Origin: Candidatus Woesearchaeota archaeon
GTDB lineage: Archaea > Nanobdellota > Nanobdellia > Woesearchaeales > GW2011-AR4
DNA length: 64,000 nt
Reading direction: 5' to 3'
Assembly: GCA_016185755.1 (NCBI GenBank)
Contig: JACPMX010000014.1
Coordinates: 117,868 to 181,867 of the forward strand
Shown: one piece after another, positions 1-64,000 of the stretch
How positions within the stretch are numbered: the stretch's first letter is position 1
Layout of the letters: each line of letters begins with the position of its first letter
Notes under the pieces: model-generated
Database searches by the model: none
The model's input: only the letters and a program-made list of their open reading frames with translations
What the model was told of the DNA's origin: nothing
Made by a program: the position numbers and the translations under genes

Positions 1-44
1 TTGTGCAATTATACCTAAAAACGCTTTGCGTTTTTGGAATTGCG

Positions 45-410
45 ATAGCCTGCCTTAGCATTAAACTAAGCGTCGCTGGAAAAGCCGGTTTGACTCAGCT
101 TCACTGGACTTGCACCGGCCAGGGCTCACCGTTTCACCCATGCTGTAAAAACGTCAATTGGTCAGCTCAATGCCCTCGCAGGCATCTTCGCGAAAATCAT
201 CCTTTGTTACAGCGGTCTCGTTTCTGAGTGGTTGCCTTCTATTGCTGGAACTCACTTGCGTGAGTGGCCGCCTGGGCATTCGCGAAGCAAATGCCACAAA
301 AATGCCAGCCGGTTTCGCGGCTGGGTGGGTGGACTTTCCTCAGCCAATGCATGCGAAACGAAGTTTCGCTCGCTTGCAGCCGGCCGCAGCTAAGTACCAG
401 CCCTGCCTCT
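45..410 (-). ncRNA. rnpB: Putative RNase P RNA, reduced form; ends approximate
   Basis: GC-rich island in an AT-rich genome. On the minus strand, in RNase-P order, it has AGGAAAGTCC (CR-I/P4 5'-like), GGGTGAAACGGTG (CR-II-like), CCGGTGCAAGTCCAG (like the bacterial CCGGAGCAAGGCCA) and AAACCGGCTTTT (CR-V/P4 3'-like). Several hairpins are present, including a GCAA tetraloop. A TTTTATATA box lies about 25 nt upstream (forward 430-438) and a T-rich hairpin follows at the 3' end. The P4 pairing is imperfect (GTCCACCC rather than GTCCGGGC), so confidence is moderate. Confidence 0.4.
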
Positions 411-460
411 GAATAGTATGGAAAGTGTGTATATAAAATTATCGAAATTTTCGGCACAGC

Positions 461-739
461 CTATCTGTTTTTACCCTTTAAAATGGAATCTTTCAGCTGC
501 TTTATCTCGTCAAGCTGCTCAAGAAGGATCCCCTCCTTTATGTCCTCGCCTATTGCAAGGAGAATTATGAAGATGACCATCAAAAGCCAGAGGAAAACTG
601 TCTGCAAAAAGCCCCACGATATCCTGTAGCCTTCCAATGCAAAAACCTTGTTGATGAAGAAATATCCTATAATCAGCACAAGAAACCCAACAACCAGGAG
701 CATCTTTTCAAAGATGCTCGTACGCCTCTTTTTTTCCAT
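461..739 (-). CDS. Small hydrophobic hypothetical protein
   Basis: 92-aa ORF with two predicted TM segments; no recognisable family. Confidence 0.3.
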   Translation of the reverse strand: MEKKRRTSIFEKMLLVVGFLVLIIGYFFINKVFALEGYRISWGFLQTVFLWLLMVIFIILLAIGEDIKEGILLEQLDEIKQLKDSILKGKNR

Positions 740-769
740 GATAAACAGGGATAAACTTCGGCATTATGT

Positions 770-1894
770 TTATATATTTTTCTTTTTGAATAGCAGGATA
801 TTGAGCGGCTGCTCCCCGCTCCATACTTCCGTTTCCTTTGCAATGTAAAAATTGTTCTTTTCAGCGCTTTTTTTGGCCAGCTCCGGCATCTTGGAAATGA
901 CGGCAAGAGTGCCGTTGCCTTTCAGTATGTAAGCGCTCTGGTAAAAAAACTCATTGTAGATTTTATTAAGGTCAGCGCTTTTTGATACCGGCAGGCTTGT
1001 GGCAATCCTGTCAACGCTTTTTTCCTTGAACTTTATGTCAAGCCATTCCAGCTCAACCCTGCTGAAATTGATGTATTTGTCGACCCCGGCAATCTTTGCG
1101 TTCTTCTTTGAATAGCCGACATACTTGAACAGGTGGTCATAGCTGTATATGCCTGCTTTCGGCTTTTTTATTGCCCTGTCTGCTTTTTTGAAAAATTTTT
1201 CAAAGTCAACGCCTATTTTCAGCCTCAAAAACCCGAACTTTTCTTTCTTGTAGTAATTATGCGGGAATCCGCTTGCATAGAAAGCTGCCTCTATCCCGAT
1301 AACCCCGTCCCTTGAGAAAGGGTCAAGCATCACTTCCTTTTTCCCAAACCCGCTTTCCCTCACCAATGCATAGGCTATGGTTCCCCTCAATGAGTTGGGG
1401 TGGAGGAAAATCTTGTATCCCCTCTTGTTCAGCTCCATTCCTGAAAAATCAATTCCAAAGTGGCATTTGCTGTTTACGATATGGGCCATGAAGATCATTT
1501 CATATTCCTTTAAGTCGATTCTGGTGCCTTTCAGCTTTCTTGCAATGATCCTGTTTGCCTTTGCCTCGACATCAACGCTCTTGAAATTGTGGGTCCCGTG
1601 CCTTATGCACTCGACCCTGAATTTTTTGTGCTTCAGGATCCATTCGTCAAAATGCAGCTTCCCGATGAAATTCTCGAAGCCGCTGAAGAAGTCGTCAAAT
1701 TCAAAGCTGCCAAGCAGGTACATGACCCTGTCCGCTGACTGGCATTTGTAGCATAATAAGCACAACTCCTCAAATTTCTTGGCTTCGAATGAAATGCAGC
1801 AGTCTTCAATCTTGCATCCTGCGCCAATCAGCTCCTTTGCATCCTGCGCCGCTGTTTGCTCCAGCCCCCTTGATGTTATCAAAAGCCCCTTCAT
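770..1894 (-). CDS. THUMP-domain SAM-dependent RNA (guanine-N2) methyltransferase, Trm14/TrmN-like
   Basis: 374 aa; N-terminal THUMP-like region followed by a class-I methyltransferase fold typical of archaeal m2G tRNA methyltransferases. Confidence 0.65.
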   Translation of the reverse strand: MKGLLITSRGLEQTAAQDAKELIGAGCKIEDCCISFEAKKFEELCLLCYKCQSADRVMYLLGSFEFDDFFSGFENFIGKLHFDEWILKHKKFRVECIRHGTHNFKSVDVEAKANRIIARKLKGTRIDLKEYEMIFMAHIVNSKCHFGIDFSGMELNKRGYKIFLHPNSLRGTIAYALVRESGFGKKEVMLDPFSRDGVIGIEAAFYASGFPHNYYKKEKFGFLRLKIGVDFEKFFKKADRAIKKPKAGIYSYDHLFKYVGYSKKNAKIAGVDKYINFSRVELEWLDIKFKEKSVDRIATSLPVSKSADLNKIYNEFFYQSAYILKGNGTLAVISKMPELAKKSAEKNNFYIAKETEVWSGEQPLNILLFKKKNI

Positions 1895-1931
1895 CTGGTA
1901 AAAGGCAGCAGCGTCGTTTAAAAAGATTTGT

Positions 1932-2114
1932 TTATTTCTTAAGAAGGGATTTTTTCTTCAGCCCCTTTCTCATTTTTGGGCTCGGCTTCAGCCTTTTGAA
2001 GAACTCAATCTGCCTCAGCCTTTTTTCAGCATCCTCTTTGGAAGTGTAAGTTCCAAATTTCCTTCCGGTCGTTTCAGACAAGACAACATACTTTCCCTTT
2101 ATTTTCTTGATCAT
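1932..2114 (-). CDS. Small basic hypothetical protein
   Basis: 60-aa K/R-rich ORF divergent from the PIN gene. Confidence 0.25.
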   Translation of the reverse strand: MIKKIKGKYVVLSETTGRKFGTYTSKEDAEKRLRQIEFFKRLKPSPKMRKGLKKKSLLKK

Positions 2115-2235
2115 AGTTTTTCAATGCAGGCATAATTTAAATAGCTTTCTTTGCATAATGCATTTACAGAGTTGCATGTCAATTTACAGCAGGATAACAG
2201 AAATGTTTATATCATTTTAACGATACTTTCCATAA

Positions 2236-2628
2236 ATGAAAAGGATAATCATTGACACAAACTTTTTGCTGGTGCCATTCAAGTACAGGGTGGACATTTT
2301 TTCAGAATTCAGCAGGATATGCGATTTCACCTATGGGCTTTTTATTTTCGGGCAGTCCATTGAGGAGCTTGGGAGAATAGTCCAAAGCCAGTCCGGCATG
2401 GACAAAAAGGCAGCGCAATTCGCGTTAAAGCTCGTAAATCTGAAAAATATAGGTATCATAAATTCCCCTGCAAGGGATGTTGATTCACTGATATTGGCTG
2501 ATCTTGATAAAGACACGATCGTTGCAACACAGGACCTTCAGCTGAAAAAAAAGCTCCTTGCAAAAAGCACCACGATCATCGTTCTTAGGCAGAAAAAATA
2601 CCTTCAGCTAATTAAGAAAGCTTTATAA
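2236..2628 (+). CDS. PIN-domain protein
   Basis: 130 aa; N-terminal IIDTNFL motif typical of PIN nucleases; lies upstream of rpoE as in many archaea. Confidence 0.5.
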   Translation: MKRIIIDTNFLLVPFKYRVDIFSEFSRICDFTYGLFIFGQSIEELGRIVQSQSGMDKKAAQFALKLVNLKNIGIINSPARDVDSLILADLDKDTIVATQDLQLKKKLLAKSTTIIVLRQKKYLQLIKKAL

Positions 2629-2688
2629 ATGAAACAGCTCTCCTCTCGGCATTGGCTGGTTGAAGCCATTTAATAATAAAGGTTTAAA

Positions 2689-3300
2689 ATGTTCTATAAA
2701 ATAGAGTTAAAAGACCACATCAGGGTGCCTCCTAACCTGTTCAGCCTTCCGCTTGAGGAAGCTGTGATAAAGAGGATAAAGACCAAGTACAGCGGCTTTA
2801 TCTCAAAGGACCTCGGCATCGTAGTTGACGTGGCCGGAATGAAGGATATAGGGGAAGGTGTCATTATACCGGGAGACGGGGCTTCATACTATGATGTTTC
2901 GTTCGAGCTGCTGACTTTCAAGCCTGAAATGCAGGAAATAGCTATCGGCAGGGTAAAAGACATTGCTGAATTCGGCGCTTTCATAAACATAGGCCCTCTT
3001 GACGGCATGATACACATAAGCCAGACCATGGATGATTTTGTATCGTTCAGCAAGGACAAGACCCTGACCGGGAAGGAATCCAAGAGGGTGCTGAAGGTTG
3101 GCGACGTGTGCAGGGCAAGAATCATAGCAGTCTCGTTCAAGGATGTTTTGAACCCAAAGCTCGGCCTTACAATGAGGCAGCAGGGGCTCGGAAGGCTTGA
3201 CTGGATCAAGGAAGAGCCCGAGGAAAAAGAAGCTCCAAAGAAAGAGGAGAAAGAAGGCAAAGAGCATAAGGAGCACAAGGAAAAAAAGGAAAAGAAATAA
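2689..3300 (+). CDS. rpoE: DNA-directed RNA polymerase subunit E' (Rpo7) with S1 domain and K/E-rich tail
   Basis: 203 aa; Rpb7/RpoE N-domain plus S1 fold; conserved rpoE-spt4-rps24e-rps27ae context. Confidence 0.85.
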   Translation: MFYKIELKDHIRVPPNLFSLPLEEAVIKRIKTKYSGFISKDLGIVVDVAGMKDIGEGVIIPGDGASYYDVSFELLTFKPEMQEIAIGRVKDIAEFGAFINIGPLDGMIHISQTMDDFVSFSKDKTLTGKESKRVLKVGDVCRARIIAVSFKDVLNPKLGLTMRQQGLGRLDWIKEEPEEKEAPKKEEKEGKEHKEHKEKKEKK

Positions 3301-3306
3301 GCGAAA

Positions 3307-3492
3307 ATGAAAAAAAAAGTATGCAAGAGATGCAAGATGCTTGTTGACGGAAATGAATGCCCGGTTTGCAAGACCAACCAGTTCTCTACAAACTGGCAGG
3401 GCAGGCTTTACATTCTTGACTCCGGCAAGTCAATAGTCGCTGAGAAGATAGGCATCAAGGCCAAAGGCGAGTACGCTATAAAGGTAAGATAA
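3307..3492 (+). CDS. spt4: Transcription elongation factor Spt4 (RpoE'')
   Basis: 61 aa; CxxC...CxxC zinc ribbon; ends ...GEYAIKVR like archaeal Spt4. Confidence 0.8.
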   Translation: MKKKVCKRCKMLVDGNECPVCKTNQFSTNWQGRLYILDSGKSIVAEKIGIKAKGEYAIKVR

Positions 3493-3494
3493 TC

Positions 3495-3785
3495 ATGGAA
3501 CTCAATGTTACAAGCACAAAGGAAGAGCCGCTGCTGTCAAGAAGGCTGATCAAGGCTAATTTGGAATTTGAAAAATCCACCCCGTCTTATGCGGAAGTCA
3601 CTGCGCTTCTTGCAGGCAATCTCAAGGCAGACGAGAAACTGATTGCGATAAGGCACATCTACAATTCATTCGGCGCCAAAAAAGCCGATGTTACAGCTTA
3701 TGTATATTCAGACGAGTCCAGGAAGCAGTTCATAGAGCCCAAGAGGAAGGAAAAGAAGGATAAAACAGCTGAAAAGAAAGAGTGA
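3495..3785 (+). CDS. rps24e: 30S ribosomal protein S24e
   Basis: 96 aa; RHIYNSFG motif and gene context. Confidence 0.8.
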   Translation: MELNVTSTKEEPLLSRRLIKANLEFEKSTPSYAEVTALLAGNLKADEKLIAIRHIYNSFGAKKADVTAYVYSDESRKQFIEPKRKEKKDKTAEKKE

Positions 3786-3811
3786 TTTGAAGATTTTATA
3801 ATAAAACTTTA

Positions 3812-3886
3812 AATCCGCCGCTATGCGGCCAAAATTACACTCGGCGAAAATTTTCCTGCCAATAATTTTCGCCTCGGACTATTCAA
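3812..3886 (-). repeat. Interspersed ~70-nt hairpin element, copy 1 (inverted orientation)
   Basis: Reverse complement reads ATAGTCCGAGGCGAA..TGGCAGGAAA..CCGAGTGTAATTTTG-GCCGC ATA GCGGC-GGATTTAAAG; matches the other four copies. Confidence 0.6.
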
Positions 3887-3900
3887 TATAATGAATAAAT

Positions 3901-3972
3901 TGGCGAGGAGTCGCGTGTGGCAGACAGCGACGACGAGCACTAATTATTGTCCGTAGGACAGATTAAGAATCC
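3901..3972 (+). repeat. Interspersed ~70-nt hairpin element, copy 2
   Basis: GGCGAGG..TGGCAGACAG..GAGCACTAATTATTG-GTCC GTA GGAC-AGATTAAGAATCC; forms an inverted pair with copy 1 about 25 nt upstream of rps27ae. Confidence 0.6.
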
Positions 3973-3996
3973 AATTTAACAAAACATAAAACAAAA

Positions 3997-4176
3997 ATGG
4001 CAAAGGAAGCAAAGAAAAAATTGTCTGGGAGATGGAAGCTGTACGAGAAGTCAGGAGACAAGATAACAAGGAAAAACAGGTCATGCCCCAAATGCGGCGA
4101 AGGCACTTTCATGGCAAAGCATGCAAACAGGTGGGCATGCGGCGCTTGCAAATACACTGAATTCCTGCAGAAATAA
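3997..4176 (+). CDS. rps27ae: 30S ribosomal protein S27ae (eS31) zinc-ribbon protein; not in supplied ORF track (59 aa)
   Basis: Translation MAKEAKKKLSGRWKLYEKSGDKITRKNRSCPKCGEGTFMAKHANRWACGACKYTEFLQK; CPKCG...CGAC zinc ribbon; canonical position after rps24e. Confidence 0.7.
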   Translation: MAKEAKKKLSGRWKLYEKSGDKITRKNRSCPKCGEGTFMAKHANRWACGACKYTEFLQK

Positions 4177-5064
4177 CTAATCCTTGCCAAATTTCTGGAA
4201 CACAAGCAAGTCCTCTGTTGTCAGTTTCTGTCTTTTTTTAATCTTCTCGTTGACAGCGTCCTCTTTTGACTTCAAAAACATTTCCTGCTCGTGCTTTCTC
4301 TTCTCTCTTTTGTCAGAATCAATCCTGTCAAGCTCTGCCTTCACGGAGTTCATCAGCTTGAGCTTTTCCTTCAGCTCGCTGTTGGCATCTCCAAATTTCT
4401 TCTTCAGCTCGGAAAATTTCCTGAACGCATCTTCCTCCTCAACCTTCATCTTGTCTATCTCAGCAGATATTTTAAGAATTTCCTCATGAAGCGACTGGCT
4501 TTGTTTCGCCTTTTCCTGTATCAGCTTGTGGGATTCATTCGCATCTTTCTTCATATTCCTTATTTCGTCAGAGGCATCCTTAAGCCTTTTGTTTGACTCG
4601 GCAAGCTCTTTTGCATCCTCGTAGAGATTTTTCAAGCCCTTGATTTTCTTCATCAGCTCTTTCTCTTTTTCAAAAGAAGCAGTGTCTGTCTCTATCTTGA
4701 ATTCGAGCTTTTCAATTGCCTGCTTTATCCTGGAAGGGTTCTCCTTTATCGGCAATGATTTCGCGAGCTGCTCTTTCTCCTTTTTCAGCCTGTCGAAATC
4801 CTTAAGCCTGGAGCTTGCATCCTTGTTTATGCTGTCCCTTCTGGGCTTCAGCCCCTTGACTTCCTGAGTGAGGGAATCTCTCCTGGCTTTGCTGTCCTTT
4901 ATCTTCTGTATCGACTGCCTTATTTTTACGGAGAATTCTTCCTTTTTCCTGTACCAGGATTCTTTCTCACTGTCAAGCTCGTTGAGCACGTTCTTTAATT
5001 TGGATACCTCTATCCTGTGCCTGTTAAGTTCCTCAACTAGCTCTCTTGCAGTCTTTGATGCCAT
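4177..5064 (-). CDS. Coiled-coil hypothetical protein
   Basis: 295 aa, K/E-rich heptad-like sequence throughout. Confidence 0.5.
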   Translation of the reverse strand: MASKTARELVEELNRHRIEVSKLKNVLNELDSEKESWYRKKEEFSVKIRQSIQKIKDSKARRDSLTQEVKGLKPRRDSINKDASSRLKDFDRLKKEKEQLAKSLPIKENPSRIKQAIEKLEFKIETDTASFEKEKELMKKIKGLKNLYEDAKELAESNKRLKDASDEIRNMKKDANESHKLIQEKAKQSQSLHEEILKISAEIDKMKVEEEDAFRKFSELKKKFGDANSELKEKLKLMNSVKAELDRIDSDKREKRKHEQEMFLKSKEDAVNEKIKKRQKLTTEDLLVFQKFGKD

Positions 5065-5085
5065 GAATTTGATTCAACTGCATAT

Positions 5086-5394
5086 TTAGCCGAACAAAGC
5101 GCCCAAGCCTGCAGCTGCCGCCTCTTCTGATTTCTTCTCTTCAGCTGCTTTCTTCTTCTCGTCCACTTTGTGCTCAGCCGGCGCTCCTGCGCTCGGGGCT
5201 GCCGCCGCAACCTGCGCTACAGCTGCCTTCTCAATAGCTTCTTCTATGTTGACTCCTTCCAAGGCTGCGACAAGTGCCTTTGCCCTTGCATCATCCACTT
5301 TCACATGGGCTGATTCCAGCACTTTCTTCACGTTCGCTTCATCTACTTTCTGTCCTGCCTTGTGAAGCAGCATAGCCGCGTACACATATTCCAT
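5086..5394 (-). CDS. rpl12: 50S ribosomal protein P1 (L12e)
   Basis: 102 aa; Ala-rich hinge and acidic C-terminus ending GLGALFG. Confidence 0.9.
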
Positions 5395-5419
5395 TTTTTA
5401 GTCCTCCGTTAAATTTATT

Positions 5420-5450
5420 TTAATTATTCTTTTTATTGGATTATTAGTCA
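5420..5450 (-). promoter_or_regulatory. Shared promoter-like box upstream of rpl12, also upstream of rpl10 at 6640-6672
   Basis: Minus sense AAAACATTGACTAATAATCCAATAA (upstream of rpl12) and AAAACATTAACAAAAAATCCAATAA (upstream of rpl10) are near-identical AT-rich boxes 30-80 nt before the start codons. Confidence 0.35.
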
Positions 5451-5475
5451 ATGTTTTCAATCGTTAATGAGGTTC

Positions 5476-6591
5476 TTAGTTATTGAATTTTTCTTTCTTA
5501 TCCTGTTCTTCAATCTCTTTTTTTTGCAAGTCTCTGGCTATCTTCTCCACTTCCTTTATTTCTCTTTGCTTTTCCCTCATTTTTATGTTTGCTTCCAGCT
5601 CTTCTCTTGTCGGGGCTTTTAAGTCAGATGACTCTTTTGTTTCAGATTTTGGTTCTGTTTCTTGTTTTGGCTCAGATTTTTCATCTGCTTTCTCATGCTT
5701 TGCTTCAAAAACCCGTATATTAGCTGTTCCTGCCAAGCTCTTCATCTGCATCTCTGCCTTTGCCAATAGTGAATCAATTATTCCCTTCTCTAAAATGTTC
5801 TGTGCAATTCCAAGCGCTTTTGCATCATTATGCGCTTTTCCCAGCAACGTGCTTATTGTACTTTTTGTAGGGTATGAGGCGTAGACTGCAAGGTTGAATG
5901 CCCATCTTGAGGCATTTGCCAGCCTCCCCATGTATTCCTTCTCATCAACTGACAAAACATCGCGCCCGTAAATAATCCCGTTCTCATAGACAGCAACCAA
6001 ATCCAGGCCGACTTCCATAGGCTGTATTCCAAGCCTTATCAGGATTTCAGCCACTTTCGGCTTTATTTTTTCCCCTGCCTTTACAACAACAGAGTCTTCC
6101 TTTATTGCAACTTTGCCACCCTCAACTCCCGACTTTATTCCTGCCAGGGCAAGCTCCCCTATAATCGGGCCAGGTGCAAATGAGGTTGCTCCCTTGTTTA
6201 CTATGATGTCTCTTGGAGCAGTCTGGCCGGCTTTCGCAGGAGCTGGCGATTTGCTTTTCTGCAGTGTGTTGCTTAATTTGAATGGGTTTTCCTTTGTGAA
6301 AATTAATGCAGGCATCCCGCCAAGGTGCGCTTCCAGGCTTTCAATTCCCTTCTTTTTTGCCTTTGTGTCCTCGATGGCCAGCTTTATCAGCCTTCTCTTG
6401 GTCATTGTCATGAGGAATTTTCCTCTTAGCTGCGCCCTCATTGTCTGCAGCTGCGGAGCAGGCAGGTTTTCCATGTTTACAACTGCAATTATGGGATTTT
6501 CATTAATCAGCCTGGCAAGCTTTGCTACAATTTCTTTCTTGTAGTCAGCTACATGCGCTTCCCTCTTTGTCTTGGTTATTGCTTCTGCCAT
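5476..6591 (-). CDS. rpl10: 50S ribosomal protein P0 (L10e / uL10)
   Basis: 371 aa; P0 N-domain plus long K/E-rich C-terminal extension; immediately upstream of rpl12. Confidence 0.9.
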   Translation of the reverse strand: MAEAITKTKREAHVADYKKEIVAKLARLINENPIIAVVNMENLPAPQLQTMRAQLRGKFLMTMTKRRLIKLAIEDTKAKKKGIESLEAHLGGMPALIFTKENPFKLSNTLQKSKSPAPAKAGQTAPRDIIVNKGATSFAPGPIIGELALAGIKSGVEGGKVAIKEDSVVVKAGEKIKPKVAEILIRLGIQPMEVGLDLVAVYENGIIYGRDVLSVDEKEYMGRLANASRWAFNLAVYASYPTKSTISTLLGKAHNDAKALGIAQNILEKGIIDSLLAKAEMQMKSLAGTANIRVFEAKHEKADEKSEPKQETEPKSETKESSDLKAPTREELEANIKMREKQREIKEVEKIARDLQKKEIEEQDKKEKFNN

Positions 6592-6686
6592 TTTGATTTT
6601 TTTAAATTTATTTTTCGTTATTGAGTTTTTTGTTGTTTTTAATTGAATTTATTTTATTGGATTTTTTGTTAATGTTTTTAATTTTT

Positions 6687-6733
6687 TAATCCGCCTACGG
6701 CGCATTTTAGGCTCGCTCATTAGCTCGCCTATT
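6687..6733 (-). repeat. Interspersed hairpin element, copy 3 (short form)
   Basis: Reverse complement AAATAGGCGAGCTAATGAGCGAGCCTAAAATG-CGCC GTA GGCG-GATTAAAA; the ATAGGCGAG box overlaps the rpl1 TAG stop codon. Confidence 0.5.
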
Positions 6734-7412
6734 TATTGGCCTCTTTTTCTATCTCCAGCTTTTCCCCTACCTTGACTGGCTTGCCCATTGTCAGCTTCAC
6801 ATAAATGTCCTTTATGTTGTGCTTTTCATTTGGCAGCGCATGGATCACCGAATTGTAGACGGTCAGCGCATTCTCCGCTATGTCGCTTGCATTCATGTCC
6901 TCTGTTCCAATCGGGACCTGTATCAAAGGCGCTGTCTTTGCGTTTGCCCTTACAGTTCTCTGCAGCTTTTCATACAAGGGCCTTAAGTTTGCGTTCGGCG
7001 CCACCACATTTCCAGACTTCGGGTTCGGCATCTTCCCTCTGGTGCCGAATATCCTTCCAAATGATGTTGCAACCTTCGGCATTATGTTTGCCTGCGCAAT
7101 GAAGAAGTCAAAGCTGTTTGCTATCTTTTTTGCCTCTTTCTTACCCTTGTGCCTCTCAAAATCATCAGACATTATCACAGAATCGCACACATTCTTTGCC
7201 TGCTCGGCAAGCTCTGCAGCCACTAAAGCGCATACCTTGACTTTTTTGCCCCTTGAATGCGGCAAAGTCACAAAAACATCCACCTGGTGCTCTGGCTTCT
7301 TCAGGTCAAGCCCCCTTAGGTTTATGATTAAGTCAAATGACTGCCTGAAATTCCTTTTATCAGAAATATCCTTTGCCTTTGCTATTGCAGCATTTATTTG
7401 CTCTTTGTCCAT
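6729..7412 (-). CDS. rpl1: 50S ribosomal protein L1
   Basis: 227 aa, uL1 family; rpl1-rpl10-rpl12 order is conserved. No rpl11 lies upstream. Confidence 0.9.
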   Translation of the reverse strand: MDKEQINAAIAKAKDISDKRNFRQSFDLIINLRGLDLKKPEHQVDVFVTLPHSRGKKVKVCALVAAELAEQAKNVCDSVIMSDDFERHKGKKEAKKIANSFDFFIAQANIMPKVATSFGRIFGTRGKMPNPKSGNVVAPNANLRPLYEKLQRTVRANAKTAPLIQVPIGTEDMNASDIAENALTVYNSVIHALPNEKHNIKDIYVKLTMGKPVKVGEKLEIEKEANK

Positions 7413-7552
7413 TTAAAGCCCTCCTACCGAAGTAGTTTGACGGGTAATGCGGATGGGATAGCTATAGGGTTTTTAAAGGTTACTGTGGTGATTTGGTGAT
7501 GTGTGATAAATGCCCCATAAAATTTATATTCAATTAAAATCATTATTTCAAA

Positions 7553-7819
7553 ATGCCGCACATCCTAGCAAAGCTTAAAGGAGTAAAGATAGAAGATATA
7601 AAGCCGCATTTAAAAAGAGATGCGCCTATCCATGCAAAGGAAGGATTGTTTCTTGAGCATTTATGGCAGAATGCAGACGATTCAAATGAAATCTTGTTTA
7701 TTTTCAAAACTAATGACCTGAACCATGCAAGACAGTTCATACAAAAAGTGCATTCAGAGGCATTGAAGGAAAATCCAAAAGCAAACCTGCCTCATATGAC
7801 TTTTCTGGAAGAGGAATAA
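7553..7819 (+). CDS. Small hypothetical protein, possibly a ferredoxin-like fold
   Basis: 88 aa, no confident family match. Confidence 0.3.
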   Translation: MPHILAKLKGVKIEDIKPHLKRDAPIHAKEGLFLEHLWQNADDSNEILFIFKTNDLNHARQFIQKVHSEALKENPKANLPHMTFLEEE

Positions 7820-7855
7820 ATAATTATTTATATTCACTCTTCAAGTAATTTATAA

Positions 7856-8080
7856 ATGAAAATCCCAAGAAATATTTCCGGAATGGAAGTTATAAAAGTC
7901 TTAGTAAAGCACTACGATTGGGAAGTTTATAGGCGGCAAGGCAGCCATGTTACTTTAAAGAAAAAATCAGAAACTGAAATATTAACGGTGCCACTCCATG
8001 CCAGCCTTGACGTAGGCACTTTTCTTGCTATTTTAAGAAAAGCCAACATCGAGAAAGAAGATTTCCTGAAGAAATTATAA
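7856..8080 (+). CDS. hicA: HicA-family mRNA interferase toxin
   Basis: 74 aa; pattern RRQGSHVTLKK...TVPLH typical of HicA (YcfA-like). Confidence 0.55.
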   Translation: MKIPRNISGMEVIKVLVKHYDWEVYRRQGSHVTLKKKSETEILTVPLHASLDVGTFLAILRKANIEKEDFLKKL

Positions 8081-8377
8081 AATGGGAATTCTGATTGGAG
8101 TCCTGATAATTTCGCTGTCCGGGACTTCCAATTTGTTGTTTTTTCTTACAACTCCCAATTTTTCCAATTCGTTGTCAAGAATTCCCAACTCACTTGCGCT
8201 TTTCATGTGCAAATTAATGGCTTCTGCTATGTTCCCCTTTGCCTCCCTCAAAGTCTTTCCCTGAGTAACAATATTCAAATCCAGGCATTCTGCCATGTAA
8301 CCGCTTTTAGTCTTTTTAACTACAAATGGAACAGACAATTCTAAATTCTCGCTTTTGTAATTGGCATTTCTTTTCAT
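8075..8377 (-). CDS. hicB: HicB-family antitoxin (UPF0150 domain)
   Basis: 100 aa; SGYMAECLDLNIVTQGKTLREAKGNIAEAINLHM resembles the HicB N-domain. Convergent with hicA and overlaps it by 6 nt. Confidence 0.55.
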   Translation of the reverse strand: MKRNANYKSENLELSVPFVVKKTKSGYMAECLDLNIVTQGKTLREAKGNIAEAINLHMKSASELGILDNELEKLGVVRKNNKLEVPDSEIIRTPIRIPIL

Positions 8378-8379
8378 AG

Positions 8380-8511
8380 CTTATCTAAGGTAACTCCTTT
8401 ATATTTAAACTTTGTGGCATTTAATCCCCCTGTAAACAGCCAGTCCATGCCACCATCCTCTCTTGCAATGAATCCGTCAAGGCTGCACGCAATGAATAGC
8501 CTGATTTTTCT
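8380..8511 (-). pseudogene. N-terminal fragment of a RibD-C/dihydrofolate-reductase-family gene
   Basis: Minus-strand translation MRKIRLFIACSLDGFIAREDGGMDWLF... matches the start of DHFR/RibD C-terminal-domain proteins. It ends after about 44 codons, with its stop overlapping the hicB start. Confidence 0.3.
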
Positions 8512-8721
8512 CATGGCATTAGCATGGTAAGGCAGAATAAAAGATTATCGTGGCATATTTCAATAATTCCACAACCAGCGCAAATCTTTAAAGTCCTAAA
8601 AAATGCTTGGTATTTTTGGGAACTTGAACTCTGTTCAAGTATTTGCTGGGCTTTGAAAATTCTTTGAATTTTCAAAACCTTTATAAACATAATTTATCCC
8701 TCTTTCCAAAGGGGGTGTTTT

Positions 8722-10617
8722 GTGGAACAAGCACAATTGCAGGATAACATAAAAAAAGCCGGCATTCTGGACAAGATAGATTCTCCTAAGGACATTAAAC
8801 TTCTCAGCAGAAAGCAGCTCAAAATGCTCGCAAGCGAAATAAGGCAAAGAATCCTGGAAGTAGTCTCAAAGAACGGAGGCCATCTTGGAGGCCCTTTAGG
8901 CGCAGTTGAGCTGACTTTGGCGGTTCATTGCATTTACAATGCCCCCCATGACAAGATAGTCATAGACACAGGCCATCAAAGCTACCCCCACAAGCTGATA
9001 ACAGGAAGAAGGGACAATTTCCATACTTTAAGGCAGTACAAGGGAGTCTGCGGCTTCTGCAATATTGAGGAGTCGGAATACGATGTATTCGGCGCAGGCC
9101 ACGCATCAACTGCAATTTCAGCAGCCTTGGGCATAGCAAAGGCAAGGGACTATAAGAAGGAAAAATACAAGGTAGTCTCAATAATCGGGGACGGGGCATT
9201 GACAGCAGGCCTCGCTTTTGAAGGCTTGAACAACGCAGGCGCATCAAAGACAGACATGCTTATCATACTCAATGACAACAGGATGTCGATTTCTCCAAAT
9301 GTAGGCGCGATATCAAACTATCTGAACAAGATTGTGCTTCATTCAGGCTATTTTGAATTAAGAAAGAAAACTGGAAATTTGCTTAAAAAAATCCCCGGAA
9401 TAGGAAAAGAAGGTGTTGAAAAGCTTAGCAGGGCAGAGGGAAAATTAAGGGTGCTCGGCACAGATGGAATTTTCTTTGAAAGCATGGGATTCCAGTACTT
9501 TGGGCCCATCGATGGGCATAATTTGGATGAATTGATTCCCGCATTGCAGAATGTAAAAAATCTTGAAGGCCCTGTCCTGCTCCATGTAAAGACGGAAAAG
9601 GGAAAAGGCTACTCATTTGCGGAAAAGGACCTTGACAAGTTTCATGGCATGTCGCCCTTTGACCCTGTAAACGGAAGCAAATATGTCACAACAACCAAGA
9701 TGACATGGACTGATGCATTTGCAAACGCATTGATAAGGATTGCGGAAGAAGACGAAAAGATTGTTGCCATAACAGCTGCAATGAAATCAGGCACCGGGCT
9801 GAACAAGTTTGAGAAGCATTTTCCTGAAAGGACGATTGATGTCGGGATTGCAGAGCAGCATGCCGTGACTTTTGCGGCAGGATTGGCAATTGCTGGAATG
9901 AGGCCTGTGTGCGCAATATACTCCACATTTTTGCAGAGGGCATATGACCAAATCATTCATGATGTTTGCCTTCAGAACCTCAATGTAATCTTTGCGCTTG
10001 ACAGGGCTGGCCTAGTAGGAGATGATGGCCCAACCCACAATGGGCCTTTTGACATCGCTTATTTCAGGCCCATACCGAACATAACCATTATGGTTCCAAA
10101 AGACGAGAATGAGCTGCAGCACATGCTTTACACTGCAACTAAAATAAAAGGGCCGAGCGCATTGAGATATCCAAGGGGAAATGGAATCGGCGTTGGCCTT
10201 GATCCTGAATTAAGGAAGCTTGAAGTCGGAAAAGGGGAAATCCTACAGGAAGGAAAAGACCTGCTTATTATAGGAATAGGCCCCATTCTTTACGATGCAA
10301 TGCAGGCAATTGACGAGCTGAAATGCAGCGCAGCAGTAATCAACGCAAGATTTGTCAAGCCTCTTGATGAAAATATGATTTTGAAATATGCGCGAAAGTT
10401 CAGGAATATAATGACCCTTGAGGAAGGGGTTTTGAGCGGAGGGTTTGGCTCTGCTGTTATGGAATTGCTCGAAGGCAGCGGAATAAAATCAAATGTAAAA
10501 AGGATTGGCATTCCCGATAATTTCATCGAGCACGGAAAGCAGGACATACAGAAAAAACTGGCGGGAATTGACAAGGAGAGCGTAAAAATTGCCATTAGCA
10601 GTTTATTGGTCAAATAG
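8722..10617 (+). CDS. dxs: 1-deoxy-D-xylulose-5-phosphate synthase (GTG start)
   Basis: 631 aa; TPP-dependent transketolase-like; GDG...N ThDP motif; first MEP-pathway enzyme. Confidence 0.9.
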   Translation: MEQAQLQDNIKKAGILDKIDSPKDIKLLSRKQLKMLASEIRQRILEVVSKNGGHLGGPLGAVELTLAVHCIYNAPHDKIVIDTGHQSYPHKLITGRRDNFHTLRQYKGVCGFCNIEESEYDVFGAGHASTAISAALGIAKARDYKKEKYKVVSIIGDGALTAGLAFEGLNNAGASKTDMLIILNDNRMSISPNVGAISNYLNKIVLHSGYFELRKKTGNLLKKIPGIGKEGVEKLSRAEGKLRVLGTDGIFFESMGFQYFGPIDGHNLDELIPALQNVKNLEGPVLLHVKTEKGKGYSFAEKDLDKFHGMSPFDPVNGSKYVTTTKMTWTDAFANALIRIAEEDEKIVAITAAMKSGTGLNKFEKHFPERTIDVGIAEQHAVTFAAGLAIAGMRPVCAIYSTFLQRAYDQIIHDVCLQNLNVIFALDRAGLVGDDGPTHNGPFDIAYFRPIPNITIMVPKDENELQHMLYTATKIKGPSALRYPRGNGIGVGLDPELRKLEVGKGEILQEGKDLLIIGIGPILYDAMQAIDELKCSAAVINARFVKPLDENMILKYARKFRNIMTLEEGVLSGGFGSAVMELLEGSGIKSNVKRIGIPDNFIEHGKQDIQKKLAGIDKESVKIAISSLLVK

Positions 10618-10751
10618 TGATTTTTTAAAATTATTTTATTTAATGGCAAAAGAGCTTAATGCGATGGGAAAGATAGAAATAAATCAAATAAAACCTAAAT
10701 TTTACATTAACTAAAACATTCAAAAATTAAATATAGAATAAAAACCAAAAA

Positions 10752-11822
10752 ATGATCCAGAATAACATCGGAAGGAGAAAATCCCGCAAAGTAAAGGTCG
10801 GCAAACTGTTCATTGGCGGAGATGCTCCCATAACCATCCAGTCAATGACCACGACAGACACAACTGATGTAAAGGCAACAATTGAGCAGATTCATGGTTT
10901 GGAGGAAGTTGGATGCGACATCGTAAGGGTATCCGCTCCTACAATGGAGGCTGCAAAGGCGTTAAAGGAAATCAAGGAAAATATAAGCATTCCTCTTGTT
11001 GTTGACATTCATTTTGACTACAGGATTGCCCTTGAGGCTGTCAAGAATGTTGACAAGCTGAGGATTAACCCCGGCAATATTGGAAATCCTGACAAGGTGC
11101 AGCAGGTTGTAAAGGCGTGCAAAGATTTTCAAGTCCCGATGAGGATTGGAGTCAATCTGGGCTCTTTGGAAAGAGATTTGTTTGACAAATACGGCTATTC
11201 TTCGGAGGCAATGGTTGAAAGCGCAATGCGCCATGTGAAAATCCTTGAGGAGCTTGATTTTTATGACACGATCGTTTCTTTGAAAGCATCTGATGTGCCA
11301 AGAATGGTGAAGGCATACAAATTGTTTGCAGAAAAAACTGATTATCCCCTGCACCTTGGTGTTACAGAAGCAGGCTCAAAATTGCCAGGCGCCATAAAAT
11401 CATCTATGGGGATGGGAATGCTTTTGTCAGAAGGGATTGGAGACACTTTAAGGGTTTCATTGTCAGAGGATCCAAAAGAAGAAGTCAAGGTCGGAAAGCA
11501 AATTTTAAGGAGCCTTGGATTGAGGAATGATGGAGTGCAGGTCACATCCTGTCCAACGTGCGCAAGGACAGAGATAGATGTAATCAAGCTGGTCGAGCAG
11601 CTTGAGAACGCAACTGAAAAAATAAAAAAGCCGGTGCATGTCGCAATCATGGGCTGCGCAGTCAACGGGCCGGGGGAGTCAAGAAAATCAGACATCGGAA
11701 TTGTAGGCGCGCCAGGAAACCATCTGCTTTACAAAGACGGCAAGATTGTTAAGAGAATAAATGATGATGAAATTTACGAAGTTCTTTTGAAGGAGATTAA
11801 TGAGAAAGCAAATGAATCGTAA
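10752..11822 (+). CDS. ispG: 4-hydroxy-3-methylbut-2-enyl diphosphate synthase (GcpE)
   Basis: 356 aa; GcpE family with C-terminal Cys ligands (CPTCART, GCAVNGPGE). Confidence 0.9.
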   Translation: MIQNNIGRRKSRKVKVGKLFIGGDAPITIQSMTTTDTTDVKATIEQIHGLEEVGCDIVRVSAPTMEAAKALKEIKENISIPLVVDIHFDYRIALEAVKNVDKLRINPGNIGNPDKVQQVVKACKDFQVPMRIGVNLGSLERDLFDKYGYSSEAMVESAMRHVKILEELDFYDTIVSLKASDVPRMVKAYKLFAEKTDYPLHLGVTEAGSKLPGAIKSSMGMGMLLSEGIGDTLRVSLSEDPKEEVKVGKQILRSLGLRNDGVQVTSCPTCARTEIDVIKLVEQLENATEKIKKPVHVAIMGCAVNGPGESRKSDIGIVGAPGNHLLYKDGKIVKRINDDEIYEVLLKEINEKANES

Positions 11823-12519
11823 AATTATACTTTTTTTGATATTGACTGTTTTTTTGATAAATATTGGAAATTCATTCGCTAAATCAAACGAATATTATAC
11901 TTGCGAATATTTCAATTCTGGTTTATGTATAGAAGTTTGGTTTAATACATCAATAAGTAATTTAACTGATAAACCTAGCGAATATGGGAAATTTCCATAT
12001 TACACCCAACAAGGAGACTATTTGTATATAGAAAAATTCATCGCAATTAATCATGGGGAAAAAATAAATAGCAGCACTACTTATACTTTAGATATATGGC
12101 CATTAGAATACAAGGGCATGGATGAGAGATTAACAAAATATGGACCTTATACCAATAATTATGGTAAAATTGATATCGAAATTCCTCCTTTAGCTAAAGG
12201 AGACAAGTTTGAATTAGATTATTTACAAAATAGTGTTTATATCAAAAAATTAAATGATCAACCAATTGGTAAATATTCTCATTGGTTTATAGAACTTTAT
12301 AAAGAAGGAGAATGGTTCATCGACGAGGATATTGCAGGAGAAATTGGTGGATATACCTCTATTTTTAATGGATTTAGAAGTCGAATCTTTCAAGTCAACC
12401 CTCCATTAGAGTTAGAAACATTTAGCGATGTAAGAAAACAAGTTAAGTATATCCTTCCTACATTTTTAGTTTCTGTAATAAGTTTAATTGTTTCTATATA
12501 TAGTTTAAGAAGAAGATGA
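11800..12519 (+). CDS. Secreted or surface protein with N-terminal signal/TM and C-terminal TM anchor
   Basis: 239 aa; AT-rich codon usage clearly lower in GC than the flanking MEP genes; overlaps ispG by 23 nt. Confidence 0.45.
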   Translation: MRKQMNRKIILFLILTVFLINIGNSFAKSNEYYTCEYFNSGLCIEVWFNTSISNLTDKPSEYGKFPYYTQQGDYLYIEKFIAINHGEKINSSTTYTLDIWPLEYKGMDERLTKYGPYTNNYGKIDIEIPPLAKGDKFELDYLQNSVYIKKLNDQPIGKYSHWFIELYKEGEWFIDEDIAGEIGGYTSIFNGFRSRIFQVNPPLELETFSDVRKQVKYILPTFLVSVISLIVSIYSLRRR

Positions 12520-12521
12520 AA

Positions 12522-12836
12522 TCAATTCCTTACAATAACTTTCTTCCTCTTATTCAGCGGCTCTATAACCAAAGTGTCGAACAAGTCAATCATCTTTCTG
12601 ACGAAAGGGCTTGATGTATTCAGCTTGTATAGCTTTGCATTGCCGATGTTCCTTGTTGGCTTTATTATCCCAAGCTCGACAAAATCGCTCCAAATCCTAA
12701 ATAAAGTGGTTCTTCCGATGCCGGCTCCCTCTGCAATGTCTGAAATAGAATAATCTAGCTCCCTGCCTTCTATCAAAAATTCCAAAACCTTGATTTTTGG
12801 TGTGTTATCAAAAATCTTAACCAATTTTGTCGTCAT
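12522..12836 (-). CDS. Winged-helix DNA-binding transcriptional regulator
   Basis: 104 aa; SISDIAEGAGIGRTTLFRIW helix-turn-helix segment. Confidence 0.5.
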   Translation of the reverse strand: MTTKLVKIFDNTPKIKVLEFLIEGRELDYSISDIAEGAGIGRTTLFRIWSDFVELGIIKPTRNIGNAKLYKLNTSSPFVRKMIDLFDTLVIEPLNKRKKVIVRN

Positions 12837-13043
12837 AGTATTATCTACTATTGGGAATATTCAAATATTTCTATTTTGCAAAGTATATTTCTGAGTATCA
12901 CTGGCCACTGGACATGGCTACGTGAACTATATAAATCAATAGATTTAACGCATTTAAAAAATAAAAGCCGCACAACTTGGCGGTACGGAAGCTTCAGAAC
13001 CTCAATAAATATGCTGGGCTATCAAGTATTTAAATTTTACTAT

Positions 13044-13156
13044 GCCGCGGTCGCATAACTTGGAAGTGCGGGAGCTTCAGAACCTCCTGTCCGAAAGGGC
13101 ATCTGGGTTCAAATCCTAAAAGGATTTGCTTTTGGGTGGAAATCCCAGCCGCGGCG
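13044..13156 (+). tRNA. tRNA-Leu(CAG), class II, with ~29-nt non-canonical intron in the T-loop
   Basis: Acceptor GCCGCGG/CCGCGGC; D arm CGCA/TGCG; anticodon stem-loop GGAGC-TTCAGAA-CCTCC; long variable arm GTCC-GAAA-GGGC. T arm is CTGGG-TTCAAAT...CCCAG, interrupted by TAAAAGGATTTGCTTTTGGGTGGAAATCC, whose own ends are complementary (GGATTT/AAATCC). Confidence 0.6.
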
Positions 13157-13236
13157 CTTATGTTCTACAAAAACTGCCTTTGCATTCAAAGGAAAGATTT
13201 ATAATCCAACTAAATGATACTTGCCTTGGGGGTTAC

Positions 13237-14400
13237 ATGAAACATCTATCCATTTTGGGAAGCACTGGCAGCATTGGCACCCAGACTCTTGATATTGCAA
13301 GGCAATTTCCGAATGAATTCAAGATCGTTGGACTGACTGCAAACAGGAATTCTGAATTGCTGTTAAAGCAGATAAAAGAATTCAAGCCAAAAGCTGTTGC
13401 GATAATGGACAAAAGCAAGGTTGATGATTTATTGAATTTTTCCTCGTGCCAGGTTTATTCAGGAATTGAAGGATTAAACAGGATTGCTTCATTGAGTGAA
13501 GCAGATACTGTTGTAAATGCACTGGTTGGAAGCATAGGAATCGAGCCGACGCACAATGCAATAAAATCAGGAAAAAACATTGCGCTTGCAAACAAGGAAA
13601 CGCTTGTGGCAGCAGGCTCCGTCATTATGGACGAAGTTAAGAAAAATAATGTGAATTTGATGCCGATTGATTCAGAGCATTCCGCAATTTTCCAGTGCCT
13701 CAATGGAGAAAATATAAAGGAAGTCAGCAAAATTACAATAACCTGTTCAGGAGGCCCGTTCAGGAACCATTCAAGAGAGCAAATGGAAAATGTTTCTTTG
13801 AAAGATGCACTGAAGCACCCGACATGGAACATGGGCAGCAAAATAACAATTGACTCTGCAACTTTGATGAACAAGGGATTTGAAGTCATTGAGGCGCATT
13901 GGCTGTATGATATGGACTATGAAAAGATAAAAGTCATAATCCATCCCCAAAGCATAGTCCATTCTTTGGTTGAATTTGTTGACCATTCGGTAATTGCGCA
14001 ATTGGGACTGCCGGACATGAAAATACCGATCCAATACGCATTGACCTATCCAAAGAGATTCCAAAATCTAAGCGCCCCATTGGACTTGGCAAAAATAAAA
14101 GCTCTTGAGTTCAGCGAGCCTGACTTTGAAAAGTTTCCATGCCTGAAATTTGCATATGAAGCCGGAGCAATCGGGGGGACTTTGCCTGCTGTCATGAACG
14201 CAGCAAATGAAATTGCAGTTCATGCATTCCTTGGGAATAAAATAAGGTTTTTGGACATACAAAGGCTTGTAAGAAAGCTGATGGACGGGCACAATTTGAT
14301 AAAAAGCCCCAGCCTTGGCAATATTCTTGAGACTGACAAAAAGACTAAAGAAGAAACATCTAAAATCATTGAAGAGGAGATTAGCATAAAGAATCAATAA
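13237..14400 (+). CDS. dxr: 1-deoxy-D-xylulose-5-phosphate reductoisomerase
   Basis: Starts MKHLSILGSTGSIGTQTLD (NADPH-binding motif); the supplied ORF begins earlier inside the tRNA. Confidence 0.9.
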   Translation: MKHLSILGSTGSIGTQTLDIARQFPNEFKIVGLTANRNSELLLKQIKEFKPKAVAIMDKSKVDDLLNFSSCQVYSGIEGLNRIASLSEADTVVNALVGSIGIEPTHNAIKSGKNIALANKETLVAAGSVIMDEVKKNNVNLMPIDSEHSAIFQCLNGENIKEVSKITITCSGGPFRNHSREQMENVSLKDALKHPTWNMGSKITIDSATLMNKGFEVIEAHWLYDMDYEKIKVIIHPQSIVHSLVEFVDHSVIAQLGLPDMKIPIQYALTYPKRFQNLSAPLDLAKIKALEFSEPDFEKFPCLKFAYEAGAIGGTLPAVMNAANEIAVHAFLGNKIRFLDIQRLVRKLMDGHNLIKSPSLGNILETDKKTKEETSKIIEEEISIKNQ

Positions 14401-14409
14401 TTTCTAAAA

Positions 14410-15591
14410 ATGAACTTTGCAATAATAGTTGCTGCGGGAAAGGGCAGGAGGATGGGAAAAAATGCAAACAAAGTTTTTTTGCCCCTGATGAGCAGGCCGA
14501 TGATTTGGCATGTTCTGGATATTTTCCACAGTTGCGGGAAAATCGATGAGATTATTGTAGTGGCTCAAAAGAGCGATTTTGAAAAAATCAGAGGGATTAA
14601 AAGCGAATACGGATTTGATAAAATAAAAAAAATTGTTGCAGGAGGAGAAGAAAGGCAGGATTCTGTCTATAACGGGCTGATGTCAATAAAGGCAAAAGAA
14701 GATGACATTGTCTTGGTACATAACGGAAGCAACCCTTTAGTCCTTGAAAATGAAATTGATGAATGCATCAATGCCGCAATAAAGTTTGATGCTGCTGTTG
14801 CAGGATTTCCGCTGAAAGACACAATCAAAAAGGCAAGCGGTGATTTTGTGGAAAAGACAGTAGACAGAAAAGACATTTTCCAAGTGCAAACGCCCCAGGC
14901 TGTGAAATACGGATTATTTGCTGAAGCATTCAAAAACGCCAAAAAGAAAAAACTTAAAGCAACCGATGATGTTTCCCTTGTCGAGGCACTTGGCAGGAAA
15001 GTAAAGATTGTCCGATGCTCTTATGAAAATATAAAAGTAACCACGCAGGACGACCTGAGAATTGCAGAGGGAATTTTGATGAGCAGGAATAAAACGAATA
15101 AGGATTCTAAGATTGGATTTGGGCATGACAGCCACAGGTTTTCAGCAAGCAGGAGCAGAAAGCTTGTTTTAGGAGGGTATATCATGCCTAATGAAACCGG
15201 GCTGGAGGCAAACTCTGACGGAGACCTTATTTTGCATGCCTTGTTCAACGCGATAAGCTCTGCAATCGGCATGAAGTCCCTTGGACACTATGCGGACCCT
15301 ATGCTTGAAAAAGGGGTTACTGACAGCAAGGAATATCTTCAGGTTATCCTAAAAAAATTAAACGAAAAAAACATGGGAATAAACAACATAAGCATTTCAA
15401 TTGAGGCAAAAAGGCCGAGGCTTGATGACAGCACTGACAAGATCATTCAATCTTTATCAAAAATACTGGCAATAAGCAAGGAAAGAATAGGGATTACCTG
15501 CACTTCAGGGGAGGGGCTGACGCCTTTTGGAAGAGGCGAAGGAATGCAGTGCTTTGCTGTTGTTTCTTTATGCTCTAGTCCCAATCAATAA
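14410..15591 (+). CDS. ispDF: Bifunctional IspD/IspF (MEP cytidylyltransferase + MEcPP synthase)
   Basis: 393 aa; N-terminal IIVAAGKGRRMG (IspD) and C-terminal GFGHDSHRF (IspF). Confidence 0.9.
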   Translation: MNFAIIVAAGKGRRMGKNANKVFLPLMSRPMIWHVLDIFHSCGKIDEIIVVAQKSDFEKIRGIKSEYGFDKIKKIVAGGEERQDSVYNGLMSIKAKEDDIVLVHNGSNPLVLENEIDECINAAIKFDAAVAGFPLKDTIKKASGDFVEKTVDRKDIFQVQTPQAVKYGLFAEAFKNAKKKKLKATDDVSLVEALGRKVKIVRCSYENIKVTTQDDLRIAEGILMSRNKTNKDSKIGFGHDSHRFSASRSRKLVLGGYIMPNETGLEANSDGDLILHALFNAISSAIGMKSLGHYADPMLEKGVTDSKEYLQVILKKLNEKNMGINNISISIEAKRPRLDDSTDKIIQSLSKILAISKERIGITCTSGEGLTPFGRGEGMQCFAVVSLCSSPNQ

Positions 15592-16419
15592 ATTATTGAA
15601 CGGGGATACATTTGGGTGATAAAGTCTTACAATTCTTGCGTTATAACCCATTGCCTTCAGATTTTCAGCCCTCACATAGTCAATTATTTCCATGGCTTTT
15701 CTTGCTACCGGGCGATATCCATCAGACTGTTGCATATGCCCTACTGCTCTTGCTAAGACGGTAAATAATTTTTCACTTAGCTTTATCCCTGAAGCTAAGG
15801 TCGACATGTCAAAATCCATTTGCCCGTGATGGCATGGTACAACAGCAAATAAATCCGGCAAACTGCTTTGTAATTGGGCGTACCTGCCAATTAAATCGGG
15901 AAGGCTTCCACAGCAATATAAGCCAAGATATGCCACTTTACCATCTGCGCGAAGTATTTCGGGTGATGGTTTTTTGTCTCTTAGTGTTGCCAAATCGAAT
16001 TTGACAAATGGAATATCATATTTCCGAATACATGGGAAGTATCTTTCAAGCAAATAGCTCCTAGGGAACCTAACGTCAACTCTTGTTACAGGTGCCCCAG
16101 CAAGGTGAGCGATTGCATAAGCCAAGAAACTTTTGCCAGAGCACCAATCAACATAATTAACATCAGGCTCCAGAAAACCGGCATTATCGATTTCACTCAG
16201 TAATGGCTTCAATATCCCCAACTTTATTTTATGGACAGTTGTTTTTTGTTCTCTAGCGAGGCTATCCACTCCCTCTTGGAGATGAGAATCCTCAAATAGC
16301 TTTTCTACCCTTTTTGAAGGTTTTGTTTCCTGCAACTCTTCACCAATTTTCCATCTTTCATGCAAACCACTGATTAGCTTGATTCTTTCTTCCAATACTT
16401 GGGATTTAGACATACTCAT
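15568..16419 (-). CDS. Putative SAM-dependent methyltransferase (Methyltransf_32-like)
   Basis: 283 aa; VDWCSGKSFLAYAIA motif-I-like segment and conserved Cys/His cluster. Antisense to the MEP genes and overlaps the ispDF 3' end by 24 nt. Confidence 0.45.
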   Translation of the reverse strand: MSMSKSQVLEERIKLISGLHERWKIGEELQETKPSKRVEKLFEDSHLQEGVDSLAREQKTTVHKIKLGILKPLLSEIDNAGFLEPDVNYVDWCSGKSFLAYAIAHLAGAPVTRVDVRFPRSYLLERYFPCIRKYDIPFVKFDLATLRDKKPSPEILRADGKVAYLGLYCCGSLPDLIGRYAQLQSSLPDLFAVVPCHHGQMDFDMSTLASGIKLSEKLFTVLARAVGHMQQSDGYRPVARKAMEIIDYVRAENLKAMGYNARIVRLYHPNVSPFNNLLIGTRA

Positions 16420-16499
16420 AAGAACTATGAGTCATTTAAAAAGTTTATGAACCCCAAAAATTAGCAAAGATTATATATGAAAATAATAATCTATATGTT

Positions 16500-17348
16500 A
16501 TGGCAATAAGCTCATACGCAAAAGTCAACCTTTACCTGAAGATAGGCAAGAAGCTCGGCTCAGGCTACCACAACATACAGTCAGTTATGCAGAAGATAGA
16601 GCTGAGCGACAGCATATCCATAGAGCCGATAAACGAGGATAAAATAATAGTGGAATCCACAAACAAGGAGCTTGAAAACGAGAACAATCTCGCCTACAAG
16701 GTTGCCATGCTTCTCAAGAAGAAATTCAAGGTAAGGCACGGAGTCAAAATTTTCATAGAGAAAAACGTGCCTCTTGAAGCAGGCTTAGGAGGGGGCTCAA
16801 GCAATGCAGCAACTGTCCTGATGAGCCTCAACAAGCTGTGGGGCCTTAAGCTCAAGGAAAAGCAGCTTATAGGGCTTGCTGCCCAGATTGGCTCTGACGT
16901 GCCTTTCTTCATTGGCGATAACGCAGCTCTCGTGGAGGGAATCGGCGACAGGATAAAGCGCATAAGGAAGTCGTTCAGCATCAATATAGTCCTCATAAAC
17001 CCGGGCTTCAGGGTCTCGACAAAATGGGCATATTCAGCTTTTGACAGGCAAAAACCAAAGATAAAGGCAAATGCCGATATTAAAAATCTGGTGAAGGCCA
17101 TAGAAAAAAAAGACATAAAAGAGATAGCAAGCAACCTGCACAATGATTTTGAGACTATTGTGACCAAAAAATACAAGGTGATAAACGACATCAGGACAAA
17201 TCTCCTCAGAAACGATGCCCTGAATGCCTGCGTCTCTGGCTCCGGTCCCACTGTCTTCGGCATCTTCAACAGCATCTATGAGGCAAGAGAAGCCTTTTTC
17301 AAGATTCAGTATGATTACCCGTTCGTGTTTTTGACAAAGACTATATAA
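16500..17348 (+). CDS. ispE: 4-diphosphocytidyl-2-C-methyl-D-erythritol kinase
   Basis: 282 aa; GHMP kinase motif PLEAGLGGGSSNAA. Confidence 0.85.
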   Translation: MAISSYAKVNLYLKIGKKLGSGYHNIQSVMQKIELSDSISIEPINEDKIIVESTNKELENENNLAYKVAMLLKKKFKVRHGVKIFIEKNVPLEAGLGGGSSNAATVLMSLNKLWGLKLKEKQLIGLAAQIGSDVPFFIGDNAALVEGIGDRIKRIRKSFSINIVLINPGFRVSTKWAYSAFDRQKPKIKANADIKNLVKAIEKKDIKEIASNLHNDFETIVTKKYKVINDIRTNLLRNDALNACVSGSGPTVFGIFNSIYEAREAFFKIQYDYPFVFLTKTI

Positions 17349-17454
17349 AGAAAATAAGCCATGATTATATGGGGGCTGTTCATTTTTTTTGGTTTGAAAT
17401 ATTTTTATTGGGCATGCCCTACTGGTCAAGGCAAGAATAACAAAAACATAAAAA

Positions 17455-18378
17455 ATGGTCGACATAAAAGTTGCAAGGCACGCAGGCTTCTGCTTTGGAG
17501 TGAAGAAAGCCATAGAGATTGCAGAGGAAGTGGCGCAAAGCAATCCTGAAAGCACATACGTGCTGGGCCAGCTTGTGCACAACGAGAAAGTCATAAAGAC
17601 GCTTGAAGGCAAGGGGATCATTTTTGTAGAGGATATTCATGAAATTCCGCAGAATGCAATAACTGTTTTAAGGGCCCATGGAGAGCCCGGAACAACTTAC
17701 GAAATTCTTGGGCAAAAGTCAATAACAAAAGGCAAAAACCTGAACGATGCGACATGCCCCCTTGTCACTTTGGTGCATAATGTTGCAATCAAACTGAAGA
17801 GCAATGGCTATGAAGTCATAATCTTCGGCAAGCACAACCATCCCGAGGCAATAGGCACAAGCTACCATCTCAGGGGAAATGGAACTTTCATTGTAGAGCA
17901 TGAGGATGACTACCGGCAGGTCATTGACCACATCAAAAACAATAATTTTGGAAAAATAGCAATAATCTCCCAGACAACAATGTCAGTTCTTGGATATAAA
18001 AAGCTGATTGAAAATATAAATTCTAATTTTGGCAATAAATTTATTGAAATCCCGCTTGCGCTGAAAAACCTTGATGTGAAGTACGGCTTTGTGGATACAA
18101 TCTGCAACCCCACAAAGCAGCGCCAATCCGATATTGACGAGCTTGCCGGTGACCGCGACATGATCATAGTCATTGGGGGCAAAAACTCAAGCAACTCAAA
18201 GGAGCTTTATGCAAAGGCAAAAGAATACGGGATAGACTCATATTTCATCCAGTCGGCAGAGCAGATCCAAAAAGAATGGCTTAATGGAAAGCAAAGGATT
18301 GGAGTGACAGCGGGAGCCTCAACTCCTGATTACCTGATTGATGAGGCTGTTGAAAGGATAAAAGAAATCACTCGCTGA
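17455..18378 (+). CDS. ispH: 4-hydroxy-3-methylbut-2-enyl diphosphate reductase (LytB)
   Basis: 307 aa; LytB family with conserved Cys near N-terminus, middle and C-terminus. Confidence 0.9.
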   Translation: MVDIKVARHAGFCFGVKKAIEIAEEVAQSNPESTYVLGQLVHNEKVIKTLEGKGIIFVEDIHEIPQNAITVLRAHGEPGTTYEILGQKSITKGKNLNDATCPLVTLVHNVAIKLKSNGYEVIIFGKHNHPEAIGTSYHLRGNGTFIVEHEDDYRQVIDHIKNNNFGKIAIISQTTMSVLGYKKLIENINSNFGNKFIEIPLALKNLDVKYGFVDTICNPTKQRQSDIDELAGDRDMIIVIGGKNSSNSKELYAKAKEYGIDSYFIQSAEQIQKEWLNGKQRIGVTAGASTPDYLIDEAVERIKEITR

Positions 18379-18823
18379 AGAATCCGGCAGTTTTTGTGTC
18401 GAACTTCCAGTCTTCTGATACTCTTCCGCTCCTTTTGTAGTATTTTGTAAGCCGGTTTATCTTTGACTCTGTAAGCATAAGGCCTCTTGCAGCAGTCTCG
18501 TCATGCCTGTTTGCCTCGATGTGCTTCATTATGGCTGCATACCTCCTGAACAACGCAACCAAATCCTCCGGTATCTCCGGCATAATCTTTTTTTCCTTCA
18601 GTATTGCGCTTATTGATTTGCCGCAAAGGGCGAGAACGCTCGGAATGCCATAGACATCCCTCAGCATGATGCCTATCTGTGAGTTGTTTTTGCCGTCTTT
18701 TGCAAGCTTCGCTATCAGAAGCTCGACTTCTTTTGCCTTGTACCTTATCCATGAAGGCGAGGTCTTCTTTGCAGGCTTCTTGGAGCCGTGCTTTCCCCTC
18801 TTCCTGGAGTGCATTCGTGCCAT
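18368..18823 (-). CDS. rps15: 30S ribosomal protein S15 (uS15/S13e)
   Basis: Real start MARMHSRKRGKHGS...; archaeal uS15. The supplied ORF extends upstream into the leader. Confidence 0.8.
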   Translation of the reverse strand: MARMHSRKRGKHGSKKPAKKTSPSWIRYKAKEVELLIAKLAKDGKNNSQIGIMLRDVYGIPSVLALCGKSISAILKEKKIMPEIPEDLVALFRRYAAIMKHIEANRHDETAARGLMLTESKINRLTKYYKRSGRVSEDWKFDTKTAGFFSE

Positions 18824-18854
18824 TTTTGTTATTTTATTTTGATTTTTATTTAAT

Positions 18855-18927
18855 TTCAATCTGTTGCTTCGCAACATTAATTTGTGCTCGGGCTCACTTT
18901 CCTGCCATATCGTTCGCCCTCGCCTAT
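18855..18927 (-). repeat. Interspersed ~70-nt hairpin element, copy 4 (in rps15 5' leader region)
   Basis: Reverse complement ATAGGCGAGGGCGAACGATATGGCAGGAAAGTGAGCCCGAGCACAAATTAATG-GTTGC GAA GCAAC-AGATTGAAATT; ends about 40 nt before the rps15 ATG. Confidence 0.6.
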
Positions 18928-19028
18928 ACATTAAAAACTGGAAGAACAAAGTTTGTCATCCAGCATAGCCAAGCTGTTATACCGGGCTATCTTTCAATTA
19001 AATGGAATATTGGATGATTTATAAATCT

Positions 19029-19319
19029 TTACTTTGCATCCTCAATTCGTATAATGTGGTAGCCGAACTGCGTCTTTACAGGACCTAGTATGGCTCCCTT
19101 GCTGCCGTTAAAGCATGCATTCTCAAACTCCCTGACCATTTGGCCTTTCCTGAACCATCCCAAATTCCCTCCTTTTTTCCGGGAAGGGCACAATGATTTT
19201 TCCATGGCCACATCTTCAAATTTCTTTCCATGGGTTACATCATAGAGCGCCACGTTGGCATCCTGCTCTGTCTTCAGCAGAATATGCGATGCATTCACTT
19301 GGCTTGGCATTTTTGACAT
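19029..19319 (-). CDS. Parvulin-type peptidyl-prolyl cis-trans isomerase (PpiC)
   Basis: 97 aa from MSKMPSQVNASHILL...GGNLGWFRKGQMV...GYHIIRIE. The supplied 150-aa ORF runs upstream through a tRNA gene and is over-extended. Confidence 0.75.
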   Translation of the reverse strand: MSKMPSQVNASHILLKTEQDANVALYDVTHGKKFEDVAMEKSLCPSRKKGGNLGWFRKGQMVREFENACFNGSKGAILGPVKTQFGYHIIRIEDAK

Positions 19320-19324
19320 TCCTC

Positions 19325-19355
19325 GGAACGATGAAAAATAGCCCCGGGCAGATTC
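19325..19355 (-). repeat. 31-bp direct repeat duplicating the 3' end plus trailer of tRNA-Gln
   Basis: ggaacgatgaaaaatagccccgggcagattc at 19325-19355 is identical to 19413-19443, which spans the tRNA-Gln T-arm/acceptor 3' strand and 14 nt of trailer. Confidence 0.7.
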
Positions 19356-19426
19356 CCACCAGCCTTTTAGGAAAAGCCTGGGGAAAACTATGCAATGTGG
19401 CATAAATGCCACGGAACGATGAAAAA

Positions 19427-19515
19427 TAGCCCCGGGCAGATTCGAACTGCCGTCAGAGCCTTTCCATTGCACTGCAACCAAAGGGCCCTATGCTTGACCG
19501 CTACACCACGGGGCT
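19427..19515 (-). tRNA. tRNA-Gln(UUG) with 16-nt canonical (37/38) intron
   Basis: Minus-strand acceptor AGCCCCG/CGGGGCT; anticodon stem-loop GGGCC-CUUUGG[intron TTGCAGTGCAATGGAA]A-GGCTC; T arm GGCAG-TTCGAAT-CTGCC; discriminator A. Confidence 0.6.
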
Positions 19516-19610
19516 GCATTCAGGGAATTCCCTGTTTTGTATATAAAAGTTGTTGTTGAAGTAAATAAAAAAATTAATAAATAACACCCAACCCCAAAAA
19601 TGGGATTAAT

Positions 19611-20168
19611 TTGGATAAGCTTTTTTTGATTGGTTCTGGTGCCAGGATAATGAATGCAAGCCCACAGGAGCTCGCAGTAAAAGTTGAAGAAAATTTCGGC
19701 AGAAAGGCAGGATTCTCAGGACCAATAAACCCCTATGGCAACGGGTTTGTGAATGGCAATCCATACGTCTATGCCATAAATCATAAAAGGTTTAAGGCAT
19801 CGGTCAGGGTATATCCTGATTCAGGTCCAAGTAATGGAAATCAGCATTCAAGGTATTGTGGAGTTTATGTAAGCAGCGGCGACGAAGGCAGGAATCTAAG
19901 GATTTTATATGCAATTGCTGATGCCTTGCTATTTGATGATTTATACAGGACATTTGGTGAAGGAGTTATGGTCAGGCCCTTAACTGATGATTCTTTTCCA
20001 GAAGCATATATTTTAAATGGCGGAAGCTCTAATGGACAATTTCCAAATAATGCTGTGCCCTTAGGCGTATTTGCAGCTTCCCTGGAAGATATTGCAAGAT
20101 TCCATAAATTTATAAGAGAAGGAAGAACCAATTCTACTTCCAAACCCCCAATCCCTCTTCCTCCATGA
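19611..20168 (+). CDS. Hypothetical G/N/P-rich protein
   Basis: 185 aa, no recognisable domain; 3' end overlaps the convergent dph5 by 35 nt. Confidence 0.35.
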   Translation: MDKLFLIGSGARIMNASPQELAVKVEENFGRKAGFSGPINPYGNGFVNGNPYVYAINHKRFKASVRVYPDSGPSNGNQHSRYCGVYVSSGDEGRNLRILYAIADALLFDDLYRTFGEGVMVRPLTDDSFPEAYILNGGSSNGQFPNNAVPLGVFAASLEDIARFHKFIREGRTNSTSKPPIPLPP

Positions 20169-20886
20169 AATGCATCTTGCCAGGAACAATCAGGCAATGA
20201 ACCGGCTTGCCAAAATCAAATTTCAATAAATCCTTTGCAGCACCTGCCTTTATAATCTGATTTTCACTTCCAATCCTCGCGCATCCAACACAAATTGTTT
20301 TTTCAGAAAAAGCCCTTTCATTTCTCTTCAGTTCAGCTTTGAGCAAATACCTTATAGCATCATTAACCGACAAAAATTTTTCTTCATCTGGATTCAAATC
20401 CAGCAAAAACAATGTGTGCAGCCCAAGGCTTGAATTATCTTTCAAAACATCATATGGGGCTTCAATATTCTCATTTTCCAGCGGAATGCTTGTTGTCTTG
20501 CCGAATTTATATACTTGCAGCCCAGTAGCTCCAACAGCGGAAATTATGGATGAATTATGGATAATATAGCATTTTACGCCTTCCTTTTTGGCCCGCAAGA
20601 ACAAGTCTATGTGTGTTGTCGCAGCCAATGGATCCCCGGCAACAAGGAAAGCCACATTTCTTGCCTTTGCATTTTCAATGATTTCATTGTCATCAGCTTC
20701 AACAAGGCTTCTCCTTGCCAAAGTAATCTTTTTGCCGTAAAACTTCTCCAAAGCCTCTTTTGAGCAGTTCAAAACAGAAGTATAGTTTTCCAGATAGACA
20801 ACATCGCATTTTTTAACAGCTTCAAGCCCATTGACTGTGATGTCTTTCTCATTTCCAAGGCCCAAACCGATGAAGTAGAGTGGCAT
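20134..20886 (-). CDS. dph5: Diphthine synthase (diphthamide biosynthesis methyltransferase)
   Basis: 250 aa; MPLYFIGLGLG start; tetrapyrrole-methylase fold typical of DphB. Confidence 0.85.
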   Translation of the reverse strand: MPLYFIGLGLGNEKDITVNGLEAVKKCDVVYLENYTSVLNCSKEALEKFYGKKITLARRSLVEADDNEIIENAKARNVAFLVAGDPLAATTHIDLFLRAKKEGVKCYIIHNSSIISAVGATGLQVYKFGKTTSIPLENENIEAPYDVLKDNSSLGLHTLFLLDLNPDEEKFLSVNDAIRYLLKAELKRNERAFSEKTICVGCARIGSENQIIKAGAAKDLLKFDFGKPVHCLIVPGKMHFMEEEGLGVWK

Positions 20887-20890
20887 TTGT

Positions 20891-21223
20891 TTACCCCAAT
20901 TCTGGAAAATTCACCCCATATTTAGATGGAAAGCATTGAACTCCCATCATGTACGGGAATCCTTCAGTGTTGCTAAAATAATCTTCAAGATTTCCAGGAC
21001 CCAAGACTCTTTCAACAACCTGTCCGCTAGAATCAAATTCTTTTTTAAGCAGTTCGCCAGTCGCGTTTCTCATGCCAGCTATCCATCTGACTTGGGCTTT
21101 TACTACATGTTCAATACCATCTTCTTTCAGTTTTATGGTTACTTCCTTACCGACTGGCACTTCTACATTAACCTTCAAAGACAAACCAGTCAAAACTGAA
21201 GGATCAAAAGGGATTTTTGACAT
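20891..21223 (-). CDS. Hypothetical protein co-oriented with dph5
   Basis: 110 aa; ends 5 nt before dph5 start. Confidence 0.35.
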   Translation of the reverse strand: MSKIPFDPSVLTGLSLKVNVEVPVGKEVTIKLKEDGIEHVVKAQVRWIAGMRNATGELLKKEFDSSGQVVERVLGPGNLEDYFSNTEGFPYMMGVQCFPSKYGVNFPELG

Positions 21224-21614
21224 ATGTTATAGCAATTCAATATACTTTAAAAACTAATTGTAATTTTAAACTGTTTTCCTTTATAAACTATATAAGCTAA
21301 CCTATATTTTTAAATCAAGAAATCTTTATAAATACCTTTACTCATTAAATTAAAATTAAGAAAAGATTAATTATGAGTTTTTTTGGCGAAAAACTCATCT
21401 AAAGCAGCTTTTTTGGCGAAAAGCGGCTTGAAATCGTCTTGTTTTGGAAATTCTAGTTTTTTTGTACGCAAAAAACTATAAAACGGTATCAAATCAACCT
21501 GTTGGCACAAGCTAATTCTAAAAGGGTAACTGAAGAAGAGCAATATAAACATTTCGGTAATCGAAAATTTATATTGTAAAATATAAATGAGCCACAAAGC
21601 TGGGGAGAAGGGGA

Positions 21615-22673
21615 GTGAAAATGGATTTTGTAGCTGAAAGTGCAAACGCAGACGTTGGATTGGTTGGACAGGCAAACATAAAGGTTATAGGGTGCGGCGG
21701 AGCCGGCAACAACATGGTTGGCTGGCTTTACAAGAAAGGCATCAAGGGCGCTGAAATAATAGCATGCAACACAGACAAGCAGCATCTTGGAATAATTGAT
21801 GCTGACAGAAAATTCTTGATTGGAAAAGGCATCACAAGAGGACTTGGCTGCGGAGGCTTTCCTGAAAAGGGCGCAGAGGCAGCAAAGGAATCTCTAAACG
21901 AGCTTAAAGAATCCCTCAAAGGCGCTGACATGGTTTTTATATGCGCTGGCATGGGCGGCGGAACAGGAACAGGCTCTGCTCCGGTTGTTGCCCATCTTGC
22001 AAAAGACATAGGTGCAATCGTAATCGGCACAGTCACGATGCCATTCAAGATTGAAAGGGCCCGTGTTGACAAGGCTGAATTTGGCCTGCAGCAGCTTAGG
22101 CAGACAAGCGACACAGTCATAGTGATTGACAATAACCGCTTGGTTCAGATTGCAGGAAACCTGCCGATACAGCAGGCTTTTGCAGTGGCAAACGAGCTTG
22201 TTGCAACAATGATAAAAGGCATTGTCGAGACAATCGCAGTCCCATCATTGGTCAACCTGGATTATGCTGATGTAAAAGCAATAATGCAGAATGGAGGGGT
22301 TGCAGTCATTGGAGTAGGCTCAAGCGACACAAACAGCAGGGTAGAAGAGGCTGCAAAAGGAGCATTAAGCAACCCTCTGCTTGAAGTTGACTATCACGGC
22401 GCAACAGGCGCCTTGATCCATATTGTCGGGGGGCCTGACATGACGCTTGACGACATCAACAAGGTCGGTGAATTAGTCACAGAAAGCCTTGACCAGGATG
22501 CAAACGTAATCTGGGGCGCAAGAGTTGTTGATGACATGAAAGGCCGCATCACAGTCATGACCATCATCACAGGGGTCAAGAGCCCCTGGGTGCTAGGCAA
22601 AGTCGACCATTCAAGGCCCTCTGCAGATGCAGTCGCTGTTTCACATGAGCTAGGAATAGAGCTGGTGAACTAG
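21615..22673 (+). CDS. ftsZ: Cell division GTPase FtsZ
   Basis: 352 aa; GCGGAGNN and GMGGGTGTG tubulin signature motifs. Confidence 0.9.
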   Translation: MKMDFVAESANADVGLVGQANIKVIGCGGAGNNMVGWLYKKGIKGAEIIACNTDKQHLGIIDADRKFLIGKGITRGLGCGGFPEKGAEAAKESLNELKESLKGADMVFICAGMGGGTGTGSAPVVAHLAKDIGAIVIGTVTMPFKIERARVDKAEFGLQQLRQTSDTVIVIDNNRLVQIAGNLPIQQAFAVANELVATMIKGIVETIAVPSLVNLDYADVKAIMQNGGVAVIGVGSSDTNSRVEEAAKGALSNPLLEVDYHGATGALIHIVGGPDMTLDDINKVGELVTESLDQDANVIWGARVVDDMKGRITVMTIITGVKSPWVLGKVDHSRPSADAVAVSHELGIELVN

Positions 22674-22829
22674 GCAAAACTCACAATCACCCCTTTAGTC
22701 TTTGTGGTGAGATTGTTTCTTTGCCTTCATTAGAAAACCACCCCCAACGTTTTTCATTATGAAGGCAAGCGGTGGCTCAGCAATGAGCCACATTTTTTTA
22801 TTTTGAAATAGTTAGAAATCTACGAATTT

Positions 22830-22900
22830 TTCAATCCGTCGCTTCGCGACATAATCTTGTGCTCAGCAAAATTGATTTCCACTAATTTTGCCTCGCCTAT
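22830..22900 (-). repeat. Interspersed ~70-nt hairpin element, copy 5
   Basis: Reverse complement ATAGGCGAGGCAAAATTAGTGGAAATCAATTTTGCTGAGCACAAGATTATG-GTCGC GAA GCGAC-GGATTGAAAAATT; lies between the convergent ftsZ and nitroreductase genes. Confidence 0.6.
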
Positions 22901-23010
22901 TGATTCAATAAAAATATAAAAAGCGGATTACTTTCTTCTCGTTCCACATCCAAAAGTCGCTTGCCGGAAGTTTTTGAAAATGTTATTCGTATTGAACTTA
23001 GAATTGGATT

Positions 23011-23700
23011 TTACTTCTTCCTGAGCTTCTCCTTGACCTTTTCAGCAAGTTTCTTGCCGTGCTTCTTGATGTGGGCATGGGTTCTTTTTACAGCGCTTTC
23101 AATGTAAGGGCTCCAGTAGCCAAGCCCTGTCTTCGGCCCTTCAATCCTGCCCCACCACTTCTCGAAGAACATGACATGCTCTATCCTGTATTTTGGGGGC
23201 GGTGTCGGAGTTTCGTCAGCATAGCCTATGGTTATAATGCCCTGCACGTTGACATGCTCAGGCAGGCTGCAAAGCCTTCTTATCTCTTCCTCGTCAAAAG
23301 CCCCTACCCAGCAGCTTCCAAGCCCAAGGGAATGCGCTGTCAGAAGCATGTTTTCAATTGCAGCAGCCGCACCCTGTATGGTGTAAAGCCTTGTGCCTCT
23401 TGTCCCGTAATATCTTTCAGCTTTTTCAGGCTCGCCCACCACAACAATATGTATCGGGGCATCCTGCATCCAGTACTGCTGCACGCACGCCTCTGCAATG
23501 GCTTTTCTCTTGGCATCATTCTTTACGACAATGAACTTTATATTGAAAATATTGCCGGCAAAAGGCGCGTACTTTCCGGCCTGGAGAATCTCGACAACAT
23601 TGTCCCAGGGTATGTCCTGCTCCTTGTATTTCCTTATCGACCTTCTTGTCCTGATGCAGTCAAAAACCCCCATGTGCCTGCGCTCAGCATGATGTGCCAT
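23011..23700 (-). CDS. Nitroreductase-family protein
   Basis: 229 aa; RRSIRKY motif and nitroreductase fold. Confidence 0.75.
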   Translation of the reverse strand: MAHHAERRHMGVFDCIRTRRSIRKYKEQDIPWDNVVEILQAGKYAPFAGNIFNIKFIVVKNDAKRKAIAEACVQQYWMQDAPIHIVVVGEPEKAERYYGTRGTRLYTIQGAAAAIENMLLTAHSLGLGSCWVGAFDEEEIRRLCSLPEHVNVQGIITIGYADETPTPPPKYRIEHVMFFEKWWGRIEGPKTGLGYWSPYIESAVKRTHAHIKKHGKKLAEKVKEKLRKK

Positions 23701-23778
23701 GCAGATGCCTTGGAAAAGGGTATTTAAATAGTTAACTGATTGATAAAATTAATATACACTCAGGTAAAACAAACTCTT

Positions 23779-25539
23779 ATGGAATATTCAAAACTTGTAG
23801 AGGTTTACGAGCAGCTTAACAAGACAACCAAAAGGCTGGAAAAAACCAGCATTATTTCTGAATTTTTGAAGGAAATAAGTGCAGACGAGACTGAGCATGT
23901 CATGCTGCTTCTTGAAGGAAGGGTTTTTCCAAGCTATGATGCAAGGGATATAGGGATTGCCGCAAGAACAATGCTCAAGGCGCTAAGCGCGGCAACCGGA
24001 ATAAGCGGAGATAAAATAGAAAATGAATGGAAAAGGCAGGGTGATCTGGGCCTGGTTGCAGAAATCATTGTCAAGACAAAAAAGCAGTCGACTTTGCATT
24101 CGGCAAAATTAAGCGTAAAAAAGGTTTTTGAAAATATAAGGAAGCTGGCAGAGCTTGAAGGTGAAGGCACTGTCGAGAGAAAAGTGCAGCTGATAGCAGA
24201 GCTTCTTACCTCAGCAAAGCCCGCTGAGTCAAAATACATTGTAAAGACAATCCTTGGCGAGATGCGGATTGGAGTTGGCGAAGGCGCGATGCGCGATGCC
24301 ATAGTATGGGCGTTCTTCGGGGACAAGATAGGCATCAAATATGTGAAAGAGGGAAACGATGTCCAGATAGAGGATAGGGAAACTTACGCAAAATACGCGG
24401 ATGCAGTCCAGTCCGCTTACGATGTGACAAATGAATTTGCCTTGGCTGCAAAGGCTGCCAAATCAAGAGGGCTTGACGGCCTAGGCAATATTGAAATGAA
24501 AGCCGGCATTCCAATCAAGGTTATGCTTTCTTTGAAGGTTGACACAATTGAGGATGGCTTTGAGACTGTGGGAAAGCCTGCAGCTGTTGAGTTCAAGTAT
24601 GACGGCTTCAGGATACAGGCGCACAAGGATGAAAAAGGGAACATAAAATTGTTCACAAGAAGGCTTGAAAATGTCACAAACCAGTTTCCGGATGTTGTCG
24701 AATTCATAAGAAATAATGTCAGGGGAAAAAGCTTTATCATAGATTCCGAGGCAGTCGGCTATGACAGGAAAACAGGAAAATACCTTCCGTTCCAGAGCAT
24801 ATCCCAAAGGATAAAGAGAAAATATGACATTGAGAAAATTGCAGCTGATTTTCCTGTTGAAGTCAATGTTTTTGATGTGATATACCATGATGGCAAGACG
24901 TTAATTAATGAAGAATTCCAGAGCAGGAGAAAGCTGCTTGAAAAGATAATAAGGCAGGAGCGTAAAAAGATAGTCATTTCAAAATTCCTAAAAACATCTG
25001 ACAAGAAGCATGTTGAAGATTTCTTCAAAGAGGCTTTTGAGGCAGGAAATGAAGGCCTGATGTTCAAGGCATTAAATGCCCCTTACAAGCCAGGCGCAAG
25101 GGTTGGGCACATGGTCAAGTTCAAGACAATGATGGAAACGCTTGATTTGGTCATTACAGGCGCGGAATGGGGCGAGGGCAAAAGGTCAAAATGGCTGAGC
25201 AGCTACCAGATAGCGTGCATTGATGAAGACGGAAATTTCCTTGAAATCGGCAGGGCAAGCACTGGGCTGAAGGAAAAAGAAAAAGAAGGGTTAAGCTTCA
25301 TGGAACTGACAAAATTGCTGAAGCCGCTGATTATTTCTGAGAAAGGAAAAGAAGCAAAGGTCAAGCCCAAGCTTGTGATTGAAGTCGGCTACGAGGAAAT
25401 ACAGAAATCACCGACTTACACTTCAGGATTTGCGCTCAGATTTCCGAGAATAATCAAGATAAGGGAGGACAAAGGCCCGGATGAGGCTTCTCCGATTGAT
25501 TATGTCAAAAAATTATATGCCGGGCAGAAGAAGATTTAG
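23779..25539 (+). CDS. lig: ATP-dependent DNA ligase
   Basis: Starts MEYSKLVEVYEQL; KYDGFR adenylation lysine motif; OB and DBD domains. The supplied ORF starts with TTG 39 nt upstream. Confidence 0.85.
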   Translation: MEYSKLVEVYEQLNKTTKRLEKTSIISEFLKEISADETEHVMLLLEGRVFPSYDARDIGIAARTMLKALSAATGISGDKIENEWKRQGDLGLVAEIIVKTKKQSTLHSAKLSVKKVFENIRKLAELEGEGTVERKVQLIAELLTSAKPAESKYIVKTILGEMRIGVGEGAMRDAIVWAFFGDKIGIKYVKEGNDVQIEDRETYAKYADAVQSAYDVTNEFALAAKAAKSRGLDGLGNIEMKAGIPIKVMLSLKVDTIEDGFETVGKPAAVEFKYDGFRIQAHKDEKGNIKLFTRRLENVTNQFPDVVEFIRNNVRGKSFIIDSEAVGYDRKTGKYLPFQSISQRIKRKYDIEKIAADFPVEVNVFDVIYHDGKTLINEEFQSRRKLLEKIIRQERKKIVISKFLKTSDKKHVEDFFKEAFEAGNEGLMFKALNAPYKPGARVGHMVKFKTMMETLDLVITGAEWGEGKRSKWLSSYQIACIDEDGNFLEIGRASTGLKEKEKEGLSFMELTKLLKPLIISEKGKEAKVKPKLVIEVGYEEIQKSPTYTSGFALRFPRIIKIREDKGPDEASPIDYVKKLYAGQKKI

Positions 25540-25580
25540 TTTCAATAACTTTAAATACAGAGTATTAATACATTCTACAA

Positions 25581-26009
25581 ATGATAGTCGGCTTTGGATT
25601 CACAAAACTGAGCGCTGAAAGGAAGGAAGCGGCAAAAGGCAAGATAGACATAAACAACAATGTCACGATAAAGAATGTTGAGGAGTCGGACCTGGCTTTA
25701 GGAAAGGACAAGCAGAATGTCCTGAGATTTTTGTTCGAGTTCACCTCAAAATACGAGCCTTCTGTGGGAACAATACTCTTTGAAGGCGAGCTTCTCTTTC
25801 TTGAAGAGCCTAAGAAGGCAAAGGAAATCCTTAGCAGCTGGAAAAAGGACAAGAAAATCCCCAAAGAGCTCATGGCAGGCTTGCTGAACACAATCCTCAA
25901 CAAATGCAATGTGCAGGCCTTGATTTTGAGCCAGGAAATAAATTTGCCGTCTCCCATACCCCTGCCGAAAGTGCAGATGCAGGCTCCTGACAAGAACTAT
26001 ATTGGATGA
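25581..26009 (+). CDS. Hypothetical protein
   Basis: 142 aa, no confident assignment. Confidence 0.35.
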   Translation: MIVGFGFTKLSAERKEAAKGKIDINNNVTIKNVEESDLALGKDKQNVLRFLFEFTSKYEPSVGTILFEGELLFLEEPKKAKEILSSWKKDKKIPKELMAGLLNTILNKCNVQALILSQEINLPSPIPLPKVQMQAPDKNYIG

Positions 26010-26122
26010 TTCTTTGGCTTTTGGCTGTAAATAATGGCATTATGGTCCTAGATAGCTTTATAAATTTTAAAAAGTAACGATATAGCATGAAAACAGAATC
26101 CCGGAGAGCCTGATGATGAAAA

Positions 26123-27013
26123 ATGGCAAAACAAAAAATATCACCTTGTTTGTGGTTTGATGATAATGCAGAAGAAGCTGCTAAGTTTTACACTTCTATT
26201 TTCCCAAATTCAAAAATCCTTGAAGTTGTCCCTTACACTGTTGAAACCCCTTCAAACAAGCCAATAGGAAGTGTCATGACAGTTTATTTTGAGCTTGATG
26301 GCCACAGTTTTTTGGGGCTGAACGGAGGGGATTTCTTCAAACTCAACCCATCCATATCTTTTTTGGTTGTCTCTAAGTCCAAGAATGAAGTGGATGAGCT
26401 ATGGGTAAAGCTTTCAGAGGGAGGGAAAGTGCTCATGGAAATTGGAGAATATCCTTTCAGCCAAAGATTCGGCTGGACTGCCGATAAATTCGGGCTTTCA
26501 TGGCAGATTATGCTTGCTGATGACCATTACCCCTTTAAGCACAAGATAACTCCAACATTGATGTTTGTGGGCAAAGTATGCGGAAAGGCGGAAGAGGCAA
26601 TGAAGTTTTATGCCTCCATATTCCCAGATAGCAGGGTAGGCGATATTGCCAGATACCCAAAAGGGACGGAGCCCGAAAAAGAAGGAACAGTTATGCACGG
26701 GGCAGTCATTTTGGGCGGACAGGAATTTTTCGCGATGGACAGCGCCCGTGAACATAATTTTACTTTCAACGAAGCAGTTTCATTAATGATAACTTGTTCT
26801 GGCCAGGAGGAAATCGATTACTTTTATGATAAACTATCTGCTCAGCCTAAAGCGGAAATGTGCGGCTGGCTCAAGGATAAATATGGGGTCTCATGGCAGC
26901 TTATAACTCCCGACTTTGTAAAGTTAGACAAAAATAAAAAAGTCATGGAAGCCATTTTGAAAATGAAAAGGCTTGATTTGGCAAAATTAAGGGAAGCATA
27001 CAAAGGGAAATAA
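26123..27013 (+). CDS. VOC-superfamily protein with two tandem PhnB/3-demethylubiquinone-methyltransferase-like domains
   Basis: 296 aa; repeated CLWFDDNAEEAAKFY... / LMFVGKVCGKAEEAMKFY... modules. Confidence 0.65.
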   Translation: MAKQKISPCLWFDDNAEEAAKFYTSIFPNSKILEVVPYTVETPSNKPIGSVMTVYFELDGHSFLGLNGGDFFKLNPSISFLVVSKSKNEVDELWVKLSEGGKVLMEIGEYPFSQRFGWTADKFGLSWQIMLADDHYPFKHKITPTLMFVGKVCGKAEEAMKFYASIFPDSRVGDIARYPKGTEPEKEGTVMHGAVILGGQEFFAMDSAREHNFTFNEAVSLMITCSGQEEIDYFYDKLSAQPKAEMCGWLKDKYGVSWQLITPDFVKLDKNKKVMEAILKMKRLDLAKLREAYKGK

Positions 27014-27049
27014 TTTGCGCCATAGAAAAGCCTGAAATTAATAAAAACA

Positions 27050-27493
27050 ATGTTAAGGTTTGAAAATATGAAAAAAGCCACCAATAATGAGAATTCAATG
27101 ACGTTTGAATCTAGGCATATCGGCGTTTCGATTGATTGCCGGGCTGATGAAGTTTACGAATTTTCCTCAAATCCTGAGAACCTGCCAAAATGGGCTGCTG
27201 GATTAAGCGGCTCCATAAAGAAAGTCAATGGCGACTGGATAGCAGAATCCCCAATGGGGAGAATCAAAATTAAATTTGCCGGCAAAAACAAATTTGGCAT
27301 TCTGGATCATGATGTGACTCTGCCAAATGGCGAGAAAACCTACAACCCAATGCGCGTATTTCCTAACGGCAGTGGCAGCGAACTAATCTTTACGCTGTAT
27401 CATCGCCCCGGCATGTCAGGCAAGATGTTTGCTGAGGATGCTAAGCTGGTTAAAGGAGATTTGGAAAAGTTAAAGTCATTGCTTGAAAAATAG
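27050..27493 (+). CDS. SRPBCC (AHSA1/START-like) domain protein
   Basis: 147 aa with helix-grip fold features. Confidence 0.5.
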   Translation: MLRFENMKKATNNENSMTFESRHIGVSIDCRADEVYEFSSNPENLPKWAAGLSGSIKKVNGDWIAESPMGRIKIKFAGKNKFGILDHDVTLPNGEKTYNPMRVFPNGSGSELIFTLYHRPGMSGKMFAEDAKLVKGDLEKLKSLLEK

Positions 27494-27653
27494 CAGGGCA
27501 CATGATTAAGGAGATGATGGAAACTCCTCTGCTGGTTCAAAGCGGATGCGCTACGCGTGTTTTGGACGATTGTGAATGTTTAAGCCAATTTGTTTACCAC
27601 TAACATTTATATAAGCAGTCAGTAATCCTAACATACACGGAGGCAGAGCAATC

Positions 27654-28058
27654 ATGGCTTATCTCGAAACAAAATACGGGGATTATCTGTATGTGGTTTT
27701 TCGCATGGGTGTTGGAGCATTATTCCTGATGCTTGGCATTCAAAAACTGCTTGGATTGTGGGGCATGCCCGGTGGCCCAGCTGCTTTTGGAACATTGATT
27801 TGGTACGCTGGCATTTTTGAAATCATGATTGGCTTATCATTGGCCACAGGCGTCCTGACACGGCTTGCATCTTTTTTTGGAGTCATAATGATGATTGTGG
27901 CTTACATATTGGGGCACGTTTCAGTAGGGGGCTGGAATCCTGCAGTCAATATGGGAATGCCTGCCTTGGCGTTCATGCTTGCATTCCTAGCCACTTTGGC
28001 ATTTGGCGCGAGAAGAGCCAGCCTGGAAAAAGCGGTCTTTGGGAAAGAAATCTTCTGA
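27654..28058 (+). CDS. DoxX-family membrane protein
   Basis: 134 aa, four TM segments, DoxX-like. Confidence 0.65.
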   Translation: MAYLETKYGDYLYVVFRMGVGALFLMLGIQKLLGLWGMPGGPAAFGTLIWYAGIFEIMIGLSLATGVLTRLASFFGVIMMIVAYILGHVSVGGWNPAVNMGMPALAFMLAFLATLAFGARRASLEKAVFGKEIF

Positions 28059-28108
28059 AACTTTTTCCGCAACATTTATAAAACACTATGCTATAATTAA
28101 GCAGCAAA

Positions 28109-30718
28109 ATGGCAGACAAGGAACTGAAATTAAAGGTTGCAGAGGCTATCCAGGATGATGTAAACAAAGGCATTGTTAGAATAGACTCCGGATATTTAAG
28201 CGAAGTGGATATAAAATCAGGCGACATAGTCGAGATAGAAGGCGAAAGAAAGACAGTTGCCATTGCAGACAGGTCATACCCCGGAGATATAGGATTGAAC
28301 ATCATCAGGATGGACGGAATAATTAGAAAAAATGCCAAGACCGGGATCGGAGAGATAGCAAAGATAAGAAAAGCCGTTGTAAAGGAGGCAAAAAAAGTCA
28401 TCATAGCTCCTGCAAGGAAGGGCATTGTCATAAGGGCGTCTTCTGAGATATTCAAGCAGGGGCTTCTGGGAAGGGCCGTTGTAAGGGGGGATATAGTTTC
28501 CTTGGGAGGGGCAAGAAGAAGAAAAACAACCATGATGAACAACCCTTTCTTTGACGAGGACATTTTCAGCATTCTTGATGAGAGCATGATGGGCATCGGC
28601 TTTGGGGACATCAAGTTTGTCGTTGTCGACACAAACCCGAAGCAGGCTGTCATCATCCTTGACCAGACTGAAATTGAGTTCAGGTCAGAGGCAGTTGAAA
28701 TAGAGGAGGAAAGAGTTCCCGACATAAGCTATGAAGACGTAGGCGGGCTTGAAGATGAGATAAAAAAAGTCAGGGAAATGGTTGAGCTGCCATTGAAGCA
28801 CCCTGAAATATTCGAAAGGCTTGGGATTGAAGCGCCAAAGGGTGTTTTATTGCATGGGCCTCCGGGAACCGGAAAGACTTTGCTTGCAAAGGCAGTTGCA
28901 AATGAGACAAATTCGCATTTTATCCTGATCAACGGGCCGGAAATCATGTCAAAATATTATGGACAAAGCGAGGAAAACTTAAGAAAGAAATTTGAGGAAG
29001 CCGAGAAAAACGCCCCTTCAATAATTTTCATTGACGAAATTGATGCGATTGCATCAAAGAGGGAAGATACAAGGGGCGAAGTTGAAAGAAGGGTAGTTGC
29101 CCAGCTGCTTGCCTTGATGGACGGCCTTCAGTCAAGAGGCAAGGTTGTTGTGATTGCAGCAACCAATGTTCCGAACATACTTGACCCTGCATTGAGAAGG
29201 CCGGGAAGGTTTGACAGGGAGATAGAGATTGGAGTTCCCGGCAAGGAAGGCAGGCTTAACATTTTAAAAATCCACACAAGAAACATGCCCATGTACACAA
29301 GGGAAAACATTGTCAAGGAAAGCAATTTCGAGCCCGAATACAAGGAAGCAATTTTGAATATTTTAAGGTACAAGGATGCAAACCCAAGAAGCCTTGAAAG
29401 GACAATAAGCAAATATCTTGTCGAGAACCCTGAAAAAAATGAGCTGTTCAAGAAGATAGACGTGTCAAAGCTCAGGAAATGCCTTGATAAGATAAACTAC
29501 GATGCAAAAATAGTCACCCTTAAGGAGCTTGCGGAAATAACCCATGGTTTTGTAGGCGCTGACCTTGCTTCATTGGCAAAAGAAGCAGCCATGATAGTCC
29601 TGAGAAAAGTGTTGCCTGACATCAAGCTTAAGGAAGATGAGCCGTTGCCGAAGGAGCTGCTTGAAAAGCTTGTTTTGACACAAACTGATTTTAAGGAAGC
29701 TTTGAAGGTTGTAAGGCCGTCTGCATTGAGGGAAGTGCTTGTTGAAATCCCAAATATCAAGTGGAGCGATATTGGCGGCTTGGCAAATGTCAAGCAGGAA
29801 TTGGTGGAAGCTGTTGAATGGCCATTAAAGCATCCTGAGGCTTTCAAAAGGCTTGGGGTAAGGCCGCCAAGAGGCATTTTACTGTTTGGAGCGCCCGGAA
29901 CCGGAAAGACCTTGCTTGCAAAGGCAGTTGCAAATGAGAGCGAAGCAAACTTTATTTTAGTAAAAGGCCCTGAATTGCTGAGCAAATGGGTTGGCGAAAG
30001 CGAAAAGGCCGTAAGGGAAGTGTTCAAGAAAGCCCGTCAAGTCAGTCCATGCATCATTTTCTTTGATGAGATAGACGCTTTGGCCCCAAGAAGAGGCCTG
30101 AGCTCGGACAGCCATGTAAGCGAAAGGGTTGTCAACCAGTTATTGACGGAGATTGACGGGCTTGAGGACTTGCATGATGTTGTTGTCATAGCAGCAACAA
30201 ACAGGCCCGACATTGTCGATACTGCTTTATTGAGGCCCGGACGATTTGACAGGATGATTTTGACCCCGATACCGGAGGAGCAGACAAGGCTTGAAATCTT
30301 TAAAGTCCATACAAAAGGAATGCCCATAAGCGTTGAGGAGCAGCCGATAAGGAAAAAGATGGTTGCTGCCAAGACAATAGGAAAAGGAGCTGCCCAGGTT
30401 GAATACGAAAATGAAAAATCTGCATTTGACAGGGAAGACATAAAAAGCAGGGAAGACATTTTGATGGCATTGGCAAAGAAGACAGAAGGTTATGTCGGGG
30501 CTGACATTGAGTCAGTGTGCAGGGAAGCCGCAATCCTCGCTTTGAGGGAAGACATTAATTCCAAGGAAATCTACAAGAAGCACTTTGAAAAAGCACTTGA
30601 GAAAGTAAGGCCTTCTGTCACAAAGGATGTTGAAAAAGCATACGAGGAATTGCAGGAGCACTTCACAGCTGCAAGGGCAAAGCAGATGCTGGATGAAAAG
30701 CCGGGTTATATGGGGTAA
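28109..30718 (+). CDS. cdc48: AAA+ ATPase Cdc48/VCP with extra insertions (869 aa)
   Basis: N domain plus two Walker A/B modules (GPPGTGKT twice). Each helical lid subdomain carries a 60-90-aa insertion. Confidence 0.9.
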
Positions 30719-30787
30719 GCTGTTGCATTAATTTTGATTCCTTTAATTCCATAAATTATTTATAGACAAAACAAAATACTTAATAAA

Positions 30788-31048
30788 ATGCCAAAATTAA
30801 AGCCTTTACAGGTTGGATTGAGCTTGGGGATAACGCTTGTAGTCATCTACACTTTGCGCACACTTGTATATTGGCTGTTTCCCGGATTTGTCGTCACTTT
30901 AGCTCAAAAACTGCCTGCCGATATTGCTTCAATGCAGCCTTCGGCTGTTCTTATGCCTGCATATTTGGCTGGAATAATATTATTGTTTATCGCAGGATTC
31001 ATCTGGGGCGCTGTTTTTTCATATATCTATAATTGGATTGTAAAATAA
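30788..31048 (+). CDS. Small membrane protein
   Basis: 86 aa, two TM segments. Confidence 0.35.
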   Translation: MPKLKPLQVGLSLGITLVVIYTLRTLVYWLFPGFVVTLAQKLPADIASMQPSAVLMPAYLAGIILLFIAGFIWGAVFSYIYNWIVK

Positions 31049-31086
31049 TCCATAAACTTTAAATAAACTCGTTCTAATTTTTGCTT

Positions 31087-32382
31087 ATGAAACCGGAATC
31101 AGGAGATGTTGTAAAAGTCCATACTGCAGGGCAGGATTATGAAGGGATTCTGATGCCAAGGCCTGATATTTTCGAGAGAGACCATACCATAATCAAATTG
31201 GACAACGGCTATAACATTGGCATTGATAACAGCAAAATAAAGAAAATTGAAGTCGTTAAAAAATATGAAAAGAAAAAGGAAGAAACGCGCAAGCTGAGCC
31301 ATAAAAAAGGGTTGCCTACAATTTCTATACTCTCATTTGGAGGCACTATTTCTTCAAAAGTGGATTACAGGACTGGGGGAGTTTATGCTGACTACACTGC
31401 AGAGGATTTTGTGCAGATGCTGCCTGAGCTTGAGAATGTTGCTAACTTGAAGGCAGAGAAAGTAATGGGCATAATGAGCGAGGATTTTGATGCGGAAGTG
31501 TGGAAGCTTATGGCCAAAAGGATAGCAAAAGAGCTTAATGATGATGGAATTTCCGGGGTTATTGTGACTCAAGGGACCGACACTCTGCATTTTTCTACAG
31601 CAGCAATGTCCTTTTTTTTAAAGGACCTGAACAAGCCTGTTATATTTACAGCCAGCCAGAGAAGCATTGACAGAGGAAGCTCTGATGCATTTTCCAACCT
31701 GCTTTGTGCAGTTCATGCAGCGGCAAAGTTTGACGGGGCTGCTGTTGTAACTTGCATGCACGGAACAAGCAATGACGGGTTTTGCATATTAAATAGGGGG
31801 AGTAAGACCCGTAAAATGCACACCAGCAGACGAGATGCTTTCCGCCCAATTAATGAGCTGCCTCTTGCAAAAGTCTTTGAAGACGGAAAGATTGAGATTT
31901 TGAACAGGAATTACAACAAGAGGAATGAAAATAAAACTGAAGTTGTTGACAATTTTGAGCACAAGACTGCGCTTATTTACGTTTATCCCGGCATGGATCC
32001 TGAAATTCTTGATTATTACAGGAAAGAAAAGTATAAGGGAATTGTGATTGCAGGAACAGGGTTGGGGCATGTTTCAACATTAAACCCAAAACACTCATTA
32101 ATCAAAAAAATAAAAGAGTTAACTGATAATGGAATTCCAGTCATTATCACAAGCCAAACACTTTACGGCAGAGTGCATCCTTTTGTCTATTCTCCATTAA
32201 GGAAACTGTCAATTGAGCTAAACTGCATCTTTGCAGAAGACATGCTGCCTGAAGTTGCTTACATCAAGTTAGGATGGGTTCTGCCGCAGGCAAAGAATAC
32301 AGGGGAAGTAAAGGAAATGATGCTCACAAATTATGCTGGGGAGATAAGCGAGAGAAGCGATGAGGAAAGTTTTTTGTATTAA
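31087..32382 (+). CDS. gatD: Glu-tRNA(Gln) amidotransferase subunit D
   Basis: N-terminal GatD-specific domain plus asparaginase domain (SFGGTISS, GTDT motifs). Confidence 0.85.
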   Translation: MKPESGDVVKVHTAGQDYEGILMPRPDIFERDHTIIKLDNGYNIGIDNSKIKKIEVVKKYEKKKEETRKLSHKKGLPTISILSFGGTISSKVDYRTGGVYADYTAEDFVQMLPELENVANLKAEKVMGIMSEDFDAEVWKLMAKRIAKELNDDGISGVIVTQGTDTLHFSTAAMSFFLKDLNKPVIFTASQRSIDRGSSDAFSNLLCAVHAAAKFDGAAVVTCMHGTSNDGFCILNRGSKTRKMHTSRRDAFRPINELPLAKVFEDGKIEILNRNYNKRNENKTEVVDNFEHKTALIYVYPGMDPEILDYYRKEKYKGIVIAGTGLGHVSTLNPKHSLIKKIKELTDNGIPVIITSQTLYGRVHPFVYSPLRKLSIELNCIFAEDMLPEVAYIKLGWVLPQAKNTGEVKEMMLTNYAGEISERSDEESFLY

Positions 32383-32424
32383 CTAACAAAAACTTTATTA
32401 ACTCAAATTTAAAAGTTCAAAATA

Positions 32425-32913
32425 ATGTCGATAAAAATTTTAGTTACTGGCGGGACATTCGATAAAGAGTATAATGAGTTAGATGGGACTTTATTCTTTA
32501 AGGAAACGCATTTGGATTCAATGTTGAAAACTGCTAGAGCTAAACTTGATGTTAAAATAAGAACCGTAATGCTTATTGACAGTTTAGACATGACGGATTC
32601 TGATAGGAAACTTATTTTAGAAACTTGTAAAAAATCCATAGAAGACAAAATTCTAATAACACATGGAACCGATACTATGGTAGAAACTGCGCAAATTTTA
32701 GGAAAAAATATTGTGGACAAGACAATTGTACTAACAGGAGCTATGGTACCTTACATATTTAGAAGTTCTGATGGCTTATTTAATTTAGGCTGTGCATTGG
32801 CTTTTGTTCAGTCTTTGCCCAATGGTGTTTATATATCAATGAATGGAAAATATTTCCATTGGGATAATGTTAAAAAAATAAAAGAAATTGGAGAATTCAA
32901 AACAATTAAATAA
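32425..32913 (+). CDS. Stand-alone asparaginase N-domain-like protein
   Basis: 162 aa; LVTGGTFD and ITHGTDTM catalytic threonine motifs, no C-domain; AT-rich. Confidence 0.55.
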   Translation: MSIKILVTGGTFDKEYNELDGTLFFKETHLDSMLKTARAKLDVKIRTVMLIDSLDMTDSDRKLILETCKKSIEDKILITHGTDTMVETAQILGKNIVDKTIVLTGAMVPYIFRSSDGLFNLGCALAFVQSLPNGVYISMNGKYFHWDNVKKIKEIGEFKTIK

Positions 32914-32934
32914 AATCAAAAGATACTTTTTCTT

Positions 32935-33174
32935 ATGCTCCCCATCCACCAGCTATTAAATAAAATCAAGTGGGACAAAAGGGAAAATCCAGAAGAATAC
33001 TCAATTCTTTACCTTGACAGGATTTTAAACAAGCTGATTCAGATTCCTTACACAAGTATTAAAAAGATTGAGGGTTCTTTCATGGTTTTAGAGAATGTGG
33101 ATGAGACAAATATCCCTTTGCACAGGATTAAAAAAGTGATGAAAAACAATGTTGTTGTTTGGGAGAGAAGATGA
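32935..33174 (+). CDS. UPF0248/DUF504-family small protein
   Basis: 79 aa; KIKWDKRENPEEYSILYLDR...IPLHRIKKV pattern typical of the archaeal UPF0248 family. Confidence 0.45.
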   Translation: MLPIHQLLNKIKWDKRENPEEYSILYLDRILNKLIQIPYTSIKKIEGSFMVLENVDETNIPLHRIKKVMKNNVVVWERR

Positions 33175-33395
33175 GAATATACTACAAAATTCCGATAGCA
33201 GAAGTGGCAATGTTTCTTAGTGCTGTCACTGGTTCGATTGCAGGTTACTATGCAAATGACATCTTTAAATTACTTGGAGTTATTCCACCGAGTGAAAGCA
33301 GGAGAATGGATGCGGAGATAGGAGGACTAAGCGGCCTTATTAGTGGTATTTTGGTGGCATCAACTTTGGAGTCAAAAAGAAGAATAAATCAATAA
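33159..33395 (+). CDS. Small membrane protein
   Basis: 78 aa, two hydrophobic segments. Confidence 0.3.
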   Translation: MGEKMRIYYKIPIAEVAMFLSAVTGSIAGYYANDIFKLLGVIPPSESRRMDAEIGGLSGLISGILVASTLESKRRINQ

Positions 33396-33396
33396 A

Positions 33397-34803
33397 ATGT
33401 CCATTAACTATCAATCTTTAGGCTTCAGGTGCGGCCTCGAAGTCCACCAGCAGCTTGAAGGGAAAAAGCTGTTCTGCAGCTGCCCTACCTTGAATTCTGA
33501 CAGGGAGCCTGATATAAGGATAGAAAGAAGATTAAGGGCTGTTGCAGGAGAAACAGGCGATGTCGACGTTGCCGCTGAATTCGAGATGTCAAAAAAAAGG
33601 AAGTTCATTTACGAGGCTGATTCTGCTGATGTCTGCCTAGTCGAGACAGACGAGGAGCCGCCGCACGAGATAAATAAGACAGCTCTTGAAACAGCGCTCA
33701 AAATTTCTCTTTTATTGAATGCCAAGATTGTCGATGAAATCCAGGTGATGAGAAAAACAGTTGTTGACGGCAGCAATGTAAGCGGATTTCAAAGGACAGC
33801 TTTGGTGGCAATGGACGGCTTTATAGAAACTGCAAATGGCAAAGTAGGCATACCAACAATATGCCTGGAGGAAGAGGCAGCCCAAAAGCTGGAAGAAGGC
33901 AAAGATTTTGTGAAATACAGGCTGGACAGGCTCGGCATTCCCTTGATAGAAATAGCGACCGATGCAGGCATAAAAAGCGCGGAGCATGCAAAAGAGGCTG
34001 CAGCACATATTGGGATGATACTGAGAAGCGTTGAAAATGTAAAAAGAGGCCTTGGCACCATACGGCAGGATGTCAACATTTCAATAGAAAAAGGCGCAAG
34101 AACCGAGATAAAAGGCTTTCAGGATTTGAAAAGCATTCCAAAGGTGATAGAATACGAAGTCAAAAGGCAGCTTGATGCAATCAATCAGGGAAAAAAAATA
34201 AGCAAGGAAGTCAGGAAGGCAGAGCAGAATTTCACAACATCTTTCCTGAGGCCCTTGCCCGGGGCTGCAAGGCTCTATCCAGAGACAGACTGCATGCCTG
34301 TCAGAATAGGCAAAGATTACATTGAAAATCTGGAAAAATCGCTCCCAAAATTGCTGACTGAAAAAATCGAGGATTTTGAAAGAAAATATGAGCTTCAGAA
34401 AGGAATGGGCAAAGACCTGATTGGCACGGATTTCGAGCAGCTTGTGGAGAAATCAAAGCTGGAGCCCCTGATAGTGGCAAGGACAATCATCAACACTCCA
34501 AATGAGGTAAAGAAAAAACTGCAAACCAAGGATTTCGAGGAAATTTTGTCATATTATTCACAGGGAAGGATAGCAAAGGAAGCCATAGCAGACTTGCTTG
34601 AGAAAAGAGCTTCAGGCCAGGAAATTGACCTAAGCAAATTCCAGTCCATTTCCAGCGATGACTTGGAAAAAGAAATCAAGAAAACAATAGAGGAAAAACC
34701 GGGGCTTAACTTAAGCGCTTATATGGGGCTTGTGATGGCAAGGCACAGGGGAAAAGTGGATGGAAAGATTGTGATGGAGATATTAAAAAGAATTCTGAAA
34801 TAA
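33397..34803 (+). CDS. gatE: Glu-tRNA(Gln) amidotransferase subunit E
   Basis: 468 aa; GatE N-terminus MSINYQSLGFRCGLEVHQQL. Confidence 0.9.
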   Translation: MSINYQSLGFRCGLEVHQQLEGKKLFCSCPTLNSDREPDIRIERRLRAVAGETGDVDVAAEFEMSKKRKFIYEADSADVCLVETDEEPPHEINKTALETALKISLLLNAKIVDEIQVMRKTVVDGSNVSGFQRTALVAMDGFIETANGKVGIPTICLEEEAAQKLEEGKDFVKYRLDRLGIPLIEIATDAGIKSAEHAKEAAAHIGMILRSVENVKRGLGTIRQDVNISIEKGARTEIKGFQDLKSIPKVIEYEVKRQLDAINQGKKISKEVRKAEQNFTTSFLRPLPGAARLYPETDCMPVRIGKDYIENLEKSLPKLLTEKIEDFERKYELQKGMGKDLIGTDFEQLVEKSKLEPLIVARTIINTPNEVKKKLQTKDFEEILSYYSQGRIAKEAIADLLEKRASGQEIDLSKFQSISSDDLEKEIKKTIEEKPGLNLSAYMGLVMARHRGKVDGKIVMEILKRILK

Positions 34804-34842
34804 ATTAAATAAATTTTTAAATAAATTGATTATTCTTTTTTT

Positions 34843-35109
34843 ATGCAAAAAACAGCAAAACCGAATAGGGAATTTTTAGATATTAATTATCTAATTCCTA
34901 GTAGGAGGGATCTTGAAGGAAGGCTTGGGAGGTTTAGAATAATTTTAGATGACCAAGGCTATCCAATAAGAATAGAAAAAAGACACTCAACTTTAAAACC
35001 TGTTGGAGCTCCATTTTCTGAAGTCTCTATTCTGGGCCATCTTGTCGGCGATGGGGTTAGTGAAGAGGATTATCAAAAATACGTAAAGCCACATATAAGA
35101 TATCCATAG
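34843..35109 (+). CDS. Hypothetical protein (AT-rich islet)
   Basis: 88-aa ORF, lower GC than neighbours. Confidence 0.3.
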   Translation: MQKTAKPNREFLDINYLIPSRRDLEGRLGRFRIILDDQGYPIRIEKRHSTLKPVGAPFSEVSILGHLVGDGVSEEDYQKYVKPHIRYP

Positions 35110-35171
35110 AAACTCATTTTATAGGAAGTATTTAAAACAAACAAAAATTACATTTAATTGGTGAACTAAAA

Positions 35172-35414
35172 ATGGCATTCGGAAAGTTTGACAAGAGCCT
35201 GGACAAGGAATTGTTCTCGGAAACTATAAATTTTGAGACGTCAAGGATAACTGTGGGAGTGTTCTCATACAATGATGGCGAAAAGAAGATGCAGGTTTCA
35301 AGGGAGAACATGAACCAGGATGGTGAATGGTCCTTTGCAAAGCTAGGCAGGATGTTCAAGGACGAGGCAGAAAAAGTCATTCCGGTGATGGAAAAAGCGC
35401 TGAAGCATATGTGA
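35172..35414 (+). CDS. Possible PC4/YdbC-like ssDNA-binding protein
   Basis: 80 aa; pattern FSETINFETSRITVGVFSYNDGEKKMQVSRENMNQDGEWSFAKLGRMFKDE resembles the bacterial/phage PC4-like fold. Confidence 0.35.
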   Translation: MAFGKFDKSLDKELFSETINFETSRITVGVFSYNDGEKKMQVSRENMNQDGEWSFAKLGRMFKDEAEKVIPVMEKALKHM

Positions 35415-35481
35415 TAGTTCTAACTTTATAGTGGTAAAAAATAGAAATATTTAAAAAGATTAGTTACTTTGTAATATATAA

Positions 35482-36507
35482 ATGGGAAATTTTACAATAG
35501 ACGAGGCAACAGAGCAAATTCGAGAAATCCTAGATGAAAATGTGAGTATCATCCGCTCTTCTAGGCCTACACCTATGCTTCCAGAGTTAGTTCTTCAGAC
35601 AATTAAAAATTACCACTTGAAAATGAGGGTTGTTGAAAATTCCCGAAACGGCCAAACACTTGACATTTATTTTAGACTTAAGAAAGCCAAGGGATATGGC
35701 GATGATCCGGGTGTTGTTACGCCTTCCCAAATCTGGAATTTTGAATGGATTAATGCGTTAAATGACCAAGCTCACGAAGAAATAATATGTGCTTCCAGAG
35801 AAAAATACAAAACTAAAGTAAAACTTGTAGAAGGGCTCAGGACAGCAGAAGTAGAAAAAAGAGATAAACTAGCCGAAGCTGTAAAAGCAAATTATGGGGA
35901 CGAATCTCTTCAAGCAGCAGGTTTAACTTTTAGACAATCTGTTGAAGATAAATTTCCCTTACCCAGATATAAAGAACCTGCAAAAGCCAAAATTCCATAT
36001 CATGAAGGTGTTCTTGTGAAGGATGGAGATGAAAAATTTAAGACAGCTTACATCGAAGATTCATTAATCGTTAATACTTATGATTTAACTACGCCTCACC
36101 ACATTAAGGTAATATGGATAAATCATGGACATCATCCTAGCTTTCAAGTTTACTTAGATAATACCGCTAAAACTGTTAGAAGCAAAATTCCCCTCATCAA
36201 AATGCAAAGAGGCGTTTTATCTTACGGCAATTTCGGAAGTCTTGGAGATATTTGTAATACTCTCTCCGGTTCCCCCGATGGAGTTCCTCCAAGGGTACCT
36301 TCTGTACTTGACGAAATACGCAGAGAAAATTTTCAGGTATATGGTACCTATTCAAGACCAGGGCCATCTTTTTTTTACCAAACAGCTAGCGGTTTTCATC
36401 AGTTTAGGAGTGCATTAAAACGAGTAGTCGAATCAGGCAAGGATTTTCACAGAGAACTAAAAGATCCAATTCCAGAACCTTCGATAGCCAGTCTTTTGAC
36501 CACTTAA
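35482..36507 (+). CDS. Hypothetical protein (341 aa), no recognisable domain
   Basis: Long ORF with coding-like composition; contains an HGHHP motif. Confidence 0.45.
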   Translation: MGNFTIDEATEQIREILDENVSIIRSSRPTPMLPELVLQTIKNYHLKMRVVENSRNGQTLDIYFRLKKAKGYGDDPGVVTPSQIWNFEWINALNDQAHEEIICASREKYKTKVKLVEGLRTAEVEKRDKLAEAVKANYGDESLQAAGLTFRQSVEDKFPLPRYKEPAKAKIPYHEGVLVKDGDEKFKTAYIEDSLIVNTYDLTTPHHIKVIWINHGHHPSFQVYLDNTAKTVRSKIPLIKMQRGVLSYGNFGSLGDICNTLSGSPDGVPPRVPSVLDEIRRENFQVYGTYSRPGPSFFYQTASGFHQFRSALKRVVESGKDFHRELKDPIPEPSIASLLTT

Positions 36508-36534
36508 GAGTTTTCTGCTTTTTTCAAAAAAAAA

Positions 36535-36640
36535 CGCGCCGGGGAGGATTCGAATTCGGGATGAAAGAGCAGTTACTCGATCATGCCCCCGGCCTAGAGG
36601 TTAGGAACCTCTCGCTCTATCCAAGCTGAGCTACCGGCGC
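36535..36640 (-). tRNA. tRNA-Arg(CCU) with ~31-nt non-canonical intron in the T-arm
   Basis: Minus-strand acceptor GCGCCGG/CCGGCGC; D arm GCTC/GAGC; anticodon stem-loop AGAGG-TTCCTAA-CCTCT. T stem GGGGG/CCTCC is interrupted by CATGATCGAGTAACTGCTCTTTCATCCCGAA before TTCGAAT; discriminator G. Confidence 0.6.
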
Positions 36641-36763
36641 ATATAATAATAGAAAACACGGCATTTTAAAAAGCTTGTTTTTATGTTCAGCATTCTAAGG
36701 TGTTATGTTTATATCAAATTCCTGCAAAAACATTTATATATACTGACTAAATAGTCCCTATAT

Positions 36764-37636
36764 ATGGAAATAAGGAACATCCAGAAGACTGGCGACATGC
36801 ATTATCTTTACCTTCCCACTTCTTGGTGCAGGGAGCACAAAATCGGCTCAAGGTCAAAAGTCAGCATAGGGCAGAGCAGCGATGGCTCGCTTGTCATCTC
36901 CCCCCAGATAGTCGAGGCCAAGCCGAAGCACCTGAAGCTGAGCATATCAGAGGATGACGAGGATGTCATACACAAGCTTGCAGTTGCCTGCTACATAAAC
37001 CCTGCAGGCTCCTTCGAGATAAACTTCGAGAAGGAAATGGACTTCACAAGGCTTCTTAACCAAAAAAGGCTTATAAGCCTGGAATCTGTCGAGATAGACA
37101 AGAAGCAGATAAGCTGCCACGGCGCAGTCTCTGTCGCTGACCCTGAATCATTGATAAAGACAATGACCAAGAAAATCAAGAACATGATAACCGTCATGCA
37201 GAAGGCCTACGACAAGGAGCTCATAGACAGGTACGAAGACGAGATTGACAGGAGCAAGATGCTCATTGACAAGTCAATAATAAGCTCCCTCACCTTTGAA
37301 AGAGCCACAAAATCAAAGACTATAGATTTATATTATATCTCCCTCATATCAAAGGATTTGGAAAGGATGGTCGACCATCTCATATGCGTGAGCAGCAAGG
37401 AGTCTGAATTCCTGACCATTGTCCATGACATAATAGACCAGCTTCATAATATAATGGAGAATACCCCGAGCCTTAATTGCAAGACAGCGCTTCAGTTTGT
37501 CAAGAAGGTAACAAAGATAGGCGGCTTCGAGGTCAAGGACATAAAAAGCTATGACAAGGAAAGAATCAGGCTTTCATTGGTTACAATTGCGGAGATTGTA
37601 ACGGACTGGGCCATAACAAAGGAGATAGAAAAATGA
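36764..37636 (+). CDS. PhoU-like regulator with N-terminal SpoVT/AbrB swapped-hairpin domain
   Basis: 290 aa; N-terminus MEIRNIQKTGDMHYLYLP (AbrB-like) followed by PhoU-like helical repeats. Confidence 0.5.
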   Translation: MEIRNIQKTGDMHYLYLPTSWCREHKIGSRSKVSIGQSSDGSLVISPQIVEAKPKHLKLSISEDDEDVIHKLAVACYINPAGSFEINFEKEMDFTRLLNQKRLISLESVEIDKKQISCHGAVSVADPESLIKTMTKKIKNMITVMQKAYDKELIDRYEDEIDRSKMLIDKSIISSLTFERATKSKTIDLYYISLISKDLERMVDHLICVSSKESEFLTIVHDIIDQLHNIMENTPSLNCKTALQFVKKVTKIGGFEVKDIKSYDKERIRLSLVTIAEIVTDWAITKEIEK

Positions 37637-37711
37637 TTATTTTAAACATACAAATGTTTTTCATATAACATTTAGGTGCTTTTATTAAGATAACATCCAA
37701 TACTTTTCCAA

Positions 37712-38050
37712 ATGGAAGCTGCAGCAGAATCAAGGGAAGCTGAAATCCTTACAGAGATAAGAGAATCGGAAAAAAGGGCCGTGGAGATCATTGAAAAGGC
37801 CGGAAGGGAAAGCGAGTCGATAATGCAGGAAGCTGCAAGAAACTCGTCAAAATTATTGCCAGAAAAAGAAGCGGAAATAAGGAAATCCCAGGAAAAAAAG
37901 ATTATGGACTTCAGGGAAAAGGCCAGGCTCATAAGGGAAGAAAAACTGGCAGAGGGAAGGCTCGGCGTGAAGCAGCTGAAGGCAAAGGCCGAAAAAAACA
38001 TTCCAAAATCTGTTGAATTTATAATGAAAAAATTCGAGGAAGCGGTTTAA
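37712..38050 (+). CDS. atpH: A-type ATPase subunit H
   Basis: 112-aa coiled-coil protein heading the ATPase operon. Confidence 0.55.
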   Translation: MEAAAESREAEILTEIRESEKRAVEIIEKAGRESESIMQEAARNSSKLLPEKEAEIRKSQEKKIMDFREKARLIREEKLAEGRLGVKQLKAKAEKNIPKSVEFIMKKFEEAV

Positions 38051-38051
38051 A

Positions 38052-39887
38052 ATGCTGAAGCCCCAGGAGATGAGCAGTGTCATAATAACCGGCTCCAAAG
38101 CCATGCAGGAAGCTGTCATCAGGGAGCTCCACAGCATGAAAATAATCCATATTGTCGAGCACTCAAAAAGCGGGCTTGCCGATATAGGGGTTCCTCTTGA
38201 GAATGCAGCAAAACTCTCGGAAATTTTGGTCAGGATAAGGGCATTGTCAGCTGCATTGGGCATAAAAGGCGATAAAACAATGCTGGAAGCAAAAAGCATT
38301 CCTGAAATAGACTCAACGGCAAAAAAGATTGCCGAAGAGCTGGGCATATATACTGATGAATTGAAGAAAATTGATGAATTCTTATCCAAAAGCCAGGCAT
38401 CAAGGCGTGAGCTGGAAATCCTGAAAGGGATAAGCATTCCTCTCGAGTCTTTTGCAAGCTACAGGGCTCTGGCTTATTTTACAGGCTACATAAAATCCAG
38501 GGAAATAGGCTCCCTCAAGAAAGAGCTGCAGAAAACAACCCAAAAATTCATGCTGTTCGAAAGTGCAGATGGGGGCAAGGCGTTCATTGCACTGTTCATT
38601 GACGCAAAAAATAAAGAGGATGCAAACGGCACTTTGCAAAAACTCAATTTTTCAAGCGTCAGCTTTTCAAGCATACAGGGCCAAAAAGGAACTGCAGCCA
38701 AAAACCTGGAAAAGCTTGAGCAGGAAAGCACAAGGCTCCTCAAAAGGAAGGGTGAAATAAGAAAAAAAATCGAAAAGCTTGCAAAAGAGCACAGGGCATT
38801 TTTGGCAGCATCAGACGAATTTCTTGGCGAGCAGCTTGAAAAGGCAGAGGCCCCCTTGAAATTTGCATCAACGCCAAGCAGCTTTCTGATTAAAGGGTGG
38901 ATTCCCAGCAATGATATTAACAAGTCAATAGACAGGCTGAATAAAGCCGCAAAGAACAGGATTTTTGTCCATTTCGAGCCTGCAAAAAAGCATGACAAAG
39001 TGCCTGTCAAGCTGAAGAATCCCGCATACGCAAAGCCTTTTGAGTTCTTCCTTGACCTTTACAGCATACCCTCTTACAGGGAGATCGATCCTACTTTTTT
39101 TATATTCTTAACATTCCCGATTTTCTTTGGCATAATGCTCGGGGACATGGGGTACGGGGTTGTAAGCCTGGCAGCGTTCCTGCTCCTGAGGAGAAAAATG
39201 CCATCCACGAAAAATTTTTTCAACATATTGATTTTGGCGTCTCTTGTCACGGTATTGTTCGGCCTTTTCTTTGGGGAATTTTTCGGCTACGAATTCATGC
39301 ATCCTGTCATAAGCAGGGAGCATGAGATGTTCAAGCTGCTTTACTTTTCGATCGCAATTGGCGCAATACATGTAAATATCGGGCTTGTGCTTGGCTTCAT
39401 AAACGAGCTAAGGTCGCATGGATTTATGCATGCAATCTATGCCAAGGGAAGCTGGATTGTGCTTGAACTCGGGATAGCGCTTCTTGCGCTGGCGTATTTC
39501 AGGATAATATTAATTTCCCCGTTCATAGGGGCTGCATTCCTTGGGCTTTCAATTTTAATGCTGCTCAAGGGAGAAGGAGTGAAGGGGCTTATAGAGCTGC
39601 CAAGCATCCTGACCAATATAATGTCCTATGCAAGGCTGATGGCCATAGGCCTGTCATCTGTCATACTTGCCGTCATTGTAAACGAGCAGGCCGGCGAATT
39701 TTTCCACAAGGGCGGCTTCTTTGTTTTAATAGGGATAATCATACTGGTTACAGGACATGCGATAAACATAATGCTGGGGCTGCTGGGGGGCTTTTTGCAC
39801 TCGCTGAGGCTTCATTATGTTGAGTTTTTTTCAAAATTTTTCCATGGCGGTGCAAAGAAATACCTGCCGTTCGGATCAAAAGAATAA
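38052..39887 (+). CDS. atpI: A-type ATPase subunit I (a-subunit homologue)
   Basis: 611 aa; cytosolic N-domain plus C-terminal multi-TM domain. Confidence 0.85.
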   Translation: MLKPQEMSSVIITGSKAMQEAVIRELHSMKIIHIVEHSKSGLADIGVPLENAAKLSEILVRIRALSAALGIKGDKTMLEAKSIPEIDSTAKKIAEELGIYTDELKKIDEFLSKSQASRRELEILKGISIPLESFASYRALAYFTGYIKSREIGSLKKELQKTTQKFMLFESADGGKAFIALFIDAKNKEDANGTLQKLNFSSVSFSSIQGQKGTAAKNLEKLEQESTRLLKRKGEIRKKIEKLAKEHRAFLAASDEFLGEQLEKAEAPLKFASTPSSFLIKGWIPSNDINKSIDRLNKAAKNRIFVHFEPAKKHDKVPVKLKNPAYAKPFEFFLDLYSIPSYREIDPTFFIFLTFPIFFGIMLGDMGYGVVSLAAFLLLRRKMPSTKNFFNILILASLVTVLFGLFFGEFFGYEFMHPVISREHEMFKLLYFSIAIGAIHVNIGLVLGFINELRSHGFMHAIYAKGSWIVLELGIALLALAYFRIILISPFIGAAFLGLSILMLLKGEGVKGLIELPSILTNIMSYARLMAIGLSSVILAVIVNEQAGEFFHKGGFFVLIGIIILVTGHAINIMLGLLGGFLHSLRLHYVEFFSKFFHGGAKKYLPFGSKE

Positions 39888-39923
39888 CAAAACAAATTCA
39901 GGACATATTCAAAATAAAAAAAT

Positions 39924-40163
39924 TTGAAGGAGGAAAAAATGGCAATTGAGACTGGATTGATAGCGATTGGCTCTGGCCTTGCAATAGGCTTGAGCGCGAT
40001 AGCAGCGGCTATTGCTGAAAAGGAAATCGGAACAGCTGCTGTGGGTGCAATGGCTGAAAAGGAAGAACTGTTTGGAAAAGGGCTTATCCTTACGGTCATC
40101 CCCGAAACAATAGTCATATTCGGGCTGGTGGTCGCTATACTGATATTGAATTTGGCAAAATAA
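39924..40163 (+). CDS. atpK: A-type ATPase proteolipid subunit K (c)
   Basis: 79 aa, two TM hairpin with conserved Glu (IPETIVIFGL). Confidence 0.8.
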   Translation: MKEEKMAIETGLIAIGSGLAIGLSAIAAAIAEKEIGTAAVGAMAEKEELFGKGLILTVIPETIVIFGLVVAILILNLAK

Positions 40164-40174
40164 ATCAAGTCAAA

Positions 40175-40720
40175 ATGGGACTGGAAGCAGTAAAGGAGGA
40201 GATATTGGACAGTGCACGGGAGCAGGCGAACTCCATCCTTGCAGAGGCCCGTAAAGAGGCCAATAAAATATCGAAGGAAGCTGAAAAGAAAATCGATGGC
40301 ATGCAGCAGAAAGCCGATGCAGAGGAAAAGCGGATGATGGATGCAATAAAAAGGCAGGAGCTTGCATCCGCAGAGCTTGAAAACAAGAAGCTGCTTCTTG
40401 AGGCAAAGAAGCAGGTCATAGAAATTGCATTTGAAGAAGCAAGAAAAAGGCTGGAATCGCTTGACGACAAAAAAAGGGAGGAATATCTGAAAAAGCTGCT
40501 TGAAAAGGCAAAAAATGAGATTGAAGTTGCAAAGGTATACTGCAATAAAAAAGATGCAAAATTCGCAAAAGGGCTTGGCAACCAAGCAGCTGGCATGATC
40601 GGGGGCTTAATTGCCGAAAACAATGAAGGGACTATAAGGATTGACTACAGTTTCGAGACCATGCTGGATAGCATCAAGGAGACTGAATTGCAAAATATAA
40701 GCAAAATATTGTTTGGTTAA
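40175..40720 (+). CDS. atpE: A-type ATPase subunit E
   Basis: 181 aa; long N-terminal helix plus C-terminal globular domain. Confidence 0.75.
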   Translation: MGLEAVKEEILDSAREQANSILAEARKEANKISKEAEKKIDGMQQKADAEEKRMMDAIKRQELASAELENKKLLLEAKKQVIEIAFEEARKRLESLDDKKREEYLKKLLEKAKNEIEVAKVYCNKKDAKFAKGLGNQAAGMIGGLIAENNEGTIRIDYSFETMLDSIKETELQNISKILFG

Positions 40721-41792
40721 AATGATGAAGCTTGAAGAGCCGAAAAAACTGAAGCTTGGGACTTACCCTTACACTTATGTAAGGACTGCTGTAATGAAAT
40801 CCCTGCTCTTCAGAAGAGAAGACTACCACAAGATGCTGAAGATGGGCTTCAGCGAAATTGCAAAATTTTTGCAGGAATCAAATTACAGGAAGGAAATCAA
40901 TGAGCTTGCAAACGAGCATTCCGGAGCTGATCTGATTGAGCTTGCTCTCAACAAAAATCTTGCAGAATCATTCAAAAAGCTGCTGAGGATATCCCCGAAT
41001 GAGCTTTCATTGCTTATCCGGGAATATGTCAAGAGGAAGGACATAGAGGACATCAAGACCATAATAAGGGGCAGGTTCACAGGCACAGATAAAAAGATTG
41101 TTGCCGGGTCATTGACCGGTGCGGGCACTTTAAGCATGGAATTTCTTATGTCGCTTCTGGAAAAGGAATCTGTCGAGGAAATTTTGAAAGCCAGCAGGAT
41201 TGCTGATTTTTCCTTGTTCAGGAACCCTATAAAGGATTTCAATGAGAAAAAAAGCCTGGCAGGCATAGAAAATGCGCTTGACAAGTCCTATTACAGCCAT
41301 ATCATGCAGTTTTCAGGAATTTTGCCCAGGGAAGTGGCAATGTTCAAGAAATTCCTCCTGAAAGAAGTTGAAATACTTAACATGCTTACCCTGTTGAGGC
41401 TAAAAAAAGCAGGGCTCGGAAGGGAAGTTGCACTTAATCTTATAATACCCTCGGGAAACAAGCTGAAAGATGCAAAGATAGCCTCGCTGGCAGGCGCTAA
41501 TGGCATTGAAGAGATGTCAAAGCTGCTGCAAAGAACAGAATACAGGGGCATATTTTCAAGAGGCTTTGAAGAATTCAATAAAAGCAATTCCCTGATAGCG
41601 CTTGAGACGGAGCTTTACAAGCACCTGCTCAGGCAGTCCATCCTGCTGATGCACCAGCACCCATTGTCGGTTGATGTCATACTGGGATACATGTTTGCAA
41701 AAGAGACTGAAGCCAGGAACTTGAAAATAATTTTGAAGGGAAAGCAGCTTGGATTGGCCGAGGAGTTTATTGAAAGACAGCTGGTATTTTAA
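40713..41792 (+). CDS. atpC: A-type ATPase subunit C
   Basis: 359 aa helical protein; 8-nt overlap with atpE. Confidence 0.75.
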   Translation: MVKMMKLEEPKKLKLGTYPYTYVRTAVMKSLLFRREDYHKMLKMGFSEIAKFLQESNYRKEINELANEHSGADLIELALNKNLAESFKKLLRISPNELSLLIREYVKRKDIEDIKTIIRGRFTGTDKKIVAGSLTGAGTLSMEFLMSLLEKESVEEILKASRIADFSLFRNPIKDFNEKKSLAGIENALDKSYYSHIMQFSGILPREVAMFKKFLLKEVEILNMLTLLRLKKAGLGREVALNLIIPSGNKLKDAKIASLAGANGIEEMSKLLQRTEYRGIFSRGFEEFNKSNSLIALETELYKHLLRQSILLMHQHPLSVDVILGYMFAKETEARNLKIILKGKQLGLAEEFIERQLVF

Positions 41793-41896
41793 AACAAAGC
41801 AAGATAACAATAGACCATTAACAATGAACATTGGCAAAAAATCCAGTAATTAAAGCTTAAAAATAAAAATAAAATAAAAAAATTTAAAAAAACAAA

Positions 41897-42196
41897 ATGG
41901 TGAAAATTGCAGTAGCGGGCTCGAATGAATTTGTCGTGGGATTCCAATTGGCAGGCATAAGGGACATCCTGGAGCTGAAAGGGGATTATTTCAATGAGCT
42001 TAAGGGCATGAAAAGCAGGAAGGATATCGGCGTTGTGGTTGTTGATGAAAAGATGATGGAAAGCCTTGAAACCCACCAGAGGCTTGAGATAGAGGATTCT
42101 GTGGATCCGGTTTTCATACCGGTATCTACAAAAACAGAGCAGGACAGCCTGAAAAGGCTCATCAAAAAATCAATAGGTGTTGATTTGTGGAAGTGA
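41897..42196 (+). CDS. atpF: A-type ATPase subunit F
   Basis: 99 aa, [21 protein letters not shown]. Confidence 0.75.
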
Positions 42197-43926
42197 ACAA
42201 AATGGAAAAAGGAGTTTTATTCAGGATTGCAGGGCCTGTTGTAGTTGCAAAAGGCATCAAGCCCAGAATGTATGATGTCTGCAGGGTTGGTAATGAAAGC
42301 CTCATGGGGGAAGTTATACAGCTTGATGGCGACAAAGTCATAATACAGGTTTATGAGGACACTTCAGGAATAAAGCCGGGTGAGCCGGTTGTCAACACAG
42401 GAGAGCCGCTGAAAGTGGAGCTTGGCCCCGGAATGCTCGGAAGCATTTATGACGGGATCCAAAGGCCTTTGCCTGTCCTGATAAAGCAGATGGGCGATTT
42501 CATCAAGAGGGGAGTTGACGCTCCCGGCCTTGACCAGGCAAAAAAATGGGACTTCAAGGCTATTGTAAAAAATGGAGAAAATGTTTCTGCCGGCCAGGCT
42601 ATTGGGGAAGTCGAGGAAAACCCGGGAATTATCCACAGGATAATGATTCCGCCCAATCAAAAAGGAAAAATAGCGGAAATAAAATCCGGCAAGTTCACAG
42701 TCAATGATACCATAGGAAAGCTGGACAACGGCTTTGAATTAAGGCTGAAGCACAATTGGCCTGTCAGGATTGCACGGCCTGTTAATGCAAAACTGAAGCC
42801 TGAAGCCCCGCTGATCACCGGCCAGAGAATTTTTGATGCATTGTTTCCTTTGGCCAAAGGGGGAGTTGCTGCAATCCCTGGCCCCTTCGGAGCAGGAAAA
42901 ACAGTCTCGCAGCAGCAGCTTGCAAAATGGTCGGACGCTGACATAATCGTATATGTCGGCTGCGGGGAAAGGGGCAATGAAATGACAGAAGTGCTTACAG
43001 AATTTCCGCAGCTTACAGACCCAAGAAGCGGCAAGCCGCTCATGAACCGGACTGTGCTGATTGCAAACACATCAAACATGCCAGTGGCTGCAAGGGAAGC
43101 CAGCATCTACACTGGAATTACAATTGCAGAATATTACAGGGACATGGGCTACTCAGTTGCCTTGATGGCTGATTCCACATCAAGATGGGCAGAAGCGATG
43201 AGGGAAATATCCTCAAGGCTGGAAGAAATGCCGGGCGAAGAAGGCTATCCTGCTTACCTGTCGACAAGGCTTGCGCAATTTTATGAAAGGGCAGGCAGGG
43301 TCATTCCGCTTGGGACAAAGAAGGAAGCCAGCATAAGCGTGATTGGCGCAGTAAGCCCTCCCGGGGGAGACATATCCGAGCCTGTATCCCAGTCTACTTT
43401 AAGGGTGACAAAGGTTTACTGGAAGCTTGATGCCAAATTAGCCCAAAGAAGGCATTTTCCGTCAATAAACTGGCTTGATTCATATTCCAACTATTTGGAG
43501 ATATTGGAGCCGTGGTACTCAAAGAATGTTGCTCCTGACTGGAACAATTTGGTGAAAGAGATTATGTCAATCCTTCAGGAGGAGGACAAGCTGCTTGAGA
43601 TCGTCCAGCTTGTCGGCTCCGACGCGCTGGCGGAAAGGCAGCAGGTCACCCTGCAGACCGCAAGGCTCATAAGGGAAGTTTTATTGCAGCAGAATGCATT
43701 CCACGAGATAGACACTTTCTGCGAGTCAAAGAAAACTTATGCCATAATGAAGGCAATACTGCAATTTTCAAGGCTTGCAAATTCCGCCCTTGACAGCGGT
43801 GCGAGGGTGCAGCAGATCCTCTCAACAAAGGCAAAGGACAGGCTCAGCGAGGTCAAATTCGTGAAGGAGTATGAAAAGCTGCTTGGCGACATAACAGGGC
43901 AGATGGAAAAGGAGATGAAGGTTTAA
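42187..43926 (+). CDS. atpA: A-type ATPase catalytic subunit A
   Basis: 579 aa; P-loop GPFGAGKT and non-homologous region typical of A subunits. Confidence 0.9.
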
Positions 43927-43927
43927 A

Positions 43928-44644
43928 ATGAAAGATAAAAAAGTTTTGATTGTTCAGAATGTTTCCCATGAAAGTCCCGGCTTAATTGGAGAGATTTTAA
44001 ATGACAATGGAATTGATTTTGAGGCTGTTGACTTAAACAACGAAGACGATTTTCCAAATCCCATAAATTATTCTGCAGTTTTCGTTTTTGGAGGTCCAAA
44101 TAGCGCTAATGATCCAACATCCAAAATGAAAAATGAATTGGAAATAATAAAACAGGCTTTAGCTAACAACATTCCTTATTTTGGAATTTGCTTAGGGATG
44201 CAAACTGTAGTAAAAGCGGCAGGCGGCGAGGTGCATAGGAATAACGTCAAGGAAATAGGTTTTAAGGATCCTGAGGGGAAAATTTTTGAAATAGAACTAA
44301 CAAGTGAAGGGAGTAAAGATGCCCTATTCAATGGAATTAAATCGCCAATGAAAATATTTCATCTGCATGGAGAAACTGTTAAATTAACTCCAAAAATGAG
44401 ATTATTGGCAACAGGAAAATATTGTCAAAATCAGGTTGTAAAAGTTGGAGACGATGCATACGGATTTCAAGGGCACCTTGAAGTGACGGAGTCATTACTA
44501 AAGGAATGGGTAAAAAAAGATAATGATTTGAAATTAATGGATTCAAATTCTTTGATAAAAGATTACGGAACATTAAAATCAGAATATCAACAAAACAGTA
44601 AAACAATAATAAATAATTTTTTGCAAATTGCAGGACTAATATAA
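43928..44644 (+). CDS. Class I glutamine amidotransferase-like protein, inserted between atpA and atpB
   Basis: 238 aa; GICLGMQ nucleophile elbow, downstream His (FQGHLE). Start lies 1 nt after the atpA stop and its stop 1 nt before atpB; more AT-rich than neighbours. Confidence 0.7.
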
Positions 44645-44645
44645 A

Positions 44646-46013
44646 ATGAAGGAATACAAGACAATAACAAGGGTCGCCGGGCCTCTGATTTTCGTCGAGA
44701 AGACGGAACCCATAGGATATGCCGACATTGTAAGGATAGCTATGCCGAACGGCGATGTTAAAAACGGGCAGGTTCTGGACACTAGCAACGACATAGTGGT
44801 TGTGCAGGTGTTTGAAGGGACAGCCGGAATTGATGTTGATACAAGAGTCAAGTTCCTGGGCGACACATTAAAGCTGAATGTCTCAAAAGACATGCTCGGC
44901 AGGATTTTAAGCGGATCAGGAAAGCCCATAGACAAGGGGCCGGAAATCATCCCGGAAAAAAGGTTGGATATTATCGGTGCTGCAATCAACCCGTTCGCAA
45001 GAGCTTCTCCGCATGATTTCATACAGACAGGAATATCAACGATAGACGCGATGAATACCCTTGTCCGCGGGCAGAAGCTTCCATTGTTTTCCGGCTCAGG
45101 CTTGCCGCATAATGAAATTGCTCTGCAGATAGCTCGTCAGGCAAAAGTCATTGGAAAGCAGGAAAACTTTGTTGTTGTTTTTGCTGCAATGGGCATAACA
45201 AATGAAGAGGCGCAGTACTTCATCAGTGATTTTGAGCAGACAGGCGCATTGGAAAGAAGCGTCGTTTTCCTCAATCTTGCAAATGACCCTGCAGTTGAAA
45301 GGCTTGTCACTCCAAGGATGGCATTGACAGCTGCCGAATATTTCGCATACGAGCATGACGCCCATGTTCTTGTTATTTTGACGGACATGACAAACTATTG
45401 CGAGTCGCTGAGGGAGATAGGCGCTGCAAGGGAAGAGATCCCGGGAAGAAGAGGGTATCCCGGCTACATGTACACTGACCTTGCAATGATTTATGAAAGG
45501 GCCGGAGTCATAAAAGGAAAGAAGGGAAGCGTCACCCAGATCCCAATTTTAACAATGGTAGGCGATGACATAACCCATCCAATCCCGGATTTGACGGGCT
45601 ACATTACAGAGGGCCAGATTGTCCTGGCAAGGGAACTGCACAGAAAAGGAATCTATCCTAGCATTGATGTACTTCCCTCATTGTCAAGGCTGATGAACCT
45701 TGGCATAGGGCCGGCAAGGACAAGGGACGATCACAAGCAAGTCTCGGACCAGATGTACGCAGCTTATGCAGAAGGCCGTGACTTGAGAGGGCTTGTCGCA
45801 ATTGTAGGGGAAGAGGCGCTGAGCGAGCGCGACAAGAGGCTTCTGAAATTCGCCGCAGAATTCGAGGACAAGTTTGTAAGGCAGAAAAAAGATGAGAACA
45901 GGAGCATTGCAGAGACTCTCGATCTTTGCTGGAGCCTGCTTGGATTGCTGCCGTCAAATGAGCTGACAAGGATAAGCCCGGAACTCAGGCAGAAATATCA
46001 CAGGCAGAAATAA
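44646..46013 (+). CDS. atpB: A-type ATPase subunit B
   Basis: 455 aa regulatory subunit. Confidence 0.9.
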
Positions 46014-46062
46014 ATTTTTTAGCTGTTTTAAATTAATATAAATGTTAATGCAATAAATAAAA

Positions 46063-46680
46063 ATGCCCCAAGACATAAAGCCCACAAGAAGCGAATTGCT
46101 GAAGGTCAAGAAGCAGATAAAGTTGGCTAAAAGCGGGTACAGCCTGCTGAAGAAGAAAAGAGACGGCTTGATCCTGGAATTCTTTGAAATCCTGAAGAAG
46201 GCAAAAACTTTGAGGGAAGAGATTGTCAGTGAGTACAAAACTGCGCTTGAAAAAATCAATATTGCAAGGGCGCTTGAAGGGGACTTGAAAATAAGGTCAT
46301 TGGCAATGGCCATAAGGGAAATTCCTGACCTTAAAATGGCCACAAAAAACATAATGGGCGTAAAAGTCCCTAAGATAGAGCCCGCTGAAATAAAAAAGGC
46401 GTTCATGGAAAGGGGCTACAGCGTCTACAGCCCCTCTTCAATTGACGAGGCTGCCGCGGCATACGAGAAAGTCGTGGAAAAGGTGCTGATTGCAGCAGAG
46501 GTAGAGACATCAATGAGGAAGCTGCTCAACGAGATAGAGAAGACAAAAAGAAGGGTCAATGCTTTGGAATTTGTCGTCATCCCGAATCTTGACAAGGTGA
46601 GGTCATTTATCCAGCTGAGGCTGGAGGAGATCGAAAGGGAAAACATCTTCAGGATGAAGAGGATAAAGGCCAAGGCATGA
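46063..46680 (+). CDS. atpD: A-type ATPase subunit D (central stalk)
   Basis: 205 aa, MPQDIKPTRSELLKVKKQIKLAKSGYSLLKKKRD. Confidence 0.85.
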   Translation: MPQDIKPTRSELLKVKKQIKLAKSGYSLLKKKRDGLILEFFEILKKAKTLREEIVSEYKTALEKINIARALEGDLKIRSLAMAIREIPDLKMATKNIMGVKVPKIEPAEIKKAFMERGYSVYSPSSIDEAAAAYEKVVEKVLIAAEVETSMRKLLNEIEKTKRRVNALEFVVIPNLDKVRSFIQLRLEEIERENIFRMKRIKAKA

Positions 46681-46796
46681 ATAAAGTCACAAAGCAAAAA
46701 ACGATTTTGTGGACTGCAATAATACTGACGGCCGTTAACTTCCTCCTGATTATCTCTTTTCTGGTTTATCTCTATTTCTGGTTCAGCAACAAATAA
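46677..46796 (+). CDS. Possible 39-aa single-TM micro-protein overlapping the atpD stop (ATGA)
   Basis: Translation MNKVTKQKTILWTAIILTAVNFLLIISFLVYLYFWFSNK; not in the ORF track (<60 aa). Confidence 0.25.
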   Translation: MNKVTKQKTILWTAIILTAVNFLLIISFLVYLYFWFSNK

Positions 46797-46827
46797 ATTT
46801 TTAAACTTGTGATTAAATAAAAACCAA

Positions 46828-48780
46828 ATGCTTGAATATGTTATTGGAGTCGGCATATCTTCCTTGCTTGCTGCAGTGTTGTTTTCATTCTATATCCTTA
46901 AAAAGCCAACTGGAACAGCCAAAATGCAGGAAATTTCCGAGGCAATACACAAGGGTGCACTTACCTTCTTAAGAAAAGAGTATGAAGTCATAGCAGTTTT
47001 TATTGCTGTTGTGGCATTGATAATGTATGTATTCCTTGAGAACGGCCACAGGCTTGCGGTATCTTTCATCATGGGCGGATTTGCGTCTGCGCTGGCCGGC
47101 AACCTTGGAATGAGGATATCAACAAAATCGAATGCAAGGGCGGCAGAGGCAACAAAATCCCATATAGGGGATGGCCTGAAAGTTGCCTTCTATTCCGGCG
47201 CCGTAATGGGCTTAAGCGTTGTAGGAATAGGCTTGCTCGGAGTTTCAATTTTGTATTTGGTTTTTGACGATCCGAGTATAATATACGGCTTTGGGTTCGG
47301 GGCCTCCTCAATTGCCCTGTTTGCAAGGGTTGGCGGCGGAATTTATACAAAAGCAGCCGATGTCGGAAGTGATTTGGTCGGCAAGGTTGAAAAAGGAATT
47401 CCCGAAGACGACCCAAGAAACCCTGCAGTCATAGCAGACAATGTAGGCGACAATGTGGGGGATGTTGCAGGCATGGGCGCCGACCTCTTTGAAAGCTATG
47501 TGAACAGCATAATAGCGGCAATGGTGATCGGGCTTGTCTTAAGCCAAGGCCACTTAATTTTTCCGCTGGGCCTTGCAGCGTCAGGTATTTTGGCGTCAAT
47601 AATCGGCATGTTTTTTGTAAAGGCAAAGGATGAGAAACATCTTTTTAGGGCATTGAACACAGGTCTGTATACAAGCACAGTTTTGGCTGCGATATTCGCA
47701 TTTATTCTTGTCAAGCACCAGGATCTTGGCATCGGAGTTTTCTACGCAACCTTGTCCGGGTTGATTGTAGGTGTTGTAATAGGCTGGATTACGGAATATT
47801 ACACATCGAACCGCAACAGGCCGACACAAAGCATAGCAATAGCTGCAAAAACAGGGGCTGGAACAAATGTGATACAGGGGCTTGCTGTCGGCATGCTTTC
47901 TACATTAATTCCGGTTGTTTCGGTTTCGATGGCGGTTCTTGTCGCTTACAAGTTTGCTGGTCTTTACGGGATTGCAATTGCAGGAGTGGGCATGCTCACA
48001 ACCCTTGGATTTACTTTGGCAATTGAAACTTATGGCGCTGTTGCCGACAATGCGGCAGGAATTTCGGAAATGGCCGACGTTGGAAAAGATGTGAGGAAAA
48101 AAACCGAAATGCTTGATGCAGTAGGCAACACGACAGCTGCAATAGGGAAAGGATTTGCAATGGGCAGCGCTGCATTGACTGCTCTTGCTCTTTTTGCCAG
48201 CTTCACCCAGATCACGAAAATTGAGGTCATAAGCATTTCAGACCCCAATGTAATTTTTGGGTTATTCATAGGCGGAATGCTTCCTTTCCTGTTCAGCTCT
48301 TTTGCAATGCAGGCTGTCGGAAAAGCGGCGTCAGAGATAGTTGAGGAAGTAAGAAGGCAGTGGAAATCCATAAAAGGATTGGCGCAGGGAAAAGCAAAGC
48401 CTGACTATGAGAAATGCATCGCAATAAGCACCAGAAGCGCCTTGAAGCAGATGACAATTCCTTCCATTCTTGCAATTCTTGCTCCGATACTGATTGGATA
48501 TTTATTCGGTCTCGAAGCCCTTGGAGGCCTGCTTGTCGGCTCGATTGTATCGGGATTTTCGCTTGCGGTTTTCATGGCCAACTCCGGAGGAGCATGGGAC
48601 AATGCGAAGAAATACATAGAGGCTGGAAACCTTGGTGGCAAAGGAAGTTACGCCCACAAGGCCGCTGTTGTAGGAGACACAGTTGGGGACCCGTTCAAGG
48701 ACACAGCAGGGCCTTCATTGAACATATTAATCAAGCTGATGTCCATTGTTGCGATTGTGTTTGTGCCGCTGATTTTATAA
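46828..48780 (+). CDS. hppA: Membrane-bound H+/Na+-translocating pyrophosphatase, predicted K+-dependent type
   Basis: 650 aa; [10 protein letters not shown] motif (Ala at the K+-dependence position); DVGADL and DNVGDNVGD motifs. Confidence 0.9.
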
Positions 48781-48816
48781 CTAAACCTTTAAAAATCCAG
48801 ATAACTTACACTGATT

Positions 48817-50001
48817 ATGCACAAGTTCTTCACCCTCAAGGATTTGGACGTTTCTGGCAAAAGGGTTCTTGTAAGGGTTGATTTTAATGTTCCATTGGAC
48901 AAGAAGACAAATGATGTTGCAGATGACAAGAGAATAAGGGAAAGCCTGCCCACTATAAACTACCTTATTGAAAATCATGCAAAAATAATTCTCTGCTCTC
49001 ATCTTGGCAGGCCTGATGGGAAAGTTGTTGAATCATTGAAGATGGATAAAGTTGCGGAAAGGCTGGGCAGGCTATTGAACAAAAAAATTAAAAAACTGGA
49101 TGACTGCGTTGGAGAAGAAGTTAAAAAAGAGATTATGAGAATGAAAGAAACCGATGTTATCCTTCTTGAGAACTTGAGGTTTCATCCTGAAGAGGAAGCA
49201 AACGATGAAAACTTCTCAAAACAATTGGCTGATTTGGCCGACCTGTATGTAAATGACGCATTTGGAACATGCCATCGTGCCCATGCATCAACATATGGAG
49301 CTGCAAAATACCTGAAATCAGCTGCAGGCTTCCTTGTGGAAAAGGAGATCAGGATAATGGGCAAGGCTATGGAATCTCCTGAAAGGCCTTTTGTCGGCAT
49401 TCTTGGAGGGGTGAAAATTTCGGACAAGATAAAAGTTATAGAGAATCTGCTGTCAAAAGTCGATTTCCTGCTTTTAGGCGGCGCAATGATTTTCACCTTC
49501 TACAAGGCCCAGGGAAAAAATATCGGAGCTTCAAAATTCGACGAGCATGGCATTGATCTTGCGAAAAAACTGCTGCAAAACAAAAAAATAATTCTGCCGG
49601 TTGACATAGTCATTGCAGACAAGTTTGAGGCCAACGCCGAGTCAAAGATCACCGATGTCGATGGCATGCCGGATGATTGGCTTGGGCTTGACATAGGCCC
49701 TAGAACAATCGAGAATTATAAAAAAATCCTGAAGAATGCAAAGACAGTTGTGTGGAACGGCCCCATGGGCGTTTTTGAATTTGACAAATTTGCTAATGGA
49801 ACAAGAGAGACAGCAAAATTTTTATCCGCTTTAAATGCAACAGTAATTATCGGAGGAGGCGATTCTGCGGCAGCTGTCGAGAAATTCGGATACGCAGGCA
49901 AATTAACCCATGTAAGCACGGGAGGGGGAGCATCTTTGGAATTCTTTGAAGGGAAAAAATTGCCGGGTATAGCGGCCTTGGAAGAGAGCTTTAAGCGGTA
50001 A
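48817..50001 (+). CDS. pgk: Phosphoglycerate kinase
   Basis: 394 aa; N-terminus RVDFNVP and C-terminus GGGAS motifs. Confidence 0.9.
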   Translation: MHKFFTLKDLDVSGKRVLVRVDFNVPLDKKTNDVADDKRIRESLPTINYLIENHAKIILCSHLGRPDGKVVESLKMDKVAERLGRLLNKKIKKLDDCVGEEVKKEIMRMKETDVILLENLRFHPEEEANDENFSKQLADLADLYVNDAFGTCHRAHASTYGAAKYLKSAAGFLVEKEIRIMGKAMESPERPFVGILGGVKISDKIKVIENLLSKVDFLLLGGAMIFTFYKAQGKNIGASKFDEHGIDLAKKLLQNKKIILPVDIVIADKFEANAESKITDVDGMPDDWLGLDIGPRTIENYKKILKNAKTVVWNGPMGVFEFDKFANGTRETAKFLSALNATVIIGGGDSAAAVEKFGYAGKLTHVSTGGGASLEFFEGKKLPGIAALEESFKR

Positions 50002-51280
50002 TCTCAATTTCATCACCTGATATCTGCAGCACAGCCTCCTTTATCTCGCCTTTAAGGCCTGAAATTGCATTGCTTATCTTGGCATCTTCGCTCTTCAGCT
50101 TGGCCAGCTCTTCATTGTTCTTCTCTATCCTGATATTGAGCTCTTCAAGCTGCCTGTTGAAATTCCTGAATTTTTCAGGCACCCCGGAAGATTTTATTTT
50201 GGATTCTATCTCTTCCATCCCTGACTTGTGCGAAAAATATTTTTTAAGGAACTGCTCCAGGAACTCCTTGCTTAATTTCCTGATTTCCTCTATTGATCTT
50301 TCCTTTTTCTTCTCGTCAATCTGCAGCTGGTTATCGTTCAGCGCCTTTTCAAGGTTTTTCAATATGTCTGCTATTGCAAGGTTCTTGTCATCCGCAAGAG
50401 TCTCTATGGGGTGCTTCAGGTAATCCAGTACAATTTCCTCGTGCTCAAAAGCAATATGGGAATATTTCCTCAGTGGCCTTTCAAGAACCGAAAAGCTCTG
50501 CAGAATCTGGTTTTCATCATTGTAGAATTCCGTTTCCTTGTTCTTCCTTTCCTCAATGAGCATGGCAAAATTGCCGTGCTCTCCGCTTTTGGTGAAGCTC
50601 TCTATGCCGGCCATTATGGAATCTTTTTCTTTTATTGCAAGGATCACTGACGCTTCAGCGCTTTTTAGGTCCATATCCAGGTTTATCCTCTGCTTTTCCT
50701 TTGCCTTCAGGCTTTGTATTTTAGCTCTTGTGCTGTTGACAGATACCATTTTTTCATCATTCAATGCAGACTTGAGCTCGGCAAAAAGCCTGTCAAAATT
50801 CCTTAAATTCTGCGCTATATTCCCGGTTTCATTGGCGAAAAATTCCTGCAGTATGGTATAGCTTCTCAATGTCCCCTTGTTAAGGTCGTTGAGCAGCTCG
50901 TCAAACTGCTTTGTGAAGTCAAGAAGGTAAAAATAATCTTTGTTGTTTATCTCCATGTGCCCCAGGAACGAATTGACAGCCCTTATGTACGCTTTCCTGT
51001 TGCCTTCCATGTACTGCTTTGCCTTGAAAGGTATGTTTGGGTTCTGCAGCTTCGCATTTTCCAAAGCTTCGATGTTGAACCTCGCCCTTTGAAGCTCCTC
51101 GCCAACCTTCATGAGGATCTCTCCAGTATGCTGCTTTACATCTTCCATCATGGGCTTTGCCTTCTCATTGAGCCACTCCTCGAGGTTCTGCAGGCTTACA
51201 TCTGTTGATTTCTTCATCTCCTGCTCCCCATTTTTGAATATTTTTTTGATGAACTCAAGCATTTTAATCGTATTTGACAC
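49991..51280 (-). CDS. Coiled-coil hypothetical protein
   Basis: 429 aa, heptad-rich throughout. Confidence 0.5.
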   Translation of the reverse strand: MSNTIKMLEFIKKIFKNGEQEMKKSTDVSLQNLEEWLNEKAKPMMEDVKQHTGEILMKVGEELQRARFNIEALENAKLQNPNIPFKAKQYMEGNRKAYIRAVNSFLGHMEINNKDYFYLLDFTKQFDELLNDLNKGTLRSYTILQEFFANETGNIAQNLRNFDRLFAELKSALNDEKMVSVNSTRAKIQSLKAKEKQRINLDMDLKSAEASVILAIKEKDSIMAGIESFTKSGEHGNFAMLIEERKNKETEFYNDENQILQSFSVLERPLRKYSHIAFEHEEIVLDYLKHPIETLADDKNLAIADILKNLEKALNDNQLQIDEKKKERSIEEIRKLSKEFLEQFLKKYFSHKSGMEEIESKIKSSGVPEKFRNFNRQLEELNIRIEKNNEELAKLKSEDAKISNAISGLKGEIKEAVLQISGDEIEITA

Positions 51281-51358
51281 TTAATGCATATAATTTTTAC
51301 TATTTTGGAGGGCTAAAAGCCGCATACAAAAACCTTTATAAACCACCTGATTTTCCCA

Positions 51359-53437
51359 TTGTTGATGTTCCTAAGCATTGTTATTGTTATAAGTGTTTTG
51401 GCATTGCTGTTTGCAGGCTATCTGGCAAGAGGAGTTCTTAGGAGAGATACCGGAACAGCTGCAATGCAGGAAGTTTCTAATGCAATCAAGATAGGCGCAG
51501 AGGCATTCCTGAAAAGGCAGTACACCACAATAGCGATAATGTCGGCAGCCCTTGCTGTCATCATATATGCCGCTTATGCGTTATTTGGCAATCCGGGCCT
51601 TGGATGGCGCACATCAGTCTCATTTGTCTTTGGAGCAATCAGCTCGGGAATCGCAGGCATTGTGGGCATGTGGATTTCAATAAGGACAAACATCAGGACT
51701 GCAAGCGCTGCAAGAAAAAGCATGAATGACGCTTTTGTAACAGCGTTCAGGGGAGGGGCGGTTTCCGGCATCGTGATAGTTGCGATGTCATTGCTTGGAG
51801 TCGCGCTGATATATTATGTGTTCAGCATCGGCGTTGATCCTAAGGAAGTTCCTTTCCTGATTGTAGGATATGGATTTGGAGCTTCATTTGTAGCTTTGTT
51901 CGCCCAGCTTGGCGGCGGAATTTATACAAAAGCAGCCGATGTCGGAAGTGATTTAGTCGGCAAGATTGAAAAAGGAATTCCCGAAGACGACCCAAGAAAC
52001 CCGGCAGTCATAGCAGACCTTGTCGGAGACAATGTGGGGGATTGTGCTGGCAGGGGCGCTGACCTATTCGAAAGCACAGCTGCTGAAAATATAGGTGCAA
52101 TGATACTTGGTGTTGCCCTCTATCCCATTTTCGGAGTAAAAGGAGTTATGTTCCCTCTTGTTGTAAGGGCATTTGGGCTTGTAGCAACAATAATCGGAAT
52201 AATGACCGTCAAGCTCAGAAACGAAAATGAAAACCCGATGACAGCATTGAACAGGGGATACTACATAACCAGCTTCCTTGCAGCAATTGTATTTTACTTC
52301 ACTACAAAATGGCTTCTCCCAGGCACGGGAAACTGGTTTTTCTTTGCCGGCTTGGTTGGGCTGGCAACGAGCATTTTGATTGTGTGGATAACAGTTTATT
52401 ATACTGAATCAGACCCGTTCTTTTTTAAAAACAGCCCTGTAAGAAAAATTGCAAAAGCATCATTGACAGGTCATGCAACCAACATAATTTCAGGATTTGC
52501 AGTAGCAATGGAAGCAACTGTGCTGCCCGTGATTGTCTTATCATTGGCGCTTCTTTCCTCGTACAAGCTCGGATTGATGAGCGGCGTTGCGCATGGCGGC
52601 TTATACGGAACTGCAATCGCAACAATGGGAATGCTTGCAACAGCAGCTTACATCCTTGCAATGGACAATTTCGGCCCGATAACAGACAATGCCGGCGGAA
52701 TTGCCGTTATGGGCGGGGCTCCAAATGAGGTAAGGAAAAGAACAGACAAGCTTGATGCTGTCGGCAACACAACAAAGGCATTGACAAAAGGCTATGCCAT
52801 AGGAAGCGCCGCATTAGCTGCATTCCTGCTGTTCTCAGCCTATCTTGATGACGTTGCAAAGCATATTGGGGTAAAGGTTGTTTCAGTTGACATTGCAAAA
52901 ATTGATGTATTTGTAGGGGCTTTGATAGGCGCAATGCTTATTTTCCTTTTCAGCGCGTTTGCCATAAGGGCTGTGGGAGACACAGCTTACTCAATAGTAA
53001 ATGAAGTAAGAAGGCAGTGGAAAGCCAAAAAAGGGATAATGACCGGCAAGGAAAAGCCCGACTATGCAAGAGTTGTTGACATTTGCGTCAAGGCTTCTCT
53101 CAAGGAGATGGTTTTGCCCGGATTGGTTGTTGTTGCGGTCACAGTAATTGTTGGAGTTGTCTTGGGATATGAAGCTGCAGCTGCATTTTTGATGGTTGCC
53201 ACAATCACAGGCATTTTGATGGCCCTTCTTCTTAACACAGGCGGAGGAGCATGGGACAATGCGAAGAAGCTCATTGAGGAAGGCGAGCACGGCGGAAAAG
53301 GTTCAGATGCGCACAAGGCAGCTGTCACAGGCGACACAATCGGAGACCCTTTCAAGGACACTGCAGGGCCTTCATTGCACGTTTTGATTAAGCTGTTGAG
53401 CACTATAACTTTGGTTCTTGTGCCGCTGTTTGTGTGA
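51359..53437 (+). CDS. hppA: Membrane-bound pyrophosphatase paralogue, predicted K+-independent type
   Basis: 692 aa; GNTTKALTKG (Lys at the K+-dependence position). Confidence 0.9.
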   Translation: MLMFLSIVIVISVLALLFAGYLARGVLRRDTGTAAMQEVSNAIKIGAEAFLKRQYTTIAIMSAALAVIIYAAYALFGNPGLGWRTSVSFVFGAISSGIAGIVGMWISIRTNIRTASAARKSMNDAFVTAFRGGAVSGIVIVAMSLLGVALIYYVFSIGVDPKEVPFLIVGYGFGASFVALFAQLGGGIYTKAADVGSDLVGKIEKGIPEDDPRNPAVIADLVGDNVGDCAGRGADLFESTAAENIGAMILGVALYPIFGVKGVMFPLVVRAFGLVATIIGIMTVKLRNENENPMTALNRGYYITSFLAAIVFYFTTKWLLPGTGNWFFFAGLVGLATSILIVWITVYYTESDPFFFKNSPVRKIAKASLTGHATNIISGFAVAMEATVLPVIVLSLALLSSYKLGLMSGVAHGGLYGTAIATMGMLATAAYILAMDNFGPITDNAGGIAVMGGAPNEVRKRTDKLDAVGNTTKALTKGYAIGSAALAAFLLFSAYLDDVAKHIGVKVVSVDIAKIDVFVGALIGAMLIFLFSAFAIRAVGDTAYSIVNEVRRQWKAKKGIMTGKEKPDYARVVDICVKASLKEMVLPGLVVVAVTVIVGVVLGYEAAAAFLMVATITGILMALLLNTGGGAWDNAKKLIEEGEHGGKGSDAHKAAVTGDTIGDPFKDTAGPSLHVLIKLLSTITLVLVPLFV

Positions 53438-53696
53438 TTTCTATTAATTTACAAACGGGTTACAACTTGAGCTACGCTCAAGTGTACAGTTGGAATATGT
53501 CCAACTTGTACCTCTTTCACTTTTACTTCTAGAGGTCGTTCCCGGGATTGAATTTGTGGTTTTCATCAATTGATCAAAATTAAATATTAAAAATTCAAAA
53601 ACTGAAGACCCATGCTATGTAAAATAAAATGGGTGCCCATCATTCATCTGTGTTTCTAGTAAAGTTTTATAATCAGGCTGTTCCTTAATCATCAAA

Positions 53697-54008
53697 ATGC
53701 CAAGAAAATACAGTAAAAAGCCCGCGCAGCAGGAAAGGATTGCAAAGAACAGGATAAAATTCCTGTTCCAGCATGCCAAGGAAGTCTTTAAGGAAGACAG
53801 CAAGCTTGCCGACAAATACGTGAAGCTTGCAAGAAGGATAGCGATGAAATACAAGATAAGGCTTCCTTCTTCTCTCAAGAAAAAATTCTGCAAGCACTGC
53901 CACAGATACCTTGTGCCTGGTGTAAATTCAAGGGTCAGGCTGCACAAGCACAGGCTGATTTACTATTGCATGAGCTGCAGGCATTATACAAGATATCCTG
54001 TTAAGTAA
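53697..54008 (+). CDS. rnp4: RNase P protein component Rpp21 (Rpr2)
   Basis: 103 aa; CKHC...CMSC zinc ribbon and basic N-terminal helices. Confidence 0.75.
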   Translation: MPRKYSKKPAQQERIAKNRIKFLFQHAKEVFKEDSKLADKYVKLARRIAMKYKIRLPSSLKKKFCKHCHRYLVPGVNSRVRLHKHRLIYYCMSCRHYTRYPVK

Positions 54009-54204
54009 ATTATTTTCTATAATGAAAATAAATCTATTAATATATCCCAAGCGAAAGCTTTATATATAAGTTATATCACTGCATAGTAACAACTTTGGGG
54101 GAACATGATATGTGTCTAGCGTGTGCGATAGCAGAGGGAAATCCCAATGCGAAAAACGAGAAGAATGTCGAGTATATTAATCAGGAGTATTCAGCCCAGT
54201 AAAA

Positions 54205-54396
54205 ATGGCACGCAATCTAGGCGCAATTGTAGGGGCTTTGGCCGGAGGCGCATTGTCGTTTTTGGCCGCAAAAAAATATGAAATCCCCCTCATGGCTGCA
54301 TTAGGGCCGGCTTATTACCCACTGGCGCTGGCAACAGGAACAATAGCTGGCTGCATCGTGGGCAAGAGATTTTTACAATTCAAAATAATGAGCTAA
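54205..54396 (+). CDS. Small membrane protein
   Basis: 63 aa, Gly/Ala-rich TM. Confidence 0.3.
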   Translation: MARNLGAIVGALAGGALSFLAAKKYEIPLMAALGPAYYPLALATGTIAGCIVGKRFLQFKIMS

Positions 54397-54397
54397 A

Positions 54398-54547
54398 ATG
54401 GAAGTAGACGAGCTGTTTTTGGACGAGGACATGGAGCAGATAGAGACCATGAGGGAATCAAGGAAGAAGATGAAGGACAAGGACTTTGCAAAGCTGATCA
54501 ACAAGAGGGATATTTCTGAATTCGAGATGGACGAGATGTTTTTGTGA
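54398..54547 (+). CDS. Possible 49-aa acidic micro-protein with DELFL/DEMFL termini
   Basis: Translation MEVDELFLDEDMEQIETMRESRKKMKDKDFAKLINKRDISEFEMDEMFL; not in ORF track. Confidence 0.2.
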   Translation: MEVDELFLDEDMEQIETMRESRKKMKDKDFAKLINKRDISEFEMDEMFL

Positions 54548-54555
54548 GTAAGAAA

Positions 54556-55095
54556 ATGGTAAGTGGCAGAGTTACATTAGGGGGTCGGGGTGTGGACAAT
54601 TCACGTAGAAATTTTCTTTTGGGCTTAAGCGCACTGGCAGGATTCGGTGCAATAATGTATGGCAATAAGGGACTTGAATTTTTAGATGAAATTTCCAGAC
54701 CAGCGGAAGAATTGCGTGCTCTGCAAGCTACGGAGCAAATTCCTAAACAAGATGGCCATTATAGAGTTTCAAGAAAATATGTTGAGTTTAGAGGCACGGT
54801 TTTTGAAATTCATCCTACGATGCCAGAAGACGGCGACGGGCCTGAAAGGTTGGTTCGCAAGGCAAATTTGCAATACAATGGCGGTGCGCCAATCAGAGGC
54901 GACCTAGGAGATAGGGCTTTGGACCTTTTTAATATATTGCAGAAAAATAAATTGCAACTTGAAGAAGGTCAAATTAAAAATTTCAAATTTAAGACTCCTT
55001 CAACACCTACAATTTTAAGAGGCAGACAATATTTGGTGCCAACTGTTACTGCTTATGGTTCTTTGAACGATGTACTTACTACTTATAAGCGTTAG
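54556..55095 (+). CDS. Secreted protein with twin-arginine (Tat) signal peptide
   Basis: SRRNFLLGLSALAGFGA Tat motif near the N-terminus. Confidence 0.5.
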   Translation: MVSGRVTLGGRGVDNSRRNFLLGLSALAGFGAIMYGNKGLEFLDEISRPAEELRALQATEQIPKQDGHYRVSRKYVEFRGTVFEIHPTMPEDGDGPERLVRKANLQYNGGAPIRGDLGDRALDLFNILQKNKLQLEEGQIKNFKFKTPSTPTILRGRQYLVPTVTAYGSLNDVLTTYKR

Positions 55096-55133
55096 CAAAA
55101 CTTTTATAAAATATAATCCATTTCTAATTTATT

Positions 55134-55400
55134 ATGTCAAGCTACGACCTGGAGCTTTCCAAAGTAATCGAAAGAATCAATAAAGATAATGCCAAGCTAG
55201 TCTGCATCCAGCTGCCTGATGGATTAAAGCCAAGGGCAAATGAGATACAGCATGCCATAGAGGAAAATACAGATGCAAATGCAGTCATTTGGATGGGATC
55301 CTGCTTCGGGGCTTGCGATGTACCGCTGCAGGTTGAAAGGCTTGGCGTTGATTTGCTCATCCAGTGGGGCCATTCCACCTGGCGCGGAACGTGGTATTAA
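55134..55400 (+). pseudogene. dph2: N-terminal fragment (88 aa) of the diphthamide synthesis radical-SAM enzyme Dph2
   Basis: AKLVCIQLPDGLK...GSCFGACDVPLQVERLGVDLLIQWGHS matches the Dph2 N-terminus, then terminates. About 250 aa are missing, and a Nudix gene starts 33 nt downstream. Confidence 0.55.
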
Positions 55401-55432
55401 TATTTAAATACCCAAACTTATTCTGGCCTGCA

Positions 55433-55831
55433 ATGAAAACTTATTTTGCAGTTACAAGCATTGTCATGCACAAAGGAAAAATCCTGATTCTCAAAAAGTC
55501 GCCAACAGACTACAATTACCCAAACAAGTGGAGCTTCTGCTCCGGCTATGCAAAGGAATTCGAGGCTGCAGAAGACACTGCCGTCAGAGAGATAAAGGAA
55601 GAAACAGGATTGAGCGCAAAAATCGTTAAAAAAGGAAAGATATTTGAAACAAAAGACAGCAAAAACAAGAAAACATGGATAGTTGCCCCTTTCCTCTGCA
55701 GAGTAAAGGCAACAAATGTAAGGCTTGACCACGAGAATGTCGAGTTCAGGTGGATAAGCTGCAAGGATATTAAAAAATTTGACACAGTTCCGGGCCTGCA
55801 GAAAGATTTAAAAGTATCCGGGTTGATTTAG
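55433..55831 (+). CDS. NUDIX hydrolase
   Basis: Nudix box REIKEETGL. Confidence 0.7.
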   Translation: MKTYFAVTSIVMHKGKILILKKSPTDYNYPNKWSFCSGYAKEFEAAEDTAVREIKEETGLSAKIVKKGKIFETKDSKNKKTWIVAPFLCRVKATNVRLDHENVEFRWISCKDIKKFDTVPGLQKDLKVSGLI

Positions 55832-55836
55832 CTGCC

Positions 55837-56289
55837 ATGAAAATAAAAAGGATATTTCTGGGAGCGGACCATGCAGGCTTTGAGCTCAAGGAGCATGTCA
55901 GGAAATACCTTCAGAAAGAAGGATTTGAAGTGGTAGACAAGGGAGCTTTCAAATTCGATGCAAACGATGACTACCCTGATTTTATTGTTCCTGCTGCCAA
56001 AGAAGTCGCCAAAAATAAAGGAAGCAGGGGCATAGTCTTTGGAGGCTCGGGCCAGGGTGAGGCAATCGCAGCCAACAGGGTAAAAGGCATAAGGGCTGCA
56101 TTATATTACGGCAGCAAAATGGATATTGTAAAGCTCTCAAGAACGCATAATGATGCAAACATCCTGTCCCTTGGCGCAAGGTTTCTCACAAAAGAACAGG
56201 CGATAGAAGCAGTTAAAATATGGATTAATACGGATTTCAGCAATGAGGAAAGGCACATAAGAAGAATTAAAAAAATAGATAAAACTTAG
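55837..56289 (+). CDS. rpiB: Ribose-5-phosphate isomerase B (RpiB/LacAB family)
   Basis: 150 aa, IFLGADHAGFELKE start. Confidence 0.8.
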   Translation: MKIKRIFLGADHAGFELKEHVRKYLQKEGFEVVDKGAFKFDANDDYPDFIVPAAKEVAKNKGSRGIVFGGSGQGEAIAANRVKGIRAALYYGSKMDIVKLSRTHNDANILSLGARFLTKEQAIEAVKIWINTDFSNEERHIRRIKKIDKT

Positions 56290-56290
56290 A

Positions 56291-56752
56291 ATGCAATTCA
56301 TAAATTATTTTTTTGCCTCTGCAGTTTCTTTCTCGGGGCTGATTATCGGAATGCTGCTTATAAGGATAGCTCCGGAGGAGCAGAAGCCGCTGGGAAAATA
56401 TTTTGAAATTGCGAGAAAGATATTGCTGCTTCTTATTTTCGCTTTTCTTGCATTTTACCTTTACAATGACAGCCTTAACTTTTTGGTGCTTCTCGGCTAT
56501 TTCGCATTTGCGGTGCTCATTGAATACAGTCTGCATGACCTGCCCAGGAAGACCATGGTGACATACACCCTTTTAGGAATTCTTTTTTTCCTCAGCTCAA
56601 AGAACGCAAACCTTTTTGTTATAGAGTCGGGCCTTGTACTTCTTTACGGGATTCCCACAGCGTCTTTGATGCATAAGAAAAAGGAAGAGAAGAGGATAAT
56701 TTTTTACAACCTTGGATTCATGGTAGTCGCAAACCTTCTTTTTTTCCTATGA
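56291..56752 (+). CDS. Membrane protein, hypothetical
   Basis: 153 aa, four TM segments. Confidence 0.4.
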   Translation: MQFINYFFASAVSFSGLIIGMLLIRIAPEEQKPLGKYFEIARKILLLLIFAFLAFYLYNDSLNFLVLLGYFAFAVLIEYSLHDLPRKTMVTYTLLGILFFLSSKNANLFVIESGLVLLYGIPTASLMHKKKEEKRIIFYNLGFMVVANLLFFL

Positions 56753-57778
56753 CTACCATTTCTCATTTCTTATTTTCAGATAGAAGGCTATATGGTTCAC
56801 AGCAATATGGAGCACGAAGCTAAGCAAAAGCGAAGCTGAAAAAATTTTCAAATCAAGCCTGAAAACCGGCAGCATGAAAACCAATGCCCCCATTACAAAA
56901 TCCGTCTGGTCAAAGGGCACAAATTTTGCCCCCGGCGCTATGCCAAGCCTTCGCTTGAAGAAGCTTTTCACCAAATCACCGGTCAATGCGCCCAATCCCA
57001 TCAGAAAGCCGAGCAAAAGCCAGTTTTTATAGTTCATGAACGAGATATCCCTGAAAAATTCAATGCCATAAAGAGAATACTGGATGTATGCGGCAATAAC
57101 GGCAAAAACAACCCCGAAAACAATGCCCCTGAAAGTCTTGTGCTTTCCGAATAGGGGCTTTTTGCCAAGCTCTTTGCCAAAATCCACAGGAAAATTAAGA
57201 AAATCTATCTTTTTGACTATTACAGGAGCCATGTTGGCAAAATAAGCAGGCAGCATGAGGTAAAAGCATTTTAACAGGAAAAAGCTGAAACCGGCCATGG
57301 CAAAAAAATTTAAATTGAAGTTTAAATAATTTTGTGCAGGCAGCACTGCAGCGCTTACTATTGCTCCAATTGCAAATCCTCCAAGCACGTCTGTAAAATA
57401 ATGCTTCTTAAGGTATATCCTTGAATAGCCGACAAGCCCTATCGCCAGCAAAGCGGCTAAAATGAATGCCTTGCTTGCGTAAAATTGGGCAATAGGAACT
57501 AAAAATGCCGTAATTCTTGCAGTGTGTATGCTGGGGAAGCTTCCTGCCATGTATTTTTGAATCAGTGTCTTATCAGGCATAGGTATTGGACGGGATTTTG
57601 GGTAGATGAACTTTACAGCCGTGCAGATAATCTGCGTTGATGCAATTGAATAAATAACGATTATCGCAAGGGCTTTGTTAAGGCTGAGAAGGTATATTGT
57701 TGCAGGGATGAAAAAGAAAGGGGTTCCGAATAGGCTGATTATCTGGAATATCATCATCAATAAATCTCTCCTTGCCAT
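56753..57778 (-). CDS. carS: Fusion protein: PAP2 phosphatase domain + CDP-archaeol synthase (CarS)
   Basis: N-terminal half has PAP2 motifs KFIYPKSRP / PSIHT / SRIYLKKHYFTDVLGG. C-terminal half has CarS/DUF46 motifs FGKHKTFRG and DLVKSFFKRRLGI. Confidence 0.7.
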   Translation of the reverse strand: MARRDLLMMIFQIISLFGTPFFFIPATIYLLSLNKALAIIVIYSIASTQIICTAVKFIYPKSRPIPMPDKTLIQKYMAGSFPSIHTARITAFLVPIAQFYASKAFILAALLAIGLVGYSRIYLKKHYFTDVLGGFAIGAIVSAAVLPAQNYLNFNLNFFAMAGFSFFLLKCFYLMLPAYFANMAPVIVKKIDFLNFPVDFGKELGKKPLFGKHKTFRGIVFGVVFAVIAAYIQYSLYGIEFFRDISFMNYKNWLLLGFLMGLGALTGDLVKSFFKRRLGIAPGAKFVPFDQTDFVMGALVFMLPVFRLDLKIFSASLLLSFVLHIAVNHIAFYLKIRNEKW

Positions 57779-57828
57779 ATTGTATTTTTAACAAAAGTTA
57801 TTTAAGCAGTTATAAATCTTATGCCAAA

Positions 57829-58884
57829 ATGAAATTCAAATTCAACATACCCAATAAAATCACAATCATAAGGGTTGCGCTTATTCCTTTGTTTGCAGCA
57901 GTTCTCCTGGCCGATATTCCGTACAAGAGCATACTGTCTGCATTCATCTTCGGCATGCTCTCAGTTTCCGATTTCCTTGACGGCTACTTTGCAAGGAAAA
58001 AAAGGCAGGTTACCGAATTCGGCAAGCTCATAGACCCCATAGCTGACAAGCTTCTCATCTCGACAGCCTTGATTTTTCTTATTGGAAAAGGCGTTGAATT
58101 GTGGATGGCCCTTGCAATCATAGCAAGGGAAATAATAATAACCGCAATAAGGATTTACCTTGTACCGAGCAAAATTGTCGTGCCTGCAAGCAATTTCGGG
58201 AAGGCCAAGACGGTTGTGCAGAGCCTTGCGATAGTATTTGCACTTTTGCAGCTGCCGCTGAGCTATTATTTCATGCTTGCTGCCGTGTTTTTAACTGTTG
58301 CATCAGGGCTTGAATACCTCATAAGGATAAGAAAGCTGACCGGCAAGAAAATAATAAACCTTCCCAACCTCATAACCCTGTGCAGGCTCCTCCTTATAAT
58401 CCCTTTCGTCTATTTTTTCCTGAAATCAGAGATGCAGCTTTCATTGCTGATTTTTGCCGCTATAACGCTTACAGACAAGCTGGACGGCATTTCAGCAAGG
58501 CTCATGAACCAGAAGACGGAGCTTGGAAGCGGCTTGGACTCATTCACTGACTGGACAGTCATATTTGTTACACTAGTGCTTTTTGTAATTAAAAATTATA
58601 TTAATGTACTCTGGGTGGCATTATTAATAATTCCATCCATCATAAGCGGCGTGATGAAAATGACATATGCAAAGAGGCAGAAAGTAGTGCCAGTAACCTT
58701 TGTTGCAAGGCTGAGTGTGGGGCTGACTTACATAACAATAATCTCATTTTTAATAAATTTCAGGTATACCTTTTATTTCCTGGTATCTGCTATTCTGATT
58801 ACCTACATTTCAATGGCAGTATACATACTCAAAACTTTTGCCCTGCCAAAAGCCCCGGTCAGCAAGAAAAAAGCAGCTGCTTAA
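57829..58884 (+). CDS. CDP-alcohol phosphatidyltransferase with two tandem catalytic domains
   Basis: DGYFARKK...GKLIDPIADK and DKLDGISARL...GSGLDSFTDW: two D-G-x2-A-R...G-x3-D-x3-D signatures. Confidence 0.75.
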   Translation: MKFKFNIPNKITIIRVALIPLFAAVLLADIPYKSILSAFIFGMLSVSDFLDGYFARKKRQVTEFGKLIDPIADKLLISTALIFLIGKGVELWMALAIIAREIIITAIRIYLVPSKIVVPASNFGKAKTVVQSLAIVFALLQLPLSYYFMLAAVFLTVASGLEYLIRIRKLTGKKIINLPNLITLCRLLLIIPFVYFFLKSEMQLSLLIFAAITLTDKLDGISARLMNQKTELGSGLDSFTDWTVIFVTLVLFVIKNYINVLWVALLIIPSIISGVMKMTYAKRQKVVPVTFVARLSVGLTYITIISFLINFRYTFYFLVSAILITYISMAVYILKTFALPKAPVSKKKAAA

Positions 58885-59951
58885 GCTAATTTTTTGACTC
58901 TAAAAGATGACACCATCAGTATTCCAAGAATAAGATAGATGTAAGGGTACAATTGTATCGGTGTGTTCAGGAAATACGCCAATGGTATTATTATCCCGTT
59001 CAATGTTATCGGCATTCCCTGGAACGCCCCTTTCAGCTCCATTATGTTGTACCTTGCAAGCCTAAGTATTCCGCAAAAGAGGAAAATAGTGAAAGAGACT
59101 ATCCCGAAAGTCACCTGGAACTGCTTTATTCCTGAAGCAAACTGCATGAGGCTGAAGCCGAAGATTGCAGGCGCAACGCCAAATGAAACAGTGTCAGCCA
59201 GCGAGTCAAGCTCTTTCCCAAAAACATTCTGCTGCTGCAGGGACTTTGCAATCTTGCCGTCAAGGTAGTCAAAAACGACAGAAGCAAGCAGCAGAATGGC
59301 TGCATAATTGAAGCTGTTGTTGATTGAAAACACTATGCTTGCAAGCCCAAGCGCCACGTTCATAAGCGTAAACAGGTCAGCGAACTTAAGCAGGCTGAAA
59401 ATCCTGAATTCATCAAGCTCTGCTTTCCTTCTCATGAGCCTGAACTCTGATTTCCTGAGCGCATATACGCCGGAAGCTATTGTAAGGACTAATGCAGCGG
59501 ACATCACATACCAGTCAATCTGCAGGCTTATCATCGGGGCAAGCAATGCCATGAGCTGGAAGAAGTAGCTTACCTTACCAAGCACGGTCGGCTTGAATTC
59601 CCTTCTCAAGTCCCTGTAAAAAAGTATTATGCCGCACGTTATTGTAAGCATGTCCCTCCCCACAATTATCAAGGCAACCCATATGGGGGTTATCCCCTTT
59701 ATCGTGAGGATTATCGCAGTTAAATTGACAAGCAGCTTGTCTGCAAAGAAGTCGATTATAGGGCGCAGCTGCGAAGGGTATTTTCTTGATACAAATTTTT
59801 CCAGGAACCCGACAAGCGCGGTCAGGATGAAAATGAAAACCGCTATGCTTCTCCTGTCAAACAGGAGGGAAATCGCAATAATTACCGCGAGTATGCACCT
59901 AAGCCATGTCACTGCAAAGAATAATTTTTCCCCCTTTATTCTTAATCTCAT
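58881..59951 (-). CDS. Second tandem-domain CDP-alcohol phosphatidyltransferase (archaetidylserine/inositol-phosphate synthase-like)
   Basis: FFADKLLVNL and DYLDGKIAKS...GKELDSLADT signatures; start taken at MRLRIKGE. Confidence 0.7.
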   Translation of the reverse strand: MRLRIKGEKLFFAVTWLRCILAVIIAISLLFDRRSIAVFIFILTALVGFLEKFVSRKYPSQLRPIIDFFADKLLVNLTAIILTIKGITPIWVALIIVGRDMLTITCGIILFYRDLRREFKPTVLGKVSYFFQLMALLAPMISLQIDWYVMSAALVLTIASGVYALRKSEFRLMRRKAELDEFRIFSLLKFADLFTLMNVALGLASIVFSINNSFNYAAILLLASVVFDYLDGKIAKSLQQQNVFGKELDSLADTVSFGVAPAIFGFSLMQFASGIKQFQVTFGIVSFTIFLFCGILRLARYNIMELKGAFQGMPITLNGIIIPLAYFLNTPIQLYPYIYLILGILMVSSFRVKKLA

Positions 59952-59955
59952 TTCC

Positions 59956-60513
59956 CTATTTCCCGCATATGTATACGACACAAGGTGGTATGTTAAGGGC
60001 CACAAATTTGGTGGAAATGTTTGAAAAATACTCGTAAAGGTATTTCCTGAAATCCTTGAAGTACTGGTATATCACGAACCTTCCATCCCTATTCAGGGTT
60101 TTTTCAGTCTCGCTTATTATAGTGATTTTCTTTTTGTAGGAGAGGTTTGAAAAAGGCAGGCTCGAGATGGCGTAATCAATCTTGGGTATGCCGAGCCTTT
60201 TAAGGTGCCTGATTATATTCTCGGCGCTGTCGTTTATTATGGTAACTCGCTTGTCTTTTATGCTCCTCTTGAGATAATTATAAAGCCTTTTGTTGGTTTC
60301 AAAGCACAGTATCCTGGCTCCGGGGCTTGCCCTTTTGAGAATCTCTCTTGTTATGCGGCCGGTGCCTGAGCCGTATTCCACTATGTATTTTGCGCTTTTA
60401 AAATCCACGCACTTCAAAAGCTCGTTTACAAGGAATTTCGAGCTCGGAACAACCGAGCCTATCTCCTTGGGATTTTTCAAAAAAGTTGAAAAAAACAATA
60501 ATTTTTCATCCAT
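59956..60513 (-). CDS. Phospholipid N-methyltransferase-like (PmtA family) SAM-dependent methyltransferase
   Basis: N-terminus FLKNPKEIGSVVPSS and motif I VEYGSGTGRIT resemble bacterial phosphatidylethanolamine N-methyltransferase. Confidence 0.5.
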   Translation of the reverse strand: MDEKLLFFSTFLKNPKEIGSVVPSSKFLVNELLKCVDFKSAKYIVEYGSGTGRITREILKRASPGARILCFETNKRLYNYLKRSIKDKRVTIINDSAENIIRHLKRLGIPKIDYAISSLPFSNLSYKKKITIISETEKTLNRDGRFVIYQYFKDFRKYLYEYFSNISTKFVALNIPPCVVYICGK

Positions 60514-61126
60514 TGTATTTCCTCAGGTAAGCTATTATGCTTTCACCAGCCTTAACCTTGTCGTTTGCTTTTACCCTTAAATCCACCCCTGCTGGAAGCA
60601 CGATTGTTGTCTGGCTAGACAAGGCTATCATGCCTATTTTATCACCTTTATTAACCTTTTGATTTTTCTTGGCATAGCATTTTATCCTTCTGGCAAGAAA
60701 TCCCGCAACCTGTATCACCTTGACTTTTATTCCCTTGTTTTCTATTATTATCTCGTTTTTCTCGTTCTCAAGGCTTTTTTCCAGCTCATATGCCCTGAAG
60801 AATTTGCCTTTAGCATGCCTTATTGATTTTATTGTTCCTTCTATTGGAGACCTGTTTATATGCACGTCCAAGGGCGACATGAAGATGGAGATGACATAGC
60901 ATTCATCTGCAATGTCTTTTGTCAATGTCCTTATTTTGCCAAGCAGGCCCTTTTTTATACTGATACTTTTATCATTTGTCTTTATTATGCTGATGACCCT
61001 TCCGTCTGCCGGAGCCACTATGATGTTGCCTTTCGGTATTTCCCTTTTTGGGTCCCTGTAGAAATTAAACAGGAACAATACTATTAAGAATGCGATTACA
61101 GCAAGTATCCCGATTATCCACCCCAT
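60506..61126 (-). CDS. psd: Phosphatidyl-/archaetidylserine decarboxylase
   Basis: FMSPLDVHINRSPIEG motif; 206 aa with N-terminal TM. Confidence 0.75.
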   Translation of the reverse strand: MGWIIGILAVIAFLIVLFLFNFYRDPKREIPKGNIIVAPADGRVISIIKTNDKSISIKKGLLGKIRTLTKDIADECYVISIFMSPLDVHINRSPIEGTIKSIRHAKGKFFRAYELEKSLENEKNEIIIENKGIKVKVIQVAGFLARRIKCYAKKNQKVNKGDKIGMIALSSQTTIVLPAGVDLRVKANDKVKAGESIIAYLRKYNG

Positions 61127-61395
61127 AGAATAATGTTTTTATTGCGGATTTAAATGCCTTTGCATCTACTTGGCGCGCATCAGCTTATACACTTTGTAGA
61201 AGCTGACAAAGCTTATTATCAGAAGCACGCATCCTGCTAATATCAGGTCGTTATGCCTTATCCTGTGGCCCAAAATGTCGATGTCAAGCAAGAGAAATTC
61301 TGACATGGATTTGATTGTTTTTCTTGGAACAAATTCATAAAAAGAGCCAATTGCGCCTGTTATGATGCCCTGTATAAGCCAGCCTCTCTTTTCCA

Positions 61396-62124
61396 TCATG
61401 CCCCGCTTCCAAGCCCTTTTTTGAAGGTATGCGCCATGTAATATGCTGCAAGCACAAATGCCAATGCAAAAATGCCTGTTGAAATTTCCCCTGTGAAGTA
61501 CCAGACAGCAGCCGCCGCCGCCAAACAAGCGGATGAGACATCAGCAAGCCTTTTGCCGGAAAGCCTTTCAGCAACAATCCCTATGACCGCTCCTGCGGCG
61601 TATGAAATTGCAGGGAATATCATAATTCCCAATGTCATAAGCGTTGTCGCTTCTTCTTCCTCAATTCCCTGGAGCCTCATCCTAACCATGACCAATAAGG
61701 CGTGAAGCGCGATTGAGATAAAGGAGACTGTGACAACAAATCCGGGGGTGGCAAGCCATTTTTTTTCCGATTTAAGAAAGCTCAGCGCGGCAAAATATGC
61801 TATGAGCATAAGGGCAAAGTGCAGGAAAAAGAACCAGAACTGCTCATCTATCTTAAAAACATCCCTGTTCAGTGTTGCGCCGGCAAACACATAATATATG
61901 TAAAAAATAAAAGGGCCGAAGATGCTTGCAACAATACCCTCCTCTTTTCCAATCCCTATGAACTGGGTAATCATCCATGTAGAAAGGAAAATTACTGTAA
62001 GCTTTATTGCAACATAGTTCAGATGGACAGCCCACCCTGTTGAAAGATGGTACATCATGTCAAGGGCATTCATGACTGCAGTGACAGCAATTGAAAAAAG
62101 AAGATTTGAGTAAAACTTGCTCAT
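61396..62124 (-). CDS. Polytopic membrane protein, hypothetical
   Basis: 242 aa, about seven TM segments. Confidence 0.45.
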   Translation of the reverse strand: MSKFYSNLLFSIAVTAVMNALDMMYHLSTGWAVHLNYVAIKLTVIFLSTWMITQFIGIGKEEGIVASIFGPFIFYIYYVFAGATLNRDVFKIDEQFWFFFLHFALMLIAYFAALSFLKSEKKWLATPGFVVTVSFISIALHALLVMVRMRLQGIEEEEATTLMTLGIMIFPAISYAAGAVIGIVAERLSGKRLADVSSACLAAAAAVWYFTGEISTGIFALAFVLAAYYMAHTFKKGLGSGA

Positions 62125-62583
62125 CTACTGCACCGTTACAGAGCCTTTCATTCCAGGATGGATGCCGCAAATGTAATTGTACTTTCCGGCCTTTGTGAAC
62201 TTGAATGAAAATGAATCGCCTTTGGATAATTCGTCAGACCTCAAAGTGCCGTCAGAGCTTTCAACAGTGTGGGGTGCGCTGTCCTCGTTTGTCCAAACAA
62301 CTATGTCGCCTACATTAACAGCAACATCTGCCGGGGTGAATTTGAAGCTCTTGATCGAGACTTGAACAGTCTTTGCAGTTTGCTCAGGAGCTGCTGGCGT
62401 GGTTTGGGTGGGTGCAGGAGCCTGTGGAGCCGGAGCTGCTGGCTGAACTGGAGTAGATGGAACTGTCTCTAAAGGCTCAGGAGGTCCTGGAGTAACAGGC
62501 TGCTGCCCGCATGCAACAGCAAAAATCATTAGCATTGACAGAATCGCAATAATCAATCTTGAAATTTTCATAAAATAATCCAA
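62125..62583 (-). CDS. Blue-copper (plastocyanin/halocyanin-like) lipoprotein
   Basis: Signal peptide with lipobox AVACG, Pro/Thr/Ala-rich linker, cupredoxin ligands H...C..H..M (YICGIHPGMKG). Confidence 0.75.
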   Translation of the reverse strand: MDYFMKISRLIIAILSMLMIFAVACGQQPVTPGPPEPLETVPSTPVQPAAPAPQAPAPTQTTPAAPEQTAKTVQVSIKSFKFTPADVAVNVGDIVVWTNEDSAPHTVESSDGTLRSDELSKGDSFSFKFTKAGKYNYICGIHPGMKGSVTVQ

Positions 62584-62607
62584 ATAATAGGATATATATA
62601 AATTTTT

Positions 62608-62817
62608 TTATTTTCTATTCAGAATTTTTAAAGCCTTGTTGTTGTATACAAGGATTCCAAGCCCTAGCACAATCAAGAGCACTCCTGAAACCACATGCGT
62701 TATGTGGGTGTCTTCGACAAGCCCCGCTTTTGCGTGAAATGCATGGGGAAGAAAGGCAAAGAATGCCCCTATCGCAAGAATTATTGTTCCGGCAATGTCT
62801 ATTAATTTATTATTCAT
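62608..62817 (-). CDS. Small membrane protein
   Basis: 69 aa, two TM segments. Confidence 0.35.
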   Translation of the reverse strand: MNNKLIDIAGTIILAIGAFFAFLPHAFHAKAGLVEDTHITHVVSGVLLIVLGLGILVYNNKALKILNRK

Positions 62818-62841
62818 AAAAAAATAAAAAAAAGAAAAAGC

Positions 62842-63207
62842 TCACTGCTTAACGCCGTAAGCAACTCCCAAGGAAACAACTGCGATTGCTGCGTGCAAAT
62901 AAGTTATTGCCATGTTTATGGCAAAAATGCTTGCAAGCAAAGTATTCGCGCCCGGCACAAAACCAAGCACTGCAACAACAGCTGATATGATTCCCAAAGT
63001 CTGGTTGGCTGTCTTGCCGCTTCCCTTGTTCCCGTAATATAACATCAATGCTCCTCCTACGAGGTGCAACAAGTTCTGCGCAGTATTTACTCCGAAAATT
63101 CCGAGTATTGGCGCGTTGACGAAGCCGATAAGCCCGACAAGCACTAAAACTGCACCGATAACCATTGCATATGTCTTTTGTACATCCGCGATATTCACCA
63201 CCTCCAT
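62842..63207 (-). CDS. Small membrane protein (DUF4383-like)
   Basis: 121 aa, four TM segments. Confidence 0.4.
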   Translation of the reverse strand: MEVVNIADVQKTYAMVIGAVLVLVGLIGFVNAPILGIFGVNTAQNLLHLVGGALMLYYGNKGSGKTANQTLGIISAVVAVLGFVPGANTLLASIFAINMAITYLHAAIAVVSLGVAYGVKQ

Positions 63208-63285
63208 GGTTTACTATTCTTTTCGATATAGTATATTTAAGCTTTTCGCAGAAATTGAAGTTTAAAATATATTTTGTAGAATATG

Positions 63286-63648
63286 TTAATGAACTAAATA
63301 AGTGTGGGTGTAACCAATTCCGGGTACAAATCTAAAAGAGATTCTTGCTTGCTCATTTCTGAAAAGCGGCTTCCAATACATTGTAATTGTGACTACTCTA
63401 TCAAAACTTTCAGGAATTCTTCTTTCTAAAGGCAAATCCGGATCATTCAATGCGTGAGGCTCAATCAGAGTTTCATCACTTTTTTTTGATGTGTAGTCTG
63501 GTTTATGCTGTAAAGCAAGTTCCCGTAACTGAGCAGCATCTAGGACTTTTCCATGAACGCTGTGGACAAGAGAATTAATTCTACCTTTCACTTCATTTGT
63601 GCTTCTCAATAATCCCCCTAACATATTTTCCAAGTAAGGTATAACCAA
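63286..63648 (-). CDS. Hypothetical protein
   Basis: 120-aa ORF. Confidence 0.3.
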   Translation of the reverse strand: MVIPYLENMLGGLLRSTNEVKGRINSLVHSVHGKVLDAAQLRELALQHKPDYTSKKSDETLIEPHALNDPDLPLERRIPESFDRVVTITMYWKPLFRNEQARISFRFVPGIGYTHTYLVH

Positions 63649-63726
63649 ATAAAAATCTATTTATTTTCTATATAGAATATATTTACTTTAGCACAAGCTT
63701 TTTATTGCTCTTTGAAACACTTTTCA

Positions 63727-64000
63727 ATATGAAATACACAATACTTGACTGCTACACAGACGAACCAGCCGGGCTGGGAGTTCCTCCTTATCTTGGGACT
63801 TATCCAAGGTATGTTGCAGGCTATCTTGGTGGAGATTCAGCTTATGTTACGATTGATGATTTAAGGCTGTGGAAAAAGAATAACGGAATTGTGCATGAAA
63901 CAAGAAAATCCCAGAAAACTGACATTACAACATATAATCTGACAAACAATTGCAAGAACATTCCGCAAATTCTTTCTGAAACAGAAACCTTGATTGTTGT
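63727..64000 (+). CDS. Hypothetical protein, 5' partial (runs off window)
   Basis: ORF MKYTILDCYTDEPAGLGVPPYLG... continues to the window end. Confidence 0.35.

Follow-up and report, generated by a model that had tools for sequence, protein, structure and literature searches.

RNase P RNA is the ribozyme that trims the 5′ ends of tRNAs. Notable cases include its minimal forms, type P/T, and Nanoarchaeum, which has lost RNase P completely. Type P (T) RNAs occur in Pyrobaculum and related Thermoproteaceae, and they reportedly lack most of the specificity domain and are about 200 nt long. Between the two larger classes, type A (RF00373; the RNase P RNAs of Pyrococcus and Methanothermobacter) and type M (Methanococcales and Archaeoglobus), helix P19 is a dividing feature, found in archaeal type A but not in type M, which is also devoid of P8, P6, P16 and P17 (PMC2858038 Table 3). 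In the type M RNA of M. jannaschii, resolved by cryo-EM, P15 ends in a small terminal loop without the 3′-RCCA recognition element (PMC6565675). Daniels et al. 2019 (PMC6380272) found HARP in none of the DPANN genomes that they examined and describe the RNP form as near-universal across Archaea, which would fit an essential RNA-based enzyme in the DPANN archaeon studied here.

We analyzed a 64,000-nt stretch of DNA (hereafter the window) from Candidatus Woesearchaeota, at the beginning of which a sequence-only reading had placed a strongly reduced RNase P RNA, of about the size of types M and T or smaller still, and lacking part of its 3′ domain. Our results point instead to an ordinary single-copy type-A-like RNase P RNA gene that is clipped by the window edge inside P19, to which we assign a probability of about 0.93. 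The apparent extreme reduction in a DPANN archaeon would accordingly be corrected to a full-size gene cut by the edge of the sequence, and a false "minimal" call would mislead in view of the type P/T and Nanoarchaeum cases. The novelty of the locus is low, as it is a further member of the type-A-like archaeal family.

Identity and extent of the locus

The window was scanned against all 4227 Rfam families with permissive filters. The sole significant non-tRNA match was RF00373 (RNaseP_arch), at positions 367-37 of the minus strand, with 71.1 bits and an E-value of 1.2e-19 locally. The next Rfam matches had E = 1.3 and 4.9, and only one RNase P RNA locus was found in the window. With default Rfam gathering thresholds, the scan of the window returned only a tRNA. 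The Infernal check put forward in the sequence-only reading thus had a divided outcome, the score falling below the gathering score of 84 and yet reaching E = 1.1e-17 over the whole window, with no better-matching family. The sub-threshold score is also the one point in favor of a different structured RNA, SRP RNA or another ncRNA, that shares RNase P-like boxes. Against it stand the permissive scan of 4227 families, which gave only RNaseP_arch at the locus, and the syntenic relatives described below, all four of which passed the RNaseP_arch threshold when scored; we regard the chance of such an RNA as negligible.

The relatives were recognized through the neighboring gene. The THUMP/UPF0020 methyltransferase encoded at 770-1894 (minus strand) was 100% identical to HYX08_05815 of a Candidatus Woesearchaeota archaeon, and hundreds of its relatives showed 62-76% identity. 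The gene order THUMP methyltransferase, 91-92 aa protein, a gap of 400-600 nt without a called gene, Sec61-beta and NAC was conserved in every relative with enough flanking DNA, and the RNA occupies the gap. In the four relatives scored, RF00373 matched within the gap with 96.0-112.4 bits. A further 39 loci came from metagenomes scanned with an invariant 26-mer, and 28 distinct complete syntenic RNAs of 324-485 nt were obtained from Woesearchaeota genomes and metagenomes. An nhmmer profile was built from these 28 relatives, with the window sequence excluded, and it matched window positions 407-27 (envelope to 14) with 272 bits and E = 5.6e-83. The earlier assignment of an RNase P RNA to the minus strand, behind a TATA promoter, was therefore borne out by RF00373, by the family profile and by a TATA box at 438-430, and judged from sequence a genuine archaeal gene for this RNA lies at the locus. 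The GC-rich character of the block was also confirmed (52.8% G+C in the RNA block against 42.2% in the whole window). In the same neighborhood, a 60-aa ORF (1932-2114, minus strand) and a 92-aa membrane-protein-like ORF (461-739, minus strand) flank the THUMP gene; their position is conserved across relatives, and neither has a Pfam match.

The extent of the RNA differs from the interval 410-45 given earlier. Within the window it spans positions 407 to 1, with its 5′ end at about 407, and it runs off position 1 within the P19 hairpin. The whole RNA is predicted to be roughly 445 nt long, of which about 35-40 nt would lie outside the window. For P3, J5/7 and the 3′ end, the RF00373 alignment of the window copy proved unreliable, as the global alignment was forced onto a cut sequence and the upstream 40 nt were ignored; these regions were taken from a family alignment of 29 sequences (A1) instead.

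Upstream of the RNA, the promoter ATAATTTTATATA (430-442, minus strand) includes the TATA box TTTTATATA about 23 nt from the RNA 5′ end, and transcription of the minus strand would start from it at around position 407. The element CAGATAATTTTATATA stands at a constant distance from GGCAGGG in all relatives. In the relatives, a longer promoter block, (A)ACAGATAATTTTATATA, is nearly invariant at about 23 nt upstream of the RNA 5′ end (window equivalent 430-447), although the flanking proteins of these relatives are only 62-76% identical; the window copy shares only ATAATTTTATATA (442-430) of this block. In most relatives the block overlaps or adjoins the stop codon of the upstream 92-aa gene.

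The 3′ end of the RNA and the window edge

The four motifs on which the sequence-only reading was based do occur in the order described on the minus strand: AGGAAAGTCC at 340-331, GGGTGAAACGGTG at 139-127, CCGGTGCAAGTCCAG at 118-104 and AAACCGGCTTTT at 91-80. Two of them had been given the wrong label. The box GGGTGAAACGG, called CR-II-like, is CR-III, and CR-II is CAGAAACGA at 226-218. The box AAACCGGCUUUU (AAACCGGCTTTT at 91-80), called CR-V-like, belongs to a P16-like hairpin, of which it forms the loop and the 3′ strand.

The 3′ ends of the relatives were then compared with that of the window copy. In every relative, the P2 3′ strand AAUGCUAAG is followed by a 31-68 nt hairpin (P19, in J2/4) and then by a constant 32-nt tail. 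The base stem of P19, CAGGC/GCCUG, is invariant in the relatives, and the tail reads CCUGACAA(A/U)AGG(Y)GGCUUA(Y)UC...CCCUGCC, comprising J19/4 with CR-V and the P4 3′ strand and then the P1 3′ strand. In the 28 relatives, CR-V with the P4 3′ strand is GGGCCUGACAAAAGG(Y)GGCUUA, downstream of the closed P19 hairpin. All 28 extend past the point where the window stops, with GGGCCUGACAA(A/U)AGGYGGCUUA...CCCUGCC (also given as GGGCCUGACAA(A/U)AGGUGGCUUA...CCCUGCC). Over its whole length the window copy can be aligned with the family, as far as column 703 of 740, and it holds 52 nt of the P19 insert before position 1 is reached; correspondingly, positions 1-318 of the 357 in the family profile were matched by the window and 319-357 were unmatched. 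The P4 3′ strand had been placed about 25 nt after the GCAAG box, with no more distal helices. The 28 relatives place this strand, GG(Y)GGCUU, after P19 and beyond the window edge, and P19 itself is present and reaches that edge.

Next, two relatives were cut at the equivalent point and rescored with RF00373. The score of L002 fell from 112.4 to 89.6 bits and that of L007 from 103.9 to 81.5 bits, the latter now below the gathering score. The loss was about 22.5 bits per cut relative (n = 2), and the same amount added to the 71.1 bits of the window copy gives about 93. The two cut relatives reproduce the shortfall, which indicated that the sub-threshold score of the window copy is due to the window-edge cut. 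Likewise, the 3′ domain appears truncated because the window ends within P19; the reading of a truncated 3′ domain arose from the window edge and from the wrong assignment of two conserved boxes. More generally, a covariance-model match at a sequence end may be forced into a spurious full-length alignment, drop below threshold and mimic the loss of a domain.

Covariation was assessed in alignment A1 (29 sequences) by pair counts over P1, P2, P4 and both P19 stems, with partners slid by 1-3 columns as controls. The results showed that 98.7% of the cells were paired in the tested helices, against 24-47% in the slid controls. Pairing was complete in P2, whose pair is invariant in the 29 sequences, and in the P19 inner stem, where compensatory changes were seen at 4 of 5 pairs; in P1, 95.6% of the cells were paired. 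At the variable pair of P4, the 28 relatives have A-U (14), G-C (11) or G-U (3), with zero mismatches. The sequence-only reading had pointed to GUCCACC in place of GUCCGGG in the P4 5′ strand. That reading of the letters was correct, whereas the oddity seen in it was not, since the P4 covariation explains GUCCACC as a normal co-varying variant of the family; the A of the window copy predicts a U partner in the unread 3′ strand.

These data bear on the proposal that the RNA is strongly reduced, at or below the size of types M and T, with AAACCGGCUUUU as the P4 3′ strand and without P15-P16 or distal helices. It draws on a superficial resemblance of CCGGCUUUU to the CR-V core CGGCUUA and on the Rfam score below the gathering threshold, but the score deficit is matched in relatives cut at the equivalent point, and most relatives either lack the hairpin around AAACCGGCUUUU or have a different one (an element of 10-51 nt). 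Moreover, AAACCGGCUUUU and GUCCACC give A-C and C-C mismatches and do not pair, whereas the family partner GG(Y)GGCUU downstream of P19 shows perfect covariation. A full S-domain (P7-P12, CR-II and CR-III) and a P15/16 element are also present, unlike in types P/T and M. We therefore consider a reduced RNA extremely unlikely.

A gene truly broken in its source, by a contig end or by a rearrangement that left a 3′-truncated pseudogene, would likewise lack its 3′ end in the window. However, conservation extends to the very last base of the intact fragment, which scores 272 bits against the family profile and is the sole RNase P RNA locus in the window; HARP has not been found in DPANN (PMC6380272), and RNase P RNA is essential wherever HARP is absent. 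Furthermore, the window does not encode the NAC protein P0134 (best tblastn E = 3.9), which putatively comes from the source contig; wherever a relative has downstream sequence, the RNA is followed by a NAC gene, and P0134 shares 70-83% identity with these. Its absence from the window and its match to these genes suggested that the source contig very probably continues past position 1. We consider a broken gene very unlikely and an intact gene clipped by the window edge the preferred reading. Beyond position 1, this gene is predicted to continue with the P19 closing strand, J19/4 with CR-V, the P4 3′ strand GGUGGCUU and the P1 3′ strand CCAGCCCUGCC. A metagenome scan gave no match to the window-specific P19 apex, and in a scan of the genome collection only the relative L023 matched the predicted 3′ end with a compensatory P1.

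Secondary structure and comparison with the known types

The elements of the window copy were mapped on the minus strand by constrained folding and from the alignments. At the 5′ end, the P1 5′ strand GGCAGGGCUGG (397-407) corresponds to the strand that pairs with the 3′-terminal ...CCCUGCC in relatives, its own partner lying beyond position 1, whereas P2 is complete in the window, with CUUAGC (389-394) pairing with GCUAAG at 59-54. An extended P3 stem-loop of 46 nt follows (342-387), with the apical hairpin GCGAAAC-UUC-GUUUCGC in the constrained fold; similar P3 extensions were found in L027, L039 and L048. CR-I (GAGGAAAGUCC) and the P4 5′ strand together form GAGGAAAGUCCACC (328-341), which fits the RF00373 consensus and is invariant in the family. 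The segment 270-327 contains the P5 5′ strand CACC (327-324) and two lineage-specific J5/7 hairpins at 324-305 and 295-275, the first of which co-varies (CCAGCCG/CGGCUGG in the window, CAACCG/CGGUUG in L027).

The S-domain is complete at 269-125. Its segment 237-269 holds the P7 5′ strand GGCCA (269-265), P8 with CUCAC-GCAA-GUGAG (264-251) and P9 (250-237), in which the window copy has one C-A mismatch. The P10/11 5′ strand and CR-II lie at 214-236, and CR-II (CAGAAACGA), which does not vary within the family, is aligned with ACAGAAACGA of the RF00373 consensus. P12 (142-213) carries GGAUGAU (202-196) and GCUGACC (166-160), a C/D-like K-turn signature that aligns to the conserved GAuGAU...uGA of the RF00373 consensus. 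CR-III, AUGGGUGAAACGGUGAG (125-141), is aligned to UGAAACGG of RF00373 and is invariant in the family, and GGGUGAAACGG at 139-129 aligns to the consensus. The P7 3′ strand UGGCC, the P5 3′ strand GGUG and J5/15 (CAAG) follow at 109-121. P7 co-varies by eye in A1 as RGCCA/UGGCY, with GGCCA/UGGCC in the window copy.

The sequence-only reading had left no room for P15-P16, but a 36-nt P15/16 element is present at 108-73. Within it, P15 (GUC/GAC) leads through a 4x4 internal loop (CAGU/CAGC) into a P16-like hairpin that GAA/UUC closes, the whole sequence being GUC-CAGU-GAAGCUG-AGUCAAAC-CGGCUUUUC-CAGC-GAC. RNAalifold on a MAFFT alignment of the P15/16 segments returned zero pairs, hairpins of differing length having been misaligned, and individual folds were used in its place; in these, 12 of 12 long-form relatives gave one architecture with unrelated stem sequences. 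A canonical K-turn needs GA on the non-bulged strand. One in the P15 internal loop was rejected, as the non-bulged strand reads AG. The loop also has no GGU-type motif for pairing with the 3′-CCA. J5/7 hairpin 1 (316-308) and the P16-like hairpin (91-83) share a direct repeat of 9 nt, AAACCGGCU, on the minus strand. A P6-type pseudoknot of J5/7 with UUCCAG or CGGCU of P15/16 was considered and set aside, given that in L027, a relative without P16, the J5/7 hairpin shows local covariation; such a pseudoknot is further disfavored by the minimal members of the family, which hold only AUAAAAG in J5/7. No evidence of P6/P17 was identified in the window copy or in the Woesearchaeal relatives.

Downstream of P15/16, J15/2 (CGCUUAGUUUAAU, 72-60) and the P2 3′ strand GCUAAG (59-54) make up the segment 54-72, which is invariant in 29 of 29 sequences. 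The P19 hairpin in J2/4 occupies positions 1-52 and is cut by the window edge. It begins with the 5′ strand of the base stem, CAGGC (52-48), and contains the inner stem GCAAUU/AAUUGC (43-38 and 10-5) and an apical hairpin, AAAAACGC-AAA-GCGUUUUU (35-17).

On these sequence features, the window RNA would be classed as a type-A-like archaeal RNase P RNA, neither type M nor minimal type P/T. As in type A, CR-I, CR-II, CR-III and J5/15 align to the consensus, helices P1-P5 (P1 and P4 by their 5′ strands), P7-P12, P15 with a distal hairpin, and P19 are found together with K-turn-like motifs in P12, and an archaeal TATA promoter and an Rpp21 gene are present. It differs from type A in having no identifiable P6/P17 pseudoknot or GGU-type CCA-pairing motif in P15, in its lineage-specific J5/7 hairpins, extended P3 and long P19, and in its P4, GUCCACC/GGUGGC (3′ strand predicted), against the commoner GUCCCCC. 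The RNA is not type M because P8 (264-251), a P16-like hairpin (within 108-73) and P19 (52-1) are present; the protein set would be the same as in type M. About half of the Woesearchaeal relatives, the window copy not being one of them, have a mini-P15 of 10-14 nt that resembles the short type M P15 without a CCA-binding loop. With type P/T, it shares an RNase P RNA with a conserved catalytic core, but it does not belong to that minimal class because the full S-domain is present, and its predicted length is about 445 nt. The size claim of the sequence-only reading thus does not hold, since P8, P9, P12, P15/16 and P19 are all there and the relatives measure 324-485 nt.

Across the Woesearchaeal RNase P RNAs (L001-L062), expansion hairpins are seen in P3, J5/7, P12 and P19. 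In the family, P1-P3 varies in length from 34 to 148 nt, the distance from CR-I to CR-II from 67 to 206 nt and the P15/16 element from 10 to 51 nt, the 36 nt of the window copy being in the upper half of that range. P15/16 takes two forms, either a mini-hairpin of 10-14 nt or P15 with a 4x4 loop (CNGY/CAGY) and, beyond it, a hairpin with GAA/UUC as its closing pairs. This length variation and the two P15 forms may be of modest interest to RNase P specialists. P8, P9 and P19 are kept as in type A, no P6/P17 pseudoknot and no GGU CCA-binding loop were seen, P15 has two forms, and the expansion hairpins are hypervariable, which raises the tentative and on balance doubtful idea that the Woesearchaeal RNase P RNAs, the window copy included, form a distinct A/M-mosaic structural subtype. 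A protein or a substrate could dock, in a lineage-specific manner, on the conserved 4x4 loop of P15.

Protein partners and other features of the window

The Rpp21 gene cited in the sequence-only reading was confirmed at 53697-54008 (plus strand), where the product matched Pfam PF04032 (Rpr2) with 71.3 bits against a cut-off of 29.3. For the other subunits that it had listed for checking, the outcome was different: Pop5, Rpp29, Rpp30 and L7Ae were not found among the 50 window ORFs in the Pfam scans, which is no surprise with only 64 kb of the genome sampled.

By analogy with family biochemistry (PMC6565675), the RNA would assemble with (Pop5-Rpp30)2, Rpp29-Rpp21 and L7Ae. In the type-A-like architecture of the RNA, the catalytic domain comprises P1, P2, the extended P3, P4, P5, P15 with its internal loop and P16-like hairpin, and P19, and P7, P8, P9, P10/11 and P12 with its K-turn-like motifs form the specificity domain. 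The P4 pseudoknot of CR-I, CR-IV and CR-V would be the active site, the CR-II/CR-III T-loop module flanking P12 would bind the tRNA elbow, and L7Ae would bind the P12 K-turn (PMC6565675). The holoenzyme would then remove the 5′ leaders of pre-tRNAs, as in the same family biochemistry.

Several other features of the window were recorded. A tRNA at 36535-36640 (minus strand; 42.4 bits) was not called by ARAGORN and has a 38-nt insertion in the T-arm region of the Rfam alignment, which is probably a non-canonical archaeal intron. A second tRNA, of 89 nt, at 19427-19515 (minus strand) scored 46.6 bits, above the gathering score of 29, and was found only with permissive Rfam filters. ARAGORN labeled it tRNA-??? 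with a 4-nt anticodon, 'ggtt', suggesting that it probably contains an intron, and it overlaps the over-called N-terminus of a PPIase ORF (19029-19481).

Archaea normally make isoprenoids via the mevalonate pathway, and for this reason a 631-aa ORF at 8722-10617 (plus strand) with DXP-synthase architecture (Pfam DXP_synthase_N, 383 bits, plus transketolase domains) was unexpected; it may have been horizontally acquired or have a different role. Finally, an 88-aa ORF at 55134-55400 (plus strand), directly followed by a NUDIX ORF, matched only the first 56 of the 302 positions of Pfam Diphthamide_syn and may be a gene fragment or part of a split gene.

Follow-up and report, generated by a model that had tools for sequence, protein, structure and literature searches.

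Structured hairpin modules form a dispersed repeat family in Woesearchaeota, and an inverted pair of them separates rps24e from rps27ae

Introduction

The closest described counterparts of the repeats reported here are the REP sequences of Enterobacteria and Pseudomonas and the composite BIMEs. Like the archaeal repeats, these are extragenic, multi-copy, imperfectly palindromic units of which singles and pairs coexist, and the pairs are inverted, made of two unit types and joined by a short linker. Both groups are found chiefly between co-directional or convergent genes, folding in transcripts is presumed for both, and the Y and Z REP types of BIMEs parallel the arm types A and B described below. 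Other features set them apart. REPs are about 35 nt long (20-40) with one hairpin, whereas the units here are about 75 nt with two hairpins, or three in full-length solo copies. REPs carry a conserved 5′ GTAG, which the module consensus lacks, and have a RAYT (Y1/HUH) gene, while a Pfam scan of selected neighbouring ORFs found none here. REPs insert without target-site duplication, in contrast to two of our pairs (loci L119 and L127), which are flanked by perfect 8-bp duplications. Finally, the 3′ end of the unit here corresponds to an archaeal BRE/TATA, and the host is a DPANN archaeon.

Other small intergenic repeats offer further comparisons. The Correia (CREE) and ERIC/IRU elements are MITE-like repeats of bacteria; their outward promoters, and the hairpins that they form in read-through transcripts, can change the expression and stability of their neighbours. 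Their sequence, host domain and promoter type are unrelated to those of the present repeats, with their archaeal BRE/TATA, and compensatory conservation across strongly diverged copies, as seen in our modules, is not typical of them. MITEs of the IS66/ISBst12 type have terminal repeats, 8-bp duplications and many identical copies, as does the L119/L127 subfamily; the pair studied here differs in having no such ends, and its arms are a structured module that also stands alone. Like Rfam-type RNA families, the modules have a fold backed by covariation, are strand-specific and conserve unpaired as well as non-canonical positions, but no model among the Rfam 15 families matches them.

Two inverted modules fill the rps24e-rps27ae spacer

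We analysed a 64,000-nt stretch of a Woesearchaeota genome (the window), in which genes for RpoE′ and Spt4 (Pfam) precede rps24e and rps27ae. The spacer between the latter two is 211 nt long (3786-3996) and is laid out as follows; R1 and R2 are the two covariance models described below.

3495-3785, + strand: rps24e, upstream flank of the insertion (Pfam Ribosomal_S24e, E = 1.3e-14; stop codon TGA at 3783-3785)
3786-3806, − strand: AT-rich tail of E1, the − strand reading GGATTTAAAG/TTTTATTATAAAATCTTCAAA; resemblance to pairs elsewhere tails off at about 3809
3807-3883, − strand: arm E1, a type B module (UCCGAGG...CCGAGUGU); R1 68.5 bits; R2 58.5 bits, E = 5e-13
3884-3897, no strand: arm junction, inside the AT-rich palindrome TATTCAATA/TAATGAATA (3880-3897), an inverted repeat
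3898-3969, + strand: arm E2, a type A module (GGCGAGG...CGAGCAC); R1 70.7 bits; R2 47.1 bits, E = 5.6e-10
3970-3996, + strand: E2 tail, reaching the rps27ae start codon (TCCAATTTAACAAAACATAAAACAAAA); similarity to the pair at locus L144 runs to about 3985-3988
3997-4176, + strand: rps27ae, downstream flank (Pfam Ribosomal_S27, E = 1e-17)

The spacer is a head-to-head pair of two-hairpin modules of about 75 nt each, whose cores occupy 149 of the 211 nt and, at the boundaries set by R2, lie 14 nt apart. Model R1 was built from window copies and one relative, model R2 from 63 metagenome copies only, and both recover the two arms. The initial annotation, which had described this gene pair as split by two oppositely oriented repeat copies 14 nt apart that almost fill the spacer, is thereby borne out. 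The paired arrangement is genuine and goes well beyond what chance would give.

Four hairpins form when the spacer is folded as its + strand (z = −3.9 against shuffles). The structured strand of E1 is the bottom strand, with hairpin hp1 at 3840-3877 (10-bp stem 3843-3852/3864-3873), hp2 at 3817-3829 (GCCGC-TAT-GCGGC) and a GGATT that is the reverse complement of 3812-3816; its hairpins are seen both in the spacer fold and as an inverted repeat in a plain repeat search. E2 has hp1 at 3903-3938, with two tandem G·A steps and a loop at 3915-3926 (GUGUGGCAGACA), then hp2 at 3948-3960 (UGUCC-GUA-GGACA) and GATT at 3961-3964. E2 stands in sense orientation just upstream of rps27ae, and E1 is antisense, facing the end of rps24e. 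The palindrome of the junction is formed by two inverted 'AATGAATA' boxes, one before each module, and junctions of like type are present in other pairs.

Neither blastn nor a plain sequence repeat search found a repeat of the spacer elsewhere in the window, where the family copies resemble one another in structure and short motifs and not in long sequence. The family was found first by eye and then by covariance models. ARAGORN found no tRNA in the spacer.

The insertion is lineage-specific and probably old

In 40 of 65 Woesearchaeota relatives, 0-10 nt separate rps24e from rps27ae; in the close relatives L004, L007 and L008 the rps24e stop is followed by A or AA and then by the rps27ae ATG. 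Since the two genes lie so close together in these relatives, gene spacing shows the spacer to be a lineage-specific insertion, in agreement with what the synteny comparison proposed in the initial annotation was meant to reveal. The pair itself appears to be the inserted element because of these empty sites and because of its similarity to pair copies at other loci: the alignable part runs from about 3809 to 3988, and identity to the L144 pair, which lies between different genes, is 77% over 185 nt. When the metagenome loci were searched by tblastn for S24e and S27ae, the spacer junction did not turn up again.

The additional suggestion of a recent insertion did not hold up. The two arms differ in their stems, and the window pair (3786-3996) shows no recognisable terminal inverted repeat or target duplication at its borders, the sole 8-mer flank match being ATAAAACA and the terminal-repeat positions agreeing at 4 of 14, which is chance level. 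The search for target duplications and terminal repeats covered 17 complete pairs and was convincing only for L119 and L127.

Singles and head-to-head pairs are dispersed among related genomes

R1 and R2 each retrieve the same five copies from the window: E1, E2 and the three below.

6683-6733, − strand: C5, a reduced copy with truncated hp1, between rpl1 and rpl10, its AAUAG overlapping the rpl1 stop codon; R1 24.7 bits, E = 4e-5; R2 30.7 bits, E = 1e-5
18853-18928, − strand: C4, a solo copy directly upstream of rps15 (ATG at 18823); R1 90.1 bits, R2 83.7 bits
22828-22981, − strand: C3, a full-length solo copy between ftsZ (+) and a nitroreductase gene (−) (Pfam), made of a further hairpin hp0, a U-rich linker and the hp1-hp2 core (22828-22901); R1 79.4 bits, R2 79.9 bits

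The window and the Woesearchaeota loci L001-L200 together contain 106 copies, about 100 of them in related contigs, which establishes a repeat family dispersed in Woesearchaeota genomes; 87 of the 106 lie outside crude ORF calls. The family comprises singles, many with a third hairpin and a U-rich tract upstream, and pairs, usually built of the two different arm types. The pair architecture is recurrent: all 19 adjacent pairs among the 106 copies are head-to-head (divergent), with none convergent and none in tandem. In tight pairs only 5-16 nt separate the arms. The likening of the spacer to a BIME in the initial annotation is therefore apt for the architecture, but the modules are not members of the REP/BIME class, given their two-hairpin organisation, the missing GTAG, and the IS66/ISBst12-type terminal repeats and 8-bp duplications of the mobile subfamily.

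Copies precede rps27ae, rps15, rpl10 and rpl12 and also adjoin unrelated genes (ftsZ/nitroreductase, GpmA-, NifU- and T2SSE-like). Among solos in co-directional spacers, 25 are sense and 7 antisense, a bias that suggests a function tied to transcripts. L001-L004, L007 and L008 yielded no copy, even when the search was run unfiltered, and a scan of viral contigs gave a single match without hairpins, at chance level.

The structured repeat is previously undescribed. For the spacer, the other window copies and six loci, Rfam 15 gave no match, either at the gathering threshold or with E-values relaxed to 1-10, and full-text literature searches returned nothing relevant on repeats or MITEs of Woesearchaeota or DPANN archaea and no structured intergenic repeat of REP/BIME or Correia type from DPANN archaea.

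The fold is under selection on one strand

The consensus model has 76 positions and two hairpins, with the motifs GGCGAGG / CCGAGCAC / GGAUUGAA. The long hairpin, hp1, stands on an invariant GGCGAG/CGAGC base duplex containing tandem G·A pairs and has a conserved, UGGCAGAAA-like loop. An A/U-rich linker leads to the short hp2 with its C-GNA-G triloop, which in nearly every copy reads C-GAA-G or another C-GNA-G, and the module then runs through GGATTGAA into an AT-rich box. Full-length solos, and only these, add hp0, which RNAalifold recovers as a third covarying hairpin from 15 such copies, and an UUUUGAUGUUUU tract; the window pair has neither.

In alignment A4, which was itself fitted to the model, 83.8% of cells are paired compared to 64% in shuffles, with double changes at 12 of 18 pairs. 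Mismatches are strongly asymmetric between the strands (G·U 55 versus A·C 5; G·A 135 versus C·U 1). Some non-Watson-Crick positions are nearly fixed: of 54 sequences, 53 carry G·A/A·G and 39 have U·G at the base of hp2. On account of the invariant tandem G·A and the G·U-type pairs, sequence comparison shows selection for the fold on one strand only.

Orthologous copies point the same way. The copies upstream of rps15 in the window and in L106 have fully different yet paired stems with every conserved motif kept, and the orthologous solos in L097 and L134 likewise keep all motifs while their stems differ entirely and still pair. Such conservation in place looks like purifying selection at the level of the host, not junk DNA.

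Some copies carry small extra hairpins nested in their hairpin loops, and no base pairing joins the two arms of a pair. We rejected a helix in which GTAATCCGC, upstream, would close on GCGGATT, downstream, because it shows no covariation at its variable position; RNAalifold places GTAATCCGC in the 3′ arm of the separate upstream hairpin hp0. Known RNA classes fit poorly. A K-turn (L7Ae site) has a 3-nt bulge next to its tandem G·A, whereas here Watson-Crick pairs directly adjoin the G·A pairs on either side and leave no bulge; the consensus has no RUGAUGA/CUGA boxes of a C/D sRNA, and for an H/ACA sRNA there is CAC(A/U)A in place of a fixed ACA and no large internal loop to serve as a pseudouridylation pocket. 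Consensus inspection and the lack of Rfam matches also led us to reject a tRNA-like fold, hammerhead and other ribozymes, and a bulge-helix-bulge.

One subfamily of pairs is mobile

One pair subfamily is an active 239-bp MITE that behaves as a small transposon. Its boundaries are sharp (L119, 2788-3026), and arms that are 100% identical end abruptly at ...GTATTAC before at least 9 different flanks. The elements of the L119/L127 subfamily are non-coding and 239-299 bp long. Their terminal repeats are GTTATTATTTAGCA / GTAATACTTTAGCT, matching at 10 of 14 positions, with GTTATTATTCAGCA/GTAACACTTTAGTA as further terminal repeats in the subfamily, and the perfect 8-bp target duplications are TTATAAGT in L119 and GTAAATTA in L127.

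The imperfect ends GT(A/T)A...T(T/C)AGCA resemble those of ISDge4, a member of the ISBst12 group whose terminal repeats read GTAACTGCTCAGCA and whose duplication is 8 bp long (PMC12898284). The populations with the MITE also contain an ISBst12-group transposase gene: the insertion sequence at L086 is 1574 bp long, encodes a single 451-aa IS66-family transposase (Pfam E = 3e-41), has a GTA... end and an 8-bp target duplication (CACAAATA), and abuts a MITE end. This insertion sequence ends in GTACGTGGAAAGCTT, which is only loosely similar to the MITE ends, with just GTA...AGCTT in common. L114 contains an IS66 transposase remnant beside a MITE arm; it probably stems from the L086 event and does not count as separate evidence.

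The window pair and most other pairs have no MITE-type ends, and the internal arms of the MITE are the conserved structured module that also occurs alone. A DDE transposase is not known to require internal hairpins, and for that reason transposition does not explain the structural selection on one strand.

Many modules end at the promoter position of downstream genes

In many copies the 3′ end of the module, GGATTGAA with its AT-rich box, falls exactly at the BRE/TATA position of the downstream gene. Co-oriented copies have an ATTAAA-type box after GATTGAA, and the start codon mostly lies 27-39 nt past the module, or 43-56 nt where a Shine-Dalgarno sequence is present. Window genes, most of them leaderless, have a T-rich stretch between −30 and −27 and two A-rich ones, the first between −25 and −22 and the second between −38 and −33, where a BRE usually lies. 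C4 has GATTGAAA at −38 to −31 and ATTAAATA at −31 to −24 relative to the rps15 ATG. At E2, GATT stands at −36 from the rps27ae ATG, near the usual BRE position; promoter function at E2 itself appears doubtful because the TATA position reads AAGAATCC, a poor match.

The initial annotation had proposed a terminator/promoter cassette. For the family as a whole, the position of GGATTGAA and the AT-rich box makes the promoter half plausible. The termination half is not indicated, since the + strand of the spacer contains no T run longer than 4, and an intrinsic terminator was rejected in the absence of such an oligo-T tract after a hairpin.

Origin and possible role of the modules

We somewhat favour the reading that the spacer is an old insertion of a mobile cassette of hairpins and promoter, analogous to BIMEs or Correia elements. 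A composite MITE-like repeat would have entered a junction originally 0-2 nt long and turned the abutting rps24e and rps27ae into genes four hairpins apart. Pairs would spread as non-autonomous elements. As each module would point its promoter-like BRE/TATA end outwards, a symmetric pair could re-supply a promoter whichever way it had landed and so be tolerated next to genes. By analogy with REP/BIME and Correia elements, the sense-strand hairpins may fold in crossing transcripts, mark or protect the 3′ end of the upstream mRNA and insulate the neighbours.

A sizeable minority chance, in our judgement, belongs to the alternative that the modules are primarily host-functional, cis-acting structured RNAs, intercistronic or promoter-proximal, whose tandem-G·A base and UGGCAGAAA loop bind a protein and which control the stability, processing or translation of neighbouring genes, the MITE subfamily being a secondary capture between IS66-type ends. 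Covariation with one-strand mismatch asymmetry, the invariant non-Watson-Crick positions, the conserved hp1 loop, the fully compensated stems of orthologous copies, the sense bias of solos, the third covarying hairpin of full-length solos and the copies before ribosomal protein genes all speak for it. It accounts less well for the polymorphism of copies among close relatives, six of which have none, for their presence beside unrelated genes, for the antisense arm found in every pair, for tight pairs that leave no room for an upstream promoter and for the lack of an Rfam match, and the identical copies with target duplications show selfish spread.

On a further reading, about which we are a little more tentative still, the modules might form a new class of structured RNA or sense-strand DNA. 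They would serve reduced DPANN genomes as general intergenic 'punctuation', with a specific protein recognising the invariant tandem-G·A base and the UGGCAGAAA loop, and would couple the end of one transcription unit to the next BRE/TATA, be maintained by purifying selection at orthologous sites and occasionally be mobilised by IS66-type transposition as symmetric pairs. If so, they would constitute a mobile, host-domesticated regulatory cassette in Archaea.

We think it unlikely that the hairpins act as single-stranded DNA in the manner of REP/BIME or IS200/IS605-PATE elements, either through recognition by an HUH (Y1) enzyme or by folding in the template of the lagging strand, with the pair as an archaeal counterpart of REPINs or BIMEs. 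The C-GAA-G or C-GNA-G of hp2 is the motif found in d(GCGAAGC) mini-hairpins, which are exceptionally stable as DNA, and tandem G·A in the Y-GA-R context found here is very stable in DNA too; inverted pairs of two arm types, as in BIMEs, and the small nested hairpins would also fit. But the terminal inverted repeats and 8-bp duplications of the mobile subfamily are typical of DDE and not of HUH enzymes, there is no GTAG-like 5′ motif, the scanned neighbouring ORFs include no Y1 or RAYT gene, the arms of a pair do not pair together, and conservation in place at orthologous sites is not expected of a purely transposition-related structure.

A still weaker proposal would make E1 and E2 independent, divergent small-RNA genes with a bidirectional promoter in the AT-rich, palindromic 14-nt junction, from which the structured strand of each arm points outwards. 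The GCGAG/CCGAG starts are only about 24 nt apart in the window and about 15 nt in L152, but the promoter register of the genome needs a TATA about 24-31 nt upstream of the start. With a spacing shorter than this register, a start at the hp1 5′ end from the junction is not possible, and junction-internal promoters driving each arm were rejected on the same grounds. No oligo-T terminator follows either arm, and we regard this proposal as very improbable. Lowest of all we place a ribosomal-protein autoregulatory leader (rRNA mimic) for rps27ae, which would match the copies before rps27ae, rps15, rpl10 and rpl12 but is largely refuted by the observed gene contexts, the module being mobile, absent from the same operons in close relatives, and found before many unrelated genes and in antisense instead of being confined to the 5′ UTR of one operon.

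Even symbiont-type archaeal genomes of about 1 Mb carry proliferating hairpin repeats, and these can break one of the most conserved archaeal gene junctions, rps24e-rps27ae. If our favoured view of promoter and insulator activity is correct, the elements would rewire operons by delivering ready-made archaeal promoters, and the invariant tandem G·A, loop and triloop would define a testable protein-binding motif. On the practical side, the repeats could be mistaken for small-RNA genes or riboswitches. They also break metagenome assemblies, and many metagenome contigs end inside them.

Insertion between rps24e and rps27ae

The host is a DPANN archaeon, and the window has a low GC content (42%). 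The genes of the rpoE–rps27ae cluster and the spacer within it are arranged as follows:

2689-3300: RpoE' (Pfam)
3307-3492: Spt4 (Pfam)
3495-3785: S24e (Pfam)
3786-3996: S24e–S27ae spacer, 211 nt
3997-4176: S27a (Pfam)

Using the RpoE' protein, we retrieved 80 syntenic loci, nearly all labelled Woesearchaeota or Nanoarchaeota MAGs, with an identity of at most 92%. The distance from S24e to S27ae is 0-10 nt in 40 of the 65 relatives having both genes and exceeds 100 nt in only 5 of them. The junction of the close relatives L004, L007 and L008 reads TAA-AA-ATG or TAA-A-ATG, and that of L006 holds one antisense arm. This synteny comparison, the check put forward in the initial annotation, supports a lineage-specific spacer.

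Ordinary repeat searches found no repeat of the spacer elsewhere in the window, and the spacer contains neither an Rfam match nor a tRNA. By eye, its halves share a common architecture in opposite orientation with differing stem sequences, and additional copies were spotted at ~22830-22900 and 18853-18928. A hand-structured covariance model (R1), built from four window copies and one copy of L006, detected five copies in the window; the identical five were recovered by a second model (R2) built from 63 metagenome copies only:

3807-3883, minus strand: spacer arm E1 (R2 58.5 bits, E 5e-13)
3898-3969, plus strand: spacer arm E2 (R2 47.1 bits, E 6e-10)
6683-6733, minus strand: C5, rpl1-rpl10 gap (R2 30.7 bits)
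18853-18928, minus strand: C4, upstream of rps15 (R2 83.7 bits)
22828-22901, minus strand: C3, ftsZ/nitroreductase gap (R2 79.9 bits)

Four hairpins are predicted on the plus strand of the spacer (z = -3.9). The matches of both models to E1 and E2 establish the two opposed repeat copies, 14 nt apart, that had been noticed from the sequence, and the pair is a real feature beyond chance. A head-to-head pair has been inserted here in a lineage-specific manner, and its modules belong to a new structured repeat family of Woesearchaeota that has no Rfam entry and for which nothing was found in the literature searched. The inserted pair is related in kind to MITEs and is not a member of them; likewise, the earlier comparison with BIMEs stands as to kind, given the head-to-head pairs, but does not extend to membership of the REP/BIME-type repeats.

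Over 185 nt (3809-3988), the window pair shares 77% identity with an L144 pair flanked by different genes; its identity to the pairs of L087, L175, L179, L193, L153 and L116 is 72-77%. This likeness to pairs at other loci indicates that the pair is dispersed as a unit. It has no terminal repeats and no target duplication, and its arms differ, so that we regard it as old or decayed rather than as the recent insertion suggested initially.

Unrelated inserts occupy the same junction in two close relatives, L001 (7349-7532, 184 nt) and L003 (7122-7397, 276 nt, with a weak module-like match of 13.6 bits). Within the clade, this junction may be especially prone to small insertions.

Structure and strand of the module

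Each module consists of a first hairpin (hp1), a linker and a second hairpin (hp2). The R2 consensus reads aAUaGGCGAGG-(6-9-bp variable stem)-uuaAUGGCAGAAAA-(stem)-CCGAGCAC, followed by aAaAuUU-uGucgC-GAA-GcgaCg-GAUUGAAaa. Conserved features of hp1 are the UGGCAGAAA loop and the GGCGAG/CGAGC base, within which every copy has the step C-G, G·A, A·G, G-C. The closure of hp2 is C-GAA-G in nearly every copy, and C-GUA-G or C-AUA-G in E2, E1 and C5. Two arm types can be told apart: A (GGCGAGG...CCGAGCAC), represented by E2, and B (U(U/C)CGAGG...CCGAGUGU), represented by E1.

Across 54 distinct metagenome copies, paired cells amount to 83.8% compared to 64% in shuffles, and double compensatory changes occur at 12 of 18 pairs, in an alignment fitted to the model that somewhat inflates pairing. 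Such fitting does not account for the variety of pair types or for the strand asymmetry. Both G·A positions are non-standard in 54/54 sequences, hp2 is closed by U·G in 39/54, and the mismatch spectrum is one-sided (G·U 55 versus A·C 5; G·A 135 versus C·U 1). The structure is therefore under selection on the strand reading GGCGAG...GGAUUGAA; for E1 this is the bottom strand, for E2 the top.

Between orthologous copies, every motif is retained although the stems, still paired, differ completely (window rps15 copy versus L106; L097 versus L134): hp1 stems turn over fully between fixed flanks and motifs. The L1-L10 spacer copy is likewise present in the window and in L006, with unrelated stems.

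In some copies, an additional GC-rich hairpin of ~40 nt (e.g. GUUGCGUGCGAGAACGCUCGCACGCUCGCGUUCAAC) is nested within the hp1 loop, and in one copy an insert of this kind lies in hp2. Either another small palindromic element that targets hairpin loops or an expansion segment may account for it. Copies with such an insert are:

L129, 2501-2615
L111, 6632-6746
L118, 5046-5153
L006, 9973-10070

Two A-rich stretches of 36 nt (5426-5461 and 6647-6682, 83% identical), located upstream of rpl12 and rpl10 on the minus strand, correspond to the repeat tail found after GATTNAAAA. Only CGATTGAAAAC and the A-rich tail are left in the rpl10-rpl12 spacer of the window, where a full or partial module is present in L005 and L006; the remnant looks like decay by deletion.

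Distribution and mobility

A pattern scan of metagenome contigs followed by R1 searches brought the total to 106 copies from 65 sources, which include, among the syntenic genomes, L005 and L006. All 19 adjacent pairs (cut-off ≤150 nt) are divergent, with 5′ ends facing and 5-69 nt between cores; none is convergent or tandem. Most combine an A arm with a B arm. Among the true solos (n = 52), many are extended at the 5′ end by conserved sequence that RNAalifold folds as a third hairpin, hp0 (two covarying pairs), ahead of a U-rich linker (UUUUGAUGUUUUAAUGAAUA); C3 is of this form. Of the solos in co-directional intergenic regions, 25 are in sense orientation relative to the flanking genes and 7 in antisense. 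The scan pattern gave one match only in a viral collection, structureless and attributable to chance.

In samples Ga0105164 and Ga0209824, many contigs start or stop ~17 nt within an identical arm, and identity ends sharply past ...GCTAAAGTATTAC, with at least 9 different flanks beyond. Two complete elements were delimited:

L119, 2788-3026: complete MITE element, 239 bp
L086, 130-1703: complete IS of the ISBst12 group (IS66 family), 1574 bp, one 451-aa transposase

Imperfect terminal repeats (GTTATTATTTAGCA and GTAATACTTTAGCT) bound the L119 element, whose 8-bp duplication (TTATAAGT) is perfect; in L127, a related copy lies between GTAAATTA flanks. In its terminal repeats and 8-bp duplication this MITE subfamily resembles the ISBst12 group, in which the published ISDge4 is bounded by terminal repeats GTAACTGCTCAGCA/GTGACTACTCAGCA, shows an 8-bp direct repeat and encodes just one transposase, of 449 aa (PMC12898284). 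The L086 transposase matches Pfam DDE_Tnp_IS66 (E 3e-41) plus zf-IS66, and the IS, which has GTACGTGGAAAGCTT as terminal repeats and CACAAATA as its 8-bp duplication, is inserted precisely at the outer terminus of a MITE arm; its ends match those of the MITE only loosely. L017 begins with the end of this IS, and L114 has a decayed relative at the same position. Identical copies, terminal repeats, target duplications and presence/absence polymorphism are direct evidence that the elements spread selfishly.

Relation to promoters

Upstream of 60 window genes, an archaeal promoter register relative to the ATG is apparent (T-rich at -30 to -27, A-rich at -25 to -22), from which most window genes appear leaderless; an A-rich stretch at -38 to -33 marks the usual BRE position. 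Upstream of rps15, GATTGAAA lies at -38 to -31 and ATTAAATA at -31 to -24. Co-oriented copies are most often 27-39 nt upstream of the start codon, or 43-56 nt where a Shine-Dalgarno is present, and their GATTGAA is usually followed by an ATTAAA-like box. These positions suggest that the conserved 3′ end of the module is, or adjoins, an outward-pointing BRE/TATA; a symmetric pair would fire outwards from both sides.

The promoter function of E2 is uncertain. As for the terminator/promoter cassette proposed initially, the promoter part fits in that the GATT of E2, at -36, is in approximately the right register, but the TATA position (AAGAATCC) is poor. On the plus strand, the spacer contains T runs of at most 4, which do not point to termination and make read-through from rps24e plausible.

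Competing readings

We rank first a mobile cassette whose hairpins would act in transcripts, by analogy with REP/BIME and Correia elements. This ranking is based on the selfish spread, the kept motifs with paired stems, the sense bias of solos and the insufficiency of a DDE transposase, which offers no explanation for hairpin selection on one strand. A primarily host-functional structured RNA comes second. Third is a role of the hairpins in single-stranded DNA: both the C-GNA-G triloop and the tandem G·A, in its Y-GA-R context, are very stable within DNA hairpins, which suggests this reading. E1 and E2 are unlikely to be independent small-RNA genes, the junction between the arms being too short for promoters, and the heterogeneous gene contexts of the copies make a ribosomal-protein leader unlikely.

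Additional features

Other features of the window include:

37-367, minus strand: archaeal RNase P RNA (71.1 bits, E 1e-19)
12837-13236: gene-free region, 400 nt
19318-19355 and 19406-19443: 38-nt direct repeat, 95% identical, 88 nt apart
19427-19515, minus strand: tRNA (Rfam 46.6 bits)
22674-22800: hairpin-rich region between the ftsZ stop codon and C3
36535-36640, minus strand: tRNA match, 106 nt (42.4 bits)
47287-48774 and 51866-53431: long direct repeats, 72-85% identical, ~4.6 kb apart

The RNase P RNA was missed in the default scan because it scores below the Rfam gathering score of 84; a sub-threshold RNase P RNA (68.6 bits) also lies directly upstream of a full-length solo repeat copy in L104. 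The 38-nt repeat duplicates one end of the tRNA at 19427-19515, to which ARAGORN assigns an odd, 4-base anticodon; the repeat may have arisen by partial duplication or may mark a former integration site. The length of the tRNA match at 36535-36640 suggests that it contains an intron.

The region 12837-13236, without a match in Rfam or by ARAGORN, has a 35-nt direct repeat (12969-13003 / 13052-13086, 86% identical) and tRNA-like ends (GCCGCGG...GGGTTCAAATCC...CCGCGGCGC); possible identities are a tRNA split by unusual introns and a non-coding RNA of another kind. The region 22674-22800, also without an Rfam match, has two C-rich loops on the plus strand (G-rich on the minus strand) and a GTGGCTCAGCAATGAGCCAC-T7 hairpin, is in part conserved in L152, and may contain either an ORF of 32 codons or a small non-coding RNA. 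Finally, the long direct repeats fall inside two large ORFs, 46828-48780 and 51365-53437, which are probably paralogous genes.

Follow-up and report, generated by a model that had tools for sequence, protein, structure and literature searches.

The five copies of an intergenic element found in a 64,000-nucleotide stretch of archaeal DNA (the window) are members of a large, previously undescribed family of ~85-base repeats in Woesearchaeota, which belong to the DPANN archaea. The family is lineage-wide, structured, linked to promoters and accompanied by transposon relatives, and it is larger than first described. Its best reading, to which we give about an even chance, is a Woesearchaeota-specific, MITE-related module that stands at gene fronts and carries promoter elements. 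In DPANN archaea, genomes are very small and experimental genetics is almost absent; the family provides an abundant and easily recognised mark of gene fronts, divides classical operons into their individual genes and bears the imprint of selection on one folded strand.

From 22 related copies, of which copy D is the only one from the window, we built a covariance model and searched the full 64 kb of the window with it unfiltered. Exactly five matches were returned (E = 6.7e-19 to 3.5e-4; the next had E = 1.3), so that every copy listed in a preliminary description of this DNA was recovered at its position and on its strand, with no sixth. The search for further copies proposed in that description yielded about 150 more beyond the window, and 736 kb of Woesearchaeota-type contigs hold 151 model matches, 150 of them aligned. 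An exact-pattern scan of metagenomes gave at least 120 rows, nearly all of them true copies. The pattern used to scan genome contigs was too rich in G+C, and its listed matches are mostly chance ones in bacteria; the taxonomic range of the family is thus only roughly set. Seven of the 120 genome-contig loci listed are true copies, six labelled Woesearchaeota and one Methanosarcinales, and the contig carrying the latter (31% G+C) is probably misbinned. No copies were found in IMG/VR viral contigs, which gives no sign of a viral origin. At the gathering threshold, Rfam 15 identified a single tRNA in the window and matched none of the copies, and permissive scans of the regions of copies A/B, D and E produced nothing better than chance (E >= 0.5). 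No account of the repeat family turned up in literature searches. Homologues of the window S15 protein are named Candidatus Woesearchaeota or Nanoarchaeota, and the gene order of the window is common to the contigs that carry them; an exact-protein look-up of the window S27ae and S15 returned no record.

Read on their own strand, the copies share one order of parts: a 5' AT box with consensus (T)TGAAT-RWATA, GGCGA, a first hairpin (P2), GAGCAC, a 7-nt A/U linker, a second hairpin (P3) and the tail GGATTGAA (Table 1). This bears out the ordered boxes of the preliminary description, from which P2, the larger of two covarying hairpins, was absent. P2 encloses the TGGCAG box (UGGCAG in its loop) and is closed by tandem sheared-type G.A/A.G steps (each strand reading 5'-C-GA-G) together with an outer GC/GC helix of 2 bp. 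Copies A and B are head-to-head partners, with A facing the 3' end of rps24e (stop codon 3783-3785). The 5' box of copy C overlaps TAG, the stop codon of rpl1 (6729-6731), the rpl10/P0 ATG lies 93 nt downstream, and a short form resembling this copy also follows a nitroreductase gene in a related contig (L006). At copy D, ATTAAATA occupies -31 to -24 from the rps15 ATG, where leaderless genes of this lineage have their TATA box. Copy E, flanked by a nitroreductase gene and a convergent ftsZ, has a conserved non-coding block ~38 nt downstream and fronts no ribosomal-protein gene. Its upstream extension is common to ~30 related copies and has undergone two compensatory changes (GCG/CGC to ACG/CGU and ACUUU/AAAGU to ACCUU/AAGGU); from its sequence, the hairpin with its T run looks like a terminator of the upstream gene. 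The claim that three copies stand immediately upstream of ribosomal-protein genes thus holds for rps27ae and rps15 (29-31 nt), but not for rpl10, given the distance of copy C.

Table 1. Copies of the element in the window, their parts and adjoining features
Feature	Position	Strand	Details
Copy A	3809-3890	-	variant type TCCGAGG ... GAGTGT; model match 3804-3895, E = 8.5e-09
A, 5' AT box	3881-3890	-	
A, P2	3843-3873	-	
A, P3	3817-3829	-	
A, tail	3809-3816	-	GGATTTAA
Copy B	3887-3967	+	main type; model match 3886-3972, E = 2.4e-10
B, GGCGA	3902-3906	+	
B, P2	3907-3934	+	extra internal tandem GA
B, GAGCAC	3935-3940	+	
B, linker	3941-3947	+	
B, P3	3948-3960	+	
B, tail	3961-3967	+	GATTAAG
A-rich spacer	3968-3996	+	29 nt, copy B to rps27ae ATG (3997); a TATA box and the start of a leaderless rps27ae mRNA would be expected here
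Copy C	6685-6740	-	short form; model match 6680-6745, E = 3.5e-4
C, outer helix		-	UAGGC/GCCUA
C, P2		-	cut to GCU-AAUG-AGC between two GA steps (3-bp version)
C, P3		-	CGCC-GUA-GGCG
C, tail		-	GATTAAA
Copy D	18855-18938	-	reference copy; model match 18850-18940, E = 6.7e-19
D, 5' AT box	18925-18938	-	
D, GGCGA	18920-18924	-	
D, P2	18890-18919	-	internal GA/GA; loop UAUGGCAGGAAA
D, GAGCAC	18884-18889	-	
D, linker	18877-18883	-	
D, P3	18862-18876	-	holds GCGAAGC
D, tail	18855-18861	-	GATTGAA
Spacer	18824-18854	-	ATTAAATAAAAATC...AACAAAA, 31 nt, copy D to rps15 ATG (18821-18823)
Copy E	22830-22911	-	model match 22825-22913, E = 2.6e-18
E, 5' AT box	22898-22911	-	
E, GGCGA	22893-22897	-	
E, P2	22865-22892	-	loop AGUGGAAAUC
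E, GAGCAC	22859-22864	-	
E, P3	22837-22851	-	holds GCGAAGC
E, tail	22830-22836	-	GATTGAA
Upstream extension of E, class a	22923-22960	-	hairpin GCGACUUUU...AAAGUAAUCCGC, then T run

Both hairpins are maintained by compensatory change. The P3 stems of the five window copies differ yet stay complementary, as had been claimed (GTTGC/GCAAC, GTCGC/GCGAC, GCCGC/GCGGC, CGCC/GGCG and GTCC/GGAC). In a gapless alignment of 22 sequences, 92.7% of the cells assigned to stems are paired, compared to 69.4% after shuffling and 31-44% in slid controls, and 96 cells carry a double change, compared to 30 after shuffling. The covariation persists when more copies are aligned: among 148 distinct copies, 81.8% of cells are paired (63.6% shuffled), with 543 double changes (157 shuffled). 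The length of P2 is held at 28-32 nt (30-31 nt in 85 of 111 copies) and its sequence is free, whereas P3 ranges from 9 to 24 nt. An outer helix pairing the TGAAT flank with the linker or the tail was rejected, because it shows no covariation and the flank stays TGAAT as the tail changes.

The mismatches reveal which strand folds. Across the first nine P2 positions of 109 distinct stems there are 855 Watson-Crick pairs, 113 GA/AG, 6 G.U and 1 A.C. Symmetric internal GA/GA steps occur at varying depth in 37 of these 109 P2 stems and in 8 of 45 P3 stems, and the mirror TC/TC step is found in none of either set. Because GA/GA is frequent and TC/TC never occurs, one strand folds and a duplex protein site is impossible, in agreement with the folded single strand proposed earlier; the folding strand is the one that runs in sense with the gene downstream. 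Of 45 distinct P3 hairpins, 29 have the loop GAA and 42 a C-G closing pair, and G.U makes up only 0.7% of standard stem pairs, compared to 10.3% in the tRNAs encoded on these contigs (p = 4.5e-12). In DNA, d(GCGAAGC) and GNA triloops form hyperstable minihairpins, and Y-GA-R tandem mismatches are especially stable. Nearest-neighbour energies, with DNA or RNA parameters, told apart neither the strands nor the two types of molecule. Folding of the coding strand only, together with these DNA-type pairing rules, favours a single-stranded or extruded DNA form, and we lean modestly towards it over RNA, with which the scarce G.U pairs and the triloops are also compatible.

The age of the copies is best seen at the S15 locus, where orthologous copies lie upstream of the gene in seven contigs (L001, L004, L006, L010, L012, L013 and L150) whose S15 proteins, where recorded, are 75-86% identical. 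The stems of these copies are wholly different between contigs, while the boxes, loop and length are conserved; copies within one genome are equally diverse in their stems. Divergence of the stems with retention of pairing, loops and boxes implies prolonged selection on every copy, in contrast to a repeat family of recent origin. The same locus carries, upstream of the copy, a conserved RNA-like module with its own TTTATAAA promoter, and a canonical promoter is ~190 nt upstream.

The copies are tightly positioned relative to start codons. Among 104 copies with enough downstream sequence, 67 have a same-strand, ATG-initiated open reading frame within 120 nt, with a sharp mode at 28-39 nt, whereas on the opposite side, taken as control, only 17 of 99 do, with no mode (p = 4e-12 for the difference). 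When copies are aligned on the tail, a TATA-like AATTTAAAA follows at once, and G+C stays below ~15% up to about +35. Element-free genes of the same contigs, aligned on their ATG, show A at -35 to -32, T at -30 to -28 and A at -27 to -24, which places the TATA box at leaderless distance, with TAAA just before the ATG. Given the usual spacer of 29-35 nt, geometry and composition suggest that the 3' box GGATTGAA would lie at the BRE position and the AT box after it at the TATA position. The same two properties give the arrangement the other features of an archaeal core promoter, namely an A-rich BRE, a T/A box at -30 to -23 and a start near the ATG. Genes with a Shine-Dalgarno sequence begin 45-56 nt from the tail, corresponding to a 12-20-nt leader. 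Copies E and B have poor TATA matches directly after the tail.

Thus, the positions of the copies are compatible with the promoter module put forward in the preliminary description, although the internal AAATTAATG box proposed there as the promoter is the linker before P3, and the TATA-like box comes after the tail instead. Since P3 varies from 9 to 24 nt, the distance from this linker to any downstream feature is not constant; for the same reason, the linker AAATTAAT as a TATA box with GATTGAA as initiator was ruled out. The 5' AT box was also rejected as a TATA box from which the element itself would be transcribed, because the start would land inside P2. This box may serve divergent genes, eight of which have their ATG 15-43 nt away.

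The genes behind the copies are varied. Those identified by Pfam encode S15, S13, S7, S27ae, RNA polymerase A' and B'', PDH E2 and E1beta, a class II tRNA synthetase, Sec61beta and dCMP deaminase; for L39e, RtcB, CTP synthase and GMP synthase, identification was by eye alone. No tRNA genes were found downstream of copies. Several copies lie inside classical operons, at S12|S7, rpoB'|rpoB'', L1|P0 and S24e|S27ae (partly read by eye). The specific link to ribosomal-protein genes suggested earlier does not stand: with such diverse housekeeping genes downstream, the association is an accident of this window.

Two explanations would make the element itself the start, or the whole, of a transcript. 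The first makes it the structured 5' part of the mRNA, regulatory or ribosome-recruiting, followed by the A-rich stretch and the AUG. Its orientation matches that of the downstream gene, its distance to the AUG is narrow, AAA is conserved before the AUG, and at S15 the canonical promoter could yield such a leader. However, no conserved TATA signal recurs at a constant spacing on the upstream side of the core. Element-free genes share the AAA-ATG context and the TATA box at -30 to -23, which makes leaderless mRNAs the norm, and genes with a Shine-Dalgarno sequence stand 14-20 nt further off, as if the start site and not the AUG were fixed. Copy E, moreover, precedes a non-coding conserved block, and in pairs the partner fills the upstream space. 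The shared regulatory leader of the preliminary description is not supported, for want of room for an upstream promoter in pairs and divergent intergenic regions, and we consider a 5' leader of any kind very unlikely. The second explanation, a stand-alone small-RNA gene of ~70 nt in each copy, seems to us highly improbable. Two stable hairpins with conserved single-stranded motifs would suit it, as would the lack of a gene within downstream reach of copy A and of a copy in another contig (L012:17517-17609), but no promoter is found at the right distance upstream, no T-run terminator follows the tail on the sense strand, and nothing would account for how closely the copies are tied to the next start codon.

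Adjacent copies form pairs of one kind only: all 29 are head-to-head (divergent) and none is tail-to-tail (p = 4e-9). The inverted A/B pair between rps24e and rps27ae, singled out in the preliminary description, is therefore an instance of a recurrent architecture. Where both members are displayed, one is of the GGCGAGG..GAGCAC type and the other of the TYCGAGG..GAGNNN type (GAG-TGT/ACA/TCT). The usual layout is the stop codon of gene 1, 1-44 nt in the closest cases, the member on the minus strand, the member on the plus strand, the TATA box, ~32 nt and the ATG of gene 2, and this is exactly the layout of rps24e, copies A and B, and rps27ae. The pairs are not bidirectional promoters, because gene starts are found on both sides in 0 of 29. 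One member usually faces a gene 3' end, where no promoter is needed, so the core has a role or a history beyond that of a promoter.

The core might instead work as RNA. Among 73 solitary copies, the upstream gene is co-directional in 52 and divergent in 21, and in the former the core could be transcribed by read-through. The hairpins would then form at the end of the upstream transcript and stop, mark or protect its 3' end, insulating the next promoter; in E. coli, REP sequences protect 3' ends from exonucleases. Variable stems combined with conserved loops and junctions are typical of functional RNAs. Because copy C starts within the stop codon of rpl1, at least its 5' edge is transcribed, and the promoter-side member of most pairs has the same orientation relative to its upstream gene as the 52 solitary copies. 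In relatives of the S15 locus that lack a T run, the TTTATAAA promoter would read into the copy. Several observations argue against this account, which we consider unlikely. No sense transcript is expected for the 21 solitary copies with a divergent upstream gene, in eight of which the divergent ATG is only 15-43 nt from the 5' box. T runs and terminator-like hairpins before many copies should end read-through, and the gene-proximal member of a pair would be read antisense, turning its GA/GA steps into UC/UC mismatches. The near absence of G.U pairs, at less than a tenth of their frequency in local tRNAs, is also unexpected of a structure selected as RNA.

Some relatives of the window copies are mobile. 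In at least 11 contigs of one groundwater/wastewater population, an identical copy is joined to a 34-nt end module (...CTTCAGAAAGCTAAAGTATTAC) and then to unrelated DNA, and many contigs start ~20 nt before a copy, as assemblies do at repeats. Pairs with an end module on both sides form units of 230-311 bp with imperfect inverted termini; in pairs with the Y end module, these terminal inverted repeats read GTTATTATTTAGC... and ...GCTAAAGTATTAC. Perfect 8-bp direct repeats flank three units (TTATAAGT in L158, GTAAATTA in L162 and GAAATTTC in L218), a perfect 8-bp duplication, TTTAATCC, spans L165/L135, and L188 matches at 7 of 8 positions. These pairs with end modules and 8-bp duplications are MITE-like transposons, and the MITE-like reading among those offered earlier is borne out for them. 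The 8-bp duplications point to a cut-and-paste enzyme of the DDE type rather than the HUH type. Eight of 11 insertions end 14 nt before a resident TATA box. Over all 28 pairs, target duplications numbered 5, compared to 7.2 +/- 2.2 in shuffled controls, and pairs that lack end modules have no excess of duplications over the control; the window pair A/B has no recognisable end modules, terminal inverted repeats or target duplication, and terminal inverted repeats were not seen for solitary copies. An IS240-type DDE gene is present in L013/L014.

The whole family might accordingly be selfish DNA, composed of MITEs and their decayed halves that favour AT-rich, promoter-proximal targets, with hairpins that serve transposition or are by-products and a closeness to TATA boxes that reflects target choice. 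The target duplications and inverted termini of the Y-end-module pairs fit this, as do the identical copies at 11 or more loci, the insertions that stop short of resident TATA boxes, the contigs that break in the repeat and the invariable head-to-head arrangement of adjacent copies. Yet end modules and duplications are missing from all solitary copies and from most pairs, and copies within a genome have diverged in their stems while keeping pairing, loop motifs and P2 length. A copy is retained at S15 in every related contig examined. These archaeal genomes are thought to be strongly reduced, and about five copies in 64 kb are hard to square with such reduction. We therefore rate purely selfish DNA as quite unlikely.

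The favoured explanation remains a promoter-carrying gene-front module related to MITEs. The unit would consist of the 5' AT box (TGAAT-RWATA), the two-hairpin core (outer GC/GC helix, Y-GA-R tandem G.A) and the 3' box GGATTGAA. With GGATTGAA acting as BRE, AATTTAAAA as TATA box at once after it and the start codon ~30 nt later, it would supply, or at least abut and complete, the core promoter of the downstream gene, and the genes of classical operons would apparently be expressed singly as leaderless mRNAs in this lineage. Head-to-head pairs with short end modules are the MITE-like form, which inserts just upstream of TATA boxes, and old copies such as the one before S15 have stayed in place from species to species. 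The hairpins may act as transiently single-stranded or extruded DNA of the coding strand, to which a putative structure-specific factor binds and so insulates or activates the promoter beside it. A more specific version, which we hold to be doubtful, is that negative supercoiling behind a firing promoter, or the passage of a replication fork, extrudes the coding-strand hairpins, that the structure-specific factor then sets promoter activity or insulation, and that the device is packaged in a mobile unit targeting the upstream edge of TATA boxes. It would be an archaeal counterpart of far-upstream-element mechanosensing and a transposable promoter with promoter-directed integration.

If the promoter reading is correct, the family would predict the transcription units of Woesearchaeota, offer a natural, portable promoter for future genetic tools and exemplify a transposon-borne module that became part of core gene expression. 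If the hairpins act as DNA, they would represent an unusual mode of promoter control in archaea. Because the repeat breaks assemblies, it also matters for binning and closing these genomes.

Several known structures were compared with the element and set aside. The tandem GA steps are symmetric 2x2 loops between Watson-Crick pairs with no 3-nt bulge, unlike a K-turn. Box C/D or H/ACA sRNAs were rejected because there are no RUGAUGA/CUGA boxes and no ACA follows the outer helix in copies A and C or in L006; hammerhead and bulge-helix-bulge readings were rejected by inspection. An autoregulatory leader of ribosomal-protein mRNAs does not fit an element that also fronts RNA polymerase, PDH and Sec61beta genes and lies upstream of the TATA position. 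There are no arrays as in CRISPR, the sole resemblance being a small hairpin followed by ATTGAA. As for the ORB elements of replication origins, only copy E has a mini-ORB-like P2 loop, and the copies are spread over 20 kb.

The likeness to an archaeal core promoter lies in the spacing and composition of the 3' box and AT box, which are as at other genes of the same contigs, and in the direction of transcription (an A-rich box before the T-rich TATA start), which matches the downstream gene. A 70-bp strand-specific folded module on the upstream edge of the core promoter was not present in any described archaeal promoter that we found. Integron attC sites are likewise diverse in sequence, conserved in structure and placed at gene borders in one orientation. 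They are read as folded single-stranded DNA; the present element folds on one strand, and a single-stranded DNA state would extend the parallel. However, attC is one long bulged hairpin with paired R''/R' ends, located 3' of mobile cassettes beside an integrase, whereas the present element has unpaired ends, two side-by-side hairpins and core housekeeping genes for neighbours. An assignment to attC was rejected on these neighbours and on the lack of covariation between the TGAAT flank and the ATTGA tail.

The closest known systems are promoter-bearing MITEs (Correia elements) and REP/BIME doublets, and the family as a whole fits the definition of neither. Like REPs and BIMEs (REPINs), the copies are strand-specific, imperfect intergenic palindromes, often right after stop codons in operons, and the 29 head-to-head pairs are frequent inverted doublets of two sequence types, as in Y and Z REPs. 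REPs of enterobacteria and pseudomonads are single 20-40-nt palindromes with a 5' GTAG, nearly identical within a genome, not fused to promoters and mobilised by RAYT (HUH) enzymes without target duplication. Instead of one GTAG-led palindrome, the present copies combine two hairpins and four conserved boxes in ~70 nt (with GGCGAGG, GAGCAC and GGATTGAA among their motifs), have no GTAG, are coupled to promoters and, in their mobile form, generate 8-bp duplications. Correia repeat-enclosed elements (CREE) of Neisseria are MITEs with outward promoters. The family shares with them non-autonomous transposons of ~100-300 bp with inverted ends and target duplications near genes, ends that add promoter elements to the neighbouring gene and many copies per small genome. 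Whereas Correia elements are bacterial, duplicate TA, carry sigma-70 boxes and exist as near-identical copies, the present family is associated with archaeal leaderless genes of the BRE/TATA type, makes 8-bp duplications where these are seen, consists mostly of solitary half-units and comprises ancient, diverged copies with compensatory changes in two internal hairpins.

Directly upstream of copy D, the member of the repeat family that precedes rps15 (S15), lies a second conserved and apparently structured module with a predicted promoter, TTTATAAA. The module is kept in all S15 loci examined, where UUGAAAGAUAGCC..GGCUAU is followed by CUGGAUGA..UCCAG; its first hairpin has variable insertions in the related loci L004 and L010. 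A near-invariant AACNTTTATAAA box sits 22 nt 5' of the module, and a T run is often found on its 3' side. The module has no match in Rfam; it might encode a small RNA or serve as a leader specific to S15.

Features of the window outside copies A-E, in window positions
Feature	Position	Strand	Detection or remark
Weak covariance-model match	8612-8695	-	E 2.6
Module upstream of copy D	18941-18996	-	
Promoter of that module (predicted)	19018-19025		
Repeat of tRNA 3' end, 38 nt	19318-19355		
Intron-containing tRNA	19427-19515	-	ARAGORN and permissive Rfam scan
Conserved block between copy E and ftsZ, ~115 nt	~22677-22795	-	also in L001, L006 and L238
tRNA match, 106 nt	36535-36640	-	Rfam only
Similar stretches, ~1.5 kb each	47287-48774 and 51866-53431		72-85% identity, 4.6 kb apart

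A highly conserved block is located ~38 nt downstream of copy E, convergent with ftsZ. An ATG opens the block, which is probably non-coding because its orthologues differ from one another by compensating 1-nt indels. It contains the stems GUGGCUCA/UGAGCCAC and GCCUUCAU/AUGAAGGC, and Rfam gave no match to it.

The model built from 22 related copies also returned a weak match in the window, with two AT-rich hairpins in the order of the family, GAAAAUUC/GAAUUUUC and then CUUGAAC-AGA-GUUCAAG; this is possibly a family member that has decayed or is only distantly related. Separately, two more short conserved modules occur in related loci, 30-90 nt 3' of family copies without a nearby ORF (for example L172, L139, L199 and L245; and L141, L153, L192 and L203). 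One, CAATTACTTATG(T/C)C, is close to the predicted start site and the other, CTTCTTGCGCTTGACAATAGGCGCAC, is hairpin-forming; these genomes may thus contain additional small families of repeats or RNAs, to which the two modules would belong.

The 3'-terminal 38 nt of the intron-containing tRNA recur 88 nt downstream with 95% identity, in what looks like the attachment-site remnant of an integrated element, and a LAGLIDADG ORF is present in the corresponding neighbourhood in L010 and L013. The second tRNA match presumably has an unusual intron, since ARAGORN does not detect it. The two similar stretches are probably paralogous genes in tandem.

In related loci (L158, L162, L218, L188, L246 and L165/L135), the family also occurs in a mobile form, a MITE-like head-to-head pair of copies with end modules. 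Its end lies 14 nt 5' of a resident TATA box in 8 of 11 insertions, which suggests that integration is directed at the upstream edge of promoters.

Follow-up and report, generated by a model that had tools for sequence, protein, structure and literature searches.

The window, which is the whole 64-kb stretch of DNA analysed here, very probably comes from a Woesearchaeal archaeon whose sequence predicts a functional bacterial-type MEP pathway, acquired by an old horizontal gene transfer and then inherited vertically as a compact cluster. Six genes on the forward strand cover all seven MEP activities (dxs, ispG, dxr, fused ispDF, ispE, and ispH; Table 1). The cluster runs from the dxs start at 8722 to the ispH stop at 18378, exactly the range given by an earlier sequence-only reading of this DNA. 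The MEP pathway in this lineage is real and is already known, because the trait has been published for Woesearchaeota from 2018 on. The co-located pathway in a monophyletic Woesearchaeota clade goes back to Castelle & Banfield 2018, a source given in Castelle et al. 2021 (PMC8204110). The later work described the pathway as widespread, with its genes co-located, across 52 Woesearchaeota genomes that form a monophyletic clade, and its genome list includes two close relatives of the window, L002 and L003. Hoshino & Gaucher 2018 (PMC6107057) also reported MEP in Woesearchaeota. The pathway is therefore not a new discovery, and the present analysis makes small additions: the fixed site between L1 and S15, the secondary insertions between ispG and dxr, and a resident antisense methyltransferase.

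Table 1. Features located in the window, with the evidence for each assignment.
Feature	Position	Strand	Evidence
P0 and L1, upstream archaeal anchor (5476..7412)	5476-6591, 6729-7412	-	Pfam Ribosomal_L10 + RL10P_insert; Ribosomal_L1
dxs, 1-deoxy-D-xylulose-5-phosphate synthase, 631 aa	8722..10617	+	TIGR00204 844.8 bits vs 466
ispG (gcpE), HMBPP synthase, 356 aa	10752..11822	+	NF001540 503.2 vs 345
AT-rich ORF, 239 aa	11800..12519	+	GC 0.28, GC3 0.20 (other genes 0.40-0.50)
Small helix-turn-helix protein, 104 aa, divergent from dxr	12522..12836	-	weak HTH_IclR, HTH_7, HTH_Crp_2 matches, E ~1e-4
Partial tRNA-Leu copy, D arm + anticodon arm only	12968..13003	+	86% match over 35 nt to 13052-13086
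tRNA-Leu(CAG), ~29-nt non-canonical T-arm intron	13044..13156	+	ARAGORN after intron removal
dxr (ispC), DXP reductoisomerase, 387 aa from ATG	13237..14400	+	NF009114 552.9 vs 461
ispDF, fused MEP cytidylyltransferase + MEcPP synthase, 393 aa	14410..15591	+	TIGR00453 (IspD) 215.9 vs 181.3; TIGR00151 (IspF) 141.1 vs 116.5
Class-I SAM methyltransferase-like gene (TRM13-like), antisense	15568..16419	-	
ispE, CDP-ME kinase, 282 aa	16500..17348	+	TIGR00154 251.9 vs 138.7
ispH (lytB), HMBPP reductase, 307 aa	17455..18378	+	TIGR00216 263.9 vs 187.9
S15, downstream archaeal anchor	18368..18949	-	NF006331 182.2 vs cut-off 154; Pfam Ribosomal_S13_N
tRNA-Gln(UUG), intron-bearing	19427-19515	-	
tRNA-Arg(CCU), intron-bearing	36535-36640	-	
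PAP2-CarS fusion	56753-57778	-	Pfam CarS-like, PAP2
CDP-alcohol phosphatidyltransferase	57772-58884	+	Pfam CDP-OH_P_transf
CDP-alcohol phosphatidyltransferase	58881-60005	-	Pfam CDP-OH_P_transf
Phosphatidylserine decarboxylase	60506-61126	-	Pfam PS_Dcarbxylase

The MEP genes were scored with Pfam and NCBIfam profiles. The NCBIfam equivalog cut-offs were exceeded for all seven activities, which confirmed the complete and co-oriented gene set that had been claimed. Dxs could be aligned end to end with PDB 2O1S and 7BZX, was 75–82% identical to the Woesearchaeota loci L001-L010, and contained the motifs GHQ, GDG...NDN, AEQH, DRAG..GPTHNG, and PRG. In comparison with A. aeolicus 3NOY, IspG retained CPTC, GC.VNGPGE, the three cluster cysteines, and the glutamate. 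The open frame of dxr spans 13126-14400, and its true ATG at 13237 lies ahead of the GSTGSIG motif; DSEHSA, SGGPFR, HPTWNMG, and SATLMNKGFEVIEA were also found. The IspD half of IspDF carries GKGRRMG..NK and NIKVTT, the IspF half carries GHDSH, SDGDLILHA, and SGEGLTPFGRGEG, and the fusion is common to every archaeal relative. IspE contains KVNLYL, GYH, GLGGGSSNAA, and GSDVPFF. In IspH, the three cysteines as well as HN, AHG, NHPE, QTT, NSSNS, and ASTP are conserved relative to 3DNF, from which it differs by an insertion of about 25 aa. No ferredoxin or flavodoxin redox partner for IspG and IspH was identified near the cluster. The dN/dS values of the MEP genes against L001, L003, and L004 were 0.04–0.10 with saturated dS, and the purifying constraint was at least as strong as that on the flanking ribosomal genes.

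The host is a tiny archaeon from groundwater and belongs to the DPANN order Woesearchaeales, probably to the family GW2011-AR4. The window is part of a public MAG (NCBI locus tags HYX08_; 234-kb contig), and its IspH and methyltransferase are 100% identical to NCBI "Candidatus Woesearchaeota archaeon" proteins. On the 5' side of the cluster lie an archaeal RNase P RNA, Rpb7/RpoE, Spt4, S24e, S27ae, P1, P0 with the archaeal insertion domain, and L1. On the 3' side are S15 of the S13/S15 N-terminal type (its family match begins only at residue 43 of the ORF), ATP-dependent DNA ligase, CDC48, GatD, and GatE, followed further on by the A-type ATPase subunits I/E/C/A/B/D and CarS. These informational and bioenergetic genes of archaeal types, together with the RNase P RNA, uphold the archaeal host proposed by the sequence-only reading, and the intron-bearing tRNAs that it mentioned were found for Gln and Arg. 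The same surroundings were seen in relatives. At least ten Woesearchaeales assemblies, independent of one another, have the cluster between L1 and S15; they represent the two families f__GW2011-AR4 (L002, L003) and f__UBA11716 (L011). P0 and L1 precede dxs in L001-L004, L009, L011, and L084-85, S15 follows ispH in L001, L004, L011, and L084-L088, and the order THUMP-PIN-RpoE-DUF7121-P0-L1-cluster-S15 is repeated in the independent assemblies L001, L003, L004, L009, L011, and L084-L086. Between the window and L011, the identities were 38–69% for the MEP genes and 44–75% for the flanks, a similar divergence.

Several additional genes interrupt the cluster. The ispG-dxr junction is an insertion hot spot, which here holds the tRNA-Leu(CAG) and its partial copy. 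The AT-rich ORF at this junction is a lineage-specific insertion. It has a signal-like N-terminus and a hydrophobic C-terminal anchor or tail, and neither a Pfam/NCBIfam family nor a homologue in any related locus was found. At the ispG-dxr junction, L001 and L009 have homologues of the helix-turn-helix protein (80–83% identity), and L005 retains a 24-aa remnant. The unmodified tRNA-Leu sequence gave no call by ARAGORN or Rfam; after the deletion of 27–31 nt of the T arm, ARAGORN called tRNA-Leu(cag) with its start at 13044. Its fold z-score is –3.5 with a closed acceptor stem, and this tRNA was not found in the related loci. The 13-mer GCTTCAGAACCTC, common to the tRNA-Leu and the partial copy, occurs exactly twice against 0.1 expected. 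In relatives, ispG and dxr are separated by 5–25 bp (L003, L004, L006, L008, and L011 from outside the family), and the ispDF-ispE junction is tight in L003, L006, and L011. Therefore, the contiguous cluster is ancestral and the lodged genes were inserted later. The lodged genes and the duplicated tRNA-Leu that had been noticed are indeed present, but the stepwise assembly that they were thought to hint at is contradicted by the contiguous relatives. The antisense methyltransferase is a conserved, clade-restricted, and stable resident of the ispDF-ispE position, with a 24-nt overlap between its 3' end and ispDF. Its family is tiny (13 clusters), and in each of the five lineages for which the gene context was read it occupies no position other than that between ispDF and ispE. 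It had been described as an unrelated lodger; its conservation at exactly this site in its clade shows that it is not an arbitrary passenger.

Dxs would convert pyruvate and glyceraldehyde-3-phosphate to DXP, from which Dxr would form MEP. The fused IspDF with IspE would then carry MEP through CDP-ME and CDP-MEP to MEcPP, and the [4Fe-4S] enzymes IspG and IspH would lead through HMBPP to IPP and DMAPP. These products would feed the prenyl chains of archaeal ether lipids. The CDP-archaeol synthase expected in the window was found as CarS, in a group of archaeal lipid head-group genes at 56753..61126 (Pfam; CarS-like 117 bits). An ORF at 59956-60513 on the reverse strand with an RrnaAD-like match also lies in this range and was not counted as a head-group gene. 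The membrane-lipid link rests on the relative L011 and the literature, because no polyprenyl synthase, GGGP/DGGGP synthase, or G1P dehydrogenase is encoded within the 64-kb window. In L011, the cluster runs straight into polyprenyl synthase, UbiA prenyltransferase, and geranylgeranyl reductase. As to history, the MEP genes very probably passed from Bacteria, by an old horizontal transfer, to an ancestor that at least two Woesearchaeales families have in common. Thereafter they were inherited vertically at the fixed site between L1 and S15, with full adaptation to the host composition and under strong purifying selection. The extra genes are later lineage-specific insertions, among which a small SAM-methyltransferase family has settled stably between ispDF and ispE.

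The L1-dxs and ispH-S15 junctions recur in assemblies from different sites and pipelines, which argues against an assembly or binning artefact that joined a bacterial MEP segment to an archaeal contig. The composition of the cluster is also continuous with that of the host in GC, codon usage (RSCU r = 0.951 versus a null of 0.963 ± 0.012), and tetranucleotide profile (r = 0.966), so that the compositional check suggested earlier revealed no break, and the nearest bacterial Dxs is only distantly similar. The bin name given to a close homologue, L008, is bacterial (Nomurabacteria), and several other homologues bear placeholder "Methanosarcinales" labels, which indicates that binning labels are unreliable in this group; the L008 label has no weight because this 6-kb contig holds only the cluster. 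The artefact is effectively refuted, and its probability is negligible. The idea that the MEP genes are decaying pseudo-enzymes left from a transfer is just as improbable. Nothing was found in its favour, and it is refuted at the sequence level by unbroken reading frames with scores beyond the equivalog cut-offs, by the presence of every catalytic motif checked, by dN/dS of about 0.1 or less, and by more than 120 metagenomic protein clusters at 73% identity or above. The pathway is intact, as had been supposed.

The wholesale acquisition from Bacteria that had been proposed stands in part. Bacterial ancestry is supported, since the nearest Dxs sequences outside the Woesearchaeal clade are from Thermodesulfobacteriota, Nitrospirota, and Syntrophales at 52–56% identity. 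The Woesearchaeal Dxs clan was recovered in 200/200 bootstraps with the close set and in 182/200 with L011 and L014 included, in neighbour-joining trees of limited samples. Acquisition in a single event is less certain, and the cluster could instead be a mosaic of several transfers or replacements within the archaeal lineage, a possible though unlikely course. In the 69 bacterial dxs loci that come nearest, neither the gene order of the cluster nor an adjoining ispG, dxr, ispDF, or ispE was found; nearby there is just ispH in 17 loci or dxr in 1 locus. The IspH of L011 stands apart from that of the window (27/200 and 0/100 bootstraps), though its Dxs does group. On the archaeal contig L091, ispG-ispDF-ispE-ispH stand elsewhere in the chromosome with dxs and dxr not adjacent, and the IspH encoded there groups with that of the window in 78/100 bootstraps. 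On the other hand, two families share exactly the order dxs-ispG-dxr-ispDF-ispE-ispH and its place in the chromosome, so any mosaicism predates the family split or was in-place replacement. Besides, neighbour-joining on saturated distances (about 1.0) has little power, and all archaeal versions have the IspDF fusion. It is improbable that the pathway, though real, is redundant or specialised, with a mevalonate route kept or lipids scavenged from a host, and with MEP-derived IPP serving mainly isoprenoids outside the membrane (for example, dolichol-type carriers, quinones, or tRNA prenylation), or DXP serving cofactor synthesis. Such a role is consistent with the lack of prenyl-chain and ether-bond-forming genes in the window and with the report that many DPANN are without full lipid synthesis (PMC10134863). 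However, the strong constraint falls on all seven steps and not on dxs alone, the L011 cluster is contiguous with prenyl-chain genes, and CarS, two CDP-alcohol transferases, and PSD lie in the window. A survey (mBio 2024, PMC10936187) also assigned MEP to Woesearchaeota and Nanoarchaeota MAGs and MVA to other DPANN lineages. No mevalonate-pathway genes were found within these 64 kb.

The closest known system is the Woesearchaeota MEP clade of the literature (PMC8204110, PMC6107057, PMC10936187). Lineage, pathway, co-location, and the reading as bacterial isoprenoid synthesis in an archaeon are the same, and there is no essential difference; the window is without the nearby UbiA prenyltransferase, bacterial fatty-acid, and G3P-dehydrogenase genes mentioned for that clade. 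The canonical bacterial pathway of E. coli and Aquifex aeolicus uses the same seven enzyme families with the same catalytic motifs, and among solved structures the best matches are Dxs, Dxr, IspD, IspF, IspE, IspG, and IspH of bacteria or plastids. In the window, by contrast, the host is archaeal, IspH carries its insertion, and all the genes form a single 9.7-kb co-oriented cluster, whereas the neighbours of dxs in the 69 closest bacterial loci are ispA and at most ispH. The bifunctional IspDF of Campylobacter jejuni (PDB 1W55; NF006899) likewise unites an N-terminal IspD and a C-terminal IspF in one polypeptide. The window protein was rejected as an NF006899 equivalog (263.6 bits versus a cut-off of 417), and its IspD half is nearer to the monofunctional Bacillus IspD (E = 2e-49) than to 1W55 (E = 2e-26), which suggests a separate or very divergent fusion. 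The archaeal (modified) mevalonate pathway yields the same IPP and DMAPP for the same presumed use in ether lipids, but its enzymes are unrelated to those encoded here.

The window belongs to the Woesearchaeota (Woesearchaeales), as indicated by protein identities of 100%, synteny with MAGs and the classification of its relatives. Six genes on the plus strand, spanning 9.7 kb (8722-18378), encode all seven activities of the MEP/DOXP pathway. A complete pathway in one co-oriented cluster had been claimed from the sequence alone. The claim held, and the curated NCBIfam equivalog cut-off was exceeded by a wide margin for each of the seven activities. Motifs were taken from the translations and from alignments to solved structures (see the table). 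Their roles, for example that of GDG...NDN as the TPP/Mg motif of Dxs, are those established for these enzymes. The defining residues are present in the MEP enzymes: the TPP/Mg site of Dxs, the NADPH and metal site of Dxr, the Zn site of IspF and, in IspG as well as in IspH, the three cysteines of the Fe-S cluster are conserved. IspDF joins an IspD and an IspF domain, as does the bifunctional equivalog NF006899, but it scored 263.6 bits against a cut-off of 417 and is not a member. Compared with its A. aeolicus counterpart, IspH of the window clade contains an insertion of ~25 aa, and more than 120 protein clusters in public data are at least 73% identical to the window IspH. Against three close Woesearchaeal loci (L001, L003 and L004), dN/dS was 0.04-0.10 for all six MEP genes, with synonymous sites saturated, and the genes were at least as constrained as those of P0 and L1. 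That the enzymes would turn pyruvate and GAP into IPP and DMAPP is a prediction, supported only indirectly, via this purifying selection (dN/dS ~0.1 or less). A pseudo-enzyme reading was rejected on the equivalog scores, the intact motifs and the low dN/dS.

Features of the window, with the scores or properties and the motifs that identify them
Feature	Position	Strand	Score or property	Motifs
RNase P RNA, archaeal	37-367	-	71 bits; Rfam gathering score 84	
dxs	8722-10617	+	TIGR00204 above cut-off	GDG...NDN, GHQ, AEQH, DRAG..GPTHNG, PRG
ispG	10752-11822	+	NF001540 and TIGR00612 above cut-off	CPTC, GC.VNGPGE
AT-rich ORF, signal-peptide protein	11800-12519		GC 0.28	
HTH gene	12522-12836	-		
Partial tRNA-Leu copy	12968-13003	+	D and anticodon arms, ~40 nt upstream of tRNA-Leu	
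tRNA-Leu(CAG)	13044-13156	+	~29-nt T-arm intron	
dxr	ORF 13126-14400, real ATG 13237	+	NF009114 and TIGR00243 above cut-off	GSTGSIG, DSEHSA, SGGPFR, HPTWNMG, SATLMNKGFEVIEA
ispDF fusion	14410-15591	+	TIGR00453 (IspD) and TIGR00151 (IspF) above cut-off	IspD: GKGRRMG..NK, NIKVTT; IspF: GHDSH, SDGDLILHA, SGEGLTPFGRGEG
Antisense methyltransferase ORF	15568-16419	-		
ispE	16500-17348	+	TIGR00154 above cut-off	KVNLYL, GYH, GLGGGSSNAA, GSDVPFF
ispH	17455-18378	+	TIGR00216 above cut-off	three cysteines, HN, AHG, NHPE, QTT, NSSNS, ASTP
tRNA-Gln(UUG)	19427-19515	-	canonical 16-nt intron after position 37	
Asparaginase-like ORF, short, second	32425-32913	+	162 aa, GC 0.33	
tRNA-Arg(CCU)	36535-36640	-	~30-nt non-canonical T-arm intron, placed as in tRNA-Leu	
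Class-I glutamine amidotransferase ORF	43928-44644	+	GC 0.33, GC3 0.26	
Membrane H+-pyrophosphatase	46828-48780	+	full length	
Membrane H+-pyrophosphatase	51359-53437	+	full length	
CDP-archaeol synthase (CarS) with N-terminal PAP2 phosphatase domain	56753-57778	-	PF01864 117 bits vs 22	

The flanking genes had been called unambiguously archaeal, and the list was right for every item checked. Upstream of the cluster lie genes for a THUMP methyltransferase, a PIN protein, Rpb7/RpoE, Spt4, S24e, S27ae, P1, P0 with its archaeal insertion domain, and L1. Downstream are S15 of the archaeal/eukaryotic type, parvulin, FtsZ, ATP-dependent DNA ligase, CDC48, GatD and GatE, and further on six A-type ATPase subunits, two H+-pyrophosphatases, PGK and then a lipid head-group block. 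The RNase P RNA was missed by the default Rfam scan because its score is below the gathering score; clear RNase P matches occupy the syntenic position in L001, L003, L004 and L009. Window IspH and the product of the antisense ORF each match an NCBI protein of Candidatus Woesearchaeota archaeon at 100% identity; the matched proteins are recorded on a 234,274-bp contig, with locus tag HYX08_05925 for the antisense ORF. In the GTDB species set, the ten loci with the most similar Dxs (L001-L010, 75-82% identity) come mostly from Woesearchaeota MAGs with conserved synteny, and the remaining ones carry obviously unreliable bin labels. L008 (LBZW01000026.1) is filed as Candidatus Nomurabacteria, and several of L005, L006, L009, L010 and L014 as "uncultured Methanosarcinales". 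Two near-relative genomes are listed by Castelle et al. 2021 (PMC8204110) as Nanoarchaeota; Woesearchaeales; f__GW2011-AR4, and the more distant locus L011, whose Dxs is 58% identical to that of the window, as f__UBA11716. Some further features of the surroundings were recorded. The two H+-pyrophosphatase genes lie within 7 kb, and between them are PGK and a 429-aa antisense ORF that has no annotation. The glutamine amidotransferase ORF sits between the A-ATPase A and B genes and looks like a recent insertion into that operon. The AT-rich asparaginase-like ORF between GatD and GatE may be a partial GatD duplicate.

A bacterial pathway between archaeal genes could reflect a chimeric assembly. 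This explanation was rejected, because the neighbourhood recurs in other contigs and the composition of the cluster matches the rest of the window. The order THUMP-PIN-RpoE-DUF7121-P0-L1-[dxs-ispG-dxr-ispDF-ispE-ispH]-S15 is shared by the window, L001, L003, L004, L009, L011 and the metagenome contigs L084-L086, and the ispH|S15 border was seen in two more contigs (L087 and L088). The GC content of the cluster (0.40-0.45) was indistinguishable from that of the rest of the window, its RSCU correlation was 0.951 (within-window null 0.963 +/- 0.012), and its tetranucleotide profile correlated with the rest of the window at r = 0.966. Neither GC, codon usage nor tetranucleotides thus set the cluster apart. 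In L011, the MEP proteins show 38-69% identity to those of the window, and the housekeeping proteins of the flanks show 44-75%. This parallel divergence is as predicted by co-inheritance since the common ancestor of both families. By these comparisons, the MEP genes are old, ameliorated and strongly constrained, and they occupy a fixed insertion site.

The origin of the genes was approached with a neighbour-joining tree of 81 Dxs sequences (200 bootstraps). The window and L001-L010 formed one clan in 200/200 bootstraps, and the clan enlarged by L011 and its sister L014 in 182/200. The dxs neighbours of L014 (MutL and oxidoreductases) leave undecided whether that locus is archaeal. The nearest outside sequences, at 52-56% identity, were from Nitrospirota, Thermodesulfobacteriota, Syntrophales and Desulfotomaculia. 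Of the wholesale acquisition from Bacteria that the sequence-only reading had proposed, a bacterial origin of the MEP genes is supported by these Dxs neighbours, and none of them stands out as the single donor. The archaeal gene order occurred in none of 69 bacterial dxs loci, in which ispA lies upstream of dxs, ispH is nearby in 17 and dxr in one. The close-homologue search with IspH was filled by the Woesearchaeal clade, with no donor visible, and among 50%-identity representatives this clade is isolated (identity falling from 66% to 47% to ~40%). A mosaic history of the cluster, rather than a single transfer, is possible. IspH behaves unlike Dxs, since the window IspH is apart from L011 IspH (16044-16862) in the trees, although Dxs of both groups together, and pairs in 78/100 bootstraps with that of a different archaeal contig, L091, its nearest outside relative. 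L091 carries ispG-ispDF-ispE-ispH (6908-11065) at another chromosomal site without adjacent dxs or dxr, beside genes for Sec61-beta, NAC, deoxyhypusine synthase and RNase P p30, and a primase gene is also on the contig. On the tree placements, ispH may have been replaced in place in one of the two families. The mosaic history is put no higher than possible, because the IspH distances approach saturation and simple trees were used.

The genes lodged inside the cluster had been taken as a hint of stepwise assembly or insertion. Insertion stood and stepwise assembly did not: the ispG-dxr gap is 5-25 bp in L003, L004, L006, L008 and L011, and the ispDF-ispE gap is 29-118 bp in L003, L006 and L011, so that a contiguous cluster is ancestral. 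At the ispG|dxr junction the window holds 1.4 kb with the AT-rich gene, the HTH gene, the partial tRNA copy and tRNA-Leu(CAG). The AT-rich signal-peptide protein is unique to the window among the compared loci. The HTH gene is common to the window, L001 and L009 (80-83% identity) and is the sole junction item shared with these two loci. In L005 the same junction is filled by 4.7 kb (L005 3475-7885), which encodes a secreted, subtilisin-like protease of 1087 aa and a nucleotidyltransferase-like ORF, along with a fragment of a methyltransferase and what is left of the HTH gene. The varied inserts, including that of L005, identify ispG|dxr as a recurrent insertion site. In L084-L086, a CMAS-like SAM methyltransferase lies co-oriented inside the cluster at dxr|ispDF (L084 12003-12875), a 172-aa ORF of unassigned family at ispG|dxr (L084 14065-14583) and a LAGLIDADG ORF beyond S15 (L084 6231-6917).

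The tRNA-Leu and its partial duplicate, also noticed from the sequence alone, were recovered. tRNA-Leu(CAG) was invisible to Rfam and to ARAGORN, with or without the intron option, because of its T-arm intron. It is real, being called by ARAGORN once the candidate intron was removed in silico. The tRNA-Leu and the partial copy are both absent from related loci, and no link of the copy to an integrated element was found. The Rfam match "CRISPR-DR63" (13106-13141) is merely the intron hairpin of this tRNA, and the SNORD and lncRNA matches were sub-threshold and dismissed as chance. Intron-bearing tRNAs elsewhere in the window were likewise as described, namely tRNA-Arg(CCU) and tRNA-Gln(UUG), the latter mislabelled by ARAGORN as an unknown or stop tRNA.

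The antisense methyltransferase ORF is a real gene: 13 homologous clusters (47-100% identity) were found in a database of 5.8 billion proteins, with 56 invariant columns. In all five lineages with context read, the gene lies antisense between ispDF and ispE, is convergent with ispDF and overlaps its 3' end. It is absent from L001, L003, L004, L006 and L011, and a search of relatives without the gene, L001 and L004 among them, detected no remnant even at E < 1. Loci with and without the gene are intermixed when ordered by IspH distance. An assignment as a TRM13 tRNA 2'-O-methyltransferase failed, as the match to PF05206 reached 23.9 bits against a gathering threshold of 26 and covered the C-terminal 40 residues only; TRM13 matches in the homologues are faint, and fold searches returned the generic class-I methyltransferase fold only. 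The sole placement of the family in the lineages read makes a functional tie to the pathway possible. We nevertheless regard it as improbable that the enzyme methylates a prenyl diphosphate or one of the MEP intermediates, or that convergent overlapping transcription regulates ispDF. If true, such methylation would give methylated isoprenoid lipids. The CMAS-like enzyme of L084-L086 is a second methyltransferase within the cluster there. The association of the antisense family with the cluster, exclusive in the five lineages read, is the one new point that holds some interest.

The CDP-archaeol synthase that had been reported for the window was confirmed. It belongs to the lipid head-group block 38 kb from the cluster, which consists of the PAP2-CarS fusion, two adjoining CDP-alcohol phosphatidyltransferases (PF01066) and phosphatidylserine decarboxylase. 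In L011 (16862-19918), the cluster is followed by genes for a polyprenyl synthase, a UbiA prenyltransferase and an antisense geranylgeranyl reductase, and then by S15; no homologue of these three was found in the 64-kb window. It can reasonably be inferred that MEP-derived IPP would feed archaeal ether lipids in this organism. The statement is kept at that level because the window is without the three genes, though CarS and head-group enzymes are encoded. No HMG-CoA reductase, mevalonate kinase or IP kinase/decarboxylase is among the annotated ORFs of the 64-kb window.

In the textbook split, Archaea use the MVA pathway and Bacteria the MEP pathway. An archaeon with the bacterial route to isoprenoid precursors cuts across this split and is relevant to the debate over the lipid divide and to the reach of gene transfer in the core metabolism of reduced DPANN genomes. 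That significance is already in print for exactly this clade, GenBank already annotates the genes of the window as MEP enzymes, and the window is one more deposited example. The comparison adds a fixed insertion site, old, ameliorated and constrained genes, later insertions and a cluster-resident methyltransferase. The Woesearchaeal trait is credited to Castelle & Banfield 2018, as cited in PMC8204110, and is also in Castelle et al. 2021 (PMC8204110) and in the mBio 2024 survey of ODZ DPANN (PMC10936187). Some recent reviews call the pathway "almost absent in archaea" (PMC11052028). The Woesearchaeal MEP pathway is established. The observation is confirmed, its interpretation is largely right and the phenomenon is already known. 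According to Castelle et al. 2021, UbiA near the MEP genes is frequent and not defining, and bacterial fatty-acid or G3P-dehydrogenase genes lie near the cluster in some genomes. The window differs from that description, as it contains no UbiA, Fab or G3PDH match within its 64 kb, whereas the layout of L011 agrees with the statement on UbiA. The co-located genes and the Woesearchaeota host of the published MEP clade are both found in the window.
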